Positions 1 to 64,000 of a stretch of DNA of 64,000 bases are shown here, piece by piece. Numbering within the stretch: position 1 is the stretch's first letter; every line of letters begins with the position of its first letter. The stretch comes from a phage. Both the position numbers and the translations under genes were made by a program. The notes beneath the pieces were generated by a model, which was not told the DNA's origin, did no database searches, and was given only the letters and a program-made list of their open reading frames with translations. The stretch is taken from assembly GCA_024613925.1 (NCBI GenBank), contig GCA_024613925.1_4713.1. One strand, 5' to 3'.

Positions 1-14
1 AAAAAAAAAAAAAA
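1..14. repeat. A14 homopolymer tract at window start (T14 on minus strand)
   Basis: 14 consecutive A read directly; lies 14 nt from an 8-bp-stem hairpin (29..50), too far for a canonical terminator U-tract. Confidence 0.9.
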
Positions 15-62
15 TAATGATAGTCACAGGCTCTCCAATGAAGGAGAGCCGTGACCGTCAGT

Positions 63-764
63 TTAGGATGCGGATAATCTCGTGTACTTCTGGCGAATAT
101 AGTTCTTACGGCGAGCTTCGTCATCCTCGTCACGCCATTCGAGGTAAGCAACGAATCGACGTAACTGCGCTGCAGTCATCGTTGACGAGCGATCTTCTAC
201 ATCTAGAACAACGTAACGAACGCCACCAACGCCATCGCAATCAACGTAACTGAATACCAAAAGGCCATCGCCGTATTCAACGATGGTAACTTCGAATCGT
301 TTATCGAACAAATAAAACAGTTCCGATTCAATGATCATTGGAATGACGCATAAATCGGCACGATTGAGGATTTCCATCATCACCCGTAACGCGCGAGGAG
401 TATGGCGAGCGAACTGGTCGTTAAAACGTTGTTTTATCGCTTGTTCCACGCCATCTGTTTTTGTTCCAAACCAAGGACGTACTACAGATTTCGGTGGTGT
501 GAGACGAAAGCGATATGTTTGTATAAACAACAGAATATCAGCGACGTTGGGAACTTCTTCCTGGTCTTCGTATATCTTGCGGATAATATCCGGAATCGTA
601 ACCATCAAGTATTTCTTATCGCCTCCCACTTTCTCGAGATTAGCAATATGTCCTTCTACCACCGGCTGGTAAACGAAATTATACCAATGACGGTATCTTG
701 CGGCACGCTGGTAGTTCGGGATAAAATTAAGAATGATATTCACTGCGCGTTTTAATGGGTTCAT
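63..764 (-). CDS. hypothetical protein (acidic C-terminus)
   Basis: 233-aa ORF in a minus-strand gene run; no recognisable motif. Confidence 0.45.
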   Translation of the reverse strand: MNPLKRAVNIILNFIPNYQRAARYRHWYNFVYQPVVEGHIANLEKVGGDKKYLMVTIPDIIRKIYEDQEEVPNVADILLFIQTYRFRLTPPKSVVRPWFGTKTDGVEQAIKQRFNDQFARHTPRALRVMMEILNRADLCVIPMIIESELFYLFDKRFEVTIVEYGDGLLVFSYVDCDGVGGVRYVVLDVEDRSSTMTAAQLRRFVAYLEWRDEDDEARRKNYIRQKYTRLSAS

Positions 765-778
765 CGGAAGGATCCTTC

Positions 779-1213
779 TTATGTTTTAATATGCGCATCG
801 TCAATCCCCTCGGTAATCCAGCCGATGGGAAGGACAATCGTTGTTATCGTGTTATGGGTGTAATGATTGAGAAAATGGAAATAGTAATTTTTGTTAGACT
901 GTTCGATCCGCAGGTCGAGGTGCGCGTCTTCAGGTAACCGTAACCAAGCACCGTACAGTTCATTAAACTTGCGCTGAATTTTACCAGGGTTCATTGGAAC
1001 CCCACGACCGTGGTGGCGTAGCTGACGTAATGATTCAATCAAACACTCAGAGATACCCGTTGTCGTTCCGTTATCGCTTGTATCAATAACGATGAACTCT
1101 CGTGACCCACGACCGAGATAAAAACCAGCGACAAAAGCTGTAGCAACAAAAATTATCGTACCGATACCAATATACCAATAGTAAGTATCCATAACGACCT
1201 CACTTATACCCAA
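779..1213 (-). CDS. hypothetical membrane protein
   Basis: 144-aa ORF; N-terminal hydrophobic helix YYWYIGIGTIIFVATAFVAGFYLG; 10-nt overlap with the upstream gene. Confidence 0.45.
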   Translation of the reverse strand: MGISEVVMDTYYWYIGIGTIIFVATAFVAGFYLGRGSREFIVIDTSDNGTTTGISECLIESLRQLRHHGRGVPMNPGKIQRKFNELYGAWLRLPEDAHLDLRIEQSNKNYYFHFLNHYTHNTITTIVLPIGWITEGIDDAHIKT

Positions 1214-1779
1214 TAGTCGGCAAGCGGTTTTACCTTATTAATAGGCAACTGTACTTTACCGATGTTCTCTACATCCGCATCCGCGTAGAGAACAATTTTA
1301 TCATCGTCTCTTTCCCAACGAATTATGAATCGACCAGGAAGAAGATTACTCTGTTCAAGAGACGCAGTAACCTGTTGTGTTAAAACAGACAACCAAGCAG
1401 GCATCAGTGTTGCAACATCTAAGTCATTTGACCACTCAGCACGTTGCTCCACTGGACGTAACATACGTTCGACGGTGCGTTGAACCGTTGCGGTGATATA
1501 GCCTTTATCTTCGTCACTGATTGGATCAGGGCGAGACACAAAACGTTCAGCAGGTTTACGGGAAATATGCTCATGTAAATCGATGAGTGGTGTTGTCATA
1601 GTACTCGCTCCATCAGAATGTAATTGGGTAACCCGTAGGGTTGTCTGCATGCTATTCAGAAGCGCAAAAGCGCCATAAACAACAACGATACTAAGTATGG
1701 TCAAAACAGAAAGCATTAACGTGTATTGCATTGTCATCTCCCCTACATACGCATCTTGAAGATCGGTTAAAAACAACAA
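1204..1779 (-). CDS. hypothetical membrane protein
   Basis: 191-aa ORF; N-proximal hydrophobic segment LMLSVLTILSIVVVYGAFALL. Confidence 0.45.
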   Translation of the reverse strand: MLFLTDLQDAYVGEMTMQYTLMLSVLTILSIVVVYGAFALLNSMQTTLRVTQLHSDGASTMTTPLIDLHEHISRKPAERFVSRPDPISDEDKGYITATVQRTVERMLRPVEQRAEWSNDLDVATLMPAWLSVLTQQVTASLEQSNLLPGRFIIRWERDDDKIVLYADADVENIGKVQLPINKVKPLADYWV

Positions 1780-1832
1780 AAGAAAAAATGATATAAAGCA
1801 AGGTCCCCTGATATCAGGGGACCTTGGGTCAA

Positions 1833-2498
1833 TTAGCTTGCAGCTTCTTCATTTGTATCAGGTTTGCTTCCCCCTAACAAACCGTCAAACAGACCCGTAT
1901 GTTTCAGGTAGAAGAGAGCGATAGCGCCCATTGCTGCTGCGCTCGTCGCCGTTAACGCAACCCCAGCACGATACTGCCATTTACGGTCAGGCTTTTGATC
2001 AAGAGCCATACGACGCATGTATTCAGCCTCTGCTTCATTCCGATGAATTTCGGATTCGGCCAGACGGGCTAAGGTATCGCGGTCAAGGTTATCATAACGT
2101 ACGTTCATGGAAGTTTCCTCTTGTTTGGAAGTTGATTGCTTAGTGGATTCTTGGTCAACAGTCGTTTCAGATGGTTCAAACGGCTGGTTGTTCATTTTCT
2201 GATCTTTATTGGTCATGATAGACTCCTTCGATTTTTGAGATGAAGTTGATTTAAACCATCGTGGATGACGGTATTCGGTTTTACAGGTACAGTTAAGTTT
2301 CTCGTGCAGGAAAGCGTAAAAACGTTTTGCGCCTATACGTAAGGCTTTCAGCATTACCCATCCACGAGCACTCAAACGGTGTAGCTGTTGCGGTATGTCT
2401 AGTTTCCTAGCCAAGCGAAAGTATCTTTCAATCACTTCGATAGGAAACCATTGTTGTTCCACATCGGTGAGACTGAAAGTCTTATCCATGAATGACAT
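1833..2498 (-). CDS. hypothetical protein with C-terminal transmembrane helix
   Basis: 221-aa ORF; C-terminal hydrophobic segment GVALTATSAAAMGAIALFYL; promoter-like motif about 23 nt upstream of start. Confidence 0.5.
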   Translation of the reverse strand: MSFMDKTFSLTDVEQQWFPIEVIERYFRLARKLDIPQQLHRLSARGWVMLKALRIGAKRFYAFLHEKLNCTCKTEYRHPRWFKSTSSQKSKESIMTNKDQKMNNQPFEPSETTVDQESTKQSTSKQEETSMNVRYDNLDRDTLARLAESEIHRNEAEAEYMRRMALDQKPDRKWQYRAGVALTATSAAAMGAIALFYLKHTGLFDGLLGGSKPDTNEEAAS

Positions 2499-2512
2499 CT
2501 CGCTGGCTTACT

Positions 2513-2537
2513 TCACCTAAGTAATATAGCCGTGAAA
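2513..2537 (-). promoter_or_regulatory. conserved promoter-like motif, copy A (minus reading TTTCACGGCTATATTACTTAGGTGA)
   Basis: one of four near-identical 25-nt copies, all in the same orientation and all upstream of minus-strand gene starts. Confidence 0.5.
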
Positions 2538-2621
2538 AATGATGGAATAAGTTAAATACCGCAACCGCCGCTAATTTTATAGGCTTTTAGCCTAAACCAA
2601 CCATCTTCGGAATCATCATCT

Positions 2622-3461
2622 TTGAAACAGGAATCTATCATGGAAAAAGTATTTGTTTGTAAGTTGTTTACCAACGGCAATAGCCAACCAATGTATCTGA
2701 CCGATCCTGTTCTAGGTAATCGGAACAGTACCGTATTCAAAGAAGCTTTCGAATACGCTAAAAATAAAGCCGTGAGAACACTGACGTCCGATGACTGTAT
2801 CAATGGTATCACGTGGGCAGAGTTATTCGGTGATGCTGTTAGACACTTCGTTCGGGATGCAAGAAAACAGGAAATCGGTCTCACGACTATTGTTGTGCGT
2901 GAAAACGCAGAAATTTTGTCGAACGTTTTGGTTGATTTTAATGACGTTTGCGTGTTTAATCCAGAGAACACGTTTGAACAATACCTTACTGCCCTGAACA
3001 ACCAGCTGGGTAAAGATATTCATCCCGAATTCGCCAAGTTAACATATCAGTTACTTTTTGACGACGTCGATCCAAATACGAAGATCAATACCAGCTCGTC
3101 ACACCTGGTAAAGAAATACGGATCGGTTCTCGCTACGGCAACACCCACCACCGATGGCGGTTATGATATAGAATTGGATGGTCCATTAAAAGAACAAGAG
3201 CCTACTGGGGTTCGGGCGGTACATCACAACCTCGTCGTTAAATCTGATGGATGCGATGAACATTACGCTATGATAAACGATGAAAACAATTACCGTTTAA
3301 GTCAAGCGATTGGTGTTCTACGCTATACCGAACCCACTGTTGTAGACGATTATACATCGACAACAACGCACACCACGTGTTTCATTTTCATTTATCCCAA
3401 TGAAAGTGTGTACATTACCGACTGCTATGGCAATACCGTAGATAGCTTACGTCGTTATTAA
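2622..3461 (+). CDS. hypothetical protein
   Basis: 279-aa ORF (alternative ATG at 2640); followed by a strong intrinsic terminator. Confidence 0.5.
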   Translation: MKQESIMEKVFVCKLFTNGNSQPMYLTDPVLGNRNSTVFKEAFEYAKNKAVRTLTSDDCINGITWAELFGDAVRHFVRDARKQEIGLTTIVVRENAEILSNVLVDFNDVCVFNPENTFEQYLTALNNQLGKDIHPEFAKLTYQLLFDDVDPNTKINTSSSHLVKKYGSVLATATPTTDGGYDIELDGPLKEQEPTGVRAVHHNLVVKSDGCDEHYAMINDENNYRLSQAIGVLRYTEPTVVDDYTSTTTHTTCFIFIYPNESVYITDCYGNTVDSLRRY

Positions 3462-3467
3462 TCATCA

Positions 3468-3493
3468 AGCCTGTCCTTCGGGGCAGGCTTTTA
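3468..3493 (+). terminator. intrinsic terminator (9-bp stem, UUCG loop, U-tract)
   Basis: agcctgtcc-ttcg-gggcaggct followed by ttttat, 7 nt after the stop of 2622..3461. Confidence 0.7.
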
Positions 3494-3569
3494 TGCTGTT
3501 AAATATCAGGAATAAGAATTAACAAAATAGGAAAATGGTGTGAATATAACACAAAGGAGGGAGATGATT

Positions 3570-3686
3570 ATGTTACTCATTCTAATGGAGAGAGCATTGC
3601 TGGCGGGTATCTGCGCATTCTCTGTTAAACACGCTGTTGCTATCATGGCTGAAGAAAGGCGTAATACGCATAATGTATTACGCTGA
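3570..3686 (+). CDS. small ORF (38 aa), hydrophobic or amphipathic peptide
   Basis: AGGAGG 9 nt upstream of ATG; peptide MLLILMERALLAGICAFSVKHAVAIMAEERRNTHNVLR; sits between two hairpins; below the ORF-track length cutoff. Confidence 0.35.
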   Translation: MLLILMERALLAGICAFSVKHAVAIMAEERRNTHNVLR

Positions 3687-3725
3687 AAACACTGTGTGCA
3701 TTAGTGTATGACGAGAAATCGTCGA

Positions 3726-3747
3726 GGCCCCCGTCTTCACGAGGGCC
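3726..3747. other. GC-rich hairpin (8 of 9 bp stem, CUUC loop), no U-tract
   Basis: ggcccccgt-cttc-acgagggcc read directly; lies between the small ORF and 3796..4104. Confidence 0.4.
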
Positions 3748-3795
3748 AACACCTATGCATGATTATCCATCGTCTGTTAAACAAAGGTTATAAAC

Positions 3796-4104
3796 ATGAG
3801 CAATTTGAACGTTGAGTTTACTTCAACAACGCCTGTCATGAATGGTGTTGGCACTGAAACCAAAATCGTATTAGAACCCATTCCAGGGTTACGTGATCTC
3901 GGTGATTTTTATCCACTGATGCCGCGTATACGGAAGGCCTTAAACAGTATCGATCTTGATTCCAATAAAGATTTCCAACACGATACGGAAAATACCGATC
4001 ATGTGTTGCTACCGTCAGGGATCGCAAAATTCACCTACACGCAAACATTGAAAGCCTCCGATGGTGAAATCCGTCGTTTTATCGTTGAAGTAGAAAGCGC
4101 ATAA
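3796..4104 (+). CDS. hypothetical protein
   Basis: 102-aa ORF; stop TAA at 4102..4104 runs directly into hairpin 4109..4140. Confidence 0.45.
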   Translation: MSNLNVEFTSTTPVMNGVGTETKIVLEPIPGLRDLGDFYPLMPRIRKALNSIDLDSNKDFQHDTENTDHVLLPSGIAKFTYTQTLKASDGEIRRFIVEVESA

Positions 4105-4108
4105 AAAC

Positions 4109-4140
4109 CATCCTCCCAACCCGTAAGGGAAGGGAGGATG
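4109..4140 (-). terminator. intrinsic terminator, CCTCC/GGAGG-arm hairpin family
   Basis: catcctccc / gggaggatg stem with inner ccc-gtaa-ggg; minus strand continues GGTTTTTATG; follows tmk (minus) and also abuts the plus gene 3796..4104. Confidence 0.7.
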
Positions 4141-4157
4141 AAATATGCCGTTAAACG

Positions 4158-4799
4158 TTATTCAACAAACCCCGCATTCAACAGATTGTCGTAAACACGA
4201 TTAGCGACATCAACAGGAGAATGTGTGTTACTGGTATCTATACACAACGTTTTCGCGTCGCCGAGATAGTCCATAAAATCCATGTAACGATAACGTCGTT
4301 TATTGAATGTCGCTTCATCGATGTTATCAAACATCTGATGTTTAGCGTGACGAAGACGGAACCGTCTTAAATACGTAGGATAGTCAATATCCAGATAAAC
4401 ATAGTAAGACGGCATGATAATAGACGGTAAGTTCGGCAACAACGCGTCAAACAACTTAACGTTGGCATCATTAACCTGATAAACATACGTCGAAGCAATC
4501 GAACGATCGCTAAGCACGGTCTTCCCTTCGTTAAGGGCTGGATGAATCACCTTGTTGAAGAGATGATTGCGTTGCGACATCATCGCCAATAGTTCGGTTT
4601 CTGGATCGAATCTGTTCGTTGGCGTCTGATCTTCCAGGATAAGTTTACGAATGGCTTCTCCGTAGAGCGTACCACCAGGCTCACGTACGACGCAGACGTT
4701 GTTTAAACGACTATGTAAAGACGAGATAACCGAACTCTTTCCTGAATAATCCAGGCCTTCAATAACGATATATTTATTACGAGACATTCCCCGCTCCAA
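4158..4799 (-). CDS. tmk: thymidylate kinase (dTMP kinase)
   Basis: P-loop IVIEGLDYSGKSS near the N-terminus and DR(S/Y) motif LSDRSIASTYVYQ; 213 aa, typical length. Confidence 0.8.
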   Translation of the reverse strand: MERGMSRNKYIVIEGLDYSGKSSVISSLHSRLNNVCVVREPGGTLYGEAIRKLILEDQTPTNRFDPETELLAMMSQRNHLFNKVIHPALNEGKTVLSDRSIASTYVYQVNDANVKLFDALLPNLPSIIMPSYYVYLDIDYPTYLRRFRLRHAKHQMFDNIDEATFNKRRYRYMDFMDYLGDAKTLCIDTSNTHSPVDVANRVYDNLLNAGFVE

Positions 4800-4803
4800 T
4801 TAA

Positions 4804-6081
4804 CTATTTCGTTTTTGCCGTCAGCGGCTGCGATACCGTAATCTCCACCCGATCGACATCGGTACGTTTAACGATGATAAGGCTACGTTCATCACCGAAT
4901 GGTGCTGCTACCTTACAAGCCTCTTTAAGATTTTCGAGAATCATGCCGTGGGGTTCAAACACCGCAAAACCGGAACTAGCGTCGATTCTTATTAGACTTA
5001 CACGCACATTGTTTACGGTAATGGTGTCATCCGTCTTGAACCCACAGCAGGAGGGTAGACGGAACTGACCATTAACGCAATTAGCTAAGTATGCTTCACC
5101 GCCGAACATTTCTATTAACGTCACCGGTTTAAATGTTTTCTCTGGGAAAGCACTATTAAGGGTATCGTTTCCATTCACGAACCAGATCGTTACTTTATCT
5201 TCGGAATACACCAGCCGGTACGGTTGGGTTGCGGACGCTTGCGCTTTATGCTGGTTAAATAACTTTGATTTTGTCGCAATCGCAGCACGACCTTCGGCGT
5301 CGAAGTACAGAACTTCATATCCGACACATCCGATAAACACGCGACGGTTATTAAGTTCCGGAATTCTGACTAATAATGCTTCACCGTTGTATCCAGTAGG
5401 AACAATACCACGTAGGATGATAGATTCATTGTTCAATACCGAATTTTTCATGGTGATGCTTCGCATTATCGCTGGCGTCACTATTTTATCTTCGACAGGT
5501 TCAAGCTGCTCCGCTGTTACAGTCATGGATCTGTCTTCGTTTTCAACCGACCGATTAAAGACTATTTTATTAAGACAAACAATCGGTAGAATCCGGTCTA
5601 CACACACGGTCTCATCGAAATGTGCAGGAAAGCGAAAAATATACGGAACAAAAACATCAATATCGTCGGTTGCTTTTTCAAGCATATTAGCATATTCAAC
5701 TGCTTTAGAACGACCGTTGAGAAGAATAACCGCATAGATAACACTATCTTCCAACCATGCGCGGGTCGTACGCCCGATAATACGATTGGTGTCTATTTCA
5801 GCGCGCTGAGACTCCGGCGACCACTTTACTGAGTTGACACCATCTACAACCACGTCGGCACCATCATCACACAAACTTCGTATGAACCGACTGACGGTCG
5901 CTGCATCGATCTGAATCCCAGCAACCTCAATTTTCATCAATGGGATAACAAACTCATTATTACCGCACTTCTTTGCTCCGCGAATAATAGGAGTACTCTT
6001 CTTGTTTTCACCCGACCCCCAGATAACTTTAGTCATTTTCTGTTTCCTTCTGAGTTTTGTACTAAGCTCTGACGACATCAT
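4804..6081 (-). CDS. hypothetical protein
   Basis: 425-aa ORF co-oriented and tightly packed between tmk and the RuvC-like gene; no phosphoesterase, ligase or kinase motif recognised. Confidence 0.5.
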   Translation of the reverse strand: MMSSELSTKLRRKQKMTKVIWGSGENKKSTPIIRGAKKCGNNEFVIPLMKIEVAGIQIDAATVSRFIRSLCDDGADVVVDGVNSVKWSPESQRAEIDTNRIIGRTTRAWLEDSVIYAVILLNGRSKAVEYANMLEKATDDIDVFVPYIFRFPAHFDETVCVDRILPIVCLNKIVFNRSVENEDRSMTVTAEQLEPVEDKIVTPAIMRSITMKNSVLNNESIILRGIVPTGYNGEALLVRIPELNNRRVFIGCVGYEVLYFDAEGRAAIATKSKLFNQHKAQASATQPYRLVYSEDKVTIWFVNGNDTLNSAFPEKTFKPVTLIEMFGGEAYLANCVNGQFRLPSCCGFKTDDTITVNNVRVSLIRIDASSGFAVFEPHGMILENLKEACKVAAPFGDERSLIIVKRTDVDRVEITVSQPLTAKTK

Positions 6082-6719
6082 CGACGTTTCGTACCGACCT
6101 TCCCGTTTCGATGGTCATCAAGAATACGCCATTCTTCGAACAGGAGTTCAGCAGCGAAATAACCTACGGCGATGCTGTCTATCGCATGCTCATCAAGATT
6201 CGCTAACACAACACCGTTCTTGGGTGTGATGTTCATGAGGTTCAATACTTTCTGGCGAACATCGTCCTTACCAACACGGGACGTCATAATCCCAACAGCG
6301 CGTTTTGCGCTTCGGTTATCAACCCCTAAGAAAGACACCGTAGGGTCAAAATCGATAACCGTTGTCTGAATCGCTGAAAACAGCTCGCTGAGCGCCATAC
6401 CGCTTTGCTTGAAACGACCGATAAACGGTGTTTCACAAGCGACCGCTTGCGGTTGGTACTCTTGCAATAACGATGTCAGCGAACGACGGTGTTCTTGGAT
6501 ACGTGCGGCACGATTACCGTAGCCAAGCGCAATATCGCCATCAGGATCATATCGGCGTGAGGCGTGCCATGTCCCCGCATACAGCAGTTCAATATCTTCG
6601 ACACGCACGTCCAAACGTAGTAACGACGCACCGAGCGTATCGGTGCCAGGGTCGATTGCCAGAATATCGTAAGCGTATTCTGGTGGGATCATGGTGTTAC
6701 AACAGCCTCTACTGACCAT
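6078..6719 (-). CDS. RuvC-like Holliday junction resolvase
   Basis: ILAIDPGTDTLGASLL (RuvC N-terminal Asp motif), internal ACETPF, C-terminal DEHAIDSIAVGYF (D-x-x-D-A-L-A-I-A pattern); likely true start at MIPPEY (about 6692), which makes an ATGA overlap with the upstream gene. Confidence 0.65.
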   Translation of the reverse strand: MVSRGCCNTMIPPEYAYDILAIDPGTDTLGASLLRLDVRVEDIELLYAGTWHASRRYDPDGDIALGYGNRAARIQEHRRSLTSLLQEYQPQAVACETPFIGRFKQSGMALSELFSAIQTTVIDFDPTVSFLGVDNRSAKRAVGIMTSRVGKDDVRQKVLNLMNITPKNGVVLANLDEHAIDSIAVGYFAAELLFEEWRILDDHRNGKVGTKRR

Positions 6720-7507
6720 GGGAAGGTTTTCGCAACAACACCCTCCAGGAAGCGTTCAACTTCCGATTGCTCATACACCGAAAGCTTTTCAAACGGTGTT
6801 TGGTCTTCGGTTAAACCTACCGCATGAATAGGACCCAGGTCTTTAACCAGGGTAACTTCGCCTTTAACGCCTTCGCGTTTAACGATGATCGCATGATCGT
6901 TAACCTTGGGATCATACAACACACGCATCATGGTTACCGCGTCATCCGGTTCATAACCGAAATCGATCGCAACGCGAGCACTCGTCCCTTCTTCATCCAA
7001 GAGCTTGCTTAGCGCTTTACAGCGATCTTCAATCCAATCCAACGCAACCACGGTTTCTTGGCGTAGCTGAACCTCAACTTCTTTTCCTTGTTCATCGATA
7101 CGTTTTACGGTAACGAAATCATGCAATAAACGATCCGGAAGGAGAGAAGCGATAAGCTCAACGTTGGGTTCAGGTTTTTCGTTTTCCAGAATGATGGTCG
7201 CTTGTGCATCCAGATGTTCTTTAAAACGGATGTAACGTGTTAATCGCAGAACCTCGTCTTGAGATTTTGCGTCTTCGGGAATAATCTCCGTCATGACGTT
7301 ATAGATCTTTTCAGCGAACGTCGGAATTACGGTGATTGTAATTCGTGCCGGTGTACCACGCTCCTGGTACTCATCGGCTAACTTCTTCGCCATCCCGTTA
7401 AAGTAGGTCTGGAGAAACGGTTGCTGTGTTAAAAACATTTTCTCCAGATCGGAATAGCGATGCTTGCGTGCATGGCCTAGCTTCTTCATGGGCTTTTTCA
7501 TCAACAT
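6689..7507 (-). CDS. hypothetical protein
   Basis: 272-aa ORF between the SbcC-like and RuvC-like genes; no Mre11/SbcD phosphoesterase motifs seen. Confidence 0.5.
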   Translation of the reverse strand: MLMKKPMKKLGHARKHRYSDLEKMFLTQQPFLQTYFNGMAKKLADEYQERGTPARITITVIPTFAEKIYNVMTEIIPEDAKSQDEVLRLTRYIRFKEHLDAQATIILENEKPEPNVELIASLLPDRLLHDFVTVKRIDEQGKEVEVQLRQETVVALDWIEDRCKALSKLLDEEGTSARVAIDFGYEPDDAVTMMRVLYDPKVNDHAIIVKREGVKGEVTLVKDLGPIHAVGLTEDQTPFEKLSVYEQSEVERFLEGVVAKTFPWSVEAVVTP

Positions 7508-7522
7508 AAATCCTTATTTGTC

Positions 7523-10042
7523 TTAAATAATCGTGACGTGTTCGTTATACGTTTCAGGGAGGATGATGTTCGTTTTATCAAGAACCATACACTCGGCTTT
7601 ACGGAATGATGCATGGTTGATCACATAGTGGCTGATGAACCACACTTGGCTTACGCGGTGGCCATCAACCAGACGACGAACAAAATCCATGGCATTAGAT
7701 TGGTGCTGGGGATCAAATGTTGATGCGAATTCATCTAACATCAACGGATAATCCGTGAACCCTTTGTAGTGCATCATCGCGATGATGAACGCGATGTTGA
7801 TAATTTCCTTTTGTCCCTTACTCCCACAAACAATATCTTTTCGCGGTGTCGGATACTTCTCAGTTAAAAGCGGAAAACGATAGTTCAATCCTTGCGCGTC
7901 GATAGCACACGGGAGTATCTGAAGTTGGTATTCCCAAATACTCGCAATGATACCGTTCATGTACTCAACGAACGCGTTGATGGGACCCGCAATTGTTTCG
8001 GCAATCAGTCCGTTAGATGGACTTAACTCATCCAGAACAAGTTGTGCATAACCGAGTTGTTCTTCCACCTCTTTTTGTGTCGTTTCCAGCTGAGCCAGAA
8101 GCTGTTGGTCGGTTTTAGCTTCTTGTAACTGCTGTTCGACATGGCTTATTCGGCGAACCGTATCAGACATCGCGGCACGTAACGATTTCGTGTAGAGGTG
8201 TTGCAAGTACTCTAACCACAGTTGGGTTAACGCTTTATCGCTGTTATCAGAACGCACTTGATCTTCCATAATCGCCGTAATGGTTTCTAGTCTACCTTCC
8301 GTAGCTGTAATGGCTTGTGTTAATCGCTCAACGGTCATTAACAACTCTGTCCTGTTCTTATAAAGCAATTCTCGGCGTTGCTGTAACGGTTCAACATCAA
8401 CCGCTTGTACACGTTCGAGCATGCCTTGAAGATGCTTCCGTTCTTGTTCGGCTTGTGTGTAACGCGCAAGTTTCTCAAACGCAAGCAACCAATCGTTAAT
8501 GATTCCAATGCTGCGGAATCCTAAACCGTTTTTACGTCCTTCTTCCAGCAGATTATCCCACATGGGTTTAATGGCGTAATAATCCTTCGTCCAACGTGTT
8601 AACTGACGATGCTGTTCCATCCAGAGCGTATAGCGCTGAACCTTCTCGCTAAGCTCGGCTAACGATTTCTCTTGTTCTTCAACCCAAGCACGGCCTTTCT
8701 GAATGCGTTGTTCAATACCCGCTTTGCTGGTCTTTTCTGTTTCACCAACATGAAAGCGATAGTTGCATTTTGGACAGCTGGTCTGGGGTTGATGATTCAG
8801 GTGGTCGAGATGCGCTTCCAAATCAGCTAACGCATGTTTCGCGTTACGCAAACGCATTCTTGCCGCCTCTTCCTCCTTGATGTAAGCTTCAGCATCGTAA
8901 ACATGATAGGTGTTGTCGGTATCAATCCATTCTTGGAGTAATTCCGTTAATGGAGCCTGAACTTGCGTGAGCTGTTGTAAACAAACCGCAGCGTCCAGAT
9001 TCATTGTTAAAAGCTCACCTGGATGATCTTGCTGAAGCTGTTCGTCCAAACAAGCAAGGCGGGCTTTAATCTGATCAATATCACCTTCTCCAGACTGTTT
9101 CAACTGGTCAAGGATATTATCGATACCCAACAGCTCATCAACCTGACTTTCGAGTTTTGCATTCGCATTCGCGAGTTGCTCTCTTAGTTCAGCCAGATTC
9201 TGCTGTTCTTGTTGCGATGTTCCTCCTTGGTAACGAACAACTGCACGTAGAAGCTCACGATTAAAATGATGGGCACGTTGTGCGGATTCCAGAAGCTGTC
9301 GTTGATCAACATCGCTATCGAATAACGGCAATCCCATCATCGCTTCGAGTGCTGAGCGTTGCTGCTTTAACTCTGCTTCTAATCCCTGGTGGTCGGTGCC
9401 GGTGTATTTCGCTTCAATGCGCTGTGATGTTTCAACCAACTTATTCAGTGTATGCTCATTCACCGCTTTCAGTGAACGTACTTGTTGCTTAACCACCTGA
9501 AACAACTCAAGCGCATAATCGACGTTAACCGGACATATCTGCGTTAATCGTTCGCGTCGTTTCATCGGACCCATTTCGGTGAACTGGTAAGCTGTTTCGT
9601 AACCTAACAACAAACGAATAGTGTCGTCATTAAGCTCGAAATGTTCCTCGATTAGTTTCCACTGGGCTGGTTGTGTACCACCACCATTCAGGTTCTCGCT
9701 GTCGTTAACGTAGAACTCATGCTTAAACCCTTTTTCTAAACGACTGATAAGACGGTATTGCTTATTACGGTGTTCGCAGCGGTACTCGTAATACCCGTCT
9801 TTATCAAAATCGGCACGCTCAGGAACGGTCGGATACAGCAAAGGCAATAGACTACTCTTACCGGAACCATTACTGCCTAAAATGAGTTGTACGGGATTAT
9901 CTGGCCGGATGACCAGCTCCCGAATCATCCCGGTATCAAAACGATTGAATCCACGTAAGTGGAGATAGGTGCATCGCATGCTATGATAATCCTTCTTCGA
10001 TACCTTCTGAACCCGTGGTTCAGAATGCGAAGCTGAAGCCAT
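7523..10042 (-). CDS. SbcC/Rad50-like SMC-family ATPase
   Basis: N-terminal Walker A LILGSNGSGKSSLL, long coiled-coil region with central CPKC zinc-hook-like CxxC, C-terminal signature-like CGSKGQKE, Walker B LMLDEF and H-loop ISH; likely true start at MRCTYLHLRGF (about 9979). Confidence 0.7.
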   Translation of the reverse strand: MASASHSEPRVQKVSKKDYHSMRCTYLHLRGFNRFDTGMIRELVIRPDNPVQLILGSNGSGKSSLLPLLYPTVPERADFDKDGYYEYRCEHRNKQYRLISRLEKGFKHEFYVNDSENLNGGGTQPAQWKLIEEHFELNDDTIRLLLGYETAYQFTEMGPMKRRERLTQICPVNVDYALELFQVVKQQVRSLKAVNEHTLNKLVETSQRIEAKYTGTDHQGLEAELKQQRSALEAMMGLPLFDSDVDQRQLLESAQRAHHFNRELLRAVVRYQGGTSQQEQQNLAELREQLANANAKLESQVDELLGIDNILDQLKQSGEGDIDQIKARLACLDEQLQQDHPGELLTMNLDAAVCLQQLTQVQAPLTELLQEWIDTDNTYHVYDAEAYIKEEEAARMRLRNAKHALADLEAHLDHLNHQPQTSCPKCNYRFHVGETEKTSKAGIEQRIQKGRAWVEEQEKSLAELSEKVQRYTLWMEQHRQLTRWTKDYYAIKPMWDNLLEEGRKNGLGFRSIGIINDWLLAFEKLARYTQAEQERKHLQGMLERVQAVDVEPLQQRRELLYKNRTELLMTVERLTQAITATEGRLETITAIMEDQVRSDNSDKALTQLWLEYLQHLYTKSLRAAMSDTVRRISHVEQQLQEAKTDQQLLAQLETTQKEVEEQLGYAQLVLDELSPSNGLIAETIAGPINAFVEYMNGIIASIWEYQLQILPCAIDAQGLNYRFPLLTEKYPTPRKDIVCGSKGQKEIINIAFIIAMMHYKGFTDYPLMLDEFASTFDPQHQSNAMDFVRRLVDGHRVSQVWFISHYVINHASFRKAECMVLDKTNIILPETYNEHVTII

Positions 10043-10093
10043 ACTTCAGCGTTATTTTCTATATCGTTATTTAAATCAGTAGGAGATTACAGC

Positions 10094-11182
10094 ATGAGCG
10101 ACCTGGCAACAGACAATCGCACAAAAGGGAGTCAGCTAGCTCCAGACAACAACGTAAGCGTTTTCCGTATCTATGCCTTGGGTACTGTTGCTGCCGACTT
10201 TTCCAATAAAAGTCTGGAGGAAGATCCTAACCAGGCGCTGGAGGTCTTTCTTGATGAGATGATGTCAGGCGCTGATGGGAAAGTTGAAGCGGCGGGAAGC
10301 GTGAAAGAAGTCAGTGCAACAGACGCTCAAGGGAACAGCTATACGGCGAAAGCGGCAACAACAACCAGCGTACAGTGTTACTGGTTACCCTTCGGCAGTA
10401 ACCGGATGACAGCACCTAACTTGAGGAAAGGTCAGCGCGTGGTGGTTTGGCGAACCGCGGATGAAGAACAACTCTACTGGCAGCCCAAAGGAGGGGATAG
10501 TGAGCTGATGACCATGGAATCGGTTATCCTCACCGTCAGCGCACGTCCTAGCGCCAAGAAGGACCGTAAATCGATTTCAACGGAAGACTGCTATTACTTA
10601 ATGGTTGATACCTTCCTCAAGAAAGCGGTTATCGGCACCAGCGCACAGCTTGGTGAAGTTACCCAAGTCTACATGGAACTTAATCTGGACGAGGGTTACC
10701 TACAGGTTGCGGACAGCGTCCATCAAAACCTGTTGTTGCTCCATTTTGTCGAACATATGCTGCGTTATCAAAACCAGGACGACAGCATCATCGACGTGAC
10801 AAAAAAGAACATCACATTCCAGTGCGAGGATACGCTCAAAGCAATTGCTAAGAACGATATCCGAATGAAAGCAAAAAACATTTATACCGAATGTGAGAAC
10901 TTCGAGCGTACCAGCAAAACAGAAAGCGTTACGAGTCAGAATGTTTCTTTGAAGTGTGACCGTTACACCGCGCAAGTATCAGGACAGACCACGTTCAAAT
11001 GTCCTAATACGGTATTCACTGGAGCTGTAAGCTTCACAGGTGAAGACGGGAACACGATGACGTTGAATGGGAACTTCATACACATCGCAGGCTCTTGGCG
11101 TTCACCAACCGGAACAAACGTATACACCCACGATCACGGCGGTGTAGATCGTGGCAGCGGTCGTACAGACCCGTTCCAATAA
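10094..11182 (+). CDS. hypothetical protein (possibly virion-associated)
   Basis: 362-aa ORF with AGGAG 8 nt upstream of ATG; followed by terminator 11203..11254. Confidence 0.5.
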   Translation: MSDLATDNRTKGSQLAPDNNVSVFRIYALGTVAADFSNKSLEEDPNQALEVFLDEMMSGADGKVEAAGSVKEVSATDAQGNSYTAKAATTTSVQCYWLPFGSNRMTAPNLRKGQRVVVWRTADEEQLYWQPKGGDSELMTMESVILTVSARPSAKKDRKSISTEDCYYLMVDTFLKKAVIGTSAQLGEVTQVYMELNLDEGYLQVADSVHQNLLLLHFVEHMLRYQNQDDSIIDVTKKNITFQCEDTLKAIAKNDIRMKAKNIYTECENFERTSKTESVTSQNVSLKCDRYTAQVSGQTTFKCPNTVFTGAVSFTGEDGNTMTLNGNFIHIAGSWRSPTGTNVYTHDHGGVDRGSGRTDPFQ

Positions 11183-11202
11183 AAAAAAGAAATGCTATAC
11201 AA

Positions 11203-11254
11203 CCTCCTTCCCTAGCCATCAAGGCCGGGGAAGGAGGATTATAGTTTATTTATT
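11203..11254 (+). terminator. intrinsic terminator, probably bidirectional
   Basis: cctccttccctagcc-atcaa-ggccggggaaggagg (13 to 15-bp stem) followed by attatagtttatttatt; A8 tract upstream; lies between convergent genes. Confidence 0.7.
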
Positions 11255-11642
11255 AACGCGTTGCATTCTGGATGATTTCTTTTCCGATCTTAACCAAAGC
11301 GGGTATCTGTACAGCGGTTGCGCCTCGATGACGAAACGCGGTCGTTAACGCAGTATCGATACTCACCGCACGTCCGTGAAGACGATCGAAATAGACTTGA
11401 GTGATTGCAGTAGCGTAATCCTTTCGCTGTTTCTTGGTTTGGCTCAACAGCGCCGCACTATGACTAACGATGAAGTAAGCGATTAAGAAGAACGCCGCTG
11501 AACGCGAACCGGGTAGAAAACCTTGTCGCTTAGGGAGCATCTCACAGTCGCGAACAGAATTATCGTTCGCGAGCTCTTCCATGTCAACGCAGCATAATTT
11601 TGCATAGGTGTGGAGATAGTGGGTAAAAGTTGAATTTAACAT
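11253..11642 (-). CDS. hypothetical protein (small, last gene of early-type cassette)
   Basis: 129-aa ORF with hydrophobic segment AAFFLIAYFIVSHSAALL. Confidence 0.4.
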   Translation of the reverse strand: MLNSTFTHYLHTYAKLCCVDMEELANDNSVRDCEMLPKRQGFLPGSRSAAFFLIAYFIVSHSAALLSQTKKQRKDYATAITQVYFDRLHGRAVSIDTALTTAFRHRGATAVQIPALVKIGKEIIQNATR

Positions 11643-11747
11643 TTTCTTTCCTCGATTACAATGAGTTCAATGTATAGCTTAAACGTCACAGAACGACGTA
11701 TAACGGTTTGTTTTAATTTCTAAGGGGTTTCCCTATCTAAGATTGAA

Positions 11748-12110
11748 TTAAAGCGTTCTGAAGAGTTCTGTCGCGTTCTCGTCACGTAAACAGGCTTCGT
11801 TCAACAACTCCGCCAACAACTTCGATCTAACTTCAACGAATGTCCTGGTACGATGCTCCCAGTCTAAACGGATGGTGTAGGTATCATCCATGTTTCTGTG
11901 GTCCACAACAGATGTTGAACAGCGCGTTTCTTGTTTATTCACAGCACTCCAGACATCACGGATAATCGTCATGCCTTTCTTGGTACACGTAAACGTTAAG
12001 ATACAACGATTATTCGCTGCTTCTTCACAAACGTGAATAAATTCGCTTCGTAGCGATGAGGTCTTGGTCAATCGATCGATAGCGAGCGATAAACCGATAC
12101 GTTGTTGCAT
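11748..12110 (-). CDS. hypothetical protein (small, early-type cassette)
   Basis: 120-aa ORF; start adjoins the stop of 12112..12537. Confidence 0.4.
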   Translation of the reverse strand: MQQRIGLSLAIDRLTKTSSLRSEFIHVCEEAANNRCILTFTCTKKGMTIIRDVWSAVNKQETRCSTSVVDHRNMDDTYTIRLDWEHRTRTFVEVRSKLLAELLNEACLRDENATELFRTL

Positions 12111-12111
12111 A

Positions 12112-12537
12112 TCAAATCCCCTCTTTCAGAATCTCATTAAGACCGTCAGTAATCCAGTCGAACTTCGTCTTAATCATGGCTGGGTTCAATCCATATACTT
12201 CCCACACAAGCTGGGGTTTATGTGTTCCATCGTCCAAACAAAGCACATCGATTGAGAGTACCATACCACCCGTCAATTTCATGTTCTCGCAACTACGAAG
12301 ATATGCGGATTCTAGCAATACTTTCCCTAACGCAGTGCAAGCAAATGTTAACCGGGAAGAGTACAGGTACGATGACGTTTTACAGTAGGTTGCTGATATC
12401 GGTTGAATATGTTTGCGGAGTTTGGCGTCTTCACGTAAAAGCAATAACGTGTGATGTAACCGCGTATGCTCGGTAACCGATGAGCTATACTCACCGATAC
12501 ACTCTTCGGCGACTGATTTAGGCCATTTAATTTTCAT
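12112..12537 (-). CDS. hypothetical protein (small, early-type cassette)
   Basis: 141-aa ORF; N-terminus MKIKWPKSVAEE resembles MEIKFCKSIAIV of the next gene. Confidence 0.4.
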   Translation of the reverse strand: MKIKWPKSVAEECIGEYSSSVTEHTRLHHTLLLLREDAKLRKHIQPISATYCKTSSYLYSSRLTFACTALGKVLLESAYLRSCENMKLTGGMVLSIDVLCLDDGTHKPQLVWEVYGLNPAMIKTKFDWITDGLNEILKEGI

Positions 12538-12552
12538 ATTCGATTCCTCGTA

Positions 12553-12996
12553 TTAACACTGTGTTCCATTCGATAAGCGGGTGGTATCAAAACGATCCAG
12601 TTGGTGTACAATGCTATCAGCAACACGATGCAAATAGTGTATTTTGTCCATTCGTGAAATCGCAGAAATCGTCCAGCAAGCCTCTGACGTCCAATAGGTG
12701 CCGTCTTCACTAAGGCTAACGTTATAAACTAACTTCGTCATCACATTTCTCGCCTTATGCTCAGCAGACCAGAATATGTTTTCTAACACATCCTTCCCCG
12801 TTTGTGAAAACACGAACCCAAGCTTCACGTCGAAGTCGGATGCTTCAAGATTAACGCAGTGAAGATGATTCTCTAACGGCGCAAAAGAGGCTAAACGTTC
12901 CAGCGCATGTTGCAGTGTGGGATGATCGAGCTTTTCGAGATCATCCACAGGTTGTTCAGGTACAATCGCGATCGATTTACAGAATTTAATTTCCAT
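12553..12996 (-). CDS. hypothetical protein (small, early-type cassette; possible paralog of 12112..12537)
   Basis: 147-aa ORF; shared N-terminal pattern with the neighbouring gene. Confidence 0.4.
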   Translation of the reverse strand: MEIKFCKSIAIVPEQPVDDLEKLDHPTLQHALERLASFAPLENHLHCVNLEASDFDVKLGFVFSQTGKDVLENIFWSAEHKARNVMTKLVYNVSLSEDGTYWTSEACWTISAISRMDKIHYLHRVADSIVHQLDRFDTTRLSNGTQC

Positions 12997-13108
12997 GGTA
13001 GGTTCCTCTTGATAGTGGTTGATGATAGTAACGGGGACGGCGATGTCCCCTTGGTTTCTTATTGCCCCGCCCGAACCCGATGAGGTACAGGCGGGTGATG
13101 TTGATGCG

Positions 13109-13516
13109 TTATAGCGGCATCAGACGTTCTTTAAGTTGGGTTAACTTATTTGCAACGATGTTCTCAACGTCGATCATCTTGTTCATGTTGTCGAGGGTAT
13201 CCTGCCAGATGAAAATATCCACGGAACCGGTTCCGACTAACGCGTTCTCAGGACGATGGTCGCGGGTCACGTAGCGTGGTCTCTGCGGGCAGGTTTGTAA
13301 CTCGATCCAAAGCGCATCTAACGGACCACGGTCCGTGACACCTAAGGCGAAGAATTCACCTCGTACGACCAGAACATCATCAGCCGTCCTGACACGGGTT
13401 GATCCTTCGTACACCAATTCCATCTTTGCTCGACAGGCTGGGTTCTCGTTCCATGCCTGGACGGCATCGGCAAGGGCTATTGACGTTGCGGTGGTGTTCG
13501 TTTGATCATGTTGCAT
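13109..13516 (-). CDS. hypothetical protein (small, early-type cassette)
   Basis: 135-aa ORF, co-oriented. Confidence 0.4.
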   Translation of the reverse strand: MQHDQTNTTATSIALADAVQAWNENPACRAKMELVYEGSTRVRTADDVLVVRGEFFALGVTDRGPLDALWIELQTCPQRPRYVTRDHRPENALVGTGSVDIFIWQDTLDNMNKMIDVENIVANKLTQLKERLMPL

Positions 13517-13593
13517 TCTAAGCTCCTGTAACGCTCTCTAAGCGTCGTTTTAAGTTAAGGTATAGTTTCCCTTCTTTGGATTCGTTTATTGCG

Positions 13594-13869
13594 TTATACG
13601 GCTTTTCTGTGCGCGTAGAACGCCTTCGTTCCGTTGTTGATTGCTTCAACCACATCCCGGGTTAACACAACGGCGTTATCGCTTCGAGACGACGGTGCGT
13701 AATACCCTTCACCGTTCTCGGTAATCAGGCGATAACGGACTAAGCCTATGCTCGGTTCAACACGTAGCACCTTCTCAAGTTTGTATTTGATGATCTTCGT
13801 CAGGCTGACTGTGTCTGACGCGTAGATTGCTTTATAAACCTTGTTCTTTGCTGTCGGTTTCATCAACAT
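13594..13869 (-). CDS. hypothetical protein (small, early-type cassette)
   Basis: 91-aa ORF, co-oriented. Confidence 0.4.
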   Translation of the reverse strand: MLMKPTAKNKVYKAIYASDTVSLTKIIKYKLEKVLRVEPSIGLVRYRLITENGEGYYAPSSRSDNAVVLTRDVVEAINNGTKAFYAHRKAV

Positions 13870-13909
13870 GATTTCTGTTGTACTTTCCTTTTCGCTTGTT
13901 GGTGTTGGA

Positions 13910-14263
13910 TTAAGGTTTAGGTTCCGTTTTGTGTTGTGCGAGTAGTGTGTTGATCTGCTCCCGTTGTTCTTTTAAGCATGCAGGAAGCTGGTCTTCCCGT
14001 ACCGTTCCGATTTCCAACGTGATGTACCAGCGTTGTTCGGAAGCCTGCCATTGAAAACTGCTCTGTAACCGCAGGATGTTAGGATCACGTACCTTGTTTG
14101 CGCTGTAGCGGTTGAACCAATCCAGGTAAGCGGCTTTTCCTTCATCATCGGCAACGTAACGCTGCACGCTGTTCTTGCCTTTGTTCTCGTATCCTGTTGT
14201 ACGTATCATGCGAACGTTTCTCCTGTAACGTGTTGTGGATGGCGTAGCATGGTAGCATCCCAT
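13910..14263 (-). CDS. hypothetical protein (small, early-type cassette)
   Basis: 117-aa ORF; true start probably internal (MIRTTGYENKG) just after the stop of 14206..14988. Confidence 0.4.
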   Translation of the reverse strand: MGCYHATPSTTRYRRNVRMIRTTGYENKGKNSVQRYVADDEGKAAYLDWFNRYSANKVRDPNILRLQSSFQWQASEQRWYITLEIGTVREDQLPACLKEQREQINTLLAQHKTEPKP

Positions 14264-14988
14264 TGTACGATCCGGCTCCGGCTTACCCGCATCATGATGG
14301 ATTCATCGTCAAGCCCTGGTTGTGCAACCGGCAACCAACGTTCGTTAAGCACCTTCGCTTCAACGCGTTTCTTGCGGGGATTGTAACGCACCTCGCTGAC
14401 CCAAGCAAATCCAAGTGGATGCACAACCCGTGGATAATACATGCGAAGCAATTGATGCATCCGATCCGTTGCCTCCAAGCTCGCATCCGCCAGGTAAGGT
14501 TTCACCATGGTAAGCTTTTTGGTGTAATACGTTCCAACGGTATGGTTACGCCAACTTGGCAAGGCATGATCCCCTTCTCTCAGTTTGCTATCCGGGTTCA
14601 TCGGCCAGACCTGCTGTTTACCGGCCAGCATCGCGTACTGCCGATCAACGCAACGAACCTGATCGGCGAACAATGGATCCAGAACATCATCCACCGCACC
14701 CTTATTGCGATAACCGTGATGTACCACCAACCTGCTTGCGCTCATCGATGCGGGATGCTGGCTCTTATGCGCATACAGCCCTCCGTCACCGCGAGCGTCG
14801 TAAAGATAACCGCATGCGCCACGCCATATCACCTTGCCTACGGTTCTCTCGTTTTCAAGCAGCATCGTCGGCCCATCAAGCAAATTGGTGAACCACTGCA
14901 CCTTCACGCATTCCGCTTGGACATGCTCGGGTAATGCCTGATACTCTTTTTGGGTGTATAAGGTATCAAAAATGATTTCATCGTTCAT
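14206..14988 (-). CDS. hypothetical protein (first gene of early-type cassette)
   Basis: 260-aa ORF; promoter-like motif copy B about 85 nt upstream; the fully overlapping plus ORF 14263..14934 looks like its antisense shadow. Confidence 0.5.
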   Translation of the reverse strand: MNDEIIFDTLYTQKEYQALPEHVQAECVKVQWFTNLLDGPTMLLENERTVGKVIWRGACGYLYDARGDGGLYAHKSQHPASMSASRLVVHHGYRNKGAVDDVLDPLFADQVRCVDRQYAMLAGKQQVWPMNPDSKLREGDHALPSWRNHTVGTYYTKKLTMVKPYLADASLEATDRMHQLLRMYYPRVVHPLGFAWVSEVRYNPRKKRVEAKVLNERWLPVAQPGLDDESIMMRVSRSRIVQWDATMLRHPQHVTGETFA

Positions 14989-15062
14989 CTAAAAAGTTCC
15001 TCTGTTTCACGTTAATTAAACAACGTATTGATTTCTGGTAACGATAACATCACTAGGTTTGT

Positions 15063-15090
15063 CATCACTAAGGTAATATAGTCGTGAAAG
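15063..15090 (-). promoter_or_regulatory. conserved promoter-like motif, copy B (minus reading TTTCACGACTATATTACCTTAGTGATGA)
   Basis: near-identical to copies A, C and D; partially duplicated (catcactagg 10 nt upstream); heads the 8-gene cassette. Confidence 0.55.
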
Positions 15091-15546
15091 GATTTGTGTT
15101 ACAGCGAGGGGTTTTGTTGTTTTTAAGAAGGGATGGATTTAGAAGAGGTGTTTCAAGGAAGGTAAACGAGGATAGGTATTTTGATTTAAGTAATTAAGTA
15201 AGATGTTATCTGTATTCGTTAAAAGTGTATTGTCTATCTTAAGTTATGTCTTATTGTTTAATCGTTTAATATTTTTATCTAAATAGGTTTAACTCTATCT
15301 TGTTTGTGTATTTAAATTAATTTAAAAAGCTTATCTTCAAAACAATGGATAACATGTGTTTACTACCTTAACGGTAACACATGTCATCTGTGCATTACAC
15401 TTCGTTACATGCTAGTTAAATCCGGATAACTCAAAAAACATTTGTGATACTCTTCTTCACGTTGTTCATCAGAGTATCTCGTCTATACTCATTGCATTCG
15501 TATACGACATAACCGTTATACGCTAACGCTACGCTTATAGCTTGAT

Positions 15547-15610
15547 AACTCTAAGGATAAAAACATAAACTCGCTTCGCTCGTTTAGTTTTTCTTTTTCT
15601 TAGAGTTATC
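15547..15610. repeat. 12-bp perfect inverted repeat (GATAACTCTAAG / CTTAGAGTTATC) separated by about 40 nt
   Basis: read directly; the spacer holds a smaller TAAAC/GTTTA hairpin. Confidence 0.6.
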
Positions 15611-15777
15611 CTGTTGCTCGTCTCTAAAGGACTTCGCTCCTCCCCCGTCCCCCGAAGGGGCCGAGGTCGTGGAAATTTTACTTTCCAAATACATTTACAA
15701 CATCTGTAAACTTTTACTCCAGGTACTTAATCTTATCATTAGAAATTATAAAAGAGAAGAATAAACACAAACATAAA

Positions 15778-15809
15778 CCTTCCTCCAACCCAACAGGGAA
15801 GGAGGAAGG
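15778..15809 (-). terminator. intrinsic terminator, CCTCC/GGAGG-arm hairpin family
   Basis: ccttcctcc-aacccaacagggaa-ggaggaagg; minus strand continues GGTTTATGTTTGTGTTTATT; 15 nt downstream of the stop of 15824..16723. Confidence 0.7.
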
Positions 15810-15823
15810 GGGATTAATTAAAA

Positions 15824-16723
15824 TTATACGGGAGCGTAAACGTTATAACCGAATACGGCTTTACCGTAGGTGTGAGTACCGTCAGCTAACGACAGCACCA
15901 GCACATTGCCGTACGTAACGTTAACGCCCTTGTCGGTAGACTCGAGGGTATCACCGTTATAGACAAAGGTAGCTGTTTGCAGATTGGCTTTCAGTTCATT
16001 AATGATATCATCACTTACACCAGTCTGTTCTTTGATCAGCGTAGTCAGGTTACCTGCCAGGCTTGCATCGATCTTGGTGTCGTTACTGGTAATAGCTTGT
16101 AAAGCTACAGTGTAGGTGCTGAAGTCTAACGGATAGGTTAACAGACGTGCTGACGTTTTGGTACCATCGCCTTCATCAACGTAGGTTAAGTTACCCAGGT
16201 TGGTAACCTTGATGATGTTAGCCAGATCCAGCGTGGTGTTATAAACTTTAACTTGAACAGAGCCATACCACGCCAACGAATCTTCTTTGGCTTCCAGGGT
16301 GATCGTCTGGATACCATGCTCGTCGAAGGTAACCGGCGTAGTTAACGTTTCGGCTTTGATGTCTTTATCTTTATCCAGGAACTTCTCACCGGAAGGTGTG
16401 ATCATACCGTAGCGTTGAGCTACAAGGTCAACCACGTCACCAATAGTGGTGTTCGCATTAACGTTAACACGTACGGCGATCTTCTGGAACCACTTAGCCA
16501 GATCCAGACGATGGTAGGTAACATCGCGTTCATTGAAGTAAGGGGTACCTTCACCTGGGCTAAGCGTTAAAGTTGCTTCTGGAGCAGAAGGATTCTTTTC
16601 TTTAAGGACGTATTTAAGGTCGGTGTATTTGAAGCTGGCACCAGTATCGGCGTTGAGTTTGTTAATCTCATCAACGATAAGTTGCCATGGTGTTTTTAAA
16701 GTAAGCGATACTTGAGCTGTCAT
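15824..16723 (-). CDS. paralog family A member (P1), probable abundant structural protein
   Basis: 299 aa; shares ordered motifs with 27780..28685, 29602..30453, 30464..31399 and 16766..17407 (Y.HRLDLA, LAWYGSV, C-terminal GNVLVLSLADG). Confidence 0.55.
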   Translation of the reverse strand: MTAQVSLTLKTPWQLIVDEINKLNADTGASFKYTDLKYVLKEKNPSAPEATLTLSPGEGTPYFNERDVTYHRLDLAKWFQKIAVRVNVNANTTIGDVVDLVAQRYGMITPSGEKFLDKDKDIKAETLTTPVTFDEHGIQTITLEAKEDSLAWYGSVQVKVYNTTLDLANIIKVTNLGNLTYVDEGDGTKTSARLLTYPLDFSTYTVALQAITSNDTKIDASLAGNLTTLIKEQTGVSDDIINELKANLQTATFVYNGDTLESTDKGVNVTYGNVLVLSLADGTHTYGKAVFGYNVYAPV

Positions 16724-16765
16724 TTTCTACCTCTATGGTTGTTACATCACTCTCAAAAGATGTAA

Positions 16766-17407
16766 GTGTTTACAGAAATTAATATATTTTATATTAGTGT
16801 GAATAGTATGGAGAACGACTCCGAATCTCCTTTTCGACCATCAAAAATCAGAGGACACATAATCATGGCCTTAGACTTTAACAAAGCAGCGAAATCCCTT
16901 CTGCTTGATCTTATCAACACCAAAGCAACCCGTGCACTGTCCGAAGAAGAACTGCAGTTCGGTACTCCGCAGACGTCTTCCGAACATTCTAAGAACACCG
17001 TTATTCAGCTGGACGCTGCGCCTGAAGCAGCTAACCTGCAGGGTAGTCAGCAGTTCTACTACGATCGTCTGGCTCTGTCCGAAGTTTTCGCTGATGTAAC
17101 CGGCGATGTTACTTTCGAACTGCCGCACGGTACCGACAGCATCCAGGCTTCTGAACTGGTAAGCAAGCTAGTCACCAAATTCGGCCTGGCTTCCCTGACC
17201 GGTGAAATCCAGGAAGAAACCTTCCAGCTGTCTGCAGGTACTGTTGGTCAGGTAACCCTGACTGCGATCGAGGGTGGCATGGTATATACCGGCACTCTGC
17301 AGGTTGCACTGACCTATGCAGCAGCACCGAAAGACCAACTGGCAACCGTTCTGGCGGATAACGTAGCTGATGGCTTCGTGAAACCGACCGTTAGCGCTGT
17401 TGGCTAA
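16766..17407 (+). CDS. paralog family A member (P2, short form)
   Basis: FYYDRLALSEVF and MVYTGTLQVAL motifs; likely true start MALDFNKAAK (about 16865), giving about 180 aa; divergent from P1. Confidence 0.5.
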   Translation: MFTEINIFYISVNSMENDSESPFRPSKIRGHIIMALDFNKAAKSLLLDLINTKATRALSEEELQFGTPQTSSEHSKNTVIQLDAAPEAANLQGSQQFYYDRLALSEVFADVTGDVTFELPHGTDSIQASELVSKLVTKFGLASLTGEIQEETFQLSAGTVGQVTLTAIEGGMVYTGTLQVALTYAAAPKDQLATVLADNVADGFVKPTVSAVG

Positions 17408-17606
17408 TAAGCACATAGAGCAATAGTATGGGTTTTGTACAGCTCGGCTATTGCTCTTCTACAATTTGGTTGTAACAATCTGCGTGGTTGCACGCTTATC
17501 TTTCTCATTGAGCGCTTCGTATGAAGCGCGGTGTTGAAAGGGTTGTGGATCTCCTCAAGCGGCCAGGGACCCAGACCAACCTGAATAAACACGAACACCT
17601 GTTAAG

Positions 17607-17655
17607 CCCCTCCTCATCCGTTATTGGGTGAGGAGGGGTCTTATACGTCTTTATG
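17607..17655 (+). terminator. intrinsic terminator (13-bp stem, 6-nt loop, U-rich tail), plus orientation
   Basis: cccctcctcatcc-gttatt-gggtgaggagggg followed by tcttatacgtctttatg; same arm composition as the minus-strand hairpin family. Confidence 0.7.
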
Positions 17656-17701
17656 CGTTCCGTTCGTTCTGGAGCGTTTTAGGACGGTTTACGGCGGGGT
17701 T

Positions 17702-18337
17702 TTACTCAACACTGAACCCGTTCAAACGAATAGCTTCATAACGCTTACGTTCACGACGTTTACGTGCCTGCCAACCGTAGATGAATTTCTCGTCTTTCTC
17801 ACGACGTTCAGCTAATTCGATGTAGTAAGTGCTCTGCATATCCAGCATCGCGTCGATGAGATAATCTTTACCGGTTTCTCCGCGTTTAGCGATGTAAGCG
17901 TCGAGTACGCCTAACGTCGCAGGTCCCATCAAACCGTCGGCGTTGATATCTTTCCAGTAAGTTTGACGGTTGTTCATGACGTTAAGGTAACGCTGGAGGT
18001 TCTTAACCGCAACCGTTTTACCTGCATTGATACCCAGGTCAAAGAGACGGTCAGCTAAGAACACAGAACGTTTCATGACTTCATCAAGCTTCATCTTATC
18101 CCAGAAGTGAGTCTTGTAGATAAAGAACGCCATTTCCGTGGTAAGGTTACGCATGTTACCGTCCCACCCGAATTTCGTTTTCAGTGTGGTTTTGTATTGT
18201 TCCGCCAAAGCTTGCGTCACGCCGTGGTTTGTGATTCCGCCCGAATCATCGGGATCGTCGACGTAACCTGCTTCGATGCTAGTTTTGTCACGAATTATGA
18301 ATTCGCAGGTAAAATCTTTTTCTGTAATCTTAGCCAT
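17702..18337 (-). CDS. GH108-family lysozyme-like peptidoglycan hydrolase
   Basis: N-terminal IEAGYVDDPDDSGGITNHGVTQ matches the E-G-Y-x-D-P-x-D-x-G-G-x-T-x-x-G-(I/V)-T core of GH108 lysozymes; 211 aa. Confidence 0.6.
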   Translation of the reverse strand: MAKITEKDFTCEFIIRDKTSIEAGYVDDPDDSGGITNHGVTQALAEQYKTTLKTKFGWDGNMRNLTTEMAFFIYKTHFWDKMKLDEVMKRSVFLADRLFDLGINAGKTVAVKNLQRYLNVMNNRQTYWKDINADGLMGPATLGVLDAYIAKRGETGKDYLIDAMLDMQSTYYIELAERREKDEKFIYGWQARKRRERKRYEAIRLNGFSVE

Positions 18338-18437
18338 TAGAACTCCTCGTTGGAATAACGATTTAGAGGAACTGGAAGGGTCTAGAACGCGATAAACGAT
18401 TTAATCCAGGCAAACCCCAGGTTAAACTTTTCTAAGC

Positions 18438-18449
18438 GTTACAACGCGT
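18438..18449. promoter_or_regulatory. 12-bp perfect palindrome CGTTCTAGAACG, with a related half-site about 45 bp upstream
   Basis: read directly in the leader region of the lysozyme-like gene; operator-like symmetry. Confidence 0.35.
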
Positions 18450-18463
18450 TCTAGAACGTTGAA

Positions 18464-20512
18464 TTAAATACCCTTGGTTCCTTTCACGTGATGTGCGATT
18501 TCTTCAACCATTGCACGCAGAGCACGAAGCTGTTGGTCGTGTTCGTACCAACCGCCTAACAGAACCCCGCTATACACCATGGTGTCAAGACTTAACAGCC
18601 CTTTATCTGATACGTTGATCATTTCAGGGAACTGTTCTTGAACACGCTGTGCAATAACACCGATCTTCTCGACATCAGGATCGTAGTTGTGACGGAAACG
18701 GGCAAGCCCACTGCGTGCCATTTCACGTAAACGATCGCTAAGAGATTCTGGATGATCTTTCAGATAACGGATGTCATGTTTACTACGCTCGTCTGAACGG
18801 ATGTAAGCGTTAGGGACATCGATGTTGCTGTTGAAGTACAGCGCGCTACCACCACCTGCAGAGTTCCCCCAATAGAAGCGAGTGATCTCACCGCCACCAT
18901 TCTCCGTGATGATAACATGTTTACCTAAACGCGTACCACCATTACCATCAACGAAGACCAGTTTGTTTCCGCTGTAAGAACCCCAGAACAAGCGCGTATC
19001 GATGATGTGCGTTGCAGCGAGACGGGCGTTACGTGGTGTAGAATACACGGTGTTAACATCTTGCTGAGCATGTGCATCGGAAGCGATACCATAGTTCTGT
19101 ACGTTACCCAACCCAACCTGCGCTTTCGTAACAGCGTGAGGGTTGTCTCGACGGTTAGCGTGAGCGTTAACCAGATCGCCCGCTAATTTCTGAATTGCCC
19201 AGTTGGTAGACTGCGGTGTCATGTAACGGTTAGTTGCAGAACCACCTTGCGCTTCAGCTTGGTTAGCGGTTGGATAGTTCTCAACACTTCCTAACCCTAC
19301 TTGTGCTTTAGACACTTGGTGTGGGTTATTCTTGTCAGCGATGTGTGCATTAAGCGGAACTAACGCAAAGGTCTCAATGGACGCTTTGGTTGTGTTCGGT
19401 GCCATTAATCGGTTAGCTGCAACCCCGGCACGCGCTTCTTCTTCAGAAGCCATCGGATAGTCTTGCACATTCCCTAATCCCACCTGGGCTTTCGTTACCC
19501 TGTGTGGGTTGTTATAATCGGCTTTGTGTGCATTAAGTGGAATCAATGCGAACTGTTCAATTGCTGCAACGGTACGTAGCGGTGTCATGAAACGGTTGTT
19601 CGCTGTTCCGGCTTTCGCCTCGTCATCCGAAGCAGTCGGGAAGTTATCAACGTTCCCAAGGTTAACCTGCGCTTTGGTGACGCTATGCGGGTTATCCCGA
19701 CGGTTAGCGTGCGCATCGACTAGATCGCCCGCCAGTTTAGCAATCGCCCATCCAACCGTTTGTGCGGTCATGTAACGGTCAGGTGCGGTACCGGCTTCTG
19801 CCTCCGCCTTGTTGGCGGTAGGATAGTTCTGTACGTTACCTAGTCCGACTTGGGCTTTTGTTACTTCGTGCGGGTTATCGGTACGGTTAGCATGCGCGTA
19901 ATGCAGATCGGTCAGATCTTTATCCGCTGCTTGCATATCTTTGCGTAGCTGATCGATTGCCGCCCAGAGACGGTTATCGGATGCAGCATCACCGATAAGT
20001 ATTGCGGCTTTCAGTGAATAGATCGCTAAGCAAAGATGTTCGGTACCGTAAATAGCACTAACGTGGTGGATGTGTGGTTCAGGCGGATAAAGTTCCGGTT
20101 TGTTCTTGATGTCATCCCAGTTGATCGGACGATCGTCAAGTTTGAGTTCTTCGATAGCCTGATATAACGCGTCAATAAGGCTTACGTAAACGCCACCGAT
20201 GATGCGATAGTCGTTAACTAACGTCCCCTCGATATCATCGTTGATAATGGCGATCGCCGCACAGATTTCTTTACCCGCGTAAAGCGTTGCATCCTGATAC
20301 AAGAAAATGGGTTTATAATCCACGCCTCGTACCAGTGTCTTACCGGTAAGCTTTTCAGTGATGACCAGACTTTCGGTGAAGAACGGTCCGCCATCGAGGG
20401 CGTAACATTTATTCTCGGTTCGTGGAACGGTGTGCTCTTCACCAACGATGTGGTTGCTATCGAGCGTGCCGGTCCAGTCCTCGGGGTACTTCAGGGTAAT
20501 TGGTGTTGACAT
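18464..20512 (-). CDS. tail fibre protein with about 61-aa repeats and C-terminal S74-type intramolecular chaperone domain
   Basis: five repeats of N-P-H-x-V-T-K-A-Q-V-(G/N)-L-G-N-V-x-N-(Y/F); C-terminal S-D-E-R-S-K (Ser-Lys dyad pattern of auto-cleaving fibre chaperones) and GVLLGGWYEHDQQLRAL. Confidence 0.7.
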   Translation of the reverse strand: MSTPITLKYPEDWTGTLDSNHIVGEEHTVPRTENKCYALDGGPFFTESLVITEKLTGKTLVRGVDYKPIFLYQDATLYAGKEICAAIAIINDDIEGTLVNDYRIIGGVYVSLIDALYQAIEELKLDDRPINWDDIKNKPELYPPEPHIHHVSAIYGTEHLCLAIYSLKAAILIGDAASDNRLWAAIDQLRKDMQAADKDLTDLHYAHANRTDNPHEVTKAQVGLGNVQNYPTANKAEAEAGTAPDRYMTAQTVGWAIAKLAGDLVDAHANRRDNPHSVTKAQVNLGNVDNFPTASDDEAKAGTANNRFMTPLRTVAAIEQFALIPLNAHKADYNNPHRVTKAQVGLGNVQDYPMASEEEARAGVAANRLMAPNTTKASIETFALVPLNAHIADKNNPHQVSKAQVGLGSVENYPTANQAEAQGGSATNRYMTPQSTNWAIQKLAGDLVNAHANRRDNPHAVTKAQVGLGNVQNYGIASDAHAQQDVNTVYSTPRNARLAATHIIDTRLFWGSYSGNKLVFVDGNGGTRLGKHVIITENGGGEITRFYWGNSAGGGSALYFNSNIDVPNAYIRSDERSKHDIRYLKDHPESLSDRLREMARSGLARFRHNYDPDVEKIGVIAQRVQEQFPEMINVSDKGLLSLDTMVYSGVLLGGWYEHDQQLRALRAMVEEIAHHVKGTKGI
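19010..19900 (-). repeat. in-frame tandem repeat array (5 units of about 185 bp) inside the tail fibre gene
   Basis: recurring ...gtgnggGTTnTc...cggttagcgtg... at DNA level and NPHxVTKAQVGLGNV at protein level; boundaries approximate. Confidence 0.6.
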
Positions 20513-20525
20513 AACCTGGAGGTCC

Positions 20526-23120
20526 TTATAACGTGACTGTACCTAATTTGGTTGTCTTATTGAGATTAATGACAGAGATCTGGGTATCGCTGGTCGTAAT
20601 CGTTCCGATATTAACGCGCTGTCCTTTATCATCCTCTTGCTTATGGATGGTTAACTCCAGCTCTAGCTGGTCACCGTTAGGAACAACGGAAACGTACCAT
20701 GTTTTATTACCTGGTGAGCTATTATAGTTTTTTAGGTTATAATGGCCTTTAGGTAAGGTCATGGCCTTACCGGCAAACAAGCAAGTGATGTCTTCGTTGA
20801 TGTAGATATCGTAACCGGAAGCAGCAACGACCGTAGAAACCATGTAGACATGTTTGACGGTACCTGCGAGGTATTCGGCTACGCTTGGCCCATATGCTCT
20901 GAATACCTGTCCGCCATTGGATAAACGGTACGCTTCCCCAAGGTCAACGTACCCCAGACCCCATACCGGATGGACGTTGTAACGACGTCCGCTGCTGGCC
21001 AAATACTCATAAAGCTCATCTACCGATAACCCAACCCACGCACCACTGGCGTTCTTAGCACCACGGAATTGAAAATCGTTTGCGTTTCCTGGAGTAGCAA
21101 CGCGCACGGACATCGCCCCGGCGATTAACCAGCCATCAGCGCATTTACGATACCCTAATGGTCCCCACGCCCCCAGAGTGTTATCAATGTTATTGATTTG
21201 GTCCCGAGGCGTGTAAGTTACCGTTGTGACGACCCCCGTTACGGTAATGTTCCCTTCCCGAGCGCTAGTCGTTACTTCAGACGTCATGATAGCCGCCTTC
21301 CTGGAGACAGGATCGTACACCGATATGAACATCAAGCAGGGGGCCCCTGTGGACGCTGGAGGAACCACGATAGAGCCGCGTATAACGGAGTATCTCTCAA
21401 GCTTCGGCGACGTGTAGGTATCCCAACAAAGTTTGGCCGCTCTGTCGAGTTCTGCCTGCGTGATGCTTATCGATGCCCCCTTTAAGGCTAACGTATCAGG
21501 GTCGACCTCAACCCTGCTGCTTAATCTCCCTTCCTGTAACCAGCTACCAGTCACTATCGTCTGGTCGTCGCTCATGTGAATTGTCGCGAAACGTTCGCTC
21601 ACTGAACCGCCTACGTGGACGCGACTGGTTGGCGGGAATCCCGTCACATCGACCACGCTGTTCTTATAGCGATAACTCAAATCCCAATCAGTGGTTATTA
21701 ACCGCTTTTCGAAATTGCTCTGACCCCCTGGGATGCGGGATAAGACATAGACCTTGTTCTTCGCCGTGAAGCCAACGAAGCCGTGTGGACCACAGGACCC
21801 AACAACGCGGTCCATGATGTTAATCCAGCCCCCCACCTCGTACGCGGATATTGGGGTGAGTTTCGCAAGTTCGTCGAAGACATTACCAGCGTAGTCACCA
21901 ATGCGATACGATCGAACCATCGGCGAGGCCAGGTTATCATTCACACAGCTGGTAACCAGACCGTCCTCGCGAATGACCATGTTCCCGGTAAGGTTGCCCC
22001 CACCCCATGCCCAGAATCCGTCTTTATAATCACGGTCACGAGTTGACATCGTACAAGGGCCACGAAAGGACACCGAACCATCGGAGTTCACTTGTAATGA
22101 CGGCGTTCCAGCATTGGGACTTAATGTCCATTGCTTCGTATCCAGGTTCAAATCGACGTACCAGATCGTTGTCCCCTGATCGGCGATATTCGCGGTACTG
22201 TTAGTGTACCATGCCGTCGTACAGTAGATTCGCGCAATGTTACCTCTTACAACAGCGTAATTTCTAACACCCGCACGAATAGGGATAAGCGTCGTTAATT
22301 GACTAGGGTACGCTGTATGGTTTAACACTTCCCAGAAAAGAATATGGTCGAGGTTAGTTTTCGTCGTTCCCTCAAAAATCTTTCCACTAAACCCGGTTTC
22401 TTTGGTGAACTGTACAGCCGCACCATTTTTAATGTCCGATAACATACAGGTATGTACATCGAGTCCGTTTTTCCCTTCATGCGCCCACCAGACTAACAGG
22501 TACACTTTGTTTTTGTAGACGAACGTACTACAGCGCGCCATGCTGTCGGTAATACCCTCTACCGACCCGGTACACATGGCGGCGACATGCTTCTCTACGT
22601 TGAATGTGCCGTTAGTCAGAACGATGTATGGCTGTGTGTTCTCGTCGTTTTCGTCCATCGCGACACCCATCATCACACCGTGGTTATGACACCAGACCGA
22701 TTGTGGGATTTTAGGTAGTGCTGTAGGGTTGTACTGGCGACTGGTACCTATGGCGGTATCGAGCAGCCCTTCACCATTGTTTTTACAGATAGCGTAATAC
22801 ACCCCGTTTTTCATGCTGTTGGATGCAGAGCGAAGGATGGAAACACTCCCGTCTGCTTCCTGACAGATTCCGTAGGTACGACGTTCGGTCATGGCTATCG
22901 CGCCATCAGCTGACCCTTCGATGGCGAGAGGGAAGTAACTTTGATCGCCAATTTGTTCGATATCGGTTACGTCAATATCAATGTACTTTTCCATCTCGGT
23001 GTTGAACTCTGCAGTGCTGTACGCGCCGAGATCGCCAGCCTTTAACCCTGTTGGATTGCTTCGACTAGCGATACGTTCGGTAACGCTGGTCACCAGTTCG
23101 CTAAATTTTTTCATTGCCAT
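20526..23120 (-). CDS. large tailspike-like or fibre-associated protein
   Basis: 864-aa ORF embedded between two fibre genes; Gly/Ser/Thr/Asn-rich composition typical of receptor-binding proteins; no specific catalytic motif recognised. Confidence 0.5.
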   Translation of the reverse strand: MAMKKFSELVTSVTERIASRSNPTGLKAGDLGAYSTAEFNTEMEKYIDIDVTDIEQIGDQSYFPLAIEGSADGAIAMTERRTYGICQEADGSVSILRSASNSMKNGVYYAICKNNGEGLLDTAIGTSRQYNPTALPKIPQSVWCHNHGVMMGVAMDENDENTQPYIVLTNGTFNVEKHVAAMCTGSVEGITDSMARCSTFVYKNKVYLLVWWAHEGKNGLDVHTCMLSDIKNGAAVQFTKETGFSGKIFEGTTKTNLDHILFWEVLNHTAYPSQLTTLIPIRAGVRNYAVVRGNIARIYCTTAWYTNSTANIADQGTTIWYVDLNLDTKQWTLSPNAGTPSLQVNSDGSVSFRGPCTMSTRDRDYKDGFWAWGGGNLTGNMVIREDGLVTSCVNDNLASPMVRSYRIGDYAGNVFDELAKLTPISAYEVGGWINIMDRVVGSCGPHGFVGFTAKNKVYVLSRIPGGQSNFEKRLITTDWDLSYRYKNSVVDVTGFPPTSRVHVGGSVSERFATIHMSDDQTIVTGSWLQEGRLSSRVEVDPDTLALKGASISITQAELDRAAKLCWDTYTSPKLERYSVIRGSIVVPPASTGAPCLMFISVYDPVSRKAAIMTSEVTTSAREGNITVTGVVTTVTYTPRDQINNIDNTLGAWGPLGYRKCADGWLIAGAMSVRVATPGNANDFQFRGAKNASGAWVGLSVDELYEYLASSGRRYNVHPVWGLGYVDLGEAYRLSNGGQVFRAYGPSVAEYLAGTVKHVYMVSTVVAASGYDIYINEDITCLFAGKAMTLPKGHYNLKNYNSSPGNKTWYVSVVPNGDQLELELTIHKQEDDKGQRVNIGTITTSDTQISVINLNKTTKLGTVTL

Positions 23121-23132
23121 TATTCACCTCAG

Positions 23133-23618
23133 TTAAATCGGCGAATCAGGTAATTGACCATCGACAATCTCGATAGTGGCCACTTTACGTGTCGCAGCAA
23201 GATGCGCTGTGCCCTGAACTTTGTTCCAGGTACCGATACGCATCACGTTTTTATAGCTGCTGTTACTGTCGCTCAATGTGTAAACAAAACCGTTATCCGT
23301 GACAGCAAGATAGATCCAACCGGTTGATGCGCTAACACCAGAAACATCCAACGTGGTCGCGGGAACCGTTCCTGTTATCGTGTTGTATTCCGCTTCACCT
23401 TGGCCGATGCTGATCCTCCCGTTGTTGTAGCTGGCTGCTGGAATTATTTTATTTCGGCTGAAGAAAAGGAACGGAAGATAACGTTGTGTAACAAGAGGCG
23501 TAAGTTTAGGAGCCACTTCTGTCTTAGCGTACACGTTTGTCTGCGTCGTTGTTACTGAATGAGGATTCTTCTTGGCCAGGTAGGCTCCCCATTCAGAAAG
23601 CAATGTCGATAACTTCAT
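23133..23618 (-). CDS. small fibre-like protein (possible distal fibre tip)
   Basis: 161 aa; N-terminus KKNPHSVTTTQTNVYAK resembles the NPH-VT-AQ fibre repeat. Confidence 0.4.
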   Translation of the reverse strand: MKLSTLLSEWGAYLAKKNPHSVTTTQTNVYAKTEVAPKLTPLVTQRYLPFLFFSRNKIIPAASYNNGRISIGQGEAEYNTITGTVPATTLDVSGVSASTGWIYLAVTDNGFVYTLSDSNSSYKNVMRIGTWNKVQGTAHLAATRKVATIEIVDGQLPDSPI

Positions 23619-23622
23619 ACGG

Positions 23623-24138
23623 CTACCCCATGTAACGTTTTTGGCCGAGGATAAAGACCTTGTTAAGGACCACCGAGGTAATGCCTGACGCGTTGCAACT
23701 CACCTGCCCAACACGAATAGCTGTTGATGAATCAGCCCCAGCACTACTGTTCCAACTCCAGCCGACCGACCCACCTTTCTGATGAATAAACAGATATCCG
23801 GTTTTGTTTGCCCAGTCGGAAGTAAGATTTTTGATGTCTAGCGTTCCTTTCGCCAGAATATAGTCGGTACCGGCGATCATGACGGGGATTTCAGGATACG
23901 AGATTACCGTACCGCTAGCAGTAACATTGCTGATGCGATCACTACGGATATCGGTACAGTCACCGAAATACGCTACGGGGAGTATCCCCTTAGGGAGCTT
24001 TTTGCCGATTTTCGTATCGACCGTGCTTTTATCGGGTGCGTCGATTTGCGCTGCAGTGACTTGGTTGGGGTTATCCTTCCTTGTGTACCATGTCGTCATG
24101 CGAGCACCCAACTCACTCATTTTTGTGCCCATTTTCAC
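23623..24138 (-). CDS. small fibre-like protein (possible distal fibre tip)
   Basis: 171 aa; N-terminus RKDNPNQVTAAQIDA resembles the fibre repeat. Confidence 0.4.
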   Translation of the reverse strand: MKMGTKMSELGARMTTWYTRKDNPNQVTAAQIDAPDKSTVDTKIGKKLPKGILPVAYFGDCTDIRSDRISNVTASGTVISYPEIPVMIAGTDYILAKGTLDIKNLTSDWANKTGYLFIHQKGGSVGWSWNSSAGADSSTAIRVGQVSCNASGITSVVLNKVFILGQKRYMG

Positions 24139-24166
24139 GTCCTATCGAAAAATAAAAAGATGGAAA

Positions 24167-24183
24167 GGTGGGTAGAACCCACC
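24167..24183 (-). terminator. short hairpin with minus-strand U-tract (probable terminator after the fibre gene)
   Basis: ggtggg-tagaa-cccacc; minus strand continues TTTCCATCTTTTTATTTTTCG. Confidence 0.5.
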
Positions 24184-24189
24184 CATCCG

Positions 24190-26343
24190 TTATAACGTTT
24201 CGAAGTCTTTTGCCTTGATGACCGCGTTGAAGTTGGCAAGGAATTCCTTAAGTAATGCTTGGAAAACATCGCGGAACGCCGCGTTCGTCTTCAAGCTGGT
24301 TAAATAATCGTTCTTAAGGTAATCACTCAGCTTACCGATCTTCTGCATCTTCTCGCCGTCTTGGTTCTCTCCAGGTTCTTGGCTGTTGATGTTAACCCAT
24401 TTGATCCCTTCGAGATCGCCATCGGCAAGGAAGTTAGCGGGTGTCTCATCATCGTTCAGGATTTTAATTGTATCACTGGATTCAATGCCGCCGTAAGCTT
24501 CCAGAAGCTGGTTGATGGTCAACTTATTGACGTTGATTGAACCATTGACACCATCGATAACGATGCCTGCACCTGTGATAGACGTTGCTGAAAGATCGAT
24601 TGGTCCGGTTAACTTACCCCCATTGATAGGGAGCGCACCGACTTGTTCGGCTGTGTGCGTATGATCGGCTAACGCCGCGAACGCTGCAATCGACTTGTAA
24701 GTCGAGTACGGTGTCATGTACGCTGTCTGGTTAGTCCTGTCAGCAGCTTGCACATCGGTGGCGACAGCAAAGTCCTGTACGTTCCCTAACCCCACTTGTA
24801 CCTTGGTTACTTCATGCGGGTTACTCTTATCGACAACGTGTGCTGCAAAACCATCACCTGCTAAAGCGATGATCGCTGCTTTTGTCGCAGCCGGTGTCAT
24901 ATAGCGGTTGGTCGCTACACCTGTTTGTGCTTCCACATCAGAAGCAACGGGATAGTTCTCAACGCTTCCCAACCCCACCTGCGCCTTGGTGACCCTGTGT
25001 GGGTTCTCGGTATTTGCGATGTGGCTACTGAACCCCTGACCAGCCATTTGCTCGATTGCATAACGAACAAGTATTGGTGTCATGTACTTGTTGTTAACCT
25101 GACCGTCGATAGCTTCTTGGGTAGTAGCAACCCCAAAGTTCTGCACGCTTCCCAGACCGACTTGGGCTTTGGTCACCCCATGTGGGTTGTTGGTGTTACC
25201 GATATGTTCGGTTACGGTTGGGGTGATTAACGCTGCGATGGCGGCTGCTGTGGTTGCAGGCGTCATGTATTTGTTGTTAGCAACACCCGCACCGGCTTCT
25301 GTGTTAGATGCTAAACCAAAGTCCTGCACATTACCTAACCCAACTTGGGCTTTGGTCACCCCATGTGGGTTGCTCTTGTTTCCGGTATGGGCTGTCAGCG
25401 AAGCATTAACGTTATCGATACGCGTACTTAAGCCATCAGTGATTGCTTTGATTGCTGCTCGTACACCCGCTGGAGTTGTGTACAGATTAGTGGCCGTACC
25501 GGTAATGGTTGCATTACTATCGGCTACACCGTAGTTCTCAACGTCCCCGAGTCCCACCTGGGCTTTGGTCACCTTGTGTGGGTTGTTGCGGTTACTGATG
25601 TGTGCGGCGGCACTATCACCACTAAGGTTAGCGATCATCTTACGCGTCATCGCCAACGTCATGTACAGATTTTCACCAACGGTTTCCAGATCGCTCTCGG
25701 TCGCTGTTGTGAAGTTCTGCACGTTCCCCAACCCAACCTGGACTTTCGTAACGCCGTGGGGATTATCGCGTCGATTCTCATGCTGCACTAACGCAGTCAT
25801 TGCTTTATTGAACCCTTCTTCAAGCGGTTCTTTCAATGATTCGATTGCCGCCACCACATCGTCCCACGTCATTGTGTCGGTTTCGACATTATGTTGGTGG
25901 TTGATTGGTGGGAATACGGAAGGAACGTCAGCAACCTTTTCCCAGAACGTAATGCGGGGGTCGTAGAGGTTGTTGGCTAAAACGTTAAGAATTTGTTGTT
26001 GATCAAGTGTAAACTCACCCCCCAGTGAATAGTAGTTCAGTTGCAACTGTCCACTGAATGCGGTGTCCAACAGCATGATGGAACCGTATAATTCCAGGCC
26101 GGTCAGCGCAGCCATGGCACGGAAGGGGTGAGTGCATAAAAAGTCAACGCCTTCTTCCAGATACGCGTTTGTTTCAGGGTTGTAGATCTTTAACCCATTA
26201 CGAAAATATGGCGCGTATTTAGGAACGAGAAAGTTAAATCCGGTCCCCGTGGAAGGACGGACAGTGACGAGTTCTTCTGGAACCCATGCGCCATCCAAAT
26301 TCCCCTGCGGGTTATACGGAAGGCGTTTAATTTCATCTGTCAT
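24190..26343 (-). CDS. tail fibre protein with NPH-VTKAQVGLGNV repeats
   Basis: 717 aa; at least 7 repeats of N-P-H-(G/K/R/E)-V-T-K-(A/V)-Q-V-G-L-G-(N/S/D)-V-(Q/E)-(N/D)-(F/Y), the same repeat type as 18464..20512. Confidence 0.7.
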   Translation of the reverse strand: MTDEIKRLPYNPQGNLDGAWVPEELVTVRPSTGTGFNFLVPKYAPYFRNGLKIYNPETNAYLEEGVDFLCTHPFRAMAALTGLELYGSIMLLDTAFSGQLQLNYYSLGGEFTLDQQQILNVLANNLYDPRITFWEKVADVPSVFPPINHQHNVETDTMTWDDVVAAIESLKEPLEEGFNKAMTALVQHENRRDNPHGVTKVQVGLGNVQNFTTATESDLETVGENLYMTLAMTRKMIANLSGDSAAAHISNRNNPHKVTKAQVGLGDVENYGVADSNATITGTATNLYTTPAGVRAAIKAITDGLSTRIDNVNASLTAHTGNKSNPHGVTKAQVGLGNVQDFGLASNTEAGAGVANNKYMTPATTAAAIAALITPTVTEHIGNTNNPHGVTKAQVGLGSVQNFGVATTQEAIDGQVNNKYMTPILVRYAIEQMAGQGFSSHIANTENPHRVTKAQVGLGSVENYPVASDVEAQTGVATNRYMTPAATKAAIIALAGDGFAAHVVDKSNPHEVTKVQVGLGNVQDFAVATDVQAADRTNQTAYMTPYSTYKSIAAFAALADHTHTAEQVGALPINGGKLTGPIDLSATSITGAGIVIDGVNGSINVNKLTINQLLEAYGGIESSDTIKILNDDETPANFLADGDLEGIKWVNINSQEPGENQDGEKMQKIGKLSDYLKNDYLTSLKTNAAFRDVFQALLKEFLANFNAVIKAKDFETL
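24710..25775 (-). repeat. in-frame tandem repeat array inside the second tail fibre gene
   Basis: recurring ccccatgtgggttg / ccttgtgtgggttg DNA units at about 180-bp spacing; boundaries approximate. Confidence 0.6.
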
Positions 26344-26375
26344 GATGCGCCCTTTACAAGTTGTTAGTAAGTATG

Positions 26376-26393
26376 GGATACCCTGGGGTATCC
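26376..26393. other. 7-bp-stem hairpin (ggatacc-ctgg-ggtatcc) in the divergent leader region
   Basis: read directly; lies between the starts of 24190..26343 (minus) and 26448..27728 (plus). Confidence 0.35.
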
Positions 26394-26447
26394 TGTGTTA
26401 ACAGCGGTAAAATATTACTGTAACTATAAAATAAGGGGGCCTCTCCC

Positions 26448-27728
26448 ATGTATACATTGGTAAAAACTTACGGGTTACCCGTAGGTTCTGGCACGGCCTG
26501 GACAGCGCTTGAGGCGGGTGAAAGTGTCCTGAGTACGTTGTTCTCAACGTATCAAAAACTCAAGATCCAGGTCCATGAAAGCTATGCTGACCAGCAACAA
26601 GTTATTGATCTGTACACATTTCAATCCGAGCTTCAAAACAGCAGTGATACGCTCAATGCGTGGTTGAAAGCGAAATCGGATGCACATACCAACCTTCGCG
26701 GACAGCCTGGTGAGCTGTCGATTAAAACTCACAAGCTTTATTGTCATGACGCTATTACGGTAGGCTTTCTCCCTAAAGTCGGTAATAGCGGTTATCATCC
26801 GAGCAATGCGATCCCTGAGTCGGAACGCACTGATATCCTGTTGACGAAAGCGAATACGAATTACGAAAATATCGGCAAACACTGCTTGTTCACCGTAGGC
26901 GGTTATGTTCATCCTCACGTCTACGGTAAAGACGTTGGTGTCTATATCCAGGGTGGGTTCAAGACGGCACAGCGTAGCCAAGAAAACGATATCGGCATGA
27001 TTGATTTTAGCCGTATCGGGAGTTTGGAAATTCATGCTATCACAGAAGAGATGATTGCTGATTCCACGAAGCTCTTGCCGTATAAGGACGAGATGTACTT
27101 GCGGTTACCGCGCAAGGTCGCCGAAGATGAAACCGTCGCGCTGGTGTTCGGGGGATATTTACATCTTCTTGACGATTGTTACACGATCGTTAGCGACACG
27201 ACAGCGAAAATAAACTGCATTAACATGTTTCTCTATGAACGATACTTCCGTTCCCGCAAATACCTTGATCTAACATCTCTTGGTATTCTGTTGAACGAAG
27301 AAGACCCGCAGTCCGACATTGTTGCCAATCGTTTATTGTCCGATAAAGCATTAAAAGCGTGGGTGACGCATCCTTGCAGTTTCTGGGTGTATATCAAAGC
27401 AACATCGATTCAGGTTACGCAAGAACCTTTACCACGAAGTGGCGTACCAGGACAGTATTTCTTAGGTAAGAAACCGGAAGGACTGATTCGAGCCGATCTC
27501 GGCGAGTTACCGGCTTACGTACAGACCTATGAAAAACCGTTATGGGTACTTCACTCGCGCTGGGGACTTCGTAAGAACATGTTGTTTGAAAATACGTTGT
27601 ACAAACATACGCGCGTTAAGCGGCTTAACGATACGCCTTATCTTCACCAGGTCTGGTTGGAAACGCATGCGACGTTGCAGACAGTACACAAGCTCGAATT
27701 GATCGATTCCAGTCAGAAAAACAAATAA
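26448..27728 (+). CDS. hypothetical protein
   Basis: 426-aa ORF; SD-like aagggggcc upstream of ATG; followed by hairpin 27739..27770. Confidence 0.5.
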   Translation: MYTLVKTYGLPVGSGTAWTALEAGESVLSTLFSTYQKLKIQVHESYADQQQVIDLYTFQSELQNSSDTLNAWLKAKSDAHTNLRGQPGELSIKTHKLYCHDAITVGFLPKVGNSGYHPSNAIPESERTDILLTKANTNYENIGKHCLFTVGGYVHPHVYGKDVGVYIQGGFKTAQRSQENDIGMIDFSRIGSLEIHAITEEMIADSTKLLPYKDEMYLRLPRKVAEDETVALVFGGYLHLLDDCYTIVSDTTAKINCINMFLYERYFRSRKYLDLTSLGILLNEEDPQSDIVANRLLSDKALKAWVTHPCSFWVYIKATSIQVTQEPLPRSGVPGQYFLGKKPEGLIRADLGELPAYVQTYEKPLWVLHSRWGLRKNMLFENTLYKHTRVKRLNDTPYLHQVWLETHATLQTVHKLELIDSSQKNK

Positions 27729-27738
27729 CCAAACATAA

Positions 27739-27770
27739 CCCTCCTCCAACCCAACAGGGAAGGAGGAGGG
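27739..27770. terminator. CCTCC/GGAGG-arm hairpin between convergent genes (probably bidirectional terminator)
   Basis: ccctcctcc-aacccaacagggaa-ggaggaggg; convergent gene ends at 27728 (plus) and 27780 (minus). Confidence 0.6.
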
Positions 27771-27779
27771 AATATGCTG

Positions 27780-28685
27780 TTATGCTACATATAACGTTAG
27801 ATAACCATCGATGAGCGTATTCATCACACTAAGTTGAAGTACGACGGCTTTACTAACATCCGTACGCACGCCAAACGGTAGTGTTTTGAATTGCTCTGGA
27901 TCGGCTATTACTCTCGCATTCTGCAAGTTGAGTGGTCCAGGCATTGCTGACAGTACCCAGCGATCGTTGACCGTAAGACCGTCGATCTCTTCAGAGAGAC
28001 CCAATTGCAGCATGTTCATTTCTGCAATTAGTGCCTCCGATTGCGTATCACCTGAGGTTAACGTATAACCATCGGTAAGTGATGCCAGAACACCAGCAGA
28101 TACGAACCAGTTGTACGAAACAATAGCGCCTGGGAGTTTACTGCTATCTCGATCGATGATATAATTCAACCCAGCCAACATATTGTTGCGAACGAGGTTG
28201 TTGAGGTCGTTATGTCCTGAGGTTAACTCAACAAGTAACTGACCAACCCATACTTGGTTACCGGGTTTAGGTGTTATCACAACCTGTATCGGTGACTTGG
28301 ACTTATCCAGATCCGCGTCGACAATCTCGGTTTTGTTGAGAAGGATACCGTACGTCGATGCTAAGACAGGTAGGATCTCAGAAACCTTGGTTAATGCATC
28401 TAAGGTTTCGATCTCGATAGGCCAGCGGTGCTGTCCGCCAGACCAAGTACCCAGTTTACCAAGATCGATGCGGTTATAATAGATGTCGACAGAGTTCACC
28501 AGCCCTGAACCCGGTTGGGGATGCACGGTTAACTTGCTGTTACGCTTGTACCCTGTGCTTTCAGAAGCCTCACCGATAACCAGTTTATCCAGCGTTACGC
28601 CTCGAGCATCGAAATCGCTATGCTTTCGAATCAGCCGAAAGAGGATTTCTTTCGATTCTAACCCTAGGATTTCACTGTACTCCAT
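27780..28685 (-). CDS. paralog family A member (P3)
   Basis: 301 aa; motifs YKRNSKLTVHP, IYYNRIDLG, LPVLASTYGILL, DRWVLSAM shared with P1, P5 and P6. Confidence 0.55.
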   Translation of the reverse strand: MEYSEILGLESKEILFRLIRKHSDFDARGVTLDKLVIGEASESTGYKRNSKLTVHPQPGSGLVNSVDIYYNRIDLGKLGTWSGGQHRWPIEIETLDALTKVSEILPVLASTYGILLNKTEIVDADLDKSKSPIQVVITPKPGNQVWVGQLLVELTSGHNDLNNLVRNNMLAGLNYIIDRDSSKLPGAIVSYNWFVSAGVLASLTDGYTLTSGDTQSEALIAEMNMLQLGLSEEIDGLTVNDRWVLSAMPGPLNLQNARVIADPEQFKTLPFGVRTDVSKAVVLQLSVMNTLIDGYLTLYVA

Positions 28686-28700
28686 TTAACACCCCTTAGG

Positions 28701-29585
28701 TTACGGTAGGATTTCTGCGCCCGTCGGGCCTGCCTTACGAGCTTCCAACGCACCAAGGTCGTATTTCAGTGTCAGCGTATCGTTGGTGGTATAAAGGTTG
28801 TGGTAAGTCGAAATCAGATCGGTAACCTGCGCGCCGACGATTTCGTTCATGTCGAAGGTAGAACCTTGACCATCATCAGCACGAACGATTTTGTCACCAG
28901 CAGAGACCATCCCAATTTCAGAAATAACCGCGTACTCTTCGCCACCTTCGGTGAGTTTAGCCACATTGAGATATTCGTTAATATCCCACGGCGTCCAAAC
29001 CAAAGAGACTTTACAGCTGTAGTCGTAGTACTCCCCGGTCGCTACCAGAATTCCGGTTGTTGGAATATCCGGTCGGGCGGGGTTGAGGTTCGCGTCGGTT
29101 GGATGCCATTCGATGGTCTGAGCGACGCCGTCGACGTATTTGGTATAACGCATGGAGCGGACAACGTTATCGAAATCGATGCGACGACCGTAATAACAGA
29201 TATACTTTTTACCGCTTTCCAGTGTCTCAATACGACGTAACCCAAATCTAGCGCGTTCGTCCGTGGTCAAATCGTTACCAACTTCACGCATCACGAAAGG
29301 CTTGATTTTCCACGGTGAAAGATCGCTTGCTTCGTGAGCGATCGGCATCGAGGAAGGGATACCGTTAGCGTTGCGGATGAATTCATGACCTTGGTTGCCG
29401 ATACAGAAGTAACGTACAGCAGGATTACCCTCGGGGTAAACCTTTGATTGAATCTGAAGCTTTTCATTCAAGGTGCTGTGTTCTTCCCACGCATGAGGAA
29501 GACCGAGCGTAAGGTTAGTTTGTACTTGACCGCCGATAATCGTACGGACGATACGATCGGTAGCACGGATTTGTGTAGAAGCCAT
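28701..29585 (-). CDS. hypothetical protein (possible distant family A relative)
   Basis: 294 aa; only a YYGRRIDF-like motif is shared with the family; embedded in the paralog array. Confidence 0.45.
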   Translation of the reverse strand: MASTQIRATDRIVRTIIGGQVQTNLTLGLPHAWEEHSTLNEKLQIQSKVYPEGNPAVRYFCIGNQGHEFIRNANGIPSSMPIAHEASDLSPWKIKPFVMREVGNDLTTDERARFGLRRIETLESGKKYICYYGRRIDFDNVVRSMRYTKYVDGVAQTIEWHPTDANLNPARPDIPTTGILVATGEYYDYSCKVSLVWTPWDINEYLNVAKLTEGGEEYAVISEIGMVSAGDKIVRADDGQGSTFDMNEIVGAQVTDLISTYHNLYTTNDTLTLKYDLGALEARKAGPTGAEILP

Positions 29586-29601
29586 GTCTTTTCCTATTTA
29601 A

Positions 29602-30453
29602 TCAGTTATATTGCATCAACAGGATACCGCCGTAGTTCGTGCAGTAATCTTGGCTAAGCGTAACGATAACAGCGTTAGCGAACGCTGGGTTAACAGGATA
29701 ACCCTGTGCGATAAGTTCTGTTGTTTTACCGGTCGCGAGCACGGTGGCTCCGTAAAGGTTGTTTTCATCTTCACGGCCGTTATACACCCACGGGGTTGGC
29801 GCAACGTTGTTGAATAAGCTAACCAATGCGCTTAAGTTACCACCAACTTTTAACCCAGCAAGATCGGAACGGATCGCTGTACAGTCTATGGCGTAACTGT
29901 AGACCAATGCCTGGATACGATTTGCGGTGTAGTACGGGAAATTGAGACCGGTCATCACCGTGGTCTTCATCATCCCCGCAATATCGTGGGCACTATCGAG
30001 GAGATAGAACGTAACACTTCCCGTCCAGGCCAATCCGGTTGTTTTCAACTCTACGGTGTGAGGGAACGGATATTCATCACCTCGTACAATCGGAGAATCG
30101 ACGCAGCTATCCTGATCGATAACGATACCGTACGTTGATTGAATCAGAGGGATAAGATCGTGCGTCGTTTTAACCCCGGCATCGATAGCAAGCTTCGGTT
30201 CCATTCCCAAGAAGAAGTCTTGGATAGGAATACGATCGTACCACACGTAGCTGCTTTCGCGGTATTGTGCTGGTGTTACTGTTGCCGAAGGCGATACCTT
30301 AGCGCGTGTGTTCCGTTTATACGCATGGTTTCCGTTTTCAGCAACGTCCGTGATATCAAGTGCATCGAAGTTAAAGTCGAAGTCAGGATTGGCTGTCTGA
30401 ATAAGTTCAGCGACCAGTACTTTAGGACTTTTGTTTAACAATTTCTGACTCAT
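29602..30453 (-). CDS. paralog family A member (P5)
   Basis: 283 aa; motifs YKRNTRAKVSP, VWYDRIPIQDF, LAWTGSV, PTPWVYN, QDYCTNYGGILL. Confidence 0.55.
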   Translation of the reverse strand: MSQKLLNKSPKVLVAELIQTANPDFDFNFDALDITDVAENGNHAYKRNTRAKVSPSATVTPAQYRESSYVWYDRIPIQDFFLGMEPKLAIDAGVKTTHDLIPLIQSTYGIVIDQDSCVDSPIVRGDEYPFPHTVELKTTGLAWTGSVTFYLLDSAHDIAGMMKTTVMTGLNFPYYTANRIQALVYSYAIDCTAIRSDLAGLKVGGNLSALVSLFNNVAPTPWVYNGREDENNLYGATVLATGKTTELIAQGYPVNPAFANAVIVTLSQDYCTNYGGILLMQYN

Positions 30454-30463
30454 TGTTTATTCC

Positions 30464-31399
30464 TTAGCCTTGTTCTTCTGGAGAACGACCCTGGAGGCTT
30501 GCGGTATGTCCGTCGACATTGTAATAGAAAATCAATGGACCGCCAACGGCAGTACAGTAGTTTTCATCCAGACTGATCTCGATACCGTATTGGTAACCTG
30601 CTCTTGCTGGAATACGTCCGCCTAACTCACCGTTGAAAGCCACTTTAGCATTATACAGGTTATACGGTGCGGCGTTGTCGTCTAATACCCAACGGTCGGT
30701 AGTCATTTCAGCCAGAAGATCGGCGACCACCACATCGCTAATAACGGTACCTGTTACCAGCGAAGCCAGCAGTTCACCGTAATCAGAAGTATCACGACTG
30801 TAACTGTAGATCTCGCCGCTAGCGCGTACGCCTTGACCGAAGAACTTAAGACCATCCAGCTCTTTGATCGCGATAATATCATCAAGATTCGGTACACGCG
30901 ACTTCATCAAGATACGAACGCTCCCCGTCCAAGCCAGGCAGCTAGATGAAACACGAAGCAATTGTCCGTTAACGGTATCCCAGCTAAGTTCGTCGTTGAC
31001 GATTTCTTCCGCGGTAAGGCCAAGACCGAAACGTTCTTTGATGATAGGCCAGATATCACGCATCTTGGCGGCGTCTGGCGCATCGATAAGAATAGGCGCT
31101 ACGTTACGCAGATACGCACCGATGTTAATACGATCGTAATACAGCGTCGTCGAACCTTCATAATCGTCCAACTCGGTAAGCTTAGCGGTTGCTGTCGCCG
31201 TAATCTGGGTGTCGCGCTCGTAGGCGCTTTGGTTGGTGGTTGGTGTTCCTAAAACCAATAATTCAGGGGTTAGAACATGCTCTCCGTTCTGAGGTGGGTT
31301 ATCGTGGTTGATAAGACCATACACGAGATCGGATGAGGGTAAAGAGACGTCGACCGGGTAAAGTTCGGTGTCGTCAATAGTTGTTACCGTATCACTCAC
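30464..31399 (-). CDS. paralog family A member (P6)
   Basis: 311 aa; motifs LYYDRINIG, LAWTGSV, TDRWVLDD, DENYCTAVGGPLIF; GTG start with AGGAGG 5 nt upstream. Confidence 0.55.
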   Translation of the reverse strand: MSDTVTTIDDTELYPVDVSLPSSDLVYGLINHDNPPQNGEHVLTPELLVLGTPTTNQSAYERDTQITATATAKLTELDDYEGSTTLYYDRINIGAYLRNVAPILIDAPDAAKMRDIWPIIKERFGLGLTAEEIVNDELSWDTVNGQLLRVSSSCLAWTGSVRILMKSRVPNLDDIIAIKELDGLKFFGQGVRASGEIYSYSRDTSDYGELLASLVTGTVISDVVVADLLAEMTTDRWVLDDNAAPYNLYNAKVAFNGELGGRIPARAGYQYGIEISLDENYCTAVGGPLIFYYNVDGHTASLQGRSPEEQG

Positions 31400-31458
31400 G
31401 GTGACCTCCTCGCCGGGAATTAGATAAAAAAGACTTTACGATTTGCTGCGCTATCACG

Positions 31459-33939
31459 TTAAACGTCCTCGATAGGCAAAGGTTTAACAATCAAACGATT
31501 GAGCGGATTCGATAGACGCATACTGATAGGCTTATACGCAACATGATTCGTCTCACTTAGAGCCACTGATCTGAAACGACCGTTCAACTGTTTGTAAATC
31601 GGTTCTATCCAGAGACCTCGAAGATCACGTTTACGGAAACGTTGTTCGAACGGTTTGATTGGGGTTACGGTTAACCCACGCAACGACTCTGACGGCAGAC
31701 GTTCACGAAGGTCGCGTGGTGCCCGACCTGGGAACGGCGCAAGCCACAAACCGTCGAGCGGATTTTTACGGAAACGCAACGAGACAGGATCGCTAATGAC
31801 TTGTGCCCAATATTGCGTACTGAATCGAACGGTTTGGGTGTTCTCGTAACCACTACAATCACACCAGGTTGGTTTCGGAGGCGCTTCCAAACTTTCAACC
31901 GCCGATTCACGCCAGTTCGTCATCGGGTTGTTATCATGTACAAATTTGATAACTTCCGTAGCCTGGTTATCCGTATCATGAACGTTTGCTTGCGCCCAGT
32001 CTTCCCACAGTTCTTCACTACCGCTTACTAAACTCGAGCCAAGACGGATGGCAATCTTGTTTAGCGGTTTGATTGGATCGCTGTTGATTGTCTGGATAAA
32101 ATGGATGGTGTAACTACTCAATGTCTTAAGCAGCTGCAGCATTCCGTATTGAATATCCTTAAGACTGGTGACATCTTCCAAATCTTGACCGGTGGCCTTT
32201 GTGAAGATATCGAGAGCCAGAATTCCCGCCTCTTCTTGACTGATTGCGTCAAGCTCCCAATCCATCGATAAGAACCATTCCTTGTAGAGCTGTCCAATAC
32301 CGAAGTCGACACCAACATCCATGTAGAAGTTTTCAACGATTGCTTCAGCCATGCCTCGAGCTTGATAATGTTCCTGGAGCTGATACATGAACTGATGGCG
32401 ACGCCAACCCTGGTAAATCTCGGTAACGGCGCTCAGAAACTCTTCAGTACTGACGACCGCACGCAGCGTCACTTGCTTATCCAAACACCACCAGATCAGT
32501 TTATCGGGAATGATAGCAGGATCGGTAATGCTACGGAGATGGTCGAATGTCGGTAGCGTTAATACCCTGACGTGGTTAGCATGGATCTTAGGTACTTCAA
32601 TCAGCGTCATACCCATCGAATAGTTCAGCAAATACAAGAACAGCTTGTATGCATCTTTCATCGACATCGTCATGGTATCACCCGTCACCGGGTTGGTTGT
32701 TGTCAACCGTGACTGATACATGCCTATCGCGCTAAGATGAATCCATTCGTTCAGCAGGAAATCATACTTAGGATACAATTCACTGTCTGTAAGGTCTTCC
32801 GCTTCACTTTCCAACACCTTGGTCGTTAAGGTATTGTTGTCGTGCATCGACATCTTCTCTATCGTGCGGTTAAGCTCGGTATAATACTCCGCTTCGTTAT
32901 CCCGCGCTAGAGGGAACTGTTGTTGCATCACGGTAGTGACCTTACGTCTTACCGTGCCATTACCGACGATCTCTTGAAGGTTAAGCGGTTTACGCTCCAT
33001 GTAAACTGTGGGTTTTAACGTCTGAGGTATCTCGGAAGCGTCTTGTTTGATCGAGAACGCACCGATTGGAATCCCACGATCGGTTAATACCTTTTGAATG
33101 AGCTTATCGTAGTTTTCCGTTCTGCCCATGTTTCTTTCAATGTAAGCGATGTTACGATAGAACCAGAGCATTTGGGATTCGGTCATGTATCGCTTGAATC
33201 GATCAAGACCTTGATGGCTTGCCAGATAACTCCAGATATGGAAGCTATGGGCATAATGGGTATGACAGTTTTCCCAACGAATACCTTTTATCATCTCAGG
33301 TATTTGTGTGAATAGGATGGCGTATAGCGCAGGCCAATGAAGCATATCGACGCTCTCATATGCCGGATGTTCCCAGCGTCTGAAGTAATCGTCGATTTCT
33401 TGCTGTAAACGTGGAATAAGATTGGCCTCGCGCGACTCAACCTCTTGTGTATCGTACCAGAGAATCTCATGATTGCGTGCCGCAATTGCTTTCTCGATAT
33501 CGATGGGGTTAAGGATACCCAAGATCAACATACGTTGTTCCGGGTACCGCGCAATTAAACGATTGAAATAATCTCCACCATACGCGTATTCCCTTGCTGT
33601 CATGCGATGCCGTAACATGTTTTCCTTGGTGAACTCGATCTCTTCGAGCGTATCCAGGGAATTTACGGTCATCATTGTCTGACAAGGATGATACTCGCCA
33701 GCGAGATTCATGTAGTATAACCACGTGCGTGGGTCGTCCCCGACGGCCATCTGGTAGACTTCGGAAACCTTGAGGTTTAACCGTTCTGCCGTGATGTCGC
33801 TTTTAATAATCAGGGTGTCCGTTAGACGCTGCACGCTTTCCGAATAAAGCTGATAGTCAGTGTTGGACACGATCGGTCCTCCAAGGAGCCAGTGTAAATG
33901 AACGATATAAATAAAGGGCGCGTCGCCCTCGAACGTCAA
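31459..33939 (-). CDS. large hypothetical protein with basic C-terminal tandem motifs
   Basis: 826-aa ORF; C-terminal RFRKNPLDGLWLAP ... RFRKRDLRGLWIEP ... NGRFRS; the N-terminal 14 codons overlap the divergent gene 33898..36807, so the true start is probably internal. Confidence 0.5.
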   Translation of the reverse strand: MTFEGDAPFIYIVHLHWLLGGPIVSNTDYQLYSESVQRLTDTLIIKSDITAERLNLKVSEVYQMAVGDDPRTWLYYMNLAGEYHPCQTMMTVNSLDTLEEIEFTKENMLRHRMTAREYAYGGDYFNRLIARYPEQRMLILGILNPIDIEKAIAARNHEILWYDTQEVESREANLIPRLQQEIDDYFRRWEHPAYESVDMLHWPALYAILFTQIPEMIKGIRWENCHTHYAHSFHIWSYLASHQGLDRFKRYMTESQMLWFYRNIAYIERNMGRTENYDKLIQKVLTDRGIPIGAFSIKQDASEIPQTLKPTVYMERKPLNLQEIVGNGTVRRKVTTVMQQQFPLARDNEAEYYTELNRTIEKMSMHDNNTLTTKVLESEAEDLTDSELYPKYDFLLNEWIHLSAIGMYQSRLTTTNPVTGDTMTMSMKDAYKLFLYLLNYSMGMTLIEVPKIHANHVRVLTLPTFDHLRSITDPAIIPDKLIWWCLDKQVTLRAVVSTEEFLSAVTEIYQGWRRHQFMYQLQEHYQARGMAEAIVENFYMDVGVDFGIGQLYKEWFLSMDWELDAISQEEAGILALDIFTKATGQDLEDVTSLKDIQYGMLQLLKTLSSYTIHFIQTINSDPIKPLNKIAIRLGSSLVSGSEELWEDWAQANVHDTDNQATEVIKFVHDNNPMTNWRESAVESLEAPPKPTWCDCSGYENTQTVRFSTQYWAQVISDPVSLRFRKNPLDGLWLAPFPGRAPRDLRERLPSESLRGLTVTPIKPFEQRFRKRDLRGLWIEPIYKQLNGRFRSVALSETNHVAYKPISMRLSNPLNRLIVKPLPIEDV

Positions 33940-36807
33940 ATGAGTAATAATGACGTTGCGAAGGCACTCATGAACAAATTTGTCGCTCCTGCTCCGCAGT
34001 CACGTCTTTATAATACACGTGATGCGGAAGGAGCGAACGGTCGTTTCGGGTTAGTTGTTCCCGACCAAATGACGATGAACACGGTTACGCGTGCGACCGC
34101 GACAAACATCGAGGATAATAAAAACATCCTCGAGTTGTTCCCTGAACTTAAACGCGTGATGCAGATCTATGTTGCCGCGTTGACGAACCCTAACGATCTT
34201 AAGACGGTCGAGATGTTTATCGACAGCGAAGATTTCCCCGGCAGAGTCGCAGAAATCGTTCAGCCGATGATCGATACCATCGACACGCATTTTAAGAATA
34301 TCTATAAAATAAAGACGCTTATCCCTCGTATCATCGAAGACGTCTTCTTTATCAAGGGCAGTTATAACTTCGTTGTTCTGCCAGAAAGCACGCTCGACCG
34401 CGCCATTAATGGTAACGGTCAACTGAAACTTGAAGAATACGGATTTAAAGACAACCATTTTGCAAGTTGGGGGCTTCTAGGTAACGACAGTCGCAAACGC
34501 CACGAAAATCAATTACCTGCGACGGTTTCGATGGAAGATTATTTCTCAGGCGTTAATGAAACCATACCGTACGATCCTGTTGTTCGCATAGACAGCATTA
34601 AGTTTACCAATACCCTGCTTCGTGATAAGGACGGTAAATTCATTGAAGCGAAGATCGATATTCCGGATATGGTTACGGTTGTCGATAACCCAGACATCCT
34701 CCGCATGCCTATTCTACATCAACGTCGAGCAGCGACCGCGGTACAACGTGCGTTACGTGCGAACACGTTAGGTGGTAGTGGTTTGGTAACACTGTCAGGT
34801 GACCCAACCCTAACCGCTAACCGACGTGAGCTGACGCAAGAACAGGTTAACGAGATCTGGAATAAACTCAACATCCAGCGCCACACCAAGGTATCGCCCG
34901 TTTACGCGCTGGCAACCCCAGATACACTCGATCGTCAAAGCGTCGGTCATCCTGGTGTGATGCATGTACCACCTGAGGCATTAGAACCCGTACATGCGCC
35001 CGGTGATCCTGAGAACCATATCGGGTATTTGGTTCAGTTGGATGAGTTTGGTTATCCAGTACGTTTGGTTGAAGATGCAGCGTATTACAAGCAGTTGGAA
35101 GGTCGGTTGTCGAAGATCACCGCGGATATCGCAGGGACTTCAAGCAACGGCATGGCGAGCGAGATGATTGGTGCAGCCAAGAACATGATCCAAGGTACGT
35201 CATGTAATCAGGTAGACATGTCGGCCTTCGTATCGTCGTACGAATCGCTGATGCAACGTTACATCGTTGAACGTATTGTCAACGGTTATCTTGGCAGTGC
35301 GGTGGAAATCGGCGCGACATCATCGTTTTATCTGTCGATGCTTGCCCGTAGCCTCGCTCACAAGCAGACCCGTGTTTTGTTTATTCCTCGAGAGATGGTG
35401 ACTTACATCGCCTATGAATACAACAAATACGGTATCGGTCGTTCGCTGCTTGAAAGTACGAAGATGATCTCGTCGCAACGAGCCATGCTCATGGTTCAAG
35501 AACTGATGGCGAAAATCAAAAGTTCGTTGAACTATACGACGTTAAGCGTAATGCTTGAAGACACCGACAGAAACCCGGTCGATACCGTCGAACAAGCGCT
35601 GCATAGTTTCGCTCGCGTCTACCAGTCTGGTTTCCCGTTGGGTGAAACTAACCCAATGGATATCATCAACGCGTACGAACGAAGCTCGATTCGATTGAAG
35701 GTTGAGGGGAATAACCCACGCTTCCCGAAATTGAATACAGATGTCAGCGTTGAGCAGCGTAACTATCAGTCTCCTGATAATGAATTGATGGATCGTTATC
35801 GTCGTGACCATTTCATGGGCTTGGGTGTGTCTCCGGAGATTATCGATACTTCCTACCAATCTGAATTCGCAGCTTCTGTGATTACAGCTAACGCGATGCA
35901 AGAGAAACAGTTCACGGTTTGTCGTGAGGTGATCACGAATGGGTTATCGGACCACATCAAGAAATATACGGCATACAGTCCCGTGTTGTTGACGTCGTTA
36001 CGAAACACGGTTCGTGCGAACATGTCTAAGCTCTCCCAGGCACAATTGAAGCAGCTTTTTGGTAGCGATTTCGAAAACGGTGTTATCCGTAACGTTAACG
36101 CCTATCAGGAGATTGACGACCAATCAGCAACAATGGATCTGGATTACACTAAACCAGAAGTCCAGGAAGTTATTGCCGATGCTTATGTGTCCATGTTCTT
36201 AAACAGCCTGCGTGTGCGTTTACCGGATAGCAATGCTCGTCGCCTTGAAGATCAGGTACGTGAATATAATCAGTACAAGGAAGCGATTACTGCGCAACTT
36301 GATGATTATTTAACGCCTGATTACGTCATGGGTCTGGGTGGGGTTGATGAAACAACGCTGCAGATGATCCGCGCATGCATTATTGGTACCGCGATGCGTA
36401 CGTGGGCAAAAGAGAACAACTTCAATCAGGAGCTGGCTGATCTCTTCAGTCTTGACGATAAGAAGAATGCCGTGCAAGATTGGAAACGTATGTCCATGGA
36501 ACATATTGAAGTCATGGGTAAATGCATGGGTGATTTTGCATTGTATATTCAGAATCTGACGAAGAAGATTGAAGAGAAGATGGGAGCTCAAGCACAGGAC
36601 GGCAGCGTTTCATCTGACGGTTCGTGGTCATCCGATTCAAGTAGCGATACCGGTTCTTCTGATGACTTCGGTGGCGGTGACGATTTCGGAGATACCGATT
36701 TCGATACCGAAACGATGGAGGAAACCTCAACAGAAGAAACAACCACATCTGAGGAAACGACTACCAACACAACGTCAGAAGACGACACTTCAGGTGACAT
36801 TGTCTAA
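33898..36807 (+). CDS. large hypothetical protein with acidic Ser/Thr/Asp/Glu-rich C-terminal tail
   Basis: 969-aa ORF; last about 70 aa are low complexity (SSDGSWSSDSSSDTGSSDDFGGGDDFGDTDFDTE...); candidate virion protein. Confidence 0.5.
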   Translation: MNDINKGRVALERQMSNNDVAKALMNKFVAPAPQSRLYNTRDAEGANGRFGLVVPDQMTMNTVTRATATNIEDNKNILELFPELKRVMQIYVAALTNPNDLKTVEMFIDSEDFPGRVAEIVQPMIDTIDTHFKNIYKIKTLIPRIIEDVFFIKGSYNFVVLPESTLDRAINGNGQLKLEEYGFKDNHFASWGLLGNDSRKRHENQLPATVSMEDYFSGVNETIPYDPVVRIDSIKFTNTLLRDKDGKFIEAKIDIPDMVTVVDNPDILRMPILHQRRAATAVQRALRANTLGGSGLVTLSGDPTLTANRRELTQEQVNEIWNKLNIQRHTKVSPVYALATPDTLDRQSVGHPGVMHVPPEALEPVHAPGDPENHIGYLVQLDEFGYPVRLVEDAAYYKQLEGRLSKITADIAGTSSNGMASEMIGAAKNMIQGTSCNQVDMSAFVSSYESLMQRYIVERIVNGYLGSAVEIGATSSFYLSMLARSLAHKQTRVLFIPREMVTYIAYEYNKYGIGRSLLESTKMISSQRAMLMVQELMAKIKSSLNYTTLSVMLEDTDRNPVDTVEQALHSFARVYQSGFPLGETNPMDIINAYERSSIRLKVEGNNPRFPKLNTDVSVEQRNYQSPDNELMDRYRRDHFMGLGVSPEIIDTSYQSEFAASVITANAMQEKQFTVCREVITNGLSDHIKKYTAYSPVLLTSLRNTVRANMSKLSQAQLKQLFGSDFENGVIRNVNAYQEIDDQSATMDLDYTKPEVQEVIADAYVSMFLNSLRVRLPDSNARRLEDQVREYNQYKEAITAQLDDYLTPDYVMGLGGVDETTLQMIRACIIGTAMRTWAKENNFNQELADLFSLDDKKNAVQDWKRMSMEHIEVMGKCMGDFALYIQNLTKKIEEKMGAQAQDGSVSSDGSWSSDSSSDTGSSDDFGGGDDFGDTDFDTETMEETSTEETTTSEETTTNTTSEDDTSGDIV

Positions 36808-36837
36808 ACGGATGTAAAAAAAATAACACATAGTTAA

Positions 36838-36872
36838 CCTTCTCCCCAACCCGATGAGGGAAGGGGAGAAGG
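36838..36872. terminator. CCTCC/GGAGG-arm hairpin between convergent genes (probably bidirectional terminator)
   Basis: ccttctcccc-aacccgatgagggaa-ggggagaagg with A8 upstream and a T-rich run downstream. Confidence 0.6.
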
Positions 36873-36889
36873 GCTATGCGCTATTTAAT

Positions 36890-37165
36890 TTATTTCGAGG
36901 TTAACCACGATTCAATTGTGGTGAGTTTGCTTCTCAGTACGCGCCAACTAGGGTGTGGTGGGATCACAGCGCCTTTGTCGATTACGGTTAGCTGAACCTG
37001 GTACTTCTGTTGCATACGTGCTACCGTGTCGCTTATCGAGAGGAAAAGCTGGTAACGTTCATATGCCGTCAGTTCACTGTCCTGTTGAACTGCGTTGGCC
37101 GCTAACGTAATTTCGCGTAAGTCCTTTGCATCCACAGAGACGGTAATGAGTTTATATTGACTCAT
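36890..37165 (-). CDS. hypothetical protein
   Basis: 91-aa ORF, co-oriented with the downstream large genes. Confidence 0.4.
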   Translation of the reverse strand: MSQYKLITVSVDAKDLREITLAANAVQQDSELTAYERYQLFLSISDTVARMQQKYQVQLTVIDKGAVIPPHPSWRVLRSKLTTIESWLTSK

Positions 37166-37226
37166 ACGGTTTCCTTATCAACTAGGGTATTGCAGATACA
37201 ATACCCGTCGTCGGACGATAAGTTAA

Positions 37227-39785
37227 TTACTGCTCTTCACGTTCCAGCAGATACTCGGAAGCGGTAATACCGTTTACCGTACGTACTGCTTTCAGACGAG
37301 TATCATCACTCAGAATCACGGTAACAGATTGCAGACCTTTTACTTTGGTTTCGAAGGTCTTGAACACCTGATCCAGCATACGAGCAATGCTTGGGTTGGT
37401 TGCAGCCGATGCGTGAGTGTAACCGCTCTGGTTCAGCTTCAGAATCTTGGCGTTGGTCGGTACGCGAACAACAACATGCGGACGCATCGCGAACACGCTG
37501 TGATTAAACCAGTAAGCATCGTTGCTATCTTCGTCGGTAACGATGTCCGGATTAACACGCATATCCTCGATAGCCGCATCCGCCAAACGACGTTCGATTT
37601 CGTCAGCATCCAGAGAGCCATCTTTCTCCAGTTCTGCACGATACTCGCTCATGGCAACCAGATGACGTTCACGATTCGCTGCGGATTTTTCGTGAGCTGC
37701 TTTCAGGTAGTCATGCATGTTGTACAGTTCAGCCATGGAAAGACGAATGTTCCACTGACCTTCGCCATCACGATTGCAGTAGAGACACTTCAGCATGTTG
37801 ACCCAGGTGTAGTAGCAATTGGAGAACTCATCTTCAATGAACTTCTGGTCCATTTTAAGATCGTGAATCAGCCAACCGGACAGTTCTCCGATATCATCAA
37901 CGAAGCTAGAGATGGTGGTTTCAGAGAAGTTCTTCGGTACGATACGTTTGATCAGCTTATTGACGTCTTTGGTCATGCTATCGTTCAGGAAATGCCAGAT
38001 ACGCAGAGGAATGACATCTCGATACTGTTGCATGATCTGACGATAAGCTTTGATATCGTCGCTACGACCTTTATCAATAGACAACGCATCCAGGAATTCA
38101 TGGATTGCATCCAGCTCTTTGTCGGTATAGGTTCCCAGATAGGAATTGACGGTGGCCAGGAATGCTAATGCGTCGTTTTGGTTAACGTCGGTGTTGGTCT
38201 GCTGAATGATCGCCACTGCGGCTTTAGTTTCAGCATCCTCAACGCTTGACGCTGCGATTGCATCGGTGACGGTAAACAGTTTCATTTCGCGCTGCTCACC
38301 GACAACGATTGGCTCACGCTGAACCGGCTTGTTAAGACTAACACGAACAACTTCTGCTTGCGCGATGCGATCCAGTTTTGCCATTTCCTGCTCTGCCATA
38401 CGACGAGCGGTTGGATCTGATTCAAGTTCGATGTATTCCACTTCTTCCTCCGTGAGGGATGTAATGTCAACAATGGTTTCATGAAGAATTCCGTTTTCGT
38501 CGATACGTGCCCGACGAGCGAAGTGCCTGAAGTCATACAACGTTGGCCAGCGACTATTAGGTGCGTAGTCTTTGGCTTTCAGACGCATCTGCATAAATTC
38601 TTCATGTTGAACAACACGACCGTAACGCTTAGCATCTTCGGTCGCATCAATTGGATTAACGGTCTTTGTTACCGTAGCGGAACGAGCCGTACGAATGGGT
38701 TCCGGTTTCACCTGCGCAGGTTCAGGTTGAACGGGTTTCTGCTGCCCAGCCTTAACATGCCATTCGGGCTCTTCGTACTGCTCAGCAAATTGCTCAGCCG
38801 CTGCAAAGATATCGTTGATACCACCAATATCTCCTTCAGGATTTGTCGAGTAAATCCGTGGTTGTGGTGCCTCGTAACGCGGCGCTGTAGCAGCAGGTGC
38901 ATCATCAACGATAGGATCGTCATCACCAACATCATACAAACGGTTGAACGCACAATCCTTCGAATCGATGTACGATGGCGCTTGTGGTTGAACAACCGTC
39001 GGCCGAGGTTGTGCGCCGTATCCTGGCGTTGTTGGAGCCATACCACGCATAACTGCCGGATTAGGCCGGTATTGCGGTTGTGGATAGGTTCCACCATACA
39101 TGGCATATGCAGGCTGTTGTGGTTGACCGTACCCGTTGCTAACCATTGCGCTTGCTTGCGGCCCACGATAAGTCATCCCCATCTGCATCACCTGCTGCTT
39201 CAAACCACGTGACTTCTGAGCGATTTGCGCTAGGCTTCCGCTTTTATTCAGCTGCGTGTACTTATTCGCGGCTTCCGGGTTAATGCGTGATAATTCAATC
39301 GCGCGATAATATTCCGGGTACTGATTAGGTTCAAAGAGCCACGTTACAAGATGATACAGCGCAACTGTGCTCACAGCAGCAGAGACGATCTGGTCGTCGG
39401 ACGCGTTCTGCGGCATCGGGTTGATGTAAGAGAACACGTTCCAACAACAGTCTTCAACAAGCGATTCCATCATCATGTCGTTATTGGTATAACGTGCGAC
39501 GAACTCGGTTTGTATTTTGTCTTGCTGAGCGAAGTCTTTCAGGACATTAAAGATAGCTTGACGGATTTTAACGATCGTCGCTTCTTGGGTGATGAAGTTA
39601 TAGTTCTGCTGATATGAGGGTTGTTGGTATTGTGGTGGTTGATAGGCGTTATTCGGGTATGCGCCGTACGGTGATTGCTGATACTGTTGCTGACGAACCT
39701 GTTCAGCCGCATAATTAACCGTGCTCGTATAAGGGTTTTCGCTATAGCCCATTTGTTGATACATGTTGTTACTACCGTTATACAT
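37227..39785 (-). CDS. large protein with Q/Y/P-rich low-complexity N-terminal and internal regions
   Basis: 852 aa; N-terminal about 65 aa and residues about 215..260 rich in Q, Y, P, N, G (YQQ, PQQP, QPQ repeats); long codon-aligned antisense ORFs suggest strong codon bias. Confidence 0.55.
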   Translation of the reverse strand: MYNGSNNMYQQMGYSENPYTSTVNYAAEQVRQQQYQQSPYGAYPNNAYQPPQYQQPSYQQNYNFITQEATIVKIRQAIFNVLKDFAQQDKIQTEFVARYTNNDMMMESLVEDCCWNVFSYINPMPQNASDDQIVSAAVSTVALYHLVTWLFEPNQYPEYYRAIELSRINPEAANKYTQLNKSGSLAQIAQKSRGLKQQVMQMGMTYRGPQASAMVSNGYGQPQQPAYAMYGGTYPQPQYRPNPAVMRGMAPTTPGYGAQPRPTVVQPQAPSYIDSKDCAFNRLYDVGDDDPIVDDAPAATAPRYEAPQPRIYSTNPEGDIGGINDIFAAAEQFAEQYEEPEWHVKAGQQKPVQPEPAQVKPEPIRTARSATVTKTVNPIDATEDAKRYGRVVQHEEFMQMRLKAKDYAPNSRWPTLYDFRHFARRARIDENGILHETIVDITSLTEEEVEYIELESDPTARRMAEQEMAKLDRIAQAEVVRVSLNKPVQREPIVVGEQREMKLFTVTDAIAASSVEDAETKAAVAIIQQTNTDVNQNDALAFLATVNSYLGTYTDKELDAIHEFLDALSIDKGRSDDIKAYRQIMQQYRDVIPLRIWHFLNDSMTKDVNKLIKRIVPKNFSETTISSFVDDIGELSGWLIHDLKMDQKFIEDEFSNCYYTWVNMLKCLYCNRDGEGQWNIRLSMAELYNMHDYLKAAHEKSAANRERHLVAMSEYRAELEKDGSLDADEIERRLADAAIEDMRVNPDIVTDEDSNDAYWFNHSVFAMRPHVVVRVPTNAKILKLNQSGYTHASAATNPSIARMLDQVFKTFETKVKGLQSVTVILSDDTRLKAVRTVNGITASEYLLEREEQ

Positions 39786-39819
39786 TTCTTACGATCCTTT
39801 TTATTTATTCGGTTAGGTG

Positions 39820-41619
39820 TCAATCGATTATGTCGTGATCGTTAATTTCTACAATTTCTTCATCGAATCGACCGACGTCTTTCTTCAAGCCTGCATTGGT
39901 TGCTGCAACGTCATTTGCAATTTGTGGGGTAATGATTAACCGACCGCGTTCGTCGATAGGTGCGTACATACTGAACTTCTGACGTCCGGTTGGTTCGGAG
40001 TGTGGAAGATTCAGATAGCTTGCACAGAACGGGATGGAACCACTAACCAAACGACTCTCGTCAGCCAATGCAGCACCGCCTGCGTTTTGGCTCTGGAGAA
40101 CAACATGCGTGCTCACTTTGAACAGCATGCAATCACCAGGTGACTGAATCGATGTTGCCACTTTTTCACGTTTGTCACGATTGCTCTGGATATTGAGAAT
40201 CGCTTCCGTTGCAACTTGATTTCGCAACGCCTTCTGTACATCGCGATTGGTCATCTCTTTACGGTTGTTCTGTCGTTTACCACGTTCCGTGGTTTTAAGA
40301 TGGAACCCCAGTTTAAAGATGCTCTTACGCACATCCTCCATGACATATTCCAACACCATCAATTCCTTACCGAACATCGTCGTGGTATCAACACGACTCA
40401 TTTCGATAGTGACATTATCAATCAGATACGCCATAAATTCGTAGAAGTCGTCGCAAGGAATATTTTCCTGTTTGAACTTCTTCTGTTGAATCTCGTCAAC
40501 GTAAAGATCGAGACTGTCGATGTGGTGGTTTACATCACGCAACAAACGCGCATCCGCATTGTTGTTATTAAAGATAATCAAACCGAGTAATGTACGCCAA
40601 TGGTCTGGCGCATTCGCGAACTCTTCAACCGGATAGTCTTCCGGAAAACGATCGTAATAACGGTCGATGAGATACAAGAATGCACCGACAAGGCCAAGAA
40701 CAATACGTTCCGTGCCTCCACGTCTTACAGCAATTTGAATATCAGGATGTTTGTAACGTACAGCGCTAGCGCTACGACTTTTACCGCTTTTGCTGATACT
40801 AAAGCCTTTAGGAATAACCCCCATGGTGCGATAGATTACCCATTGGTCACGCGGAAAATCACGTTCAGCAAGGTTCCGTCCGGTTACGGCTTCGACACCT
40901 GCAAAACGTCGGAAACACTCACCCACCCCGTACTTCGCAAAGAGATAGTGACCCAGTGTGGTTACGCTGGTGTGGTTGATGTTGTCGCCGTTCACTTTAC
41001 TTTGTTTGGTAAGATGATAGATTTGCGACCAGGGTAATGACAGGTAATGACGATAATCGATACCGGTCGGTGTATCATTGCTCAGGAACTGATACGGTGT
41101 ACGTTTAACCGTGATTTTGTCACGCGGAAGCATGATGAACGCCATGTCTTTCGTGTAACTGATTACAGGGTCAGCGAGCACCGCACTGAGAATGAAGTTC
41201 GCACCACGTAGACGCATTTTACCACCCTGACCTACTGCGGGCAATAGGAGAGGGTGTCGGATAATACAGTAGTCCTTTCCTGGTTCACGACGGTCACCTG
41301 ATTCCATCGCGCCGTACCAGCGGAATTCTAGCATCACCATAAACACATCGGAAGGCGCAAGGTCGAAGGTCAGCTTACCGCTATCCTTCCCTTTGGTTTT
41401 CTTTCCTCCGCTTAAGTAGTGGAACTGTTCGCGGGCCATACAGCGACGCAGGCCATGATACACCAGATCCTTAGGTAAACTATCTTTGCTGTTCCGCCAA
41501 AGACGATCAACATAGGACTCAACATCTTGCATCTTATCGACGACGATGTTGCGTGCTATCTTCTCGTTCATCTTCGGTGCAAGCTCAGCGACAGCTTTGC
41601 AGAATCTAGGATCCATCAC
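39820..41619 (-). CDS. hypothetical protein
   Basis: 599-aa ORF; no polymerase (NADFDGD-type) or other motif recognised. Confidence 0.5.
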   Translation of the reverse strand: MMDPRFCKAVAELAPKMNEKIARNIVVDKMQDVESYVDRLWRNSKDSLPKDLVYHGLRRCMAREQFHYLSGGKKTKGKDSGKLTFDLAPSDVFMVMLEFRWYGAMESGDRREPGKDYCIIRHPLLLPAVGQGGKMRLRGANFILSAVLADPVISYTKDMAFIMLPRDKITVKRTPYQFLSNDTPTGIDYRHYLSLPWSQIYHLTKQSKVNGDNINHTSVTTLGHYLFAKYGVGECFRRFAGVEAVTGRNLAERDFPRDQWVIYRTMGVIPKGFSISKSGKSRSASAVRYKHPDIQIAVRRGGTERIVLGLVGAFLYLIDRYYDRFPEDYPVEEFANAPDHWRTLLGLIIFNNNNADARLLRDVNHHIDSLDLYVDEIQQKKFKQENIPCDDFYEFMAYLIDNVTIEMSRVDTTTMFGKELMVLEYVMEDVRKSIFKLGFHLKTTERGKRQNNRKEMTNRDVQKALRNQVATEAILNIQSNRDKREKVATSIQSPGDCMLFKVSTHVVLQSQNAGGAALADESRLVSGSIPFCASYLNLPHSEPTGRQKFSMYAPIDERGRLIITPQIANDVAATNAGLKKDVGRFDEEIVEINDHDIID

Positions 41620-41655
41620 ACACTCCTTTCAGAAAGTTGCTTAAGCAGATTAAAG

Positions 41656-43098
41656 TTACTTTTTCGATGCCGCTTTCTCAAGAATCTTGAAAAAGGTCAT
41701 ACCTATACCGACAACGGCCGCAGTTATACTCGCAGCGGCTTTCCAAACATCGACGTTACGTTGACGTCGCGCTTCTTCCGCCTCACGTTGTCTTTTTGCC
41801 TCCTCATCACGTCGACGTATCTCAGCAGCAAACTCGTCGTGCTTACGTTTAGCTTCTTCGTCTCGACGACGAAGTTCAGCGACGAATTCTTCATGTTTGC
41901 GTTTAGCCTCGTCATCACGACGTTTTAAATCAGCTTGATAATCTTCGTGTATTTGTCTACGTAGATCATCTTGACGCTTCATTTCGGCTTGGTGTTGTTC
42001 CATCCTACGTTTTTGTTCGTCTTTAAGCTGATCGAGTTCGGCTTTATGTTGTTCATCGCGCAGCTTTGCGTCGGCGCGATGCGCCTCATGCATCTGTGCG
42101 ATAACTGCCTTGTGTTCATCCGCCATACGTCGCATTTCAGCCATCACCCCTTTAAGGGTTTCTTCTGATGCCTTACGTTCGTAGCTACGTTGGTCGAAAT
42201 CATTTTTGTAGGCTTCTTTTTGGATGGGGTCGCGCCAATGCAATGCCGATTCACGTGTCGGAAAAACATTGTACTTCCACATCTCTTTTTCCAAATCTTC
42301 GACCGGTACGAAGATGGAGTCATTATTCCCGAAGGTAACCAACATACCTGGCGCGCCTGCTCCATTCGTTGGTTTTATTTCGAACGCTTTCCCCAGCACG
42401 TTAACCCATAAGCTATACGGATTATGAAAGTCGGGTGGCGTCCAATGGATAGTGAGTTGCGTTCCGAGAATTCGGAAACCCTCTGTTTTTCCCGTCAAGC
42501 TCCGCGCGCACGTTGCGATGTAGGGGTGATCAATCCCTTTCGTAACGTGGTCTGCGCTTTTGTATTCTCCTTTAACTTTTACGATTGCCACGTTGATTTG
42601 CGCGACATAAGCGGGTTGATTAAAGTTCAACGTGTTGAGGTCAATTTGACATATTTCATCCAGCGTATCGTACCAGTCTTGCTGGTCTAATAGGCGCGGC
42701 ATTTTCTCGGTGTTAACAATACGACGGATATGCGGTTTCCTTATCGCGTAACCTGTGCCGTTTTTAACACGGAGTATATCCCGACGTCTACCCGCGTAGA
42801 CGAAGTTTCTGAATGCACCATTCGCATTAGATACGTCATGGCTGTCAACTATTACAGGACTACGAAATTTTGAACGTCGTACGATCCTGAATGTATTGCC
42901 GTCCTCAACCCTACCAGGAATGTACTGGAACATATTGTCGGAGGTGATCACCAACACGGTATGGCCAGATTCATTAATACATGCCCATCCTAATTCCAGG
43001 TCATATAACGGTTCAGCATAACCGTCAATGCGATAAGCGTGCGTACCATCCCACGGTTCGAACGCGGTATCACATATTGGCATGGAGGGCATCGTCAA
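41656..43098 (-). CDS. tail-anchored membrane protein with charged coiled-coil tandem repeats
   Basis: 480 aa; C-terminal hydrophobic helix AAASITAAVVGIGMTFFKIL; repeats RRDEEAKRKH(E/D)EF(V/A)AE(L/I)R; likely ATG start at about 43092 with GGAGG 6 nt upstream. Confidence 0.5.
   Translation of the reverse strand: MTMPSMPICDTAFEPWDGTHAYRIDGYAEPLYDLELGWACINESGHTVLVITSDNMFQYIPGRVEDGNTFRIVRRSKFRSPVIVDSHDVSNANGAFRNFVYAGRRRDILRVKNGTGYAIRKPHIRRIVNTEKMPRLLDQQDWYDTLDEICQIDLNTLNFNQPAYVAQINVAIVKVKGEYKSADHVTKGIDHPYIATCARSLTGKTEGFRILGTQLTIHWTPPDFHNPYSLWVNVLGKAFEIKPTNGAGAPGMLVTFGNNDSIFVPVEDLEKEMWKYNVFPTRESALHWRDPIQKEAYKNDFDQRSYERKASEETLKGVMAEMRRMADEHKAVIAQMHEAHRADAKLRDEQHKAELDQLKDEQKRRMEQHQAEMKRQDDLRRQIHEDYQADLKRRDDEAKRKHEEFVAELRRRDEEAKRKHDEFAAEIRRRDEEAKRQREAEEARRQRNVDVWKAAASITAAVVGIGMTFFKILEKAASKK
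41735..41945 (-). repeat. in-frame tandem DNA repeat (about 48 bp units) encoding the coiled-coil repeats
   Basis: recurring cgtttagc(t/c)tc.tc.tc.cgacg units read directly; boundaries approximate. Confidence 0.55.
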
Positions 43099-43240
43099 CC
43101 TCCATCTGATTGAAAACTATCACGCATAACGCATTTCCCTTTTCTTGTTCTTATCGAGCCGACAGCCGACGGTTTCAGCATCGTTCCTAGCGCGAGAACG
43201 ACCTTACGTGTTGTCTATGCCTTATTCATCGCAGGCGTCT

Positions 43241-43266
43241 GTCACCTAGGTAATGTAAGCGTCAAA
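43241..43266 (-). promoter_or_regulatory. conserved promoter-like motif, copy C (minus reading TTTGACGCTTACATTACCTAGGTGAC)
   Basis: near-identical to copies A, B and D; about 150 nt upstream of the start of 41656..43098 and just downstream of the terminator of the major structural gene. Confidence 0.5.
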
Positions 43267-43299
43267 TTTTTTCTATTCGCAACGTAAACGGCATAGAAA

Positions 43300-43329
43300 C
43301 CTCCCCCAACCCTTACGGGCTGAGGGAGG
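43300..43329 (-). terminator. intrinsic terminator: perfect 13-bp stem with GUAA tetraloop on the minus strand
   Basis: minus reading CCUCCCUCAGCCC-GUAA-GGGUUGGGGGAGG followed by UUUCUAUGCCGUUU; about 100 nt after the stop of 43429..45651. Confidence 0.75.
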
Positions 43330-43428
43330 CTGACTTATGTATCACGGTGCCGGATGAATGTCCGGTGCAATGAAACCATCCGCAACGTTGTCGTCAAGAA
43401 TATCGTCCAACGAAGCAGCTACGGTAGT

Positions 43429-45651
43429 TCAGTTAGTCTGAACAGGCAGCTTGATGTTTTCAGTGTAGACCTTACGCAGGTTCACAACGTTAATCAGACC
43501 CAGCAGCGGGCAGTTGTTAACGAAGCGGCAGCGCGGCTGAACCATGGTTTCTTTAGAAACCTGACCGTTACGGGTAACCTGAGCAACAGATACCAGTTCC
43601 GGTACGTACAGGAACATACCGAAGGTCAGCGGATCCGGAGAACCCTGGATACCACGAGACAGGGTCACGAAGATCTTATCACGCAGCAGGACGTTCGGGT
43701 TATCTACAACCACGAAGTTGAAGCTTACACCAACGGTACGGAAATCACCATCGGTCTGCAGGAACTGCGGGATGTAGTTGTCAGTTGCTACTACGCAACG
43801 CGGTTTCTCATCAGCGTTGGAAGACAGCAGCTGCAGAGCTGGCTGATAACCAGACTCGGAGTACATGCGATATGCCATCTCACGAATCACGTTCATGATC
43901 GCAGCGGACACTTCAGCACGACGTTCTGCAGTGGTGGTACCCTGAACAGATTTCTCCAGGTCCAGATTGATTTCTTCGAACCACGGACGGATCAGGTAAC
44001 GACCGAAACCTTCGATCTGGATGTCGCCGAACTGACGGAAGCGAGAGGTCGCAACCGCTTTCAGTGCGTCTTTGTAGCTGAACAGTTTCTCAACCATCAG
44101 GTTGTCGAAACGTGCGTTAGCAGCTTGGATCAGAACGTCCAGGTCGGCAGCGTTTTCTTCCCAATCCAGCGGACGAGGAATGGAGAACGGAGCCAGCAGG
44201 CCGATTGCGTAACGTTCTTGCTTCATGTTGAAGTCAAGGTGCTTACCGCGTTCACGACGGTTGCTGTTGTTACGACGGATACGCAGTTCGTAACCAACCA
44301 GTTTGAAGCTCAGGTCTTCAGCCAGTTGTTTGAACTCTTCGCTCTTACGCGGTTGTTCGATGTTGTCCTGATCAACCAGGCGATACAGTTCAGCGTTAGC
44401 GCCGTTAACACGCAGACCGGCTTTCTCTACGTTGGAAGAACCGTAAACTTCGATTGCCAGCTGAGCAGCGGATTTCGAATCGATGATGTCCTGCAGCGCT
44501 TCAGCTCGTGCACCTTTAACGTCAACGGTGTGCTCATCAACGAAGATGGAGTGGGTGTCGAACGCCAGGGTCATTTTGCGGAAGTCGCCTTCCAGGGATT
44601 TCTGGAAACCGTTGGTGATCAGACCAGATACGTCGAACGGTACGTAAGAGGTTTTGCTGTGCTTGGTAGATTTGATTTCCACCAGGATTTTGGTCAGCGT
44701 GATCTGGGCGTCCAGCGCATCGGTGTTGTCGCTGTAACCGTTAGCCAGGATGCTATCGTCTTCAGCAATACCGATCATGTCGATCAGTTTATCAACAGCC
44801 AGGTAAGACGTTTTATAAGTTACGCCTTTAATTTCGATGTTGCGCGGAGCAACGATAGCTTTGTCAACGAAGTACTGCGCGTTGGCATCGTCAGCACGAT
44901 AGATCGGATGCAGATCGGTCACGTCGTTGGACAGAACGTCGTTGTACATGAACGCATCCAGCAGCGGACGACGTACCCAATCAGCCGGAGTACCGTCAGC
45001 GTTACGACGCAGGTGGTTGAACACCAGCGGACGACGGAAAGATACGTCGTAACCGATCTGGTTCGGAGCCAGAACGATGGTGTTATACAGTTCGTTACCC
45101 ATGCGGCTCAGACGAGAAGCCTTCACGTTGAACACAACGGAGTACGGCATCATGTCACGCAGTTCTTTCTGGTCGTAAGACAGCTGAACCAGTTCTTCAG
45201 ATTCGCAACCGCAGGAATCAGCAGCCATCATGACGAAGTTAGAGCTGTCAACTTCACGGCCAGACGGAGTGGTGCTGATGTTCATGGAACGTGCTTGTTT
45301 AGCGTATTCCACCGGGTTACCATGAGCCAGCATGATCAGTGCTGCTGCACGAGCCTGCTGTGCGTTCATGGTGAACAGCTGTTCTTCAATACGCTGCTTC
45401 TCTTCCGGAGTGGTGGTTTCGAAGCCCAGCATGGACAGAACCGGTTCTTCTGCTTTACGGATGTCGCTGCTGAAGCTCTTAACATCCATTTCGTTAACCA
45501 GTTTGTCCATGGATTTGAAATCAACCTTAGAAGCAGATTCCATAGACAGGAAGGTGTTCTCCAGACCTTTGTCTGCTGGTTTGCTACCATTAGCGGTCAG
45601 GAACTGGCGAGTGGCCGCGACCTGTTGGCTAAGAAGGGTTTTATCATTCAT
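43429..45651 (-). CDS. major virion structural protein (major capsid protein-like; tail sheath not excluded)
   Basis: 740 aa, a size typical of giant-phage major capsid proteins; the whole gene lacks TTA, CTA and TCA codons (hence the 766-codon antisense ORF), indicating strong expression bias; flanked by a strong terminator. Confidence 0.45.
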   Translation of the reverse strand: MNDKTLLSQQVAATRQFLTANGSKPADKGLENTFLSMESASKVDFKSMDKLVNEMDVKSFSSDIRKAEEPVLSMLGFETTTPEEKQRIEEQLFTMNAQQARAAALIMLAHGNPVEYAKQARSMNISTTPSGREVDSSNFVMMAADSCGCESEELVQLSYDQKELRDMMPYSVVFNVKASRLSRMGNELYNTIVLAPNQIGYDVSFRRPLVFNHLRRNADGTPADWVRRPLLDAFMYNDVLSNDVTDLHPIYRADDANAQYFVDKAIVAPRNIEIKGVTYKTSYLAVDKLIDMIGIAEDDSILANGYSDNTDALDAQITLTKILVEIKSTKHSKTSYVPFDVSGLITNGFQKSLEGDFRKMTLAFDTHSIFVDEHTVDVKGARAEALQDIIDSKSAAQLAIEVYGSSNVEKAGLRVNGANAELYRLVDQDNIEQPRKSEEFKQLAEDLSFKLVGYELRIRRNNSNRRERGKHLDFNMKQERYAIGLLAPFSIPRPLDWEENAADLDVLIQAANARFDNLMVEKLFSYKDALKAVATSRFRQFGDIQIEGFGRYLIRPWFEEINLDLEKSVQGTTTAERRAEVSAAIMNVIREMAYRMYSESGYQPALQLLSSNADEKPRCVVATDNYIPQFLQTDGDFRTVGVSFNFVVVDNPNVLLRDKIFVTLSRGIQGSPDPLTFGMFLYVPELVSVAQVTRNGQVSKETMVQPRCRFVNNCPLLGLINVVNLRKVYTENIKLPVQTN

Positions 45652-45800
45652 TGAAAGTATCCTTTACAGAATTAACTTATATAAGTCGGTCGATAGACCA
45701 TAGCGTACACGCGTGCATGCGCCACTATAGTATCAGTAAACACTTACCGTTATTGAGGTCGTGATACAACACTAAAAATGCCGCATAACTTTTCCCTACG

Positions 45801-46421
45801 TCACAAACGACGCAGGCGATAATGGATGGAACGATTGGTGCAATATGAACGGAACAGCGGCAATTGCGCAACTTCCGCAAGACTCATATTAATTCGCAGG
45901 TGTTCAATAACGGCGCTGTAGTTATCAGCAATACGATCGCTCAATAACTCTTCTGCCAATAAAGGAAGACAATCGACAACAATCGCGATCACATCCTCAT
46001 TAACATAACGCACCCGAACACTCAACGGACGTTTGTCTGGGCTGTAAGTTGGATCCGCCAAACGACGTTCAATATCACGTGGATAGCTCGTCAGTAAATG
46101 GTAATAACCATTGTCATAACGATTGATGTACTCACACAGCACATCAACATTCTTCTCTGGCGGCAAACCTGTTTCGTCATAGTGATACGCAAACATACCA
46201 CCAAGCAGGTTGTTAAGATGAACCGCAGGGTTCGCTTGTTCGTGTTCTTTCGTGATGAAGAAAGGCACGTTCTGGGCTGCGAAATAAAAACCTACATCAT
46301 TGGGCGATAGTATGCCGAAAAGACTTTTAGGGTCTAATAACACCTGTAAGTCATCACGCGCATTTCGAATAATCGCGTGTTCTACCCAATTCGGAACGAC
46401 GAGATATCGGAGTTCCTTCAT
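45801..46421 (-). CDS. hypothetical protein
   Basis: 206-aa ORF immediately upstream (in transcription order) of the major structural gene. Confidence 0.45.
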   Translation of the reverse strand: MKELRYLVVPNWVEHAIIRNARDDLQVLLDPKSLFGILSPNDVGFYFAAQNVPFFITKEHEQANPAVHLNNLLGGMFAYHYDETGLPPEKNVDVLCEYINRYDNGYYHLLTSYPRDIERRLADPTYSPDKRPLSVRVRYVNEDVIAIVVDCLPLLAEELLSDRIADNYSAVIEHLRINMSLAEVAQLPLFRSYCTNRSIHYRLRRL

Positions 46422-48071
46422 TATGATTACCTCTTTGCAAGTATCGAAAGGATTGAGTCGATGGACCCAAAACAGATAGCCATTAAGATTATTACGTTAC
46501 TGTTTCGTAATGCACAATTGAACCATCCCGATCCCAGTACGATCGAACATGTTAAATCCGTCTTAGATAAAGTCGAACCCCCGAAAAACCATCTCGCTAC
46601 GGACGTAGATAGAGAGGTTTTCAACAACCTGATGAATACCATTCATTGGATGTTGGAACAACCATTATCGGAACCTTTCGATAAACAACAGTTGTTACAA
46701 AGGATACGTTTAGATTGCCTTGAACAAAGCAACCTTTACGAGATTCTTGCCGACGGACTGTACGATATCGAAGACGACGCTCATATCAGTAAGGTCTGTT
46801 CACTCTATTACAACGAATTACGTAATCTGGTTACCCGCCGTCGTGTTTTCGAAACCTTTAGAAACACGTACATGGATATCAGTAACGGGCGACTTGGGGA
46901 TAAAGAATTTTTCGATGCGATGGCGAATTTGAAATTATCGCTAGACAGTATCGAAATGGATACCGAAAATCCCGAAGAGATGGCGTGTATGATTGACGGC
47001 TTTATCGCCGACAGCGAAGACGATATCGAGAAAGTTGAACGTATGTTCGTCAAAGCGATGGAACGTAACAGTCCTGAAGGTGGATTTGTAACCGGCTGGC
47101 AAGGCTTTAATAAAATGTTGGGGTCGGTCGGCGTTTTACGTCGCGGTACCTTAGGACTGATTGGTGCAATGCAGCACCGGAACAAGTCAGGTGTGTTGTT
47201 AAAACTGTTCACGCATCTGGCACTGTACAATAAACCCCATTTCTTTTTTCCGGAGCGAGCAAAGAAAGCATTACTGATTCATTTGTCGACAGAAAACGAA
47301 GTGGAAGAAAACACGCTTCAAATATACAAGAACATGCGAGAACAGGAAACAGGCGAATATGTCGATATTCGTAAGATTGACCCTCGCGAGGCATCACGTT
47401 ATGTGTTGAAGGTGTTCAATGATGCGGGTTTCTCTGTTTGTATGCGTCGTGTTGATGGGATGAGTTATAAACAACTCGCTAATCTCATCGACCATTTCGA
47501 ACGCATGGGTTATGAAGTCATGGCATTGTTCATTGACTATCTGAAAATGTTCTCATCGGAAGGGCTGGATAGAAATGGACCGACCGGCGCATGGCTCCAA
47601 GAACTCTTCAACAAAGTACGTAACCTCTGCAGCGTTAAACGTATTTTAGGTATGACCGTACACCAGCTGTCATCCGACGCGAAGATGCGTGCACGTGACG
47701 GTAACGATGAAGAGTTTGTTGACCAAGTCGCAGGTTTAAGTTACTGGGATGGTTGTAAAGGGATTGACCGTGAGATTGACCTTGAAGTGATTGTTGATAT
47801 CGTTAAGGAACCGGGCAAACGTCAAAGCTGGCAAGTCTTTGCATTAGGGAAAGACCGTCAACCGGATAACGGTTCAACGAAACCTGAAGACAAACATTTC
47901 GCGATGCCATTCCAAACCATCGGGATGCTTCCTGATGATTACGGTAAGAAAGCGGTATATTGCCGCAAGGTTGGCGGACAACCTGTCTCCGAGGGAGGTA
48001 AAGGTCCGTGGAACAAGTTCGATGAAAACGCAGCACCGAGTAATGAATTACAATTTGATTTAGAATTTTAA
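46377..48071 (+). CDS. DnaB-family helicase-like protein with a variant P-loop
   Basis: VTGWQGFNKMLGSVG...LGLIGAMQHRNKSGVL aligns to the DnaB H1 region (VTG...LIIVAARPSMGKT) but has N where the glycine before the lysine is expected; VMALFIDYLKMF matches the DnaB Walker B box LIVIDYLQLM; likely true start MDPKQIAIKI (about 46453). Confidence 0.45.
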   Translation: MFYPIRNDEISEFLHYDYLFASIERIESMDPKQIAIKIITLLFRNAQLNHPDPSTIEHVKSVLDKVEPPKNHLATDVDREVFNNLMNTIHWMLEQPLSEPFDKQQLLQRIRLDCLEQSNLYEILADGLYDIEDDAHISKVCSLYYNELRNLVTRRRVFETFRNTYMDISNGRLGDKEFFDAMANLKLSLDSIEMDTENPEEMACMIDGFIADSEDDIEKVERMFVKAMERNSPEGGFVTGWQGFNKMLGSVGVLRRGTLGLIGAMQHRNKSGVLLKLFTHLALYNKPHFFFPERAKKALLIHLSTENEVEENTLQIYKNMREQETGEYVDIRKIDPREASRYVLKVFNDAGFSVCMRRVDGMSYKQLANLIDHFERMGYEVMALFIDYLKMFSSEGLDRNGPTGAWLQELFNKVRNLCSVKRILGMTVHQLSSDAKMRARDGNDEEFVDQVAGLSYWDGCKGIDREIDLEVIVDIVKEPGKRQSWQVFALGKDRQPDNGSTKPEDKHFAMPFQTIGMLPDDYGKKAVYCRKVGGQPVSEGGKGPWNKFDENAAPSNELQFDLEF

Positions 48072-48096
48072 ACGCAAAAAAAAAGATTGTACGGTT

Positions 48097-48128
48097 CCCT
48101 CCTCCAACCCGTAAGGGAAGGAGGAGGG
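48097..48128. terminator. CCTCC/GGAGG-arm hairpin between convergent genes (probably bidirectional terminator)
   Basis: ccctcctcc-aacccgtaagggaa-ggaggaggg with A9 tract upstream. Confidence 0.6.
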
Positions 48129-48144
48129 GTTATGACCGCTTTGA

Positions 48145-48471
48145 TTAACTTATTGTCATGAATTCATTAGGTGAAAATTTCCAGCCGTTCTCAGTGAGAA
48201 GCGTGTTGAGTTTCGCCGCAACGATAAGCCATGCGTGCATGGCTGTTACATCGTATTGGCGATTCACTCGACGTTGGTTTTCGATATTGATTTGCTCCTG
48301 TTCAGTGATGTTTGGATAAAGTGCGATAGCGCTAGGTTTACCCAGCGCGCTAGTCATCACCGCCGTACATTCACTGATAATGTTGTTTAAGTGGTAGTTA
48401 TACACCGTTCCACGCATGACGCGATGACGGCATTCGATAATAGCGTCGTAAATGATTTCTCGAGTAATCAT
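48145..48471 (-). CDS. hypothetical protein
   Basis: 108-aa ORF. Confidence 0.4.
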   Translation of the reverse strand: MITREIIYDAIIECRHRVMRGTVYNYHLNNIISECTAVMTSALGKPSAIALYPNITEQEQINIENQRRVNRQYDVTAMHAWLIVAAKLNTLLTENGWKFSPNEFMTIS

Positions 48472-48477
48472 GATAAT

Positions 48478-48879
48478 TTAAAACATACGGTCGTTTTTAG
48501 CACGGGCGTTCATTACCAGATCGTAGATGCCTGCGGTTCGTAAGCACTCTTCGTAGTAACGATGTGCGCCTTCATCAGCCATCCATGATAACCCTCGGCT
48601 ATCCGCAACAATAACCAGTTTATTATTGTTGAACGCACACACCACACGGTAGGTCGCGTTGTTATTCGGATCGCGAGTGATAAGTTCGTAGACGCCGTTA
48701 ACAGGTTTACTGAATTCACCATTTAACGGAACGAGTTCGGTAGTACCTTCAGCAAACGTTACGTTGATCGGTGATGGATCTTTAGCGATAACAGTATATT
48801 CCACATTGTGTTCTTTACTGGTCATAATACCGAAGTAAGAACTCACAGGGGAACGTGGTACACTAAGAATATTAAACAT
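48478..48879 (-). CDS. hypothetical protein
   Basis: 133-aa ORF. Confidence 0.4.
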   Translation of the reverse strand: MFNILSVPRSPVSSYFGIMTSKEHNVEYTVIAKDPSPINVTFAEGTTELVPLNGEFSKPVNGVYELITRDPNNNATYRVVCAFNNNKLVIVADSRGLSWMADEGAHRYYEECLRTAGIYDLVMNARAKNDRMF

Positions 48880-48949
48880 AGATGTTGTCCTCTTAATTGG
48901 ATTTAGATTGTTGGGTGTGTTATTGGGAAATGAAAACGTTGTTTCGGTT

Positions 48950-49519
48950 TTAGACGATGAGTGACCAGGTAGTAAGCACCCCGCTCGCGAATTCGAGCTT
49001 AAGACGTTTACCGATAAGTTGTTGCTGGATCATCTTCTCGGTGATACGTCGATCGTGCTGAACCGCTTTATCAAACGCTTCTTTCGCTTCAGCTTGGTAG
49101 AAGTTCGTTTCTTCGTTTTCGTCGATCTCTTCGAGAGCATCGTCGTCGATGTCAGCAAGTTTCACTCGACCGTTTTCATCAGGTTGTTCTGCAGGTTCAT
49201 TGTCATAAGGCGTGTCTTTTGTTGGTGCGACACGATGTTGCAACTCGACCTGCGTTAACATGATCTCCATCTCACCATCGATAGGAATGATTTCATCGAC
49301 GCTGCCGTTTTCGGTCAACTCCCGACTTTCCAGTAATGTCGTCGTAACAGAGAACACCTCTTCAACAGGAACCTCATCATCGTCGATAGTGTTAACCGTA
49401 TTGCTGGTAACTTCAGCAACGACCATCAAATCAAATGCGTGAGGGTCACCTGGCATTTTGATTCCTGGAAGTTTGTTGAGGTACCAAGGATCAAGAATCA
49501 TGATTTCTGGATTAAACAT
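48950..49519 (-). CDS. strongly acidic hypothetical protein
   Basis: 189 aa with a large excess of D/E (for example IDDDEVPVEEVF and ADIDDDALEEIDENEETNFY). Confidence 0.45.
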   Translation of the reverse strand: MFNPEIMILDPWYLNKLPGIKMPGDPHAFDLMVVAEVTSNTVNTIDDDEVPVEEVFSVTTTLLESRELTENGSVDEIIPIDGEMEIMLTQVELQHRVAPTKDTPYDNEPAEQPDENGRVKLADIDDDALEEIDENEETNFYQAEAKEAFDKAVQHDRRITEKMIQQQLIGKRLKLEFASGVLTTWSLIV

Positions 49520-49834
49520 CGTATTTTACCTTTCTATGTTAGGTGGGTTGCGGATAGAAGAATCAATGCATAGATTGATCGTTCTTTGTTAGAAATTATT
49601 GCCGAACCGGTTATGGTTATATGGTTGGTAGTACGCCATAGGCTCCGGTTTAGGGATTTCCATGGTCGGATTTTTGGAATTGATTGCCATCACGTAAATT
49701 GTTACGGGCGATACCGCGTGATTCATTTCGACGGCCACACGGTTGTTTGATCGATTGTTCAACTGGTACTGATTACGATTGGTTGATAACAGTAGAGCTA
49801 CTGCCTAAAACTCTACCGTTGTTTAGATACCGTA

Positions 49835-50695
49835 TTAGGATATACGGTGCATCGTCGGTGCGATTGGTCGTTGACCAAGGTAGAATGTATATCTCGGACG
49901 ATTTTTCGGTGCCTGGTTCGGTTGAGGATTCTTCGAATCGATAGCTAACACGTAGTACTGAAGTGTGGGGTTGAGTGTCGTCAGATAGTTTCTGATGAAC
50001 TCCTCGTTTAAACTTTCAGTCGGGGTTAGTATGTGCCCGTTGATTGTAACGACGGTACCATCGGAACGTATTTCACGAACAATGCACCAAGCCCCCGCAC
50101 CAACATCGGTAGGAATAGTCGTGCTGGGAGTAATGGTTAGATATTTATCGAAGAATTCGCAACAAAGAGGATGCATGTAGACCGTTACGGTATCATCTCC
50201 TGGCGAGGTTCTCTCTTTTGTTACAGGATCCTTCGTCGGTACAAATGTGTTAATTTTGGCTACCTTATCAGCATCTTCGTTCGCTTCGATATAAATCTCT
50301 GCTTTACCATGTACGCTCTGAGCTATACGACGTAACTGTTCGTATGTTTTCGGTGAGGTTAGCTGTACCCGACTGAGCAGCTCATCGTACCAAGCTTCGA
50401 AGGTGCTTGTTGGTATCTTAACGTATGCCTTATTTCCGGTTTCATTTTCATCCCGGAAGATAATCGCAACGGTATCAGGCTCATCAAGAGAATCCAGGTA
50501 AACAATGTGTTCGACCAACGCAGAAAACGTTTTACGTCCGGTTCCTCCATAGTACGGGTTTGCTGAATGAACCAGCCGCCAGTTACATGAAGTTTGGATA
50601 TGATCGAAGGCGTTGATCATGTTTTTACTGTAACGAAAAATTTCAGTAAAATATTCTTTACGTTCTTTACTAAGACGTTTGTATATCTTGGTCAT
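49835..50695 (-). CDS. paralog family B member
   Basis: 286 aa; C-terminal half (YMHPLCCEFFDKYLTI ... GAGAWCIVREIRSDGTVVTINGH ... LNEEFI) matches 50749..51549. Confidence 0.5.
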   Translation of the reverse strand: MTKIYKRLSKERKEYFTEIFRYSKNMINAFDHIQTSCNWRLVHSANPYYGGTGRKTFSALVEHIVYLDSLDEPDTVAIIFRDENETGNKAYVKIPTSTFEAWYDELLSRVQLTSPKTYEQLRRIAQSVHGKAEIYIEANEDADKVAKINTFVPTKDPVTKERTSPGDDTVTVYMHPLCCEFFDKYLTITPSTTIPTDVGAGAWCIVREIRSDGTVVTINGHILTPTESLNEEFIRNYLTTLNPTLQYYVLAIDSKNPQPNQAPKNRPRYTFYLGQRPIAPTMHRIS

Positions 50696-50748
50696 TTTTG
50701 TAGCTCCTTGATTAAAGTAAGGATGGATACGATTATTTATTATCGCTT

Positions 50749-51549
50749 TTAGTTTTTACCATTCCCCCAGCAGGGTTCTTCGTAAAAATGGTGCGGATAG
50801 CGATAATGAGAATTATTGGGTCTTCCTGTCGTTTCTTTCTGTGAGTCGACGACTAACGCGTAAAATAATTGGTGCTTGTCCATCATCGAAAAGTAAGAGG
50901 CAAGCAGTTTTTCGTTTAACGCGTCGCATGGTCGACAGGTACGACCACAAAGCGTTACGATACGGCCGTCAGGATAAACTTCACGGATCGTTCGCCATTC
51001 ACCGATACCAACCGGCGATGGTGCTGATGTGCCGCCCGCTATCGTTAAATATCGGTCGTACGTAGTACGGCATTCGGGATGAACGTAAATTGGCTGGGTA
51101 TTAGTACTGTCGTTTTCGGTTTGATGTTTACTCACGTATACCTCAAGGTAGATCGTTGGTAATCCGATTAGAACGCCGGTATCACGACGTTTTTTGGTAA
51201 TCCGAGGACGGATACTATCGAGCACGCTTTCCAGTTTTTCTGCGACTTCGTCAGCCGGTAATATATACCAGTATTGTGGTTCTGGGTCATCACCATGACT
51301 GAATAAGATACGACAGTCGGTGCTATTATTTTCTTCTACTTCAGGCGGGAAGATGATGGTGTGAACCGTATGACGTTCTGCGATATAAAATCCTTCGGGT
51401 CCCTCAGTTTTGGTAAGTGTAAAGGACCAGGGTGAACAATCTTCAGGTGATAAGCCTGCTAGGAAAAAGTTCGTCCGGATTGGCGCGTCCCATTTCGTGA
51501 TCATGTTAGCGTGACCAATAACACCTAACTTTTGATAAATATCTGTCAT
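50749..51549 (-). CDS. paralog family B member
   Basis: start set at ATG of MTDIYQKLGV (51549) because the track ORF (to 51675) runs through promoter copy D and into the terminator hairpin; YVHPECRTTYDRYLTI ... GIGEWRTIREVYPDGRIVTLCG ... LNEKLL. Confidence 0.5.
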   Translation of the reverse strand: MTDIYQKLGVIGHANMITKWDAPIRTNFFLAGLSPEDCSPWSFTLTKTEGPEGFYIAERHTVHTIIFPPEVEENNSTDCRILFSHGDDPEPQYWYILPADEVAEKLESVLDSIRPRITKKRRDTGVLIGLPTIYLEVYVSKHQTENDSTNTQPIYVHPECRTTYDRYLTIAGGTSAPSPVGIGEWRTIREVYPDGRIVTLCGRTCRPCDALNEKLLASYFSMMDKHQLFYALVVDSQKETTGRPNNSHYRYPHHFYEEPCWGNGKN

Positions 51550-51604
51550 GATTGTATCCTCGATTATTAAGAGAAATTTACAATGATAACAGTAACCGCT
51601 GTTA

Positions 51605-51629
51605 TCACCTAGGTAATGTAGTCGTGAAA
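51605..51629 (-). promoter_or_regulatory. conserved promoter-like motif, copy D (minus reading TTTCACGACTACATTACCTAGGTGA)
   Basis: near-identical to copies A, B and C; about 64 nt upstream of the ATG at 51549. Confidence 0.5.
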
Positions 51630-51664
51630 TAAACTGGGGTAATGCGAAATAAGACAGCATAGAA

Positions 51665-51696
51665 CCCTCTCCCAACCCGTAAGGGAAGGGAGAGGG
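51665..51696 (-). terminator. intrinsic terminator, CCTCC/GGAGG-arm hairpin family
   Basis: ccctctccc-aacccgtaagggaa-gggagaggg; 6 nt after the stop of 51703..52434; minus strand continues TTCTATGCTGTCTTATTTCG. Confidence 0.65.
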
Positions 51697-51702
51697 AATA
51701 TA

Positions 51703-52434
51703 TCACCAATGATCGAAGGAACCAGGAGTGTTACGAACGATCTCAACTTGGAAGGTTATTGGTACTGATGGCAATGAAACATATTCGCGTTGCGATAGCG
51801 GGACGTTGTCTTCTCGCTCATCGATGCGAGCAGAACCTGTCAGAAATTGGAACATAGCGACTTGAAGCTCATCGGTGAAACGGAGGTACTCACCGATGTG
51901 TGGTGTTGCATCATATCGAATAAGTACGTTGCCAAACCGTCGTGCGATATTTGGAGTATCTGTGAACGAAACAGGGAAATCCAAAGTCATTCCCATCGTT
52001 TCACCTGGCTTCATTTTCCGAATCGACGCAATTGGCACGTCGAAGATATTCCATTCTTCTTTCATCGTGTCTGGAAACACACCGCGATACAAGATGGTCT
52101 TTTGATGACGATGAACGGGTTGTAAACGGTCAACCAATATTTTCAAAGGTTTAAGTTCTTCAGCCAATTCATAATCTGCTTGGATGTTCCACTTTGCCGC
52201 AAGTTCCATTAGGTTGGGATACGCGCTATATTTATTGACGATAGCCCAGTTAACATTACGCAAATCAATAGGAAGGAATTTGATAATTTCCTTGTTGAAT
52301 ATCCATTGGTTTAATTTCTTAATCTCCGAAAGCATGATGTACTCACTACAGCTAAACGGTTGGACGAACGGTGTTGTCTTTTTCTGGTGCAAGCCATAAC
52401 GTGACCGTACCATGGCATGTCCACTGTGGTTCAC
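51703..52434 (-). CDS. hypothetical protein
   Basis: 243-aa ORF; true start probably internal (MLSEIKKLNQ, about 52335), which removes the overlap with the upstream gene. Confidence 0.45.
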   Translation of the reverse strand: MNHSGHAMVRSRYGLHQKKTTPFVQPFSCSEYIMLSEIKKLNQWIFNKEIIKFLPIDLRNVNWAIVNKYSAYPNLMELAAKWNIQADYELAEELKPLKILVDRLQPVHRHQKTILYRGVFPDTMKEEWNIFDVPIASIRKMKPGETMGMTLDFPVSFTDTPNIARRFGNVLIRYDATPHIGEYLRFTDELQVAMFQFLTGSARIDEREDNVPLSQREYVSLPSVPITFQVEIVRNTPGSFDHW

Positions 52435-53719
52435 GTACAGAAGAACCAGCCATCGTTACAGCGCAATCGGTACGCATGACAACCCCGTATGCTTCGCAGA
52501 GATTGTTATCCTGCATCCATACAACTTTAGCAGGCATGCCGGGATACAACATATCCATGTTTGCGTATTCCCACACCAACTGCATTGTTCTACCGCGTAA
52601 TCCAGCAGTATTACTTAATTCACGCCACCGGTTATCGGTTACGCGTCCCATCCCTTTCGCCACCTTCACGTTATCGCTACGCTCTTCAGTTACGTACTCG
52701 CTAACGTTTACAGTACGACTGATTATTGTATCGCCTCCTTTTGATAACGTCATTCCCTGACTCATCTGACTTGCCGAAACAAAACGCCCACCCGCATTAC
52801 CTAACAACGAAGCCGCGTTATTGATGTCGTTTACCGACGCCCCTCTCGTACATGCAATTTCCACGTATTTGTCACGATTGATCCAGGTCTTGTCCATCCC
52901 CGGAAACATATCGGCAGGATAGTTGTAAAAGATAGCCGTACGGCGACCGTCAGAGAAACGGGTTTCGTCATAGAGAGGATAAATATACAGATACGGGGAT
53001 TGGTAATAACAACCGACGTCCGCTGAATAAATACCGACCTGGTTCTGGATTTTGTCTACGAGATCCATTGCGTTGGTACCATGCGGAAGAATAAGCAACT
53101 TGAACAGGTTGTCGTTATTCGGTGCAACAATATCCACACCCTGCATTTTGAATCCGGTGTCGGCTTCAACCGCAGAAAGTATCTTGCTGAATTCGAGCCG
53201 TAACACATCCAGCACTTTCGACCCGGTATAGTTCTCACCGGTTTCTGATTGCATGAAGCTTTCAAGAACAGGATCGAACAGTTGAAATTGAAGATCGACC
53301 ATTTGTTCGTAGTCTTTCTTCGAAGAATCGGTTGCGGTACGTTCGTCGTTAGCAGACATACGACTGTCTACGGTTGTTAAACAAACCGCTCGGTAGACGT
53401 AAGCTTGTGCAGCATCGTCTACGGTTTGGCGTTGTCCGCGCATCAGGCTGTACGCCTGCACGATGATGCGCATTTTAAGTTGTTGTTGGTACGGTAGAAT
53501 GTATTTTCCGTAACTGCCTGGCGGGAACTTTACAGAGATATAAAGTTCATCTCCTGCGTTACGTTCGTAGTCTCGATACGTGTGGACTTGAGTCACTAAA
53601 GGAACAGACACCGTCATTGACGGCGTGATTAATTCCGCGGTGACTTTATACGCAACAGCAACTGCTTCCTGCGCAAATGTACCGATATACCGTCCTAACG
53701 GCGTCTGTTTGTAATCCAT
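52352..53719 (-). CDS. hypothetical protein (possible virion component)
   Basis: 455-aa ORF in a long co-oriented run of large genes. Confidence 0.5.
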   Translation of the reverse strand: MDYKQTPLGRYIGTFAQEAVAVAYKVTAELITPSMTVSVPLVTQVHTYRDYERNAGDELYISVKFPPGSYGKYILPYQQQLKMRIIVQAYSLMRGQRQTVDDAAQAYVYRAVCLTTVDSRMSANDERTATDSSKKDYEQMVDLQFQLFDPVLESFMQSETGENYTGSKVLDVLRLEFSKILSAVEADTGFKMQGVDIVAPNNDNLFKLLILPHGTNAMDLVDKIQNQVGIYSADVGCYYQSPYLYIYPLYDETRFSDGRRTAIFYNYPADMFPGMDKTWINRDKYVEIACTRGASVNDINNAASLLGNAGGRFVSASQMSQGMTLSKGGDTIISRTVNVSEYVTEERSDNVKVAKGMGRVTDNRWRELSNTAGLRGRTMQLVWEYANMDMLYPGMPAKVVWMQDNNLCEAYGVVMRTDCAVTMAGSSVREPQWTCHGTVTLWLAPEKDNTVRPTV

Positions 53720-53721
53720 GT

Positions 53722-54327
53722 TTAACGACCCCGTTGCTGTTGTTGAATGATGAATTCTTCGATCTTCGTACCACGGAATTCGCTGTGACGAACCGCTTGC
53801 AGTTGCTCTTCAACGGTTGGGCCTGCATTGAGACCACCACGACGTGCGCGGTTGATGCCGATTTTACGGCGCTGGCCGATTTCACGTAAACGTGAAGATA
53901 ATCCGCTCATTTCGGTTGGGTCTTTAATGCGACCGCGTGCAACGTTCCACAGACCACCCATGAACTCTTCGAGGATACGGCTGGCTTCGAGAGACGGTAC
54001 GCGTGCGTTAGGATCGTTTTCGAGATTGTATTTAACGTATTCCGTGTGTTCCAGAAGAAGCATGAACATCTTCATGGCGTTCACGTCAGGATTTGCGATA
54101 CGCATAGGGACACCGCGAGAATGTTTTTCAGCAGCCTGCGGTACAGTGAGCTGTGCGGGCACCTCTTCGTTCATGGCCATATCGTCGATTTCTGCGACCC
54201 CTGAAGAGTAGACACCGCTGACTTCGTTGGTGTAGTTATCCACCATGAATTTACGGGGAATCCAGAATTCGAATTTACGTTCAAATAGACGTTTGGTTGG
54301 GGTATCTTTAACGTGTTGTAGACTCAT
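53722..54327 (-). CDS. hypothetical protein
   Basis: 201-aa ORF; ATGA-type 4-nt overlap with the upstream gene. Confidence 0.45.
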   Translation of the reverse strand: MSLQHVKDTPTKRLFERKFEFWIPRKFMVDNYTNEVSGVYSSGVAEIDDMAMNEEVPAQLTVPQAAEKHSRGVPMRIANPDVNAMKMFMLLLEHTEYVKYNLENDPNARVPSLEASRILEEFMGGLWNVARGRIKDPTEMSGLSSRLREIGQRRKIGINRARRGGLNAGPTVEEQLQAVRHSEFRGTKIEEFIIQQQQRGR

Positions 54328-55640
54328 GGTTCAATAGCTCCTGCTCGTAACAGCATGATAACGAACGGTGTGAAATAATAACGATCTAGCGGAGAAAGCA
54401 ACGGTATTGCGTCAACCATCTGTTTTAGTGCTGGATGGCTGATCGCTTTCTCATCGACCATATCACGTACCATACTCTCAATGATCGTCATTGGGGCTTG
54501 ATTGCGGTAGAAAGCCTCTGTGAAAACATAGTACGGATCGTCCGCTACCGATGGAAACAACGGAACGCCGTCATACTCCATCGATGTAAGGTTGGTCACC
54601 AACGGGTTTGTCGGTGGTGTGTTTTCAGGTACAGCCAACTCTTTACCGACGTCTTCACCGAGCGACGTGGTCGCAGGCCACATACAGAACCGCGCACCAC
54701 TAAAACGAATCCCGCCTGCAGCCGGGTATTGATAGAAACGCTTTGTTGACAACAGTGTGAATTTCACCGTCAACCGCGCCTCGTCTTCCCGACGTCCGTC
54801 CATGACCCATTCATAGACAGAAATCGCATTCGCTTCCTGGCTGTCGTCTACGTTAAGACGTCCGAAGTTCCATGAAGGTTTTCCTTCAAGCGACGACCAT
54901 AATTTCGTAAACGCGTTAACGCACCAGGGGTCGTAGGTTGCAGCATCTTGACCAGGAACAAGCAGTGTGTTGAGTTCACGGCTGTAGAATTCATGGTAAT
55001 ACGCGTGACAAAGTCCCAGTGCACGACGGAGATAATCATACTTACGATTGTATTTCTCCGTTGCCATTACGGGATGTTTTCCGTGCTTTAACTGGTCTTG
55101 GTCGTATAGTGTATCCTCAACGATTTTCGCTTCCAGTTCGATAAGCTGTTTTTCGTCAAGAATACGTTGGAAGGAAATATCGCATTCGTAAGCCGGTGCT
55201 AAGCTGATGTTCTTCGGCGTGATTCGGGTGATCGTGTACACCGCGATACGATGATCGAGACCGGAGATTAACAGCATGTTACCTAAAAGAGGAACCGATA
55301 CCGCCGGAAGTACACATGTACCCTCTGATTGAAAACGTGCGGTACCGTTGTCATACGACGGCGTCAATGATGACATTAACTTGATAGGGTAATGTCTGAT
55401 GCGGCGGTACTGCTGTTCAGCGATGTCGCGGTTAGCCTGAAAACTGCTTTGTTCATCATCACGACCGAGAATCTGTTCGTAATAATCGCATTCTACGGAA
55501 TAACCGGATGCGTAATTCACCAGTCCGATTTGACTATTGTATTGCTCATCCACCACCGCAGAACGATAAACATCGTCGCGAGCCTTCGCGGGCTGTTGGG
55601 GGTTGATGATGGGTTTCGCGGGCTTCTTAGCGAGCGCCAT
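54324..55640 (-). CDS. hypothetical protein
   Basis: 438-aa ORF; 14-nt overlap with the upstream gene. Confidence 0.5.
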   Translation of the reverse strand: MALAKKPAKPIINPQQPAKARDDVYRSAVVDEQYNSQIGLVNYASGYSVECDYYEQILGRDDEQSSFQANRDIAEQQYRRIRHYPIKLMSSLTPSYDNGTARFQSEGTCVLPAVSVPLLGNMLLISGLDHRIAVYTITRITPKNISLAPAYECDISFQRILDEKQLIELEAKIVEDTLYDQDQLKHGKHPVMATEKYNRKYDYLRRALGLCHAYYHEFYSRELNTLLVPGQDAATYDPWCVNAFTKLWSSLEGKPSWNFGRLNVDDSQEANAISVYEWVMDGRREDEARLTVKFTLLSTKRFYQYPAAGGIRFSGARFCMWPATTSLGEDVGKELAVPENTPPTNPLVTNLTSMEYDGVPLFPSVADDPYYVFTEAFYRNQAPMTIIESMVRDMVDEKAISHPALKQMVDAIPLLSPLDRYYFTPFVIMLLRAGAIEP

Positions 55641-57219
55641 AGCGTTTCACTCCTACGATGGTACCGACAAGAATTCTCGGCACGAATAAACTACGATGTT
55701 TGAACCACGAAGCGGTTGTTGGGATACGTTTGATGGCTTCGATAAGCCCGATTAGCGTATAGCATCCCCGACTGTTCTTCTTAGGCCAGTACTTTTTATC
55801 TAAACCTAATACCGCAAACAGTTCATCCACCAGATTGGGATAACAACACAACGCTTCAAGTGTTTCAACCTGTAACTGACTTAAATCTAACAGTATCGCT
55901 AGACGAACGTGGTAATCACTCCGTAAGTCTAACGGATCTTTCGCTTCAAGATCACCAACATCGGTTAATGTCCACGCGTCTCTTGCGTAGCGGTATTTAC
56001 CCTTCCAAACCTCAAGGAAAAAAGGAGACTGGTAATGGCATTTTGACCATTCCGGGTACTCACGGAACCACCGAACAAGATCGGGATGGAATTCACCTTC
56101 TTCGGCTAACGAGTCCAACGTCACCAACAGGTTAGGTTGTTCAGGATCGATAGCAAGCAGTGCGGTGAAAAGCGTGCTTGATGGAAGCTCGGTCTCCACG
56201 CTCGATGGAGGCAGCCATTCATCCAAATCGGGATACCGATACGCTTGAATCGACGCACCTTGTTCCGGCAAGAACGAATCACGAAGAATGTCCTGATACT
56301 GCACCACCATACCACCACGACGCGCACGGGATTTATCGCGCACCGAGAGGCTTGGTTTGTAAAGGTACTCTTCGGGGAGTATCTGTTGGTGTACTTGAAC
56401 AGGATACCGTGCTACGATGTGTGTTGGTGTGTCGTACGTGTAACGGTAAGAGAAGGTTGCGTTGTACGAAGAACTGTTCTCGTTCTTCTCTGGCTTCGGA
56501 GCGTCGGTGAAATCAAATTGACCAGAGATCTCTTCTTGCATTTCCCTGATAACCAATTTAACGCTCTTACCGTCACCGGCAACTGTCGTCATGGTGGTTG
56601 CACGGTTGTCGAACCCGTCTCTAAGGTATTCGCTGAACTTATCCCCGTAACCCGCTAATGCTTCTCGGTGTGTGTGAATAACTTTTAACAGCATGAGAAA
56701 CTGTGTTGGGATCGCATAGCTGTATTCAGCGCTAAGAAAGGCAGCGACGTGCTGGCTTGTCAGCAAACGTTTCATGTCATACCACCAACGTTCGGCAGTG
56801 ACCTGATCTTCGAACCGTTTGGTGATCTGCATGGTTGCAACCATCGTACTGTAAACAGGTACCAGCGATACACCAAGGTTACGGTCTTCAAATACGGGAA
56901 GACTGTTTCGTTTGTAAACGGTATCGTACATAGAGGCCTGTTCTTCAGGGACAATGTTAAGTTCAATTTGGATAAACCCGTCAGCAGGCCCTTTTACATC
57001 CTGATCAACAACTTGCGGCGGTTGCTCGTTCGCAGCGCTCATTTTAGCGTGAAGCGCTTCCCCTCGAAAAAGAATGTTCTCCCGATTATAATCCCACCCG
57101 CAAAGCTCGCTGATCTGCCGTAACACCGCGATTGCAACCGGACGTGTTACCGTCGCGTATACGTCATTGATTTTTCGATCAAGTTTAGGCATCGGTGTCG
57201 TCCTCGCTAATTTCCTCAC
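55627..57219 (-). CDS. hypothetical protein
   Basis: 530-aa ORF; alternative start at about 57192. Confidence 0.5.
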   Translation of the reverse strand: MRKLARTTPMPKLDRKINDVYATVTRPVAIAVLRQISELCGWDYNRENILFRGEALHAKMSAANEQPPQVVDQDVKGPADGFIQIELNIVPEEQASMYDTVYKRNSLPVFEDRNLGVSLVPVYSTMVATMQITKRFEDQVTAERWWYDMKRLLTSQHVAAFLSAEYSYAIPTQFLMLLKVIHTHREALAGYGDKFSEYLRDGFDNRATTMTTVAGDGKSVKLVIREMQEEISGQFDFTDAPKPEKNENSSSYNATFSYRYTYDTPTHIVARYPVQVHQQILPEEYLYKPSLSVRDKSRARRGGMVVQYQDILRDSFLPEQGASIQAYRYPDLDEWLPPSSVETELPSSTLFTALLAIDPEQPNLLVTLDSLAEEGEFHPDLVRWFREYPEWSKCHYQSPFFLEVWKGKYRYARDAWTLTDVGDLEAKDPLDLRSDYHVRLAILLDLSQLQVETLEALCCYPNLVDELFAVLGLDKKYWPKKNSRGCYTLIGLIEAIKRIPTTASWFKHRSLFVPRILVGTIVGVKRYGAR

Positions 57220-57568
57220 CTCCTTGTTGTCGATATCCGGTATAATGAATCAGACTGCTCTGTAGAAGCTCTTTAACGAGCCCTAGACGCGTTTTATCTG
57301 TTTCATTGGACGTTTCCATTAATGTTTCTATTTCGTTGTTTAAAACAGCGTATAGCGCTTCTAACGGCAATCCTTGGATGATTGGTTTGATGGTACCTTC
57401 CGGTAGTGCCGCAACAGGAATCTGCACGACGGTTTCATGTGCGGTATGTGGGTTGATACGGCAAATATACATACCGGGTACTGAATGTCGCGGGCACGCC
57501 GCTACCAAGCATGTCTGTTGCTGCGCACCGTTAAGTGCGAGTGAAAGAAATTTTGCTTCACGTGTCAT
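57185..57568 (-). CDS. hypothetical protein
   Basis: 127-aa ORF. Confidence 0.4.
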   Translation of the reverse strand: MTREAKFLSLALNGAQQQTCLVAACPRHSVPGMYICRINPHTAHETVVQIPVAALPEGTIKPIIQGLPLEALYAVLNNEIETLMETSNETDKTRLGLVKELLQSSLIHYTGYRQQGGEEISEDDTDA

Positions 57569-57619
57569 CGCAGATTCCTGTTTGAAAGATAAGATATCAC
57601 ATGATGGTCGACAGCATAA

Positions 57620-57641
57620 AGCCCACCCCGAAGGGCGGGCT
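57620..57641 (-). terminator. GC-rich hairpin after the 1128-aa gene (possible terminator)
   Basis: agcccaccc-cgaa-gggcgggct (8 of 9 bp); weak U-run on either strand. Confidence 0.4.
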
Positions 57642-57656
57642 GTTTATGCGTACGGA

Positions 57657-60600
57657 TTACTTGTAGGCACCGCAATGGGCTTTGATGAGGAAAAGCACCG
57701 CTTGCATCGGTTTATTGAACTGTTGCCATAACGTCAATGCCGGATGGAACAACCAATCTTCCAGGCCAAGAACAATGCCGTAGTTAATGACATTATTAAC
57801 ATCGTTCTCAATGTTGAATTCGCTATCCAGGAATTTATCGATTGAACGCAGGGTCTGCATGGCGTTGTCAGCAATAAGCCAAGCTTCATGCGCTTCACGA
57901 GCCGCACGCAGCACTGCCTCCAGTTCGCTGATAGTAGCTACCGGTAATTCCTCACTGGTGAGGTCGTCAGAAACCGTAAACTGGCGATTGATACCGGTGT
58001 AGATCCACTGCATCAGTTTCGCTGCTTCCTCGTTCGGGTTGTTACGCGTTGTCGCATAAGTCGCGCTCACCTTCACGATGTGCGTTTCACCAAGATACGC
58101 TTTGGAACCAACGCCTTTACGATCGCTGTTTTTCCACGGTTGTACGGTAGCGACCATGAGCTTGTCCCATTTCTGAATAGGAATACGCTTCAGACCAACA
58201 ACCGATCCAGCGGATGTTTCGGACTGGTTGCTCTTCCGCACTTCGCTGAGTTCACGATCGATAGCAACGATTAATTCACGCGTCATGTTACCAAGCATTT
58301 TGATTTCACCCAACGCAGCGATGAGCTTCTTCACATCGGTAACAGGTTCACCACCGATGGTAAGATGACGGATGAAACGTTTCAGAATAATCCGTTCCGC
58401 TGCTGGGTTACCGCGACGCGCTTTAGCCAATGCTTGCTGCGTTTCGGCGAACAGCTTATCCCATGGAGCCGTAGCGGCGGTATAGTAACGGTGGTTGGTT
58501 TCAATCCAGTTACCGATACGGTTGACCGCACTCTTAACGGTATCCATGAATCCTTCCATCGCAATTTCGGTAGCTTCGACGTTACCCTGGAAGTTATCAG
58601 GACCGATCTCACGTGCCGCTACCAGAATACCTTCCACAGCACTCACCGCATGGCGACCGATAGCCAGATTTCGCTGCGCTTCTTCAGCTCGCTCAACGAA
58701 TTCCACCACCGCAGGATCATCAACGATTTCCGCCTCAGCAACAACACGTGTACCGGCATCGCCTTCCAGCGTCTCGATCGTTACAACAGGATCGTTTTCA
58801 CCAGCAACATCCTGGTACTCTTCCTGTTTAAGATCACCGTTATCTGCCGCAGCGATAGCGTTCATTATGCGGATGGTGACCTCACCAAGTTCTTGCGAAA
58901 CGAATCCATAAACGGTGCAAGCAGTCGTTGCGAAGTTCATCAATGTGCGCGTACGCTGCGTGATGTAACGTGCGCCGGATTCGTTTTCCAGTTTATCGAG
59001 ATCCCGGATTAACTGCTCGGCTGTTTCTTGAAGCTGTGTTACCGCCTTCAAGAGATCTTCGTCGAACAGTTTCTTCGATGCATCAACTAACATATCAGCA
59101 TTGACGTTGGATGGTACCGTATCGCCTTGCTGTTTCATCTCGCTCAGCTCATCGCGGAACTTACGGATACCTTCTAAAGCGTCGTCAACGGAATATCCGA
59201 ATGCCTTAACGCCCGCCATTCCGAGAGCTGCTTTCATATCGCCAGGATGTTGAACTTGCTCGCCTTCCTTGCTGTTCTTTAACTCATCGAAATATTGACG
59301 TGATGCGTCCGCAATACGCTTGCTGTCTTTTACTGCGTTAACGATCTTATCAACCGATTTCGAATCGTTTGCAAGTAACGTGTCAAGCTTGTTCCATGCA
59401 ACATCAACTTTCTTCCCGTTGTTAGCCTCGCCCGGCGGTGGAAGCAGCTTCATCACTGGTGTTGTGCGTTGTTCTTTGGTGAGCTTACCAGCTTTCTCTT
59501 CGATTTTCTTTTTATTAACACCGAAAAGTTTTCTTAGGCGCGCCACGATGGCTTTTAAGAACTTCACAACCGCTTCGTAAACCGACTTCAGAATCTGTTT
59601 AAAGCGACCGGGTTTCTTGTCACCGTCTTCCAGATTAAGATCGCTGTTCAGTGCGACATCAAGCTGTTTGTACGATTCCATGATGTATTCGTCTTTGATT
59701 TCAGGACGAATCTCGAAGCTTTCCATCGGACCTTCAGCCGGACGGAATTCCATTTTCAGTTCGCCTTGCAGAGTAGGGTCGACGATGGCGATTGCTTCAC
59801 CCTGACCATCAGCGTTAAAGCGTTCAGCGTAACGAGTACGGCGAACAATAACGCTCTTATCCCCATCAAGACGACGTACCACCATGGTACCAGGAATGTA
59901 TGGTTGTTCTGTTTCAATGACGGTTACATCTGCCTCACCTTCACCGAGAATAACAGATGCGCGCTGCTCAACAACAGGAACATCTAACACACCACGGGCT
60001 TCCAGCTCTTGATGAATTTCGAACGACTCTTGTTTCAGATCTTCATCTTCTTCGTTTTCGTCGTCCTCATCATCGTCACCTTCGGTGTTTTCATCACCCT
60101 CGGTGGTTGTGTCGTCGGTGGCACCAGCGTCAGCGTCGGTGTTAGCAGGTTCTTCGGACGCAGGTTCGGTGGTGTTGTCCTCCGTGGACGACCCGTCAGT
60201 GTTATCGACATCAACATCACCTTGCAGTTCTGTTTCCTGAGCAACTGCTTCGGCTTTCTGCTCACCGGTATTACCGTCATTAGCGTCGACAACAGGTTGT
60301 TCGTCAGCGACGGTATCTTCAACCTTTTCTACTTTCTCCACGACACGTTTAATCACGGTGACTTTGATGGGTTCTTCCGTTGTTTTGGTTTCTGGCGTCA
60401 CCTCGGCTGCCGCAGCCGCTGTTTCAGCAATAGGTTCTGCTTTTTCCGGTTCGACGACATTACCCTTAACACCTTCGGTGGTTTCTGCAGGTTGCGCTGC
60501 CTGTTCGATTTGTGCCGGATTGGTTGGATCGATGGCATTAGCCGCATCCTGAATCTTGTTCTTCAGATTGTCGCGGTCAGCGCTAACGGTTGGGTCATTG

Positions 60601-61043
60601 GTTACTTTCGGTGCCGGTGTTTCGGTCGGTGCGTTTGCCGGATACGGGTTCTTCGGCTCTTCGCCAGGTGCGGTCGGTACCGCGATCAGAACGAACGGTT
60701 GAACGTCGTTACCGTCTTCCATGGTTACACCGCCGTTGCTCGGTGTGAAACGAATTCGCAAACTACCATCGATAGGACGGGTCACGATAACAGCACGCAC
60801 GACATCCTCACCGTTCTCATCCGTGCTACGAATCACGCGAACGGCATCATCAACGGTAGCCCCTTCCTCGAGCGTATCTGATTCGATCGTCGCTTCGATG
60901 CTGTCTGGCCGTGCCGCTGTAGGTAATGCGATCACTTGCTCTTCTTTATCAGTAGAAAGCGTTGCTTTGACTTCGATAGGTGTATCGCTGCTTTCCAGGT
61001 TAAGATGCGACTTACGCATCAGATCAGCTAACGATTTTTTCAT
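57657..61043 (-). CDS. very large protein with acidic low-complexity segment (candidate virion protein)
   Basis: 1128 aa; D/E-rich stretch TEGDENTEGDDDEDDENEEDEDL near residues 300..330; helical-looking composition; long antisense ORFs overlap it. Confidence 0.55.
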   Translation of the reverse strand: MKKSLADLMRKSHLNLESSDTPIEVKATLSTDKEEQVIALPTAARPDSIEATIESDTLEEGATVDDAVRVIRSTDENGEDVVRAVIVTRPIDGSLRIRFTPSNGGVTMEDGNDVQPFVLIAVPTAPGEEPKNPYPANAPTETPAPKVTNDPTVSADRDNLKNKIQDAANAIDPTNPAQIEQAAQPAETTEGVKGNVVEPEKAEPIAETAAAAAEVTPETKTTEEPIKVTVIKRVVEKVEKVEDTVADEQPVVDANDGNTGEQKAEAVAQETELQGDVDVDNTDGSSTEDNTTEPASEEPANTDADAGATDDTTTEGDENTEGDDDEDDENEEDEDLKQESFEIHQELEARGVLDVPVVEQRASVILGEGEADVTVIETEQPYIPGTMVVRRLDGDKSVIVRRTRYAERFNADGQGEAIAIVDPTLQGELKMEFRPAEGPMESFEIRPEIKDEYIMESYKQLDVALNSDLNLEDGDKKPGRFKQILKSVYEAVVKFLKAIVARLRKLFGVNKKKIEEKAGKLTKEQRTTPVMKLLPPPGEANNGKKVDVAWNKLDTLLANDSKSVDKIVNAVKDSKRIADASRQYFDELKNSKEGEQVQHPGDMKAALGMAGVKAFGYSVDDALEGIRKFRDELSEMKQQGDTVPSNVNADMLVDASKKLFDEDLLKAVTQLQETAEQLIRDLDKLENESGARYITQRTRTLMNFATTACTVYGFVSQELGEVTIRIMNAIAAADNGDLKQEEYQDVAGENDPVVTIETLEGDAGTRVVAEAEIVDDPAVVEFVERAEEAQRNLAIGRHAVSAVEGILVAAREIGPDNFQGNVEATEIAMEGFMDTVKSAVNRIGNWIETNHRYYTAATAPWDKLFAETQQALAKARRGNPAAERIILKRFIRHLTIGGEPVTDVKKLIAALGEIKMLGNMTRELIVAIDRELSEVRKSNQSETSAGSVVGLKRIPIQKWDKLMVATVQPWKNSDRKGVGSKAYLGETHIVKVSATYATTRNNPNEEAAKLMQWIYTGINRQFTVSDDLTSEELPVATISELEAVLRAAREAHEAWLIADNAMQTLRSIDKFLDSEFNIENDVNNVINYGIVLGLEDWLFHPALTLWQQFNKPMQAVLFLIKAHCGAYK

Positions 61044-61058
61044 AAAGCGTTATTCCTC

Positions 61059-62216
61059 TTAAAAGTAATATTTCAGCGCCTCGCGAGAGACATCAAGCAT
61101 AGCCGCTGTTGAATTCGTAAAGAACTCGGCATAGCCCACAAGCGGCACCTTGATCCACGCGGTATACGCTGTAAGGTATCGAGAAAGGGCTACCATAGCA
61201 TCATCAGAAGCAGTAGTAACTGACAACTGACCTTGTTGACGATAAACGTCGTTAAGTTTTGCTTGTAGATTCCCCGCAATTTCGAGTAACTCGTTGGCGT
61301 ACTTTTTACGATGGTAACTAACCAGTAAATCAACACCCTTATTCACAGACTCGAGCAGAATACCAACTTGTTCTAATGTTGGCATTGTAACCACCATATC
61401 CCGTTCAACGGACGGTACATCCTGGACTTCAAACCGTGCGGATTGAATAGCAAGGGACTGTTGAATTGAACCAGAACCTGATGTGGTAACCTGATCGAGT
61501 CGCAGCATACGGTTGCCCAGTAACGTTACGTTGACGAGTCTCGATTCGTTCAGCGTACTGTAGACTTTATGCAATAACGTGTACGCATCACGGTTAATCA
61601 CATCGATTAATGCGGTATCCGTCTGTTTTAAGATAATGTCGAGCGCTCGATCTAACGTATTAGCGAACTGCTTGAAATCATTACGGAACGACGAAGACAA
61701 GAGATATTCAGCGATCGCTAAATTCTGCTTGTATAACGTATTCCCGGTTGTGAAATCGAACCCAAAACTGTTTCCATACCGTAGGTGCGGAGCCAGCGTT
61801 GACGAAGCTTCGAAGCTTTGCGCGATGGGTTTACGACCAACGGCTTTTGTGTAATGACGACGGATGTTACTGAGTTCGAGTTGTAGTGCGCGACTACGAT
61901 CGATAAACCGTGCGATAAACGCGGTAATGTTCCGCAACGTTGTCCAGATTGCATCGATGATAGCTTTGATGATTTTCATCGCAAGCTGATCGTACGATTC
62001 CATTGTGAGGAGATCAGCACTTTCTGTGGTATAACTGGTTGCTGGAATACCGCCTGCTTGCTGATAAATAAGCTGGTGAATTTGTCGTTGCGTTGCTGTC
62101 TCTGGCACAGGTAATGTTTTTAACAAGCTTAACGCTTGAATCTGTCCATCATAGGTCTGCAGCATTGCTGGTTTCCTCAAGTTCGAGATGCGCGTCAAGA
62201 TAATCATTAAGACCAT
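61059..62216 (-). CDS. hypothetical protein
   Basis: 385-aa ORF; likely true start MLQTYDGQ (62165) with GAGGAAA upstream, reducing the overlap with the upstream gene to about 17 nt. Confidence 0.5.
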   Translation of the reverse strand: MVLMIILTRISNLRKPAMLQTYDGQIQALSLLKTLPVPETATQRQIHQLIYQQAGGIPATSYTTESADLLTMESYDQLAMKIIKAIIDAIWTTLRNITAFIARFIDRSRALQLELSNIRRHYTKAVGRKPIAQSFEASSTLAPHLRYGNSFGFDFTTGNTLYKQNLAIAEYLLSSSFRNDFKQFANTLDRALDIILKQTDTALIDVINRDAYTLLHKVYSTLNESRLVNVTLLGNRMLRLDQVTTSGSGSIQQSLAIQSARFEVQDVPSVERDMVVTMPTLEQVGILLESVNKGVDLLVSYHRKKYANELLEIAGNLQAKLNDVYRQQGQLSVTTASDDAMVALSRYLTAYTAWIKVPLVGYAEFFTNSTAAMLDVSREALKYYF

Positions 62217-63450
62217 CGATGACGTCGCAGACAGTTAACAGGAATCGGGCAAAAGCAACCGCCTGGAAGCCGACGACGTTACGCGCGATACCTACACGTT
62301 GAACGATAGCGGATGCTGCGGTATCGCTGTTATCCATCTGTTGTAGCAAACGCTCGTAAGGTTGAATCCATTCGTCCTGGTCGGCAAGGCTTGCTTCAAG
62401 ACAACGCTTAAATTCCAACTGTCGTAACGTCGACCATAACGTACTTAATGCGTTGATGATCGCGCTGGTTCCGTCGATAACATCGTTTAACGGCAAGAAA
62501 CGGAATCCGTCTTTTGCTGATTGGAAAGATACGGCTTCCCACACAACGCTGAATTGCGTTCCTGTTGCGTCTTCGATGTTGTGTAATTTAAGATAGGAAG
62601 CACCAACAGGTACGTCAACGACCAGATCGTCTGTTCCGGTAGGCGTTAACGGCTTCTCGCATAACGCATCGTTGATGACCTCGAGAATATTCTCCCAACA
62701 GGCTTCGTTTTCTGCAGCGATACCTTCTTTGTTATCCGCTGATGGTGCTTTTAGTAGCTGCATTAATAACGGATCAAGTTGACGATGCCATGCTGCGAGG
62801 ATTCCTGTGTTCGTTACGATGTTTTCTGCGGTTTGTCGTAGATCAGCAATACTGCTTACGGCACCGCCTTTCGGATGAAGATATCGCCAGTTGTAGGGAA
62901 AGTTCTCCCAGAATGCGTTATCTTCATTAACATCGTATTCGGAAATAGTTTTCAACGCAGCCGCTTTCTTTAATAACGGCTTCACCTGACGAACGAATCG
63001 ACGATGACAACGATTGCAGATATCGATCGCGTAGCGGTACAATTCGTTCATGTAAAGCCATAATGCTCGGGTTGCTTCTTTTGCGGTCTTGTCAAAACTT
63101 TCCATGTTCAAGCTCATCCCGCCGGAAGTTTCCTCTTCCAGACCCTCGATGATGTGGTTTGGATCCATTCCCATTCCGGCTGCTGCGGTCGATGCGATAT
63201 GTTTGATCGTGCTGATATCGCGTTCTTCAACTTCAGCCATGTTTGGGACAATATCCAGCCTGAGTTTATTTAATGTTTGAAGGTGTTGTTCACCTTCTTT
63301 CATCACCGTGTTTGTTTCGTCGATTGAGTGAAACTGGTTCTCAATATTACTGGCATCGAGAATGTTGCCAGCGATACCGAACGATTCTACAGGTTCATCA
63401 TCAATCCCTTGAAACAACGATGTCATGGGTTGTTGTAACACGTTTTCCAT
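62149..63450 (-). CDS. hypothetical protein
   Basis: 433-aa ORF. Confidence 0.5.
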   Translation of the reverse strand: MENVLQQPMTSLFQGIDDEPVESFGIAGNILDASNIENQFHSIDETNTVMKEGEQHLQTLNKLRLDIVPNMAEVEERDISTIKHIASTAAAGMGMDPNHIIEGLEEETSGGMSLNMESFDKTAKEATRALWLYMNELYRYAIDICNRCHRRFVRQVKPLLKKAAALKTISEYDVNEDNAFWENFPYNWRYLHPKGGAVSSIADLRQTAENIVTNTGILAAWHRQLDPLLMQLLKAPSADNKEGIAAENEACWENILEVINDALCEKPLTPTGTDDLVVDVPVGASYLKLHNIEDATGTQFSVVWEAVSFQSAKDGFRFLPLNDVIDGTSAIINALSTLWSTLRQLEFKRCLEASLADQDEWIQPYERLLQQMDNSDTAASAIVQRVGIARNVVGFQAVAFARFLLTVCDVIDGLNDYLDAHLELEETSNAADL

Positions 63451-63557
63451 TTGGGACTCCTACGTAGGAAAATCTTGGCGGGTGATCATGTCCGCCATTT
63501 ACCTTCTGAACCGTTGATTCAGAAGTCAAAAGATAACCGGATACCAACGCCATAAAA

Positions 63558-63589
63558 CCTTCCTCCAACCCAACAGGGAAGGAGGAAGG
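63558..63589 (-). terminator. intrinsic terminator, CCTCC/GGAGG-arm hairpin family
   Basis: ccttcctcc-aacccaacagggaa-ggaggaagg, identical to the copy at 15778..15809; 11 nt after the stop of 63600..63923; minus strand continues GGTTTTATGG. Confidence 0.65.
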
Positions 63590-63599
63590 GATATGATGA

Positions 63600-63923
63600 T
63601 TATGCTTTTTCGGTTACAGCATCGAAATATTTCGCTGCGGCAAATACAGCATCTGCATATTGACGGTTAGCAACACGGAGAATCTTAGCTGCTAATACCG
63701 CGCTCAATCGCGCCATTTCAGAAATGGCGCTTATATAAGGGCGAACGGTTTCACGATCTGCTTCCGGTAGATTGTCGAGCATACCGTCCCATTTAGTTTT
63801 AATTTTCATACCGTTTAGTTTAGCGGTACGTTCGACAGTACTCGTTAAACTTTCCGTCTGGTTAAAATACGCAGGGTCAACAATACGAAACGCGTTAAGA
63901 TACGAAGTCAGTGCAGCTTTCAA
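63600..63923 (-). CDS. hypothetical protein
   Basis: 107-aa ORF. Confidence 0.4.
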   Translation of the reverse strand: MKAALTSYLNAFRIVDPAYFNQTESLTSTVERTAKLNGMKIKTKWDGMLDNLPEADRETVRPYISAISEMARLSAVLAAKILRVANRQYADAVFAAAKYFDAVTEKA

Positions 63924-64000
63924 TTCGTCGTCGTTATTGAAAATGTTCGCGTTTTCGATACTACCGGTCGCGGTTTCTTCAACTTCGATCTGAATATTCT

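Follow-up and report, generated by a model that had tools for sequence, protein, structure and literature searches.

A Rad50/SbcC-like ATPase of a Goslar-like jumbo phage and its probable, distantly encoded Mre11/SbcD partner

In the SbcCD system of E. coli and the Mre11-Rad50 systems of Archaea and Bacteria, the genes for the two subunits form an operon (sbcDC), and in phage T4 the genes 46 and 47 are clustered, with only 46.1 and 46.2 between them. T4 gp46/gp47 are essential for recombination-dependent replication and lack BLASTP-level similarity to SbcC/SbcD of the SPN3US type, whose SbcC linker exceeds that of gp46 by ~300 residues (PMC5105663). The separation of sbcC and sbcD in phages related to phiKZ is already known, since for SPN3US, phiKZ and their relatives Thomas et al. 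2016 called the two genes “drastically separated” (PMC5105663). SPN3US gp186 (SbcC) is essential (PMC5105663), phiKZ orf165 is free of transposon insertions (PMC12676376), and an antisense-knockdown table lists orf165 and “nuclease 065” among the core-genome genes (PMC12571901). A lone Rad50 gene is ordinary in this light, the split partner having been reported for phiKZ-related phages.

The sbcC locus

We examined a 64,000-nucleotide stretch of phage DNA (the window), which represents the left ~64 kb of a phage related to Goslar, a jumbo phage of Escherichia that forms a nucleus and belongs to the Chimalliviridae. The region of positions 4,158 to 10,042 is 94.8% identical at the DNA level to Goslar, the closest sequenced relative. 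All five ORFs of the preliminary description were recovered, co-oriented on the minus strand (Table 1), and for several of them translation probably begins inside the longest ORF. The longest ORF of the ATPase gene (839 aa; probable start M22, at window position 9979, giving 818 aa) matches phrog_77 at E 5e-74. Its product is 98.9% identical to Goslar gp012, and is orthologous to this protein, to phiKZ gp165 and to SPN3US gp186. A single-sequence search of the PDB gave no match, and Pfam SMC_N scored just below its gathering cut-off (E 1.4e-9; 38.2 bits against 40 bits). A profile built from four chimallivirus SbcC homologues matched Rad50 structures best (Pyrococcus furiosus Rad50, 3qku, E 3.8e-7), and the NCBIfam model Rad50_Sulf aligned to the hook region (residues 390-504, E 2.2e-5, below the model's cut-off). 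Motif invariance was assessed in an alignment of the Goslar-like, PhiPA3, Noxifer and LucasX proteins, and coordinates were checked by translation. The putative zinc hook, CPKC, lies near the midpoint of a ~470-residue linker, presumably a coiled coil, between the two ATPase halves, and the signature-like motif (S-x-x-Q) represents a variant form of the canonical ABC signature.

Table 1. Genes and motifs of the sbcC locus, and Goslar gp157 (window coordinates unless indicated; motif invariance refers to the four-phage alignment)
Feature	Coordinates	Strand	Evidence
Thymidylate kinase, Tmk (Goslar gp008)	4158..4799	-	Pfam PF02223 E 4.9e-28; phrog_761 E 5.7e-36
425-aa two-part protein (Goslar gp009 family)	4804..6081	-	no Pfam/PHROG match
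RuvC-like Holliday-junction resolvase (Goslar gp010)	6078..6719	-	Pfam PF02075; phrog_159
272-aa protein (Goslar gp011)	6689..7507	-	no credible match
SbcC/Rad50-like ABC ATPase (Goslar gp012)	7523..10042	-	phrog_77; Pfam SMC_N
SbcC H-loop ISH, residues 803-805	7628..7636	-	I803, S804, H805 invariant
SbcC Walker B and D-loop DYPLMLDEFASTFD, residues 764-777	7712..7753	-	D770, E771, F776, D777 invariant
SbcC signature-like motif SKGQ, residues 741-744	7811..7822	-	S741, Q744 invariant
SbcC putative Rad50 zinc hook CPKC, residues 423-426	8765..8776	-	C423, P424, C426 invariant
SbcC Walker A (P-loop) GSNGSGKSS, residues 56-64	9851..9877	-	invariant
Baseplate assembly protein (phiKZ gp164)	10094..11182	+	phrog_3216 E 1.9e-61
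Goslar gp157 metallophosphoesterase, 185 aa	Goslar record 140,999-141,556		Metallophos_2; phrog_547

The baseplate assembly protein is outside the repair function, and its gene is a conserved divergent neighbor of sbcC in chimalliviruses that marks the orthologous locus. The same divergent arrangement occurs in PhiPA3 and Noxifer, and in LucasX an unannotated divergent gene occupies the position of the baseplate gene. The RuvC-like ORF exceeds the gathering cut-off of its Pfam family (26.6 bits against 22.2 bits) and matches its PHROG at E 2.6e-21, with weak matches to NCBIfam ruvC. Translation probably starts at the ATG that overlaps the stop codon of the 272-aa gene, giving 204 aa, and inspection alone suggests D23 (AIDPG), E96 (ACETP) and D176/D181 (DEHAIDS) as candidate acidic residues. 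The cluster had been proposed to form a recombination or repair module, which is plausible for SbcC and RuvC. However, the clustering is confined to the Goslar clade; other genes lie downstream of sbcC in PhiPA3, Noxifer and LucasX.

A distant Mre11/SbcD orthologue

The lack of a nuclease gene beside sbcC is very probably due to a remote location of the Mre11/SbcD gene, one of the two possibilities raised in the preliminary description. A whole-genome search of Goslar for an Mre11-like gene identified gp178, which lies outside the window at 162.6-163.8 kb, ~153 kb from sbcC, and is labeled only “hypothetical protein” in GenBank and RefSeq. Residues 7-368 of gp178 match phrog_100 (“SbcD-like subunit”) at E 1.8e-40, and an ORF motif scan showed that it is the only Goslar protein with the ordered phosphoesterase motif set (D20-x-H22, G56-D-x-x-D60, H100-D101, H172 and G-H210-x-H212). 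Across five chimallivirus homologues there is no substitution at the residues of motifs I, II, IV and V (D20/H22, G56/D57/D60, H172 and H210/H212). Motif III reads E95-G96-T97-x-x-H100-D101 rather than GNH(D/E); its His-Asp pair is retained and lines up with the NHDW of Thermotoga (T.) maritima Mre11, but the canonical Asn is not conserved.

Single-sequence PDB and NCBIfam searches with gp178 found nothing, and Pfam Metallophos reached only E 0.04. With a profile of the gp178 family, the top 14 matches were all Mre11/SbcD, led by T. maritima Mre11 (3qg5_C, E 7.9e-8; 2q8u, E 8.2e-8) and including E. coli SbcD (6s6v, E 1.2e-3). The protein is 32% identical (E 1e-51) to phiKZ gp065, named SbcD-like in RefSeq. 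By sequence comparison, gp178 is thus a divergent but true Mre11/SbcD orthologue, corresponding to phiKZ gp065 and SPN3US gp27. Its gene sits beside the chmC gene, in a separate locus from sbcC. A second Goslar-like genome carries an SbcD 99% identical to gp178, and by extension from these two genomes the present phage would also encode sbcD.

Homologues of SbcD were found in 315 phage records and those of SbcC in 289, with nearly identical host-genus counts, and the two genes are at least 40 kb apart in every genome with both positions listed. Given these separate loci, the proteins would have to assemble in trans.

Neighboring proteins and alternative readings

The preliminary description reported that phosphoesterase motifs are absent from the 272-aa and 425-aa ORFs, and several approaches agree with it. 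Pfam Metallophos gave nothing at E<=0.1 in either ORF, NCBIfam and PADLOC gave no match, and alignment to the chimallivirus SbcD profile with hhalign returned probabilities of 0.13% and 0.21%, respectively. The ordered motif set is in no window ORF of at least 150 aa, and the window is thus without SbcD/Mre11. The suggested profile search of both ORFs against nuclease families found nothing. Only the 272-aa ORF directly adjoins sbcC; the 425-aa ORF, also described as a neighbor, is separated from it by the 272-aa and RuvC genes.

The 272-aa gene begins 15 nt past the sbcC stop, and its own stop overlaps the RuvC start (ATGA). Its product has no recognizable fold or family in Pfam, PHROGs, NCBIfam, PADLOC or profile searches, the last including the PDB. 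The sole Pfam match, Ad_Cy_reg, was sub-threshold and occurred in three of five members, and the AlphaFold2 model is poor (pLDDT 44). Four homologues were found among 5.8 billion proteins and four among 1.84 billion representatives, and tblastn gave no phage record beyond the Goslar clade, whereas SbcC spans the chimalliviruses. Among sampled Goslar-like phages the protein is well conserved (one 98%-identity cluster with 302 member sequences), in contrast to the hypervariable gene nearby. A related lineage keeps the order SbcC, 275-aa protein and RuvC, with the 275-aa protein only 44% identical to the 272-aa one.

The 425-aa protein is the more curious by-product of the two. Its likely start is M16 (window position 6036; 410 aa), which is preceded by a Shine-Dalgarno-like sequence. 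Its N-terminal domain (~165 aa) is hypervariable and its C-terminal part (~245 aa) conserved, with 23% and 84.5% identity to Goslar, respectively (58% overall), while the neighboring proteins are 98.5-99.5% identical to their Goslar counterparts. The protein is represented by 181 database clusters. In the related lineage a 163-aa protein, homologous to the N-domain, replaces it at the same position. The N-domain is the one confidently modeled domain, with a fold like that of a prohead protease, and contains no invariant Ser or His. None of the tests identified the 425-aa protein as a nuclease.

These observations bear on the idea that one of the two proteins is a non-canonical nuclease replacing Mre11 as the catalytic partner of the ATPase. 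Position alone speaks for it, as both ORFs run in the same direction as sbcC and lack an assigned function. We consider it extremely improbable: neither ORF resembles any nuclease family or the SbcD profile, the canonical partner exists, in phage groups that nearly coincide with those of SbcC, the 272-aa protein is confined to one clade, and the 425-aa protein shows hypervariability, has a counterpart of just 163 aa in a relative and was modeled with a protease-like rather than a nuclease fold. Less improbable, but still unlikely, is that the 272-aa protein serves the Rad50/Mre11 complex or RuvC as an accessory subunit or adaptor specific to this clade, in addition to the distant SbcD, with a role (not ancestry) comparable to that of Nbs1/Xrs2, Sae2/CtIP or the small T4 46.1/46.2. 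Its tight spacing between sbcC and RuvC, the gene order retained at 44% identity and its conservation within the clade are consistent with such a role. On the other hand, no homology of this protein to a family, structure or nuclease could be detected, and all other chimalliviruses lack it while keeping SbcC and SbcD, so that it cannot be a general requirement. Adjacency is also weak evidence in these phages because genes with linked functions are usually dispersed (PMC5105663). Similarly doubtful is a reading in which the 272-aa protein is a new accessory factor that couples Rad50/Mre11 end processing to RuvC resolution, or directs these enzymes to the phage nucleus, and in which, separately, the hypervariable protease-fold N-domain of the 425-aa protein might mark an interface of phage-host or phage-phage conflict.

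The nuclease working with SbcC could in principle be Goslar gp157, a small metallophosphoesterase that outperforms gp178 on generic phosphoesterase models (Metallophos_2, E 3.3e-8; phrog_547 “phosphoesterase”, E 1.4e-30). We give this almost no credence, since its 185 aa are too few to hold both the nuclease and the capping domain of an Mre11 and its PHROG family is generic rather than SbcD, whereas it is gp178 that matches the SbcD PHROG as well as Mre11/SbcD structures and shares the distribution of SbcC across phage groups. The SbcC-like protein might instead act without a nuclease, as an SMC/RecN-like DNA tether or organizer in the phage nucleus. In line with this are its strong divergence (the failed PDB search and the SMC_N score just under threshold), the names RecN-like or RecF given to homologues in some records, and a weak PADLOC similarity to the SMC-like LmuB. 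Both the invariant CPxC hook and the top profile matches nevertheless indicate Rad50, and the phage groups with a cognate Mre11/SbcD orthologue are almost the same as those with SbcC, so that such a function seems very unlikely.

Proposed complex and comparison with known systems

The 839-aa protein is very probably the Rad50/SbcC subunit of an Mre11-Rad50-type DNA-end-processing complex of this phage, with the distant gp178 orthologue as the nuclease. What is established here is the identity of both subunits, the integrity of their motifs, their occurrence in nearly matching phage groups, their genomic separation and the non-nuclease character of the neighbors; complex formation, biochemical activity and a pathway role of chimallivirus SbcC-SbcD are proposed by analogy. 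As in T4 gp46/47 and cellular MR/SbcCD, two Rad50 heads, joined through their zinc-hook coiled coils, would bind ATP and clamp DNA ends, which an Mre11 dimer would resect. The resected ends may be passed to a UvsX-type recombinase of the phage for recombination-dependent replication and repair; branched DNA arising in this way could be resolved by the RuvC-like enzyme ahead of packaging, and Tmk would supply dTDP.

The closest described pairs, phiKZ gp165 and gp065 and SPN3US gp186 and gp27, are orthologous to those of Goslar (SbcC 24-28% identity over ~97%; SbcD 32%). Phages of this group share the divergent baseplate neighbor of sbcC (PhiPA3 and Noxifer), and sbcD is likewise upstream of gp066-like and chmC genes. 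Goslar-like phages differ in that sbcC is followed by the clade-specific 272-aa gene, RuvC, the hypervariable gene and Tmk, with unrelated genes at this place in other chimalliviruses. T4 gp46/gp47 (Rad50/Mre11) likewise constitute a phage-encoded Rad50-type ATPase and Mre11-type nuclease, and gp46 has the split ABC ATPase architecture in common with the Goslar-like SbcC, which is similar in length to SPN3US SbcC, unlike gp46. E. coli SbcCD and archaeal and bacterial Mre11-Rad50 share with the Goslar pair the ATPase motifs and the CxxC zinc hook, as well as phosphoesterase motifs I, II, IV and V, with similarity at the profile level only (E 4e-7 to 8e-8). Unlike cellular Mre11/SbcD, Goslar SbcD lacks the canonical Asn of motif III, and the two Goslar genes are ~153 kb apart rather than in an operon, as they are in cellular systems.

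The SbcC-like ATPase and its gene cluster

Window 4158-10042 shares 94.8% DNA identity with Escherichia phage vB_EcoM_Goslar (NC_048170/MK327938, 237,307 bp), a nucleus-forming jumbo phage of the Chimalliviridae whose RefSeq annotation includes a nuclear shell protein and PhuZ. Compared gene by gene, most proteins of the window have 97-100% identity to their Goslar counterparts and keep the Goslar order, and thus the window corresponds to the initial 61 kb or so of a Goslar-like genome. The interval given in the preliminary description was confirmed to contain five co-oriented, minus-strand ORFs. Scans for sigma-70 promoters and terminators found the window no richer than shuffled sequence, and Rfam and tRNA scans across the window returned no match. 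Goslar-like phages transcribe with their own RNA polymerases.

Features of the ATPase gene cluster and of the Goslar sbcD region
Feature	Position	Strand	Match or annotation
Thymidylate kinase (Tmk)	window 4158-4799	-	Pfam E 4.9e-28
425-aa ORF	window 4804-6081	-	no match in Pfam or PHROG
RuvC-like resolvase	window 6078-6719	-	Pfam above gathering score; phrog_159 E 2.6e-21
272-aa ORF	window 6689-7507	-	no credible match
SbcC-like ATPase, 839 aa	window 7523-10042	-	phrog_77 E 5e-74
Goslar gp177	46792-47589 in L004 (portion of the Goslar record)		counterparts after sbcD in the chimallivirus loci L013, L014, L015, L016 and L017
Goslar gp178, 380 aa	Goslar record 162,609-163,751 (L004:47609-48751), outside the window	-	'hypothetical protein' in GenBank and RefSeq

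The window ATPase was aligned with its homologues from PhiPA3, Noxifer and LucasX. Invariant in all four sequences are the Walker A motif (GSNGSGKSS), C423-P-x-C426, S741-x-x-Q744, Walker B (D770-E771), the D-loop (F776-D777) and the H-loop (S804-H805), with motif coordinates verified. The CPKC motif is placed almost halfway along the linker joining the ATPase halves, where the zinc hook of a Rad50 protein would sit, at the tip of a putative antiparallel coiled coil. The best match of the four-sequence profile is Pyrococcus Rad50 (3qku, E 3.8e-7). Searched as a single sequence, the ATPase matched no PDB entry, and the family is therefore highly divergent. In PhiPA3 and Noxifer, sbcC is divergent to an adjoining baseplate assembly gene, and the genes downstream of sbcC vary from genus to genus.

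According to published work, neither SPN3US nor phiKZ can do without the SbcC orthologue. In SPN3US, this is gp186, for which essentiality was established with amber mutants (Thomas et al., 2016, PMC5105663). No transposon insertions were tolerated in phiKZ orf165 (PMC12676376), and an antisense-knockdown table places orf165 and 'nuclease 065' among the core-genome genes (PMC12571901).

A distant SbcD/Mre11 orthologue in Goslar

In the preliminary description, the ATPase was noted to lack an adjacent Mre11/SbcD gene, and two explanations were offered: either the nuclease is encoded elsewhere, or one of the neighboring ORFs is a non-canonical partner. We found no support for the second. Consistent with the absence of phosphoesterase motifs originally described for the 272-aa and 425-aa ORFs, neither has a Metallophos match at E<=0.1, and NCBIfam and PADLOC searches of them were empty. 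Comparison with a chimallivirus SbcD profile gave hhalign probabilities of 0.13% and 0.21%. Among the window ORFs of 150 aa or more, none carries an ordered phosphoesterase motif set resembling that of Goslar gp178. The observation that would have refuted the preliminary description, calcineurin-like phosphoesterase motifs in a neighboring ORF, was thus looked for and not made.

The first explanation held, judging by Goslar, in which the nuclease gene, gp178, lies at 162.6 kb. Neither SbcD nor Mre11 appears among the Goslar annotations; in SPN3US, gp27 was named SbcD (Thomas et al., 2016, PMC5105663). We tested Goslar gp176-gp179, picked for their synteny with phiKZ ORF62-67. Residues 7-368 of gp178 match phrog_100, 'SbcD-like subunit of palindrome specific endonuclease' (E 1.8e-40), and there is a weak match to Pfam Metallophos (E 0.04). 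The protein carries D20-I-H22, G56-D-V-F-D60, T-N-L-H100-D101, H172 and G-H210-I-H212, and no other ORF of the Goslar genome has the ordered phosphoesterase motif set. In an alignment with homologues from Noxifer, SPN3US, AgentSmith and Deimos-Minion, the invariant residues are D20, H22, G56, D57, D60, E95, G96, T97, H100, D101, H172, H210 and H212. Nuclease motif III is a variant form, and the remaining catalytic motifs of both subunits are intact. The alignment profile retrieved Thermotoga maritima Mre11 (3qg5_C, E 7.9e-8; 2q8u, E 8.2e-8) and E. coli SbcD (6s6v, E 1.2e-3), and all of its top 14 matches are Mre11 or SbcD. Given also 32% identity (E 1e-51) to phiKZ gp065, 'SbcD-like' in RefSeq, sequence comparison identifies gp178 as an SbcD/Mre11 orthologue, orthologous to gp065. 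A 99%-identical copy occurs in a second Goslar-like genome (IMG/VR).

SbcC and SbcD homologues were found in nearly the same phage groups, in 289 and 315 phage records, respectively, and their counts by host genus are almost identical: 81/81 for Pseudomonas, 62/62 for Erwinia, 24/24 for Salmonella, 22/23 for Vibrio and 21/21 for Serratia. Tens to hundreds of kilobases separate the two genes in all genomes with both positions listed (sbcC and sbcD at 7.5 and 162.6 kb in Goslar, 153.7 and 46.9 kb in Noxifer, 134.8 and 257.7 kb in HHBS36_1, and 173.4 and 130.9 kb in AgentSmith).

Directly after sbcD, all chimalliviruses examined have a gene for a conserved protein of ~265-278 aa (phiKZ gp066/Goslar gp177, phrog_3229), and in phiKZ and Goslar chmC comes next. 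This protein is a candidate accessory factor for the SbcCD complex. No relative of the family was found in the PDB. Its members share an invariant LxESHTGxxK motif, and the stop codon of sbcD and the start codon of the following gene often overlap or abut.

Clade-restricted and hypervariable genes

Homologues of the 272-aa protein, Goslar gp011, are few (four among 5.8 billion proteins, and four among 1.84 billion representatives in a profile search), and all are from Goslar-like phages; no other phage record in the collection contained a match. A related lineage with a 44%-identical version keeps the order SbcC, 275-aa protein, RuvC, 163-aa protein, Tmk. The gene starts 15 nt past the sbcC stop codon, and its own stop overlaps the RuvC start (ATGA, 6689-6692). 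These junctions and the kept gene order are compatible with a clade-specific accessory role. A profile of the family matched nothing in the PDB, and the single-sequence AlphaFold2 model was unusable (pLDDT 44). A sub-threshold Pfam Ad_Cy_reg match, present in only three of five members, was treated as spurious, and paralogy with gp066/gp177 was rejected (hhalign probability 0.1%).

The longest form of the 425-aa ORF also overlaps the RuvC-like gene (ATGA, 6078-6081). Its start is likely the ATG at 6036, giving 410 aa, because this codon, 45 nt downstream, is preceded by a Shine-Dalgarno sequence and agrees with database homologues. The protein is 58% identical to Goslar gp009, while the flanking genes are 99% identical; identity is 23% over the N-terminal ~165 aa versus 84.5% over the C-terminal 245 aa. 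The 181 database clusters, which come from Goslar-like contigs, some of them in E. coli, Salmonella and Shigella assemblies, contain at least three allele types of the N-domain. The window's own allele had no exact match in IMG/VR. In the related lineage, the 163-aa ORF that occupies the equivalent position is a homologue of the N-domain. This pattern of divergence points to a conflict interface shaped by diversifying selection or by swapping of domains.

The AlphaFold2 model of this family has usable confidence only at residues ~20-158 (pLDDT 65-86). There, the N-domain matches the fold of the T4 gp21 prohead protease (5jbl, E 1.2e-4, TMt 0.54), as well as ~140-aa proteins of the large phages Miami, Phabio and fHe-Yen9-04. 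It has no invariant Ser or His, and is therefore probably an inactive protease-like domain, a tentative side observation. PDB matches of the model to LetB/YebT had rmsd above 20 A and are meaningless. We do not regard the 425-aa protein as a nuclease candidate. The conserved, clade-restricted 272-aa gene and its hypervariable, two-part neighbor retain some interest as candidates for clade-specific functions.

Elsewhere in the window, the loci at 14206-14988 (-) and 20526-23120 (-) are 62% and 52% identical to Goslar, with flanking genes at 90-100%. Of their two products, the 864-aa protein matches phrog_3573 and may be related to host range, since its gene adjoins virion and tail-fibre-like genes; the 260-aa protein had no family match. 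At 49835-52434 (-), ~2.6 kb missing from Goslar encodes three ORFs of 286, 308 and 243 aa. The first is unmatched in Goslar, and matches to the others are confined to their first 28-44 residues; Pfam gave no match and PHROG one marginal match. Compared with Goslar, this segment resembles an indel or an island of accessory genes.

A proposed split SbcCD complex

The Rad50-like ATPase is very likely one half of an SbcCD complex conserved among chimalliviruses; the two genes are set far apart in the genome, and we infer that their products associate. This explanation is already known, as the split was published for this phage group in 2016 (Thomas et al., PMC5105663). With it the apparent anomaly disappears: the ATPase is no orphan with a mystery nuclease, and adjacency of genes says little about partnership in these phages. 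The practical gains are small; the annotation of Goslar gp178 should become SbcD/Mre11-like.

The separately encoded SbcC and SbcD products would assemble in trans as an M2R2-type complex. ATP binding would engage the Rad50 heads, which would clamp DNA ends while the zinc hook would hold the coiled coils together. Next, the Mre11 dimer could resect ends and open hairpins and so supply the phage recombinase and recombination-dependent replication with substrates, and the RuvC-like enzyme may resolve branched intermediates ahead of packaging. These proposed steps follow the established biology of T4 gp46/47, SbcCD and Mre11-Rad50.

Follow-up and report, generated by a model that had tools for sequence, protein, structure and literature searches.

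A putative early accessory operon of eight fast-evolving genes in a Goslar-like nucleus-forming jumbo phage

Introduction

The early host-takeover genes of T4, the class I genes of T7 (ocr) and the pre-early genes of T5 are hypervariable accessory or anti-defence islands of virulent phages. Such islands hold small, lineage-unique genes that are expressed first, are tightly packed and include tandem paralogs; close relatives differ by genes gained and lost, and protein evolution is elevated. The early operons of phiKZ-like phages are read by the virion RNA polymerase and are nucleus-independent, polycistronic, confined to one strand and delimited by hairpin terminators at both bounds, and they carry a promoter core of either TATATTAC or TACATTAC with TTTCA...GTG flanks. 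Defence systems that act at the vesicle stage, when no nucleus has yet formed, are now known, namely Avs5 and Juk (PMC12931631), and the survival and control of nucleus-forming jumbo phages at that stage is a question on which the locus described here may bear.

Here we analyse a cassette of eight small genes in a window of 64,000 nucleotides, the whole stretch of phage DNA that was studied. The cassette resembles the T4, T7 and T5 islands in each of the traits listed above. Those islands are served by the host polymerase, whereas the cassette would be transcribed by an injected phage polymerase in a membrane vesicle, and none of its members matches characterised takeover or anti-defence proteins. 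With the phiKZ-like operons it shares promoter core and organisation, but its content is unrelated by sequence to the early genes of phiKZ, PhiPA3, 201phi2-1 and Erwinia phages. On present evidence it is an ordinary, typical phage early accessory region. It is cleanly delimited and nucleus-independent, and its content varies between otherwise near-identical phages, which makes it a compact candidate set for host-range, anti-defence and host-shutoff factors. The set comprises eight genes in this phage and some twelve families in the group as a whole, and knockdown tools are already available in the E. coli model phage.

Layout and boundaries of the cassette

By its sequence the source phage is a Goslar-like, nucleus-forming jumbo phage (Chimalliviridae), Escherichia phage Goslar being a close relative of the window at 94.8% nucleotide identity. 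Identity and synteny make the cassette orthologous to Goslar gp021-gp014. All eight co-oriented ORFs claimed by an earlier note on this DNA are present on the minus strand, and are listed here with the associated elements:

15782..15814, minus strand: terminator hairpin behind the late gene next upstream (gp022 ortholog), which bounds the region of the early unit on that side
15073..15089, minus strand: putative early promoter motif TTTCACGACTATATTAC ("promoter copy B"), 17 nt, 3' end 85 nt upstream of the gene A ATG
14989..15035, minus strand: conserved 3' part of the 5' leader with Shine-Dalgarno AGAGGA, near-identical in 8 of 8 aligned genomes
14206..14988, minus strand: gene A, 260 aa, ortholog of Goslar gp021
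13910..14209, minus strand: gene B, 99 aa, ortholog of Goslar gp020, start overlapping the gene A stop (ATGA)
13594..13869, minus strand: gene C, 91 aa, pI 9.8, ortholog of Goslar gp019
13109..13516, minus strand: gene D, 135 aa, ortholog of Goslar gp018
12997..13108, minus strand: D/E intergenic spacer with two stable hairpins (RNA fold)
12553..12996, minus strand: gene E, 147 aa, ortholog of Goslar gp017, first member of the E/F/G paralog family
12112..12537, minus strand: gene F, 141 aa, ortholog of Goslar gp016, paralog of E
11748..12110, minus strand: gene G, 120 aa, ortholog of Goslar gp015
11253..11642, minus strand: gene H, 129 aa, pI 9.5, ortholog of Goslar gp014
11181..11237, minus strand: cassette terminator, an interrupted hairpin of 15 bp (11237-11203) with a U-run behind it (11192-11181)

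Gene B was first listed as an ORF at 13910-14263 (minus strand). Its start most likely lies at 14209 instead of 14263, as in the Goslar annotation, and the genes of relatives are called likewise. From A to H the junctions measure -4, 40, 77, 112, 15, 1 and 105 nt, hence the description of them as short or overlapping holds in part. The longest gap, between D and E, folds at -34.2 kcal/mol with two strong hairpins and is possibly an attenuator or processing site. A Shine-Dalgarno site of the GAGG/AGGA type precedes every ATG in the cassette (8/8).

The promoter-like motif that had been noticed at the head of the cassette was recovered as TTTCACGACTATATTAC at 15089-15073 and is of the chimallivirus early-promoter type: it contains the phiKZ core TATATTAC and fits the frame TTTCA..TATATTA..GTG given for early promoters of OBP, 201phi2-1 and N1M2 (PMC7058600 Table 2). 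The motif occurs four times in the 64 kb, always on the minus strand, and each copy lies directly upstream of one block whose Goslar orthologs are ChmA-independent (4/4; range gp001-gp060). Upstream of gene A it is kept in every examined relative that has this stretch. Sigma-70-like sites do not exceed their chance frequency. The motif is probably a promoter of the early type, presumably read by the virion RNA polymerase. The predicted leader of 85-92 nt is similar to the mapped chmA leaders of 91 nt, and in the eight aligned genomes variable sequence with indels separates the promoter from the conserved leader block. Just upstream there is a non-coding element of 305 nt that is almost invariant.

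The terminator said to close the cassette was also found: the hairpin 11237-11203 has a dG of -31 kcal/mol and a z of -5.1, and 0 of 200 shuffles fold equally well. It is common to the cassette and a convergent plus-strand baseplate gene, the Goslar annotation likewise has a terminator there, and the stem resembles a CCTCC..GGGAAGGAGG hairpin family present after other genes.

Expression of the Goslar orthologs

In the tabulated Goslar RNA-seq values at 30 mpi, which concern Goslar and not the source phage and read nucleus-independence and not a gene time course, gp014-gp021 show a log2 fold change of +0.8 to +1.4 upon ChmA knockdown (10.1101/2023.09.20.558163, Sup. Table 2). Their normalised level thus rises about 2-fold in the knockdown, in which infection comes to a halt at the stage of the early-infection (EPI) vesicle. 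According to the same table the flanks, gp005-gp013 and gp022-gp036, fall by log2 -2.8 to -7.6 (about 8- to 190-fold), among them the nucleus-dependent gp022 with log2 -4 to -5.4; the early gene chmA has +0.7 to +1.1, in sign and size like gp014-gp021. Armbruster et al. equate the arrested profile with wild-type infection at 5-20 mpi (10.1101/2023.09.20.558163).

Early expression, as had been proposed, is supported since gp014-gp021 are transcribed without a phage nucleus while both flanks fall, and since the four motif copies head four such blocks; in these orthologs expression is not late-only. The cassette therefore combines an upstream early-promoter consensus with nucleus-independent transcription, the latter as seen for the Goslar orthologs. 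Read density per kb, calculated from the Goslar table, stays within 2-fold across the eight genes, as expected for a single transcript. Together this supports a single early-expressed operon of about 3.9 kb, with transcript ends that are predicted and a behaviour presumed to be that of Goslar.

Distribution and evolution

The absence of recognisable motifs was borne out: all eight proteins gave zero matches in Pfam, PHROGs, NCBIfam, PDB sequences and PADLOC, the last of which holds defence-system and not anti-defence proteins. When the eight proteins were compared by tblastn with 50,697 phage records, Goslar was the sole match. No homologs are found in phiKZ, 201phi2-1, PhiPA3, RAY and others, which places the eight proteins, as far as sequence comparison reaches, outside the Chimalliviridae core genome and its conserved machinery. 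Families E/G and H are confined to Goslar-like contigs.

Among 13 relatives the cassette has 5-11 genes, and seven distinct gene orders occur in the 13 genomes. Genes F, G and H are in every relative examined, F in 12 of the 12 for which that part of the locus is available, which suggests that part of the cassette may serve the phage itself and not be dispensable. Across relatives dN/dS is 0.13-0.35 for the eight genes (B 0.21, C 0.26, H 0.13), 2 to 20 times the values of two neighbours, a baseplate gene (0.016) and the endolysin (0.07). Between window and Goslar dS ranges from 0 to 0.65, gene by gene, a spread that identifies the region as a recombination mosaic. Sequence comparison hence depicts fast-evolving proteins under purifying selection that occur only in Goslar-like phages.

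Gene A is 62% identical to Goslar gp021, with a diverged N-terminus and a near-identical C-terminus. Its family has a hypervariable N-terminal part of about 150 aa and a conserved C-terminal part of about 110 aa, and is present as 1-4 tandem paralogs in relatives; paralog groups A2-A4 match gene A at 96.8-98.1% hhalign probability. A word-indexed search with gene A yielded 23 clusters, every one on Goslar-like contigs, and an exhaustive HMM search with the family yielded 6 matches among 1.84 billion representatives, all of them Goslar-like clusters. Gene B is missing in relatives L010, L017 and a few others. In gene D the phage has a short and divergent allele; most relatives carry a form of 156 aa, to which it is about 40% identical. 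Of the eight genes H is conserved best, at 100% amino acid and 97.9% nucleotide identity to Goslar gp014, and has just 5 clusters in a large protein collection, all at least 78% identical. It contains the cassette's sole hydrophobic stretch, of about 12 conserved residues, behind which the sequence is variable and includes D, P and E.

The E/F/G family and its predicted fold

The suspected paralogy of the ORFs at 12112-12537 and 12553-12996 is confirmed by profile-profile comparison (95.7%, E 8.8e-9, over the full length of 131 columns), with which an HMM search agrees; by default BLASTP the similarity of E and F is not significant. Gene G is probably a remote third member: hhalign gives 47% for E-G and 38% for F-G, versus less than 3% for all unrelated pairs, and the G HMM matches E at 3e-4 among all ORFs of the window. 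Invariant L, F, G and W positions are common to the three, and G is without the N-terminal 23 or so residues of the family.

Structure prediction had been suggested for each protein by the earlier note; for gene A the AF2 model is poor (pLDDT 51.8). The gp017 model predicts a DCoH/RBP11-like beta2-alpha-beta2-alpha fold for the family, an assignment that comes from one AF2 model on a shallow alignment and concerns a fold common to many unrelated proteins. The model has the two-layer DCoH-like architecture of the RBP11-like/RNAP alpha-NTD superfamily. Homology to that superfamily was not detected by Pfam, nor by a profile search against PDB sequences, which gave nothing below E 0.79; Foldseek against the PDB gave no match at E<=1e-3, and structural alignments with the alpha N-terminal dimerisation domain have 1-12% identity, without sequence similarity. 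The best BFVD matches of the gp017 model (E 5e-5 to 4e-3, TM 0.37-0.55) are uncharacterised jumbo-phage proteins of about 140-165 aa: PhiPA3 gp356, 201phi2-1 B3FJY3 (UniProt) and proteins of Erwinia Simmy50/Stratton/Kwan, Vibrio VP4B, Photobacterium PDCC-1 and Klebsiella RaK2. Their TM-scores are moderate and sequence similarity to gp017 is not detectable.

Possible roles of the cassette

We slightly favour, over all other readings taken together, an early operon of lineage-restricted accessory genes with a virion-RNA-polymerase promoter and a role in host interaction. The virion RNA polymerase, which is delivered into the cell together with the DNA, would start at TTTCACGACTATATTAC (15089-15073) while the genome is inside the EPI vesicle and the chimallin nucleus has not yet formed. 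The mRNA would end at hairpin 11237-11203 and be exported, upon which host ribosomes would translate the eight ORFs, each from its own Shine-Dalgarno site. The proteins would then act in the cytoplasm, in the opening minutes of infection, as an accessory module that binds and neutralises proteins of the host's defence or physiology. The gp021 family could be a modular binder whose N-terminal half varies and whose C-terminal domain is conserved, and gp017, gp016 and gp015 may be small dimerising adaptors with the predicted DCoH/RBP11-like fold. An anti-defence or host-takeover role is deduced from an evolutionary signature that fits, because of lineage restriction, tandem paralogs, variation between 5 and 11 genes, the recombination mosaic and raised dN/dS; in the databases searched (Pfam, PHROGs, NCBIfam, PADLOC, PDB sequences) no cassette protein has a match to known families of anti-defence, toxin or takeover proteins.

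The products could instead act against other phages, by superinfection exclusion or by interference with co-infecting Goslar-like or other phages. The dS mosaic and swapped alleles show that these phages often co-infect and recombine with one another, and exclusion functions act early, as the cassette is expressed; but with a hydrophobic stretch in gene H only, no evident exclusion-type membrane protein and no similarity to known exclusion proteins, we think this unlikely. Unlikely, too, are early factors internal to the phage, which would serve transcription by the phage RNA polymerases or the passage from EPI vesicle to nucleus, with E, F and G as an alpha/Rpb11-like platform or adaptor. Any association of these three with a polymerase is hypothetical.

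The predicted fold offers one concrete testable hypothesis. As a long shot, gp017, gp016 and gp015, made soon after infection begins, might mimic the dimerisation module of RNA polymerase alpha/Rpb11, either poisoning assembly of the host alpha2-beta-beta' core or providing a lineage-specific platform or adaptor for the alpha-less phage polymerases, with the gp021 family as a fast-diversifying modular binder of host immune sensors. Poisoning of the host core, if true, would be a new route of host-transcription shutoff by a phage without need of the host enzyme.

Apart from the accessory operon that we favour, a partly structural cassette has been considered, in which some products (gp017, gp018) are packaged in the virion and ejected with the DNA. 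The Goslar virion proteins listed from mass spectrometry include gp017 (4 peptides, an estimated 12-29 copies), gp018 (2 peptides, an estimated 2.5-6 copies per virion) and gp016 (<1 copy), hence these three could have a virion-associated role. The same preparation contains chimallin at 84-198 apparent copies as well as PhuZ, thymidylate synthase and nvRNAP, which its authors ascribe to co-purifying assemblies. Virion detection extends to three of the eight products, all at low level, rather than to all of them: gp014, gp015, gp019, gp020 and gp021 are not among the proteins listed, and none of the eight is modelled in the Goslar cryo-EM structure. Since transcription of the cassette is moreover nucleus-independent, as opposed to that of the nucleus-dependent structural genes in both flanks, we judge packaging very improbable.

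That the ORFs are non-functional or mis-annotated filler, as zero database matches for any of them might imply, is scarcely credible, since all eight are intact in relatives at the dN/dS values given above, are transcribed, have a Shine-Dalgarno site each and in three cases yield peptides, and gene H differs from Goslar at 2.1% of its nucleotides with zero amino acid change.

Source phage and gene content

Over 92% of its length, the 4.5-kb segment 11000-15500 of the window aligns with 94.8% nucleotide identity to Escherichia phage vB_EcoM_Goslar, and the matching Goslar region has almost equal genome coordinates. Goslar, a jumbo phage of 237 kb that forms a nucleus, belongs to Goslarvirus and is placed in Chimalliviridae in the literature. 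The eight co-oriented ORFs of the cassette that had been proposed from the sequence were all recovered at their coordinates and are one-to-one orthologs of Goslar gp021 to gp014, which are annotated as 'hypothetical protein' throughout in both GenBank and RefSeq.

15073-15089, minus strand, early promoter motif
14206-14988, minus strand, gene A, ortholog of gp021
13910-14209, minus strand, gene B, ortholog of gp020
13594-13869, minus strand, gene C, ortholog of gp019
13109-13516, minus strand, gene D, ortholog of gp018
12553-12996, minus strand, gene E, ortholog of gp017
12112-12537, minus strand, gene F, ortholog of gp016
11748-12110, minus strand, gene G, ortholog of gp015
11253-11642, minus strand, gene H, ortholog of gp014
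11203-11237, minus strand, terminator hairpin

For gene B the start at 14209 (99 aa) is preferred over 14263, since it yields an ATGA overlap with the stop of gene A and agrees with the Goslar annotation and the calls in relatives. Junctions between successive genes measure -4, 40, 77, 112, 15, 1 and 105 nt, the 112-nt spacer containing two stable hairpins, and a Shine-Dalgarno site precedes the ATG of all eight genes. The cassette is flanked upstream by the genes of virion proteins gp022 and gp023 and downstream, on the opposite strand, by that of baseplate protein gp013, followed by an SbcC-like gene. The SbcC-like ORF (7523-10042) encodes 839 aa in the window versus 818 aa in the Goslar annotation and the calls in relatives; since the extra residues stem from an upstream ATG, its true start is probably internal.

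Promoter and terminator

The motif TTTCACGnCTAyATTAC is present in four copies in the 64-kb window, all on the minus strand.

2521-2537, minus strand, motif copy
15073-15089, minus strand, motif copy of the cassette
43250-43266, minus strand, motif copy
51613-51629, minus strand, motif copy

It includes the phiKZ early-promoter core published as TATATTAC and agrees with the longer TTTCA...TATATTA...GTG frame that has been predicted for OBP, 201phi2-1 and N1M2 (PMC7058600, Table 2). The distance from the end of the cassette copy to the ATG of gene A is 85 nt, similar to the leader length of 91 nt that has been mapped for Goslar chmA and for an nvRNAP gene. Relatives show exactly one copy per locus examined, 92-150 nt 5' of the first gene's ATG, the longer distances being due to insertions between motif and ATG. 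Host sigma-70 promoters were also considered and were discarded, the 12 sites found versus 10.9 expected corresponding to chance level.

The terminator claimed at the end of the cassette was confirmed as a 35-nt hairpin (11237-11203; dG -31 kcal/mol, z -5.1) followed by a U-run, and the Goslar annotation has a terminator at the same place. Its stem resembles that of a set of terminator hairpins, nearly identical to each other (CCTCC(A/T)(A/T)CCC-loop-GGGAAGGAGG), which recurs 3' of many window genes and whose stem and loop variants are exchanged among relatives.

Terminator hairpin family in the window
4113-4136
15782-15805
27743-27766
43303-43326
48101-48124
51669-51692
63562-63585

Expression

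Knockdown of ChmA, the nuclear shell protein chimallin, halts Goslar infection at the stage of the early-infection (EPI) vesicle that precedes the phage nucleus, when the injected virion RNA polymerase alone is present, and the resulting profile correlates with 5-20 min post infection (mpi) of normal infection (bioRxiv 10.1101/2023.09.20.558163). The RNA-seq comparison with and without knockdown (Armbruster et al., Supplementary Table 2, same preprint) was examined for gp001-gp060 and chmA.

Table. Log2 fold change of Goslar genes in ChmA knockdown (Armbruster et al., Supplementary Table 2)
gp014-gp021 (cassette): +0.8 to +1.4
gp005-gp013 (flank): -2.8 to -7.6
gp022-gp036 (flank): -3.5 to -6.8
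gp048-gp060: -2.5 to -7.1
chmA: +0.7 to +1.1

Only gp001-004, gp014-021, gp037-040 and gp044-047 form nucleus-independent blocks within gp001-gp060, and each of the four motif copies lies directly 5' of one of them. Normalised read density, computed by hand from Supplementary Table 2, is even within 2-fold across the eight Goslar genes gp014-gp021, as expected of one polycistronic RNA. Taken together, the nucleus independence of gp014-gp021, the motif heading each such block and the even density support the early expression that the earlier note had suspected, the data being those of Goslar arrested at 30 mpi and not a gene-level time course. The cassette would form one early operon, transcribed while the genome is still inside the EPI vesicle, probably by the virion RNA polymerase; the transcription-unit part of this explanation is well supported and we consider it highly probable. 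Lineage-specific early gene cassettes behind early promoters are familiar in large virulent phages.

At the fourth motif copy (51613-51629), about 1.9 kb absent from Goslar separates the motif from the gp046 ortholog (window 49600-51630 versus Goslar 49584-49812) and contains ORFs 49835-50695 (286 aa) and approximately 50749-51560. The extra ORFs of this other early block (49.8-51.6 kb) were considered as relocated gp021 paralogs and rejected, as no HMM match was obtained. The corresponding Goslar promoter motif (49725-49741) falls within the annotated 62-aa gp047, which annotation may thus be spurious.

Variation among relatives

The locus was compared among 13 genomes, comprising the window, Goslar and eleven further Goslar-like genomes. 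Its flanks are constant wherever a contig covers them; the cassette itself numbers 5 to 11 genes, arranged in seven different orders. The gp021 family has 1-4 tandem copies of 249-300 aa, with paralog groups that match each other at hhalign probabilities of 96.8-100%, and a 145-aa family found in relatives' cassettes is missing from the window. Gene D exists as two alleles of 135 or 156 aa that are about 40% identical, gene E is sometimes absent, and genes F, G and H occur in every relative where that part of the locus is available. The cassette of contig L017 (Logan ERR10767929) has only five genes, the first of which (10001-10486) encodes a 161-aa chimera with a gp021-like N-terminal third and a remainder that scores as family D; apparently an internal deletion fused the start of A to D, with loss of B, C and the gp021 C-terminal domain.

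Compared with Goslar, the window proteins C, F and H are 100% identical and, with E included, the range is 99-100%; identity falls to 86% in G and to 62% in A. The divergence of A lies in the first ~150 residues, the last ~110 being nearly unchanged. Between window and Goslar, adjacent cassette genes range in dS from 0 to 0.65, and this sharp gene-to-gene change indicates a recombination mosaic, in which Goslar-like phages have recently exchanged DNA with one breakpoint midway through gene A. Cassette dN/dS exceeds the values of the baseplate gene (0.016) and the endolysin (0.07) by a factor of 2 to 20.

Occurrence, paralogy and folds of the proteins

None of the eight proteins has a match in Pfam, PHROGs, PADLOC, NCBIfam or PDB sequences, in line with the earlier note, which had recognised no motif in any of them. 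When the eight were searched by tblastn against 50,697 phage records, Goslar was the sole match. A word-indexed search with gene A retrieved 23 of 5.8 billion clusters; their contigs, which reach ~240-250 kb, come from metagenomes and from assemblies of E. coli, Shigella and Salmonella. Searched exhaustively against 1.84 billion representatives, the family A HMM identified just six proteins, namely two ortholog clusters and four of paralog type, and no relatives outside the Goslar-like group; families E/G and H are equally restricted. We found no study of Goslar gp014-gp018 in the literature, and the CRISPRi-ART paper names Goslar solely in a plaque-assay methods passage.

The suspected paralogy of E and F was substantiated by profile-profile comparison (95.7% probability, E 8.8e-9, full length). 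The two were also united via relatives in single-linkage clustering, and the F HMM matched E at 3e-6 among all window ORFs; default pairwise BLASTP was not significant, the similarity emerging only without composition correction or with profiles. Gene G probably also belongs to this family, as a third member with a shorter N-terminus: profile-profile probabilities are 47% for E-G and 38% for F-G versus less than 3% for all unrelated pairs, the G HMM matched E at 3e-4 among all window ORFs, and the E/F/G alignment contains invariant shared L, F, G and W positions.

An AF2 model of gp017, based on an alignment of family members (pLDDT 79.9, pTM 0.76), has the topology helix, two strands, helix, two strands, long helix. 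Foldseek retrieved nothing from the PDB at E<=1e-3, and YbjN/AmyR and Arp2/3 p34 were rejected as matches with TM < 0.3; matches in BFVD are uncharacterised jumbo-phage proteins, including those of chimalliviruses PhiPA3, 201phi2-1 and several Erwinia phages. The model of gp021 (21 sequences, pLDDT 51.8) was too poor for a fold search, so family A is left without fold assignment. Gene H, with a Kyte-Doolittle maximum of 1.85, is not supported as a membrane protein: of its hydrophobic stretch only ~12 residues are conserved, and what remains is variable and includes D, P and E.

Possible functions

The products would be small cytoplasmic proteins that form an accessory set and diversify rapidly. 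Their evolutionary signature alone tentatively points, with somewhat less than an even chance, to host interaction (e.g. anti-defence or host takeover), in which gp021-type proteins might be modular binders and the E/F/G triad dimerising adaptors. As rival explanations, the cassette may serve competition between phages or, early on, the phage's own programme, which could include E/F/G acting with an RNAP; partial association of the products with the virion and lack of function are two further rivals. Virion mass spectrometry of Goslar bears on the RNAP-associated role as well as on virion association.

Table. Estimated copies per Goslar virion (Table S4, bioRxiv 10.64898/2026.04.21.720040)
gp017: 12-29
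gp018: 2.5-6
gp016: fewer than 1
vRNAP subunits: 5-33
Thymidylate synthase: 13.5-32
Chimallin: 84-198

The copy number of gp017 was dismissed as a sign of vRNAP association, since non-structural enzymes appear equally abundant. Proteins gp014, gp015, gp019, gp020 and gp021 are not among the matches listed from Table S4. The authors of the preparation state that non-virion assemblies were also captured (bioRxiv 10.64898/2026.04.21.720040) and none of the eight cassette proteins is included in the Goslar cryo-EM model, which makes virion association unlikely as their main role. That the ORFs are non-functional is essentially excluded: judging by dN/dS values of 0.13-0.35 for all eight families across relatives, and by gene H, which differs from Goslar at 2.1% of nucleotides with zero amino-acid changes, they are real genes.

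The genes were already deposited as hypothetical proteins and the expression data are in a public supplement. New here are the operon limits and the tie between motif and nucleus-independent blocks, as well as the two families of paralogs, the comparative view of gene turnover and the fold lead for gp015-017.

Upstream non-coding element and other repeats

Between the gp022 terminator and the early promoter lies a 305-nt non-coding block (15433-15737, minus-strand sense) that is 92.5-100% identical in all 13 Goslar-like genomes, neighbouring genes having a dS of 0.3-2. Conservation stops abruptly just past a hairpin and U-run. The block folds into about seven hairpins, one with a C(UUCG)G tetraloop (z -4.05); the pairing favours the minus-strand RNA and substitutions mostly preserve it, with nine variant pair types kept (three two-sided) and three broken. 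It has no Rfam match, either at the gathering threshold (whole window) or in E-value mode (upstream region), no tRNA by ARAGORN and no convincing ORF. We regard it as a candidate for a structured RNA gene not yet described, an element acting at the DNA level being the alternative.

The AT-rich stretch 15100-15400, which separates this block from the promoter, differs in length from relative to relative and contains GATAAC six times versus 1.2 expected and AGATA[AG] five times versus 0.85 expected, the latter always on the minus strand. It looks iteron-like, and a role in replication or protein binding is conceivable.

Direct repeats with a 183-nt period were observed at 19075-19933 and 24688-25776 (61-aa units, 60-81% identical, ~10 copies), inside the large minus-strand ORFs 18464-20512 and 24190-26343. 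The former ORF is the ortholog of Goslar gp025, which bears a Peptidase_S74 domain; together with the presence of the repeats in both ORFs, this suggests repeated domains common to two tail-fibre-like proteins.

Follow-up and report, generated by a model that had tools for sequence, protein, structure and literature searches.

Short structured RNAs have been reported in the jumbo phages phiKZ and 201phi2-1, where ONT-cappable-seq located them in intergenic regions or 5′ untranslated regions and their function is unassigned (PMC10914365, PMC11512511). These phages belong to the same family as the phage studied here, and their RNAs, like the candidate that we describe, occupy non-coding gaps, where they are discrete transcripts delimited by a promoter and a terminator of the phage; for one of them the position is conserved across genera. 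Our candidate, which is predicted from sequence, shows no sequence similarity to any of them and is longer (approximately 250-350 nt, compared with 71 and 141 nt in phiKZ and less than 250 nt for the 201phi2-1 set). Unlike the phiKZ and 201phi2-1 RNAs, it is far more conserved than the neighbouring genes, adjoins the most AT-rich tract of its genome and is found in the Goslar-like clade and one distant lineage.

Transcript-primed replication origins, represented by ColE1 RNA II, the T7 primary origin and T4 oriF/oriG, invite a comparison by layout alone, since their succession of a promoter, a structured RNA and an easily melted AT-rich region is paralleled here by a promoter-type motif, a candidate RNA and the AT-rich tract. 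Goslar also shares with them a reported dependence of replication on RNase H. In contrast to these origins, the locus is not marked by a GC-skew signal, and its homologue in a distant relative (L025) carries a terminator and not an AT-rich tract. Plasmid and phage origins of the iteron type, such as lambda ori and P4 ori, contain at least three direct repeats of about 17-22 bp that are evenly spaced in phase with the DNA helix. The likeness here is a cluster of same-orientation repeats in or beside AT-rich DNA at a single locus, but only 7-8 nt of each repeat are conserved, the spacing ranges from 4 to 100 nt and there are three to seven copies in close relatives.

Organisation of the gp021-gp022 gap

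The window, a 64,000-nt stretch of DNA, derives from a nucleus-forming, Goslar-like E. coli jumbo phage (Chimalliviridae) and is approximately 96% identical to Goslar overall and 91% identical around the gap considered here. Phage genomes of this type are transcribed by the phage's own polymerases. The gap lies between the homologues of gp021 and gp022, at nearly the same coordinates as in Goslar (about 14,972-15,825 of NC_048170), where the Goslar annotation is empty. The features listed in a first-pass annotation of the region are all present at or near the positions given there, and its description of the gap as the longest ORF-free stretch of the window, more AT-rich than its surroundings, is borne out: positions 14989-15823 (835 nt) contain no ORF of 40 or more codons on either strand, the next longest such stretch being at most 334 nt, and 15001-15500 is the 500-nt bin of lowest GC content (0.312, next 0.406). 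Upstream lies the gp022 homologue (15824..16723, minus strand), a virion structural protein with a DUF7941 domain that has 72 homologues with PF25613. Downstream, the gp021 homologue (14206..14988, minus strand) is the first in a run of orphan small genes, gp021 to gp015, for which Pfam and PHROG searches returned no matches. This gene is hypervariable; the stretch 14556-14899 cannot be aligned to Goslar, and the region is hypervariable or replaced among relatives. Goslar-like genomes are recombination mosaics, and because both the window and Goslar are mosaic, with many tracts of perfect identity of up to 569 nt between them, pairwise conservation with Goslar alone was dropped as evidence and comparisons of 4, 14 and 15 genomes were used instead. 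The gap proves to be a composite of four kinds of sequence, only one of which is under strong selection.

At its two ends the gap agrees almost base for base with the published Chimallivirus early promoter and the phiKZ-type terminator (PMC7058600; PMC10914365). These are ordinary members of their classes and account for about 70 of the 835 nt. At the upstream end the intrinsic terminator of gp022 (15762..15809, minus strand) starts 14 nt past the gp022 stop codon and consists of a GC-rich hairpin (15778-15809; -24.5 kcal/mol, z -6.2) followed by TTTATGTTTGTGTTTATT. Its tail, TTTATGTTTGT, carries the TTAT(K)YYGT element of the phiKZ terminator consensus ...GGBYTTATKYYGT (PMC10914365), and identical or near-identical copies of the terminator occur at 63558 and 27739. 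The TATG that follows the hairpin (G at 15772) also fits the late promoter start-site motif T(-3)ATG(+1) (PMC7598289), but since TTAT(K) belongs to the published terminator consensus, we downgraded this TTTATG as evidence for a promoter. Between the terminator and the conserved core is a pyrimidine- and AT-rich leader (15718..15761, minus strand) that is moderately conserved, with a diversity of 0.17 and some indels among 15 genomes.

At the downstream end is a virion-RNA-polymerase early promoter, TTTCACGACTATATTACCTTAGTG (15066..15089, minus strand). The first-pass annotation had recognised a promoter copy with a partial duplication, and both are present (15073-15089, with 15049-15059 repeating 15063-15074); the promoter points out of the gap, towards gp021, because the flanking genes and the motif all lie on the minus strand. 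The sequence GTAATATAGTCGTGAAA at 15073-15089 occurs three times in the window at up to three mismatches (0.31 expected), each time just upstream of the start of a minus-strand gene, and Goslar has six strict copies, all on the minus strand. The published early promoters are TATATTAC in phiKZ and WTTTRARR_BTATATTACDWHDGTG in 201phi2-1 (PMC7058600). The promoter in the gap has the TATATTAC core with a TTTCA-type element upstream and GTG downstream, and several of its copies head operons of small hypothetical genes. Promoters of this class are expected to depend on the virion polymerase and to start transcription some 10 nt past the core. It is kept in all relatives aligned, with early-promoter and hairpin duplications in three of them (L005, L014 and L017). 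It is followed by the 5′ untranslated region of gp021 (14989..15065, minus strand), in which AACGTGAAACAGAGGAACTTTTTAGATG, conserved in relatives, forms a ribosome-binding site just before the start codon, and it is preceded by a pyrimidine-rich block (15090..15202, minus strand) of near-neutral conservation (diversity 0.18 among 15 genomes, with insertions of 10-27 nt in some of them). Matches to host sigma-70 promoters and generic terminators were set aside, as they are no more numerous than in shuffled sequences.

Terminator and early promoter can also stand directly next to each other, as at the Goslar promoter at 86,713 and at the syntenic site in L010, a relative whose gp022 is 50% identical. 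The approximately 700 nt that separate them here therefore constitute a separate module.

A highly conserved core with a predicted RNA fold

Within this module lies an ultra-conserved core of about 279 nt (15439..15717, minus strand), present in one copy per genome, which is a candidate structured non-coding RNA. Among 15 genomes its diversity is 0.021 compared with 0.18 for gp022, whose three codon positions have values of 0.13, 0.09 and 0.31 and whose most conserved 279-nt coding window reaches 0.14; the core is thus constrained about four times as strongly as the second codon positions of gp022, and conservation well above that of the neighbouring coding DNA is a property expected of a non-coding RNA gene. 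In a 13-kb alignment of four genomes, the 370-nt window containing the core ranks first (0.992 versus 0.946), and it includes an invariant run of 299 nt compared with at most 98 nt elsewhere. One genome, L023, is a recombinant inside the core and mixes variants of two core types.

The core appears to be confined to Goslar-like phages and one distant lineage. No match at the gathering score was found in the whole 64-kb window with Rfam 15, and at E values up to 10 the sole match in 14900-15900 was a TrxA thermometer (E = 7.3) over the gp021 leader. A tRNA and tmRNA search of the window found none. Similarity searches of E. coli genomes, plasmids and other phages returned nothing beyond Goslar, scanning viral, metagenome and genome collections for exact and degenerate DNA matches retrieved Goslar-like contigs only, and the element has no counterpart in the literature. 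Antisense target prediction gave matches of 11-12 nt, no better than chance, and these candidates were dropped.

The predicted fold favours the minus strand (-96.6 kcal/mol, compared with -76.2 kcal/mol for the plus strand), which is more stable by about 20 kcal/mol. Every substitution at a paired position leaves a standard minus-strand pair in place in all ten variants, whereas on the plus strand several of the same substitutions turn into A-C mismatches. For example, in the GC-rich two-part hairpin with a C(UUCG)G tetraloop (15643..15666, minus strand), which corresponds to the CCCCC-GAA-GGGG hairpin that the first-pass annotation placed near 15650, pairing survives a CCUCG/CUCCG swap opposite CGGGG only on the minus strand, by way of G-U. 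A second hairpin (15481..15508, minus strand) has a covarying tip, whereby in the alignment of seq­uences, seven in number, the pair 15497/15491 is U-A in three and C-G in four, and 15496/15492 is A-U in four, G-C in two and G-U in one. The covariation was confirmed with ten variants, and its score, which rests on two pairs and few lineages, was reached by 3 of 500 shuffles. Three further pairs vary through G-U wobble only, again on the minus strand, and 99.8% of cells are paired in the consensus fold compared with 35-52% in slid registers. Most stems of the core, among them a long imperfect hairpin of about 25 bp with a GCGAAGC cap (15544..15610, minus strand; inverted repeat I2, helices 6-7 of the consensus fold), never vary and are therefore silent on structure. 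Such near-total invariance is unusual for an RNA constrained by its fold alone. The first modelled hairpin overlaps the promoter-type motif discussed below and may lie outside the RNA. In a single-sequence fold, mutually exclusive pairings are possible around the region 15446-15478 and the pyrimidine-rich leader; a long-range helix joining the leader to 15446-15465 was rejected as unsupported, the leader being different in L011 and L013.

The 5′ edge of the core is formed by GTAAAAGTTTACAGA (15703..15717, minus strand), a partly palindromic promoter-type motif (GTAAA-nn-TTTAC) that heads the core in every genome compared, including L025. The strict form GTAA[AG][AT]GTTTAC[AT]G occurs at five sites in Goslar, all intergenic, where approximately none would be expected, and there are three exact sites in the window. 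Three of the Goslar sites precede gp041 (major head protein), gp023 and chmA by 96-200 nt, in sense orientation. The copies at gp023 and gp041 are followed by TATG with its G at exactly +49, and a downstream TATG is also present at chmA, with its G at +32, and in L025 but is missing in the Goslar-type core. The non-virion polymerase of phiKZ has a strict requirement for TATG in vitro (PMC7598289). At the 3′ edge is a U-tract (15433..15438, minus strand; T6, T5-T9 in relatives), a possible 3′ end. Because the hairpin before it (15446-15478) is weak (-10 kcal/mol, z -0.9), termination at this tract can only be inferred, and the Goslar-type genomes offer as terminator features of the core's own only this tract and a hairpin in front of a U-rich tail, which is optional.

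A homologue of the core in a distant relative

A more divergent representative of the core is found in L025, whose gp022 is 55% identical. A search with a narrow profile of the Goslar clade misses this genome, and homology was therefore shown by shuffle-controlled local alignment. About 145 nt align with a score of 58, which none of 1000 shuffles reach (23.6 +/- 3.5), the highest score among 272 real-sequence controls being 34; the alignment is convincing over the 5′ half of the core only. The GC hairpin has the same architecture in independent folds, with compensated changes from C-G to G-C and from U-G to U-A. When L025 was included in the MAFFT and RNAalifold analysis this hairpin was placed off register by one base, and the resulting counts were left out. 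The homologue ends at a strong terminator in the same direction (-31.5 kcal/mol), and the next early promoter follows after about 590 nt of other sequence, which is of ordinary composition and has no AT-rich repeat tract. No alignment is possible for the non-coding DNA around the element. A search for homologues of the ORF upstream of the L025 element, carried out in the hope of more distant cores, recovered only the ORF itself.

The AT-rich tract and its repeats

Between the core and the pyrimidine-rich block lies an AT-rich, indel-prone tract (15203..15342, minus strand) with one-way AAGATAA[A/C] repeats, seen as TATCT on the plus strand. The homologous tract in Goslar contains the lowest-GC window of the 237-kb genome (mean 0.465) at scales of 150, 300 and 500 nt (0.227, 0.277 and 0.298, respectively). 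At least five TATCT repeats had been reported here, and there are indeed same-strand copies at 15207, 15235, 15276, 15296 and 15332; five within 140 nt is unique in the 64 kb (P = 5e-5 against composition-matched shuffles). All 17 genomes have AAGATAA copies, three to seven each and exclusively on the minus strand, at a spacing of 4-100 nt (20-41 nt in the window), and Goslar has a single AGATAA cluster genome-wide, in one orientation. The repeats form a true array that runs one way and occurs nowhere else in the genome, but they do not behave as the iteron-like elements of the first-pass annotation, as their core is 7-8 nt and their spacing irregular; a tandem-repeat finder reports only TTAAGTAA in two copies. 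The GC content of the tract stays at 0.27-0.32 in the 17 genomes while its sequence and length vary freely, and 283 of its 356 alignment columns contain gaps, so that the TATCT repeats belong to the least conserved part of the region. For individual AAGATAA copies, conservation does not significantly exceed that of the adjoining sequence (P = 0.2), and the idea of selection on them was dropped. An AT-rich repeat tract is not a general feature of early promoters, for the other five Goslar promoters have none.

Between this tract and the core is an optional cassette (15337..15420, minus strand), which contains the inverted repeat AACATGTGTT noted in the first-pass annotation. Its arms (15348-15360 and 15376-15388) are 13 nt long and 92% complementary, and on the minus strand they form a hairpin (-19.9 kcal/mol, z -3.9) followed by the U-rich tail CCAUUGUUUUG. 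The cassette is missing from L005, L018 and L019.

Interpretation and alternative explanations

Taken together, the conservation and single copy of the core, the strand bias of its substitutions, the limited covariation, the motif at its edge and the distant homologue with its terminator lead us to regard the core, on balance, as probably a new structured non-coding RNA gene. The phiKZ-type terminator would end the late gp022 transcript, and 15439-15717 would form an independent minus-strand transcription unit that gives rise to a highly structured non-coding RNA. Transcription would be headed by GTAAAAGTTTACAGA, the motif also found ahead of chmA, gp023 and the gene for the major head protein, with the transcript probably starting 30-50 nt downstream of it. 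The RNA is predicted to fold into about 8-10 hairpins, including the C(UUCG)G-capped GC hairpin and the long GCGAAGC-capped hairpin, and to terminate at one of two places, the U-tract (15433-15438) or the optional hairpin with the U-rich tail (15348-15388). Beyond it, the tract with its one-way AAGATAA repeats is a fast-evolving and compositionally extreme segment, and the virion-RNA-polymerase early promoter would drive the gp021 operon. Since there is hardly any variation in either the loops or the stems, the RNA would most likely act bound to protein, as a scaffold or a decoy, and not as a short-seed antisense regulator. Among the roles put forward in the first-pass annotation, that of a structured RNA is the best supported, although it applies to 15439-15717 only, of which that annotation had flagged a single hairpin. 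We found no support for a packaging site, and the region can be called a regulatory hub only trivially, in that it has a terminator at one end and an early promoter at the other.

An RNA gene alone leaves the genome-wide uniqueness of the adjacent AT-rich tract unexplained. A second reading, which we consider unlikely, is a replication origin, most plausibly a transcript-primed one. The motif would drive a structured RNA with G-runs into the AT-rich tract, the RNA-DNA hybrid of this R-loop would be cut by phage RNase H, a subunit of the replicase, into the first primer, and AAGATAA would serve as a binding site for an initiator or an accessory protein. The literature describes no origin for this phage family. 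The locus is single-copy, the lowest-GC DNA of Goslar at three scales lies directly downstream of the core together with the sole AGATAA cluster of the genome, and the AT composition is kept while sequence and length change, as expected of an unwinding element. The motif at 15703-15717 is aimed at this tract and lacks the downstream TATG, and the Goslar replicase needs catalytically active RNase H (PMC13648698), a dependence that is equally explained by the removal of Okazaki primers. The failure of the repeats as iterons, however, weakens the origin role even though they form a unique one-way array, and they are no better conserved than their surroundings. Cumulative GC skew in Goslar has its maximum at 140 and its minimum at 215,114, with no extremum at 15 kb, which is a weak test because skew largely tracks gene orientation. 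DnaA-box and other host-factor motifs, sought by eye, gave poor matches, and the neighbouring genes (gp021 to gp015) are orphans without a recognisable initiator in Pfam or PHROG. The module is missing at the syntenic site in L010, and in L025 the core is followed by a strong terminator and ordinary DNA.

The remaining alternatives address the conservation of the core itself. On the model of the boundary sequences of lambdoid phages and the promoter-stem-loop cassettes of T4, a functionless core might be kept uniform by exchange between co-infecting relatives that shuffles the neighbouring hypervariable early-gene cassette. The mosaic genomes with their perfect tracts, the variability of the gp021 region, the two core types combined in L023, which imply exchange inside the core, and the promoter and hairpin duplications in L005, L014 and L017 would all suit such a boundary, but this explanation is improbable given that the core is kept in L025 amid unalignable non-coding DNA and with compensated hairpin changes, that its substitutions respect minus-strand pairing, that no 279-nt window of gp022 is comparable (0.14 versus 0.021 in 15 genomes) and that it starts precisely at a regulatory motif used elsewhere. 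A cis-acting leader of the gp021 operon, antiterminating or riboswitch-like, through which middle or late transcription would read past the hairpins into the early operon, seems similarly doubtful. It would account for the shared strand, the position upstream of the operon, the terminator-like hairpins in between and the exclusive pairings available to 15446-15478 and the pyrimidine-rich leader; against it, a strong canonical terminator and some 590 nt lie between the L025 element and the next early promoter, the cassettes on the way to the operon can be absent, and the operon is served by a conserved early promoter of its own. The conservation is very unlikely indeed to reflect a small protein gene. 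The sole ORF in the core, at 15584-15694 on the minus strand, is intact and ATG-initiated with 36 codons, but within its 111 nt only 3 sites segregate and codon periodicity is absent, whereas about three-quarters of gp022 third positions vary. It lacks a Shine-Dalgarno sequence, its start codon falls inside a predicted stem and its peptide is of low complexity, and conservation spans 279 nt, about 170 nt past the ORF.

Significance

The functional non-coding DNA of nucleus-forming jumbo phages is almost uncharted despite intensive study of these phages, and the published RNA-seq time course of Goslar (5-60 min; bioRxiv 10.1101/2023.09.20.558163) is reported per annotated gene only. If the core does specify a trans-acting RNA, or if it is part of an origin, it would be a new functional part of the Goslar genome map. 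Either possibility is directly testable, as Goslar is a model phage of E. coli for which RNA-seq data, dCas13d knockdown and antisense tools exist. In addition, GTAARWGTTTACWGA is a candidate promoter or activator-site motif. Upstream of two late structural genes its TATG stands at a constant +49, and the motif could help to define the unmapped middle and late promoters of Goslar.

Phage relationships and setting of the gap

The window matches a member of the Chimalliviridae, Escherichia phage vB_EcoM_Goslar, a jumbo phage that forms a nucleus; gene order is shared, and identity is about 96% overall and 91% around the gap at 14989-15823. The Goslar counterpart of this gap is unannotated DNA between gp021 (hypothetical) and gp022, which encodes a virion structural protein. 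Since the homologues of both genes (14206..14988 and 15824..16723) are on the minus strand, the gap is best read on that strand, starting at the stop codon of gp022 (15824) and ending at the start codon of gp021 (14988). At 835 nt it is the longest ORF-free stretch of the window (the next is at most 334 nt), as the first-pass annotation had proposed, and it is AT-rich as described there, the G+C of 0.312 at 15001-15500 being the lowest of all 500-nt bins in the window (next 0.406). The inverted repeat and small GC hairpin noted in that annotation are present, the TATCT array is enriched (five copies, in the sole 140-nt stretch of the 64 kb to hold five; P = 5e-5), and its "promoter copy B" is indeed repeated, with 3 occurrences in the window versus 0.31 expected.

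Segments 14556-14899, 5515-6081 and 20847-22780 of the window have no DNA-level alignment to Goslar, the first of these being the C-terminal-coding part of the minus-strand gp021 homologue. Four relatives' loci (L011, L013, L022 and L024) have a different 250-aa gene next after the gap, and a hypervariable early-gene region directly adjoins the ultra-conserved core described below. Elsewhere, about 2.7 kb (49622-52352) is almost without Goslar counterpart (157 nt aligned); it has two ORFs on the minus strand, of about 286 and 308 aa, and an additional early promoter copy (51613-51629). The gp025 homologue, a virion structural protein with a Peptidase_S74 match, contains segments of ~215 nt (19115-19329 and 19665-19878) that are 72-73% mutually identical, pointing to a repeat within a fibre-like protein.

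Terminator and early promoter

Both ends of the gap are ordinary, already known types of element. A minus-strand hairpin at 15778-15809 (-24.5 kcal/mol, z -6.2), followed by TTTATGTTTGT, fits the phiKZ terminator consensus of a hairpin and then TTATKYYGT (PMC10914365), and is the phiKZ-type terminator of gp022. Near-identical 32-nt hairpins are found at several operon ends (15778-15809, 27739-27770, 63558-63589 and also near 48100); the terminator hairpin thus behaves as a repeated sequence module, reused at operon ends. At the other end, "promoter copy B" (15066..15089) reads TTTCACGACTATATTACCTTAGTG on the minus strand, and fits the early virion-RNA-polymerase promoters of phiKZ, TATATTAC, and 201phi2-1, WTTTRARR_BTATATTACDWHDGTG (PMC7058600). 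All three copies in the window lie just upstream of minus-strand gene starts, and the six strict copies in Goslar are all on the minus strand. Because minus-strand copies precede minus-strand gene starts, this promoter is directed away from the gap, towards gp021 and the series of orphan small genes that follows. The relatives' loci L005 (about 7640-7720), L014 and L017 carry duplications that take in both the early promoter region and a short hairpin, e.g. TTACCTTCATGATGCCATGCATCATGAACGCGACGCGTAAGCGTTACCTTCATGATG, and that resemble the mobile promoter-stem-loop cassettes of T4-type phages.

In the L010 locus, where gp022 is 50% identical, the early promoter lies within about 30 nt after the terminator, and the Goslar early promoter at 86,713 has a similarly compact layout. 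The ~700 nt that separate terminator from promoter in the gap are therefore an inserted module, needed by neither element.

Conservation of the core

The gap was collected and aligned from 17 Goslar-like genomes, including the window, in which gp022 identity ranges from 95% down to 77%. Within it a core of ~279 nt (15439-15717, minus strand) is almost invariant and ends in a run of T5-T9. On the minus strand this run is followed by optional cassettes, the AT-rich tract, a pyrimidine-rich block of near-neutral diversity and the early promoter. The cassette carrying the AACATGTGTT inverted repeat is missing in L005, L018 and L019, and only five genomes have a further hairpin cassette.

Conservation against Goslar alone is unconvincing as evidence, the genomes being mosaic with perfect tracts of up to 569 nt. 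When 13 kb of four genomes are aligned, the core ranks first among 370-nt windows (0.992 versus 0.946) and contains the longest invariant run (299 nt, versus 98 nt for the next). Nucleotide diversity, computed per segment across 15 genomes, is 0.021 in the core, 0.17 in the leader (15718..15761), 0.19 in the variable tract, 0.085 in the early promoter and 0.18 in gp022 as a whole (0.13, 0.09 and 0.31 at codon positions 1, 2 and 3; 0.14 in its best 279-nt window). A small protein gene is a very unlikely reading of the core, whose sole ORF encodes 36 aa, with 3 segregating sites in 111 nt and neither codon periodicity nor a ribosome-binding site; conservation continues about 170 nt past it.

Predicted fold and strand of the core

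Both strands of the core fold better than shuffled controls, the minus strand being about 20 kcal/mol more stable (-96.6 versus -76.2 kcal/mol). The consensus fold has 11 helices; among them are a GC hairpin in two parts, closed by a C(UUCG)G loop (15643-15666), and, at 15544-15610, a long hairpin with a GCGAAGC cap. Its variation is sparse but consistent. Two tip pairs of the hairpin at 15481-15508 covary (U-A with C-G; A-U with G-C or G-U), and three other pairs vary only via G-U wobble. All wobble changes keep minus-strand pairing, where the plus strand would have A-C mismatches. The remaining variable sites fall in loops and junctions, the exceptions being a deletion at a terminal pair and a U-A pair broken to A-A. 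The covariation score was reached by 3 of 500 shuffles, a modest control, and for this reason we regard the predicted fold as supported but not proven. Of the candidate roles that the first-pass annotation gave for the gap, a structured RNA is the best supported, but for the core; the inverted repeat, in an optional cassette, and the TATCT array, in an indel-ridden tract, belong to the least conserved DNA of the gap.

A distant homologue

In L025 gp022 is 55% identical and is followed by an extra 149-aa ORF, for which no homologue was found in the window, Goslar or the protein database. Exactly at the stop codon of this ORF begins an element that can be aligned to the core's 5' half (local alignment score 58, versus 23.6 +/- 3.5 for shuffles, 0/1000, and at most 34 among 272 controls from real sequence). 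Folded independently, the element again forms the two-part GC hairpin, through compensated changes, and its 3' end is a strong phiKZ-type terminator (-31.5 kcal/mol) in the same direction as gp022. Its middle part cannot be aligned, and a profile search built on the narrow Goslar clade missed L025. The element supports a putative function maintained over deep divergence, transcription from the strand proposed here and a discrete 3' end. Its terminator is separated from the next early promoter by about 500 nt more of non-coding DNA (2265-2780), ordinary in composition, in which a gene caller gives only a 32-aa minus-strand ORF.

A promoter-type motif at the head of the core

The core opens with 15 nt, GTAAAAGTTTACAGA, that are an instance of the motif GTAA[AG][AT]GTTTAC[AT]G, which is found at this position in every genome examined. 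It has five sites in Goslar versus about 0 expected, all intergenic. The motif, GTAARWGTTTACWGA, is 14-15 nt long, partly palindromic and confined to intergenic DNA; its other sites are at 16762-16775 (+) and 45734-45747 (-) in the window, and at 16758 (+), 45757 (-), 173098 (-) and 176758 (+) in Goslar. Of these four Goslar sites, one is in the gp244/gp243 gap and three precede genes: gp023, by 104 nt; gp041, which encodes the major head protein, by 96 nt; and the nuclear-shell gene chmA, by 200 nt, where the site is also about 110 nt ahead of the early promoter of that gene. For gp023 and gp041, in Goslar and window alike, the motif is followed by TATG, known from phiKZ as the late start-site motif (PMC7598289), whose G is at exactly +49 although the spacer sequences differ, an arrangement that suggests a late promoter or activator-site architecture. 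The G of TATG is at +32 for chmA and +34 in L025; the Goslar-type core lacks TATG downstream of the motif and has TATTTG ending at +32. If the motif is a promoter or activator site, as we read it, the core would be its own minus-strand transcription unit. The copy in the 298-nt low-GC gap between the DNA polymerase gene gp244 and gp243 (Goslar 176468-176765; L028 6468-6765) is on the plus strand, antisense into gp243, and this gap may be transcribed as an antisense or non-coding unit.

The AT-rich repeat tract

Read on the minus strand, the TATCT repeats of the tract (15203..15342) become AAGATAA[A/C], with 3-7 copies in one orientation in 17/17 genomes, variable in number and spaced 4-100 nt apart. 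Gaps occupy 283/356 alignment columns, and the copies show no significant excess of conservation over the adjoining sequence (0.76 versus 0.69, P = 0.2). With a shared core of 7-8 nt and irregular spacing, the label "iteron-like" does not hold for them. Tract G+C is 0.27-0.32 throughout the 17 genomes. In complete Goslar no window of 150, 300 or 500 nt has lower G+C than the tract, which also holds the only motif cluster (6 minus-strand copies per 250 nt; never more than 2 on the plus strand). None of the other five Goslar early promoters has such a tract. This unusual tract may be an element selected for composition, e.g. an unwinding region or protein-binding array, or alternatively a tolerated, duplication-prone spacer.

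Interpretation of the gap

The main rival to an RNA is that core and tract together form a transcript-primed replication origin. The tract is unique in the genome and Goslar replication reportedly needs RNase H activity (PMC13648698), but the repeats are irregular, the skew is flat, with no GC-skew extremum at the tract in Goslar, and both L025 and L010 argue against it; we consider an origin unlikely. A recombination boundary and a cis-acting leader are also less likely readings.

No Rfam family, tRNA or tmRNA was matched, no similarity was found to E. coli genomes, plasmids or other phages, and there is no second copy of the core in the genome. When collections of viral, metagenome and genome sequence were scanned at the DNA level, it turned up in Goslar-like contigs only. 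Our literature search found no paper describing the core element or any replication origin in Chimalliviridae; short structured RNAs of unknown function are known from phiKZ and 201phi2-1 (PMC10914365, PMC11512511). On balance we favour, from sequence comparison, minus-strand transcription of the core into a structured non-coding RNA, and because loops are invariant as well as stems this RNA probably acts in a protein-bound form. The gap is a composite, with known element types at its ends and a new, clade-restricted, ultra-conserved element at its centre.
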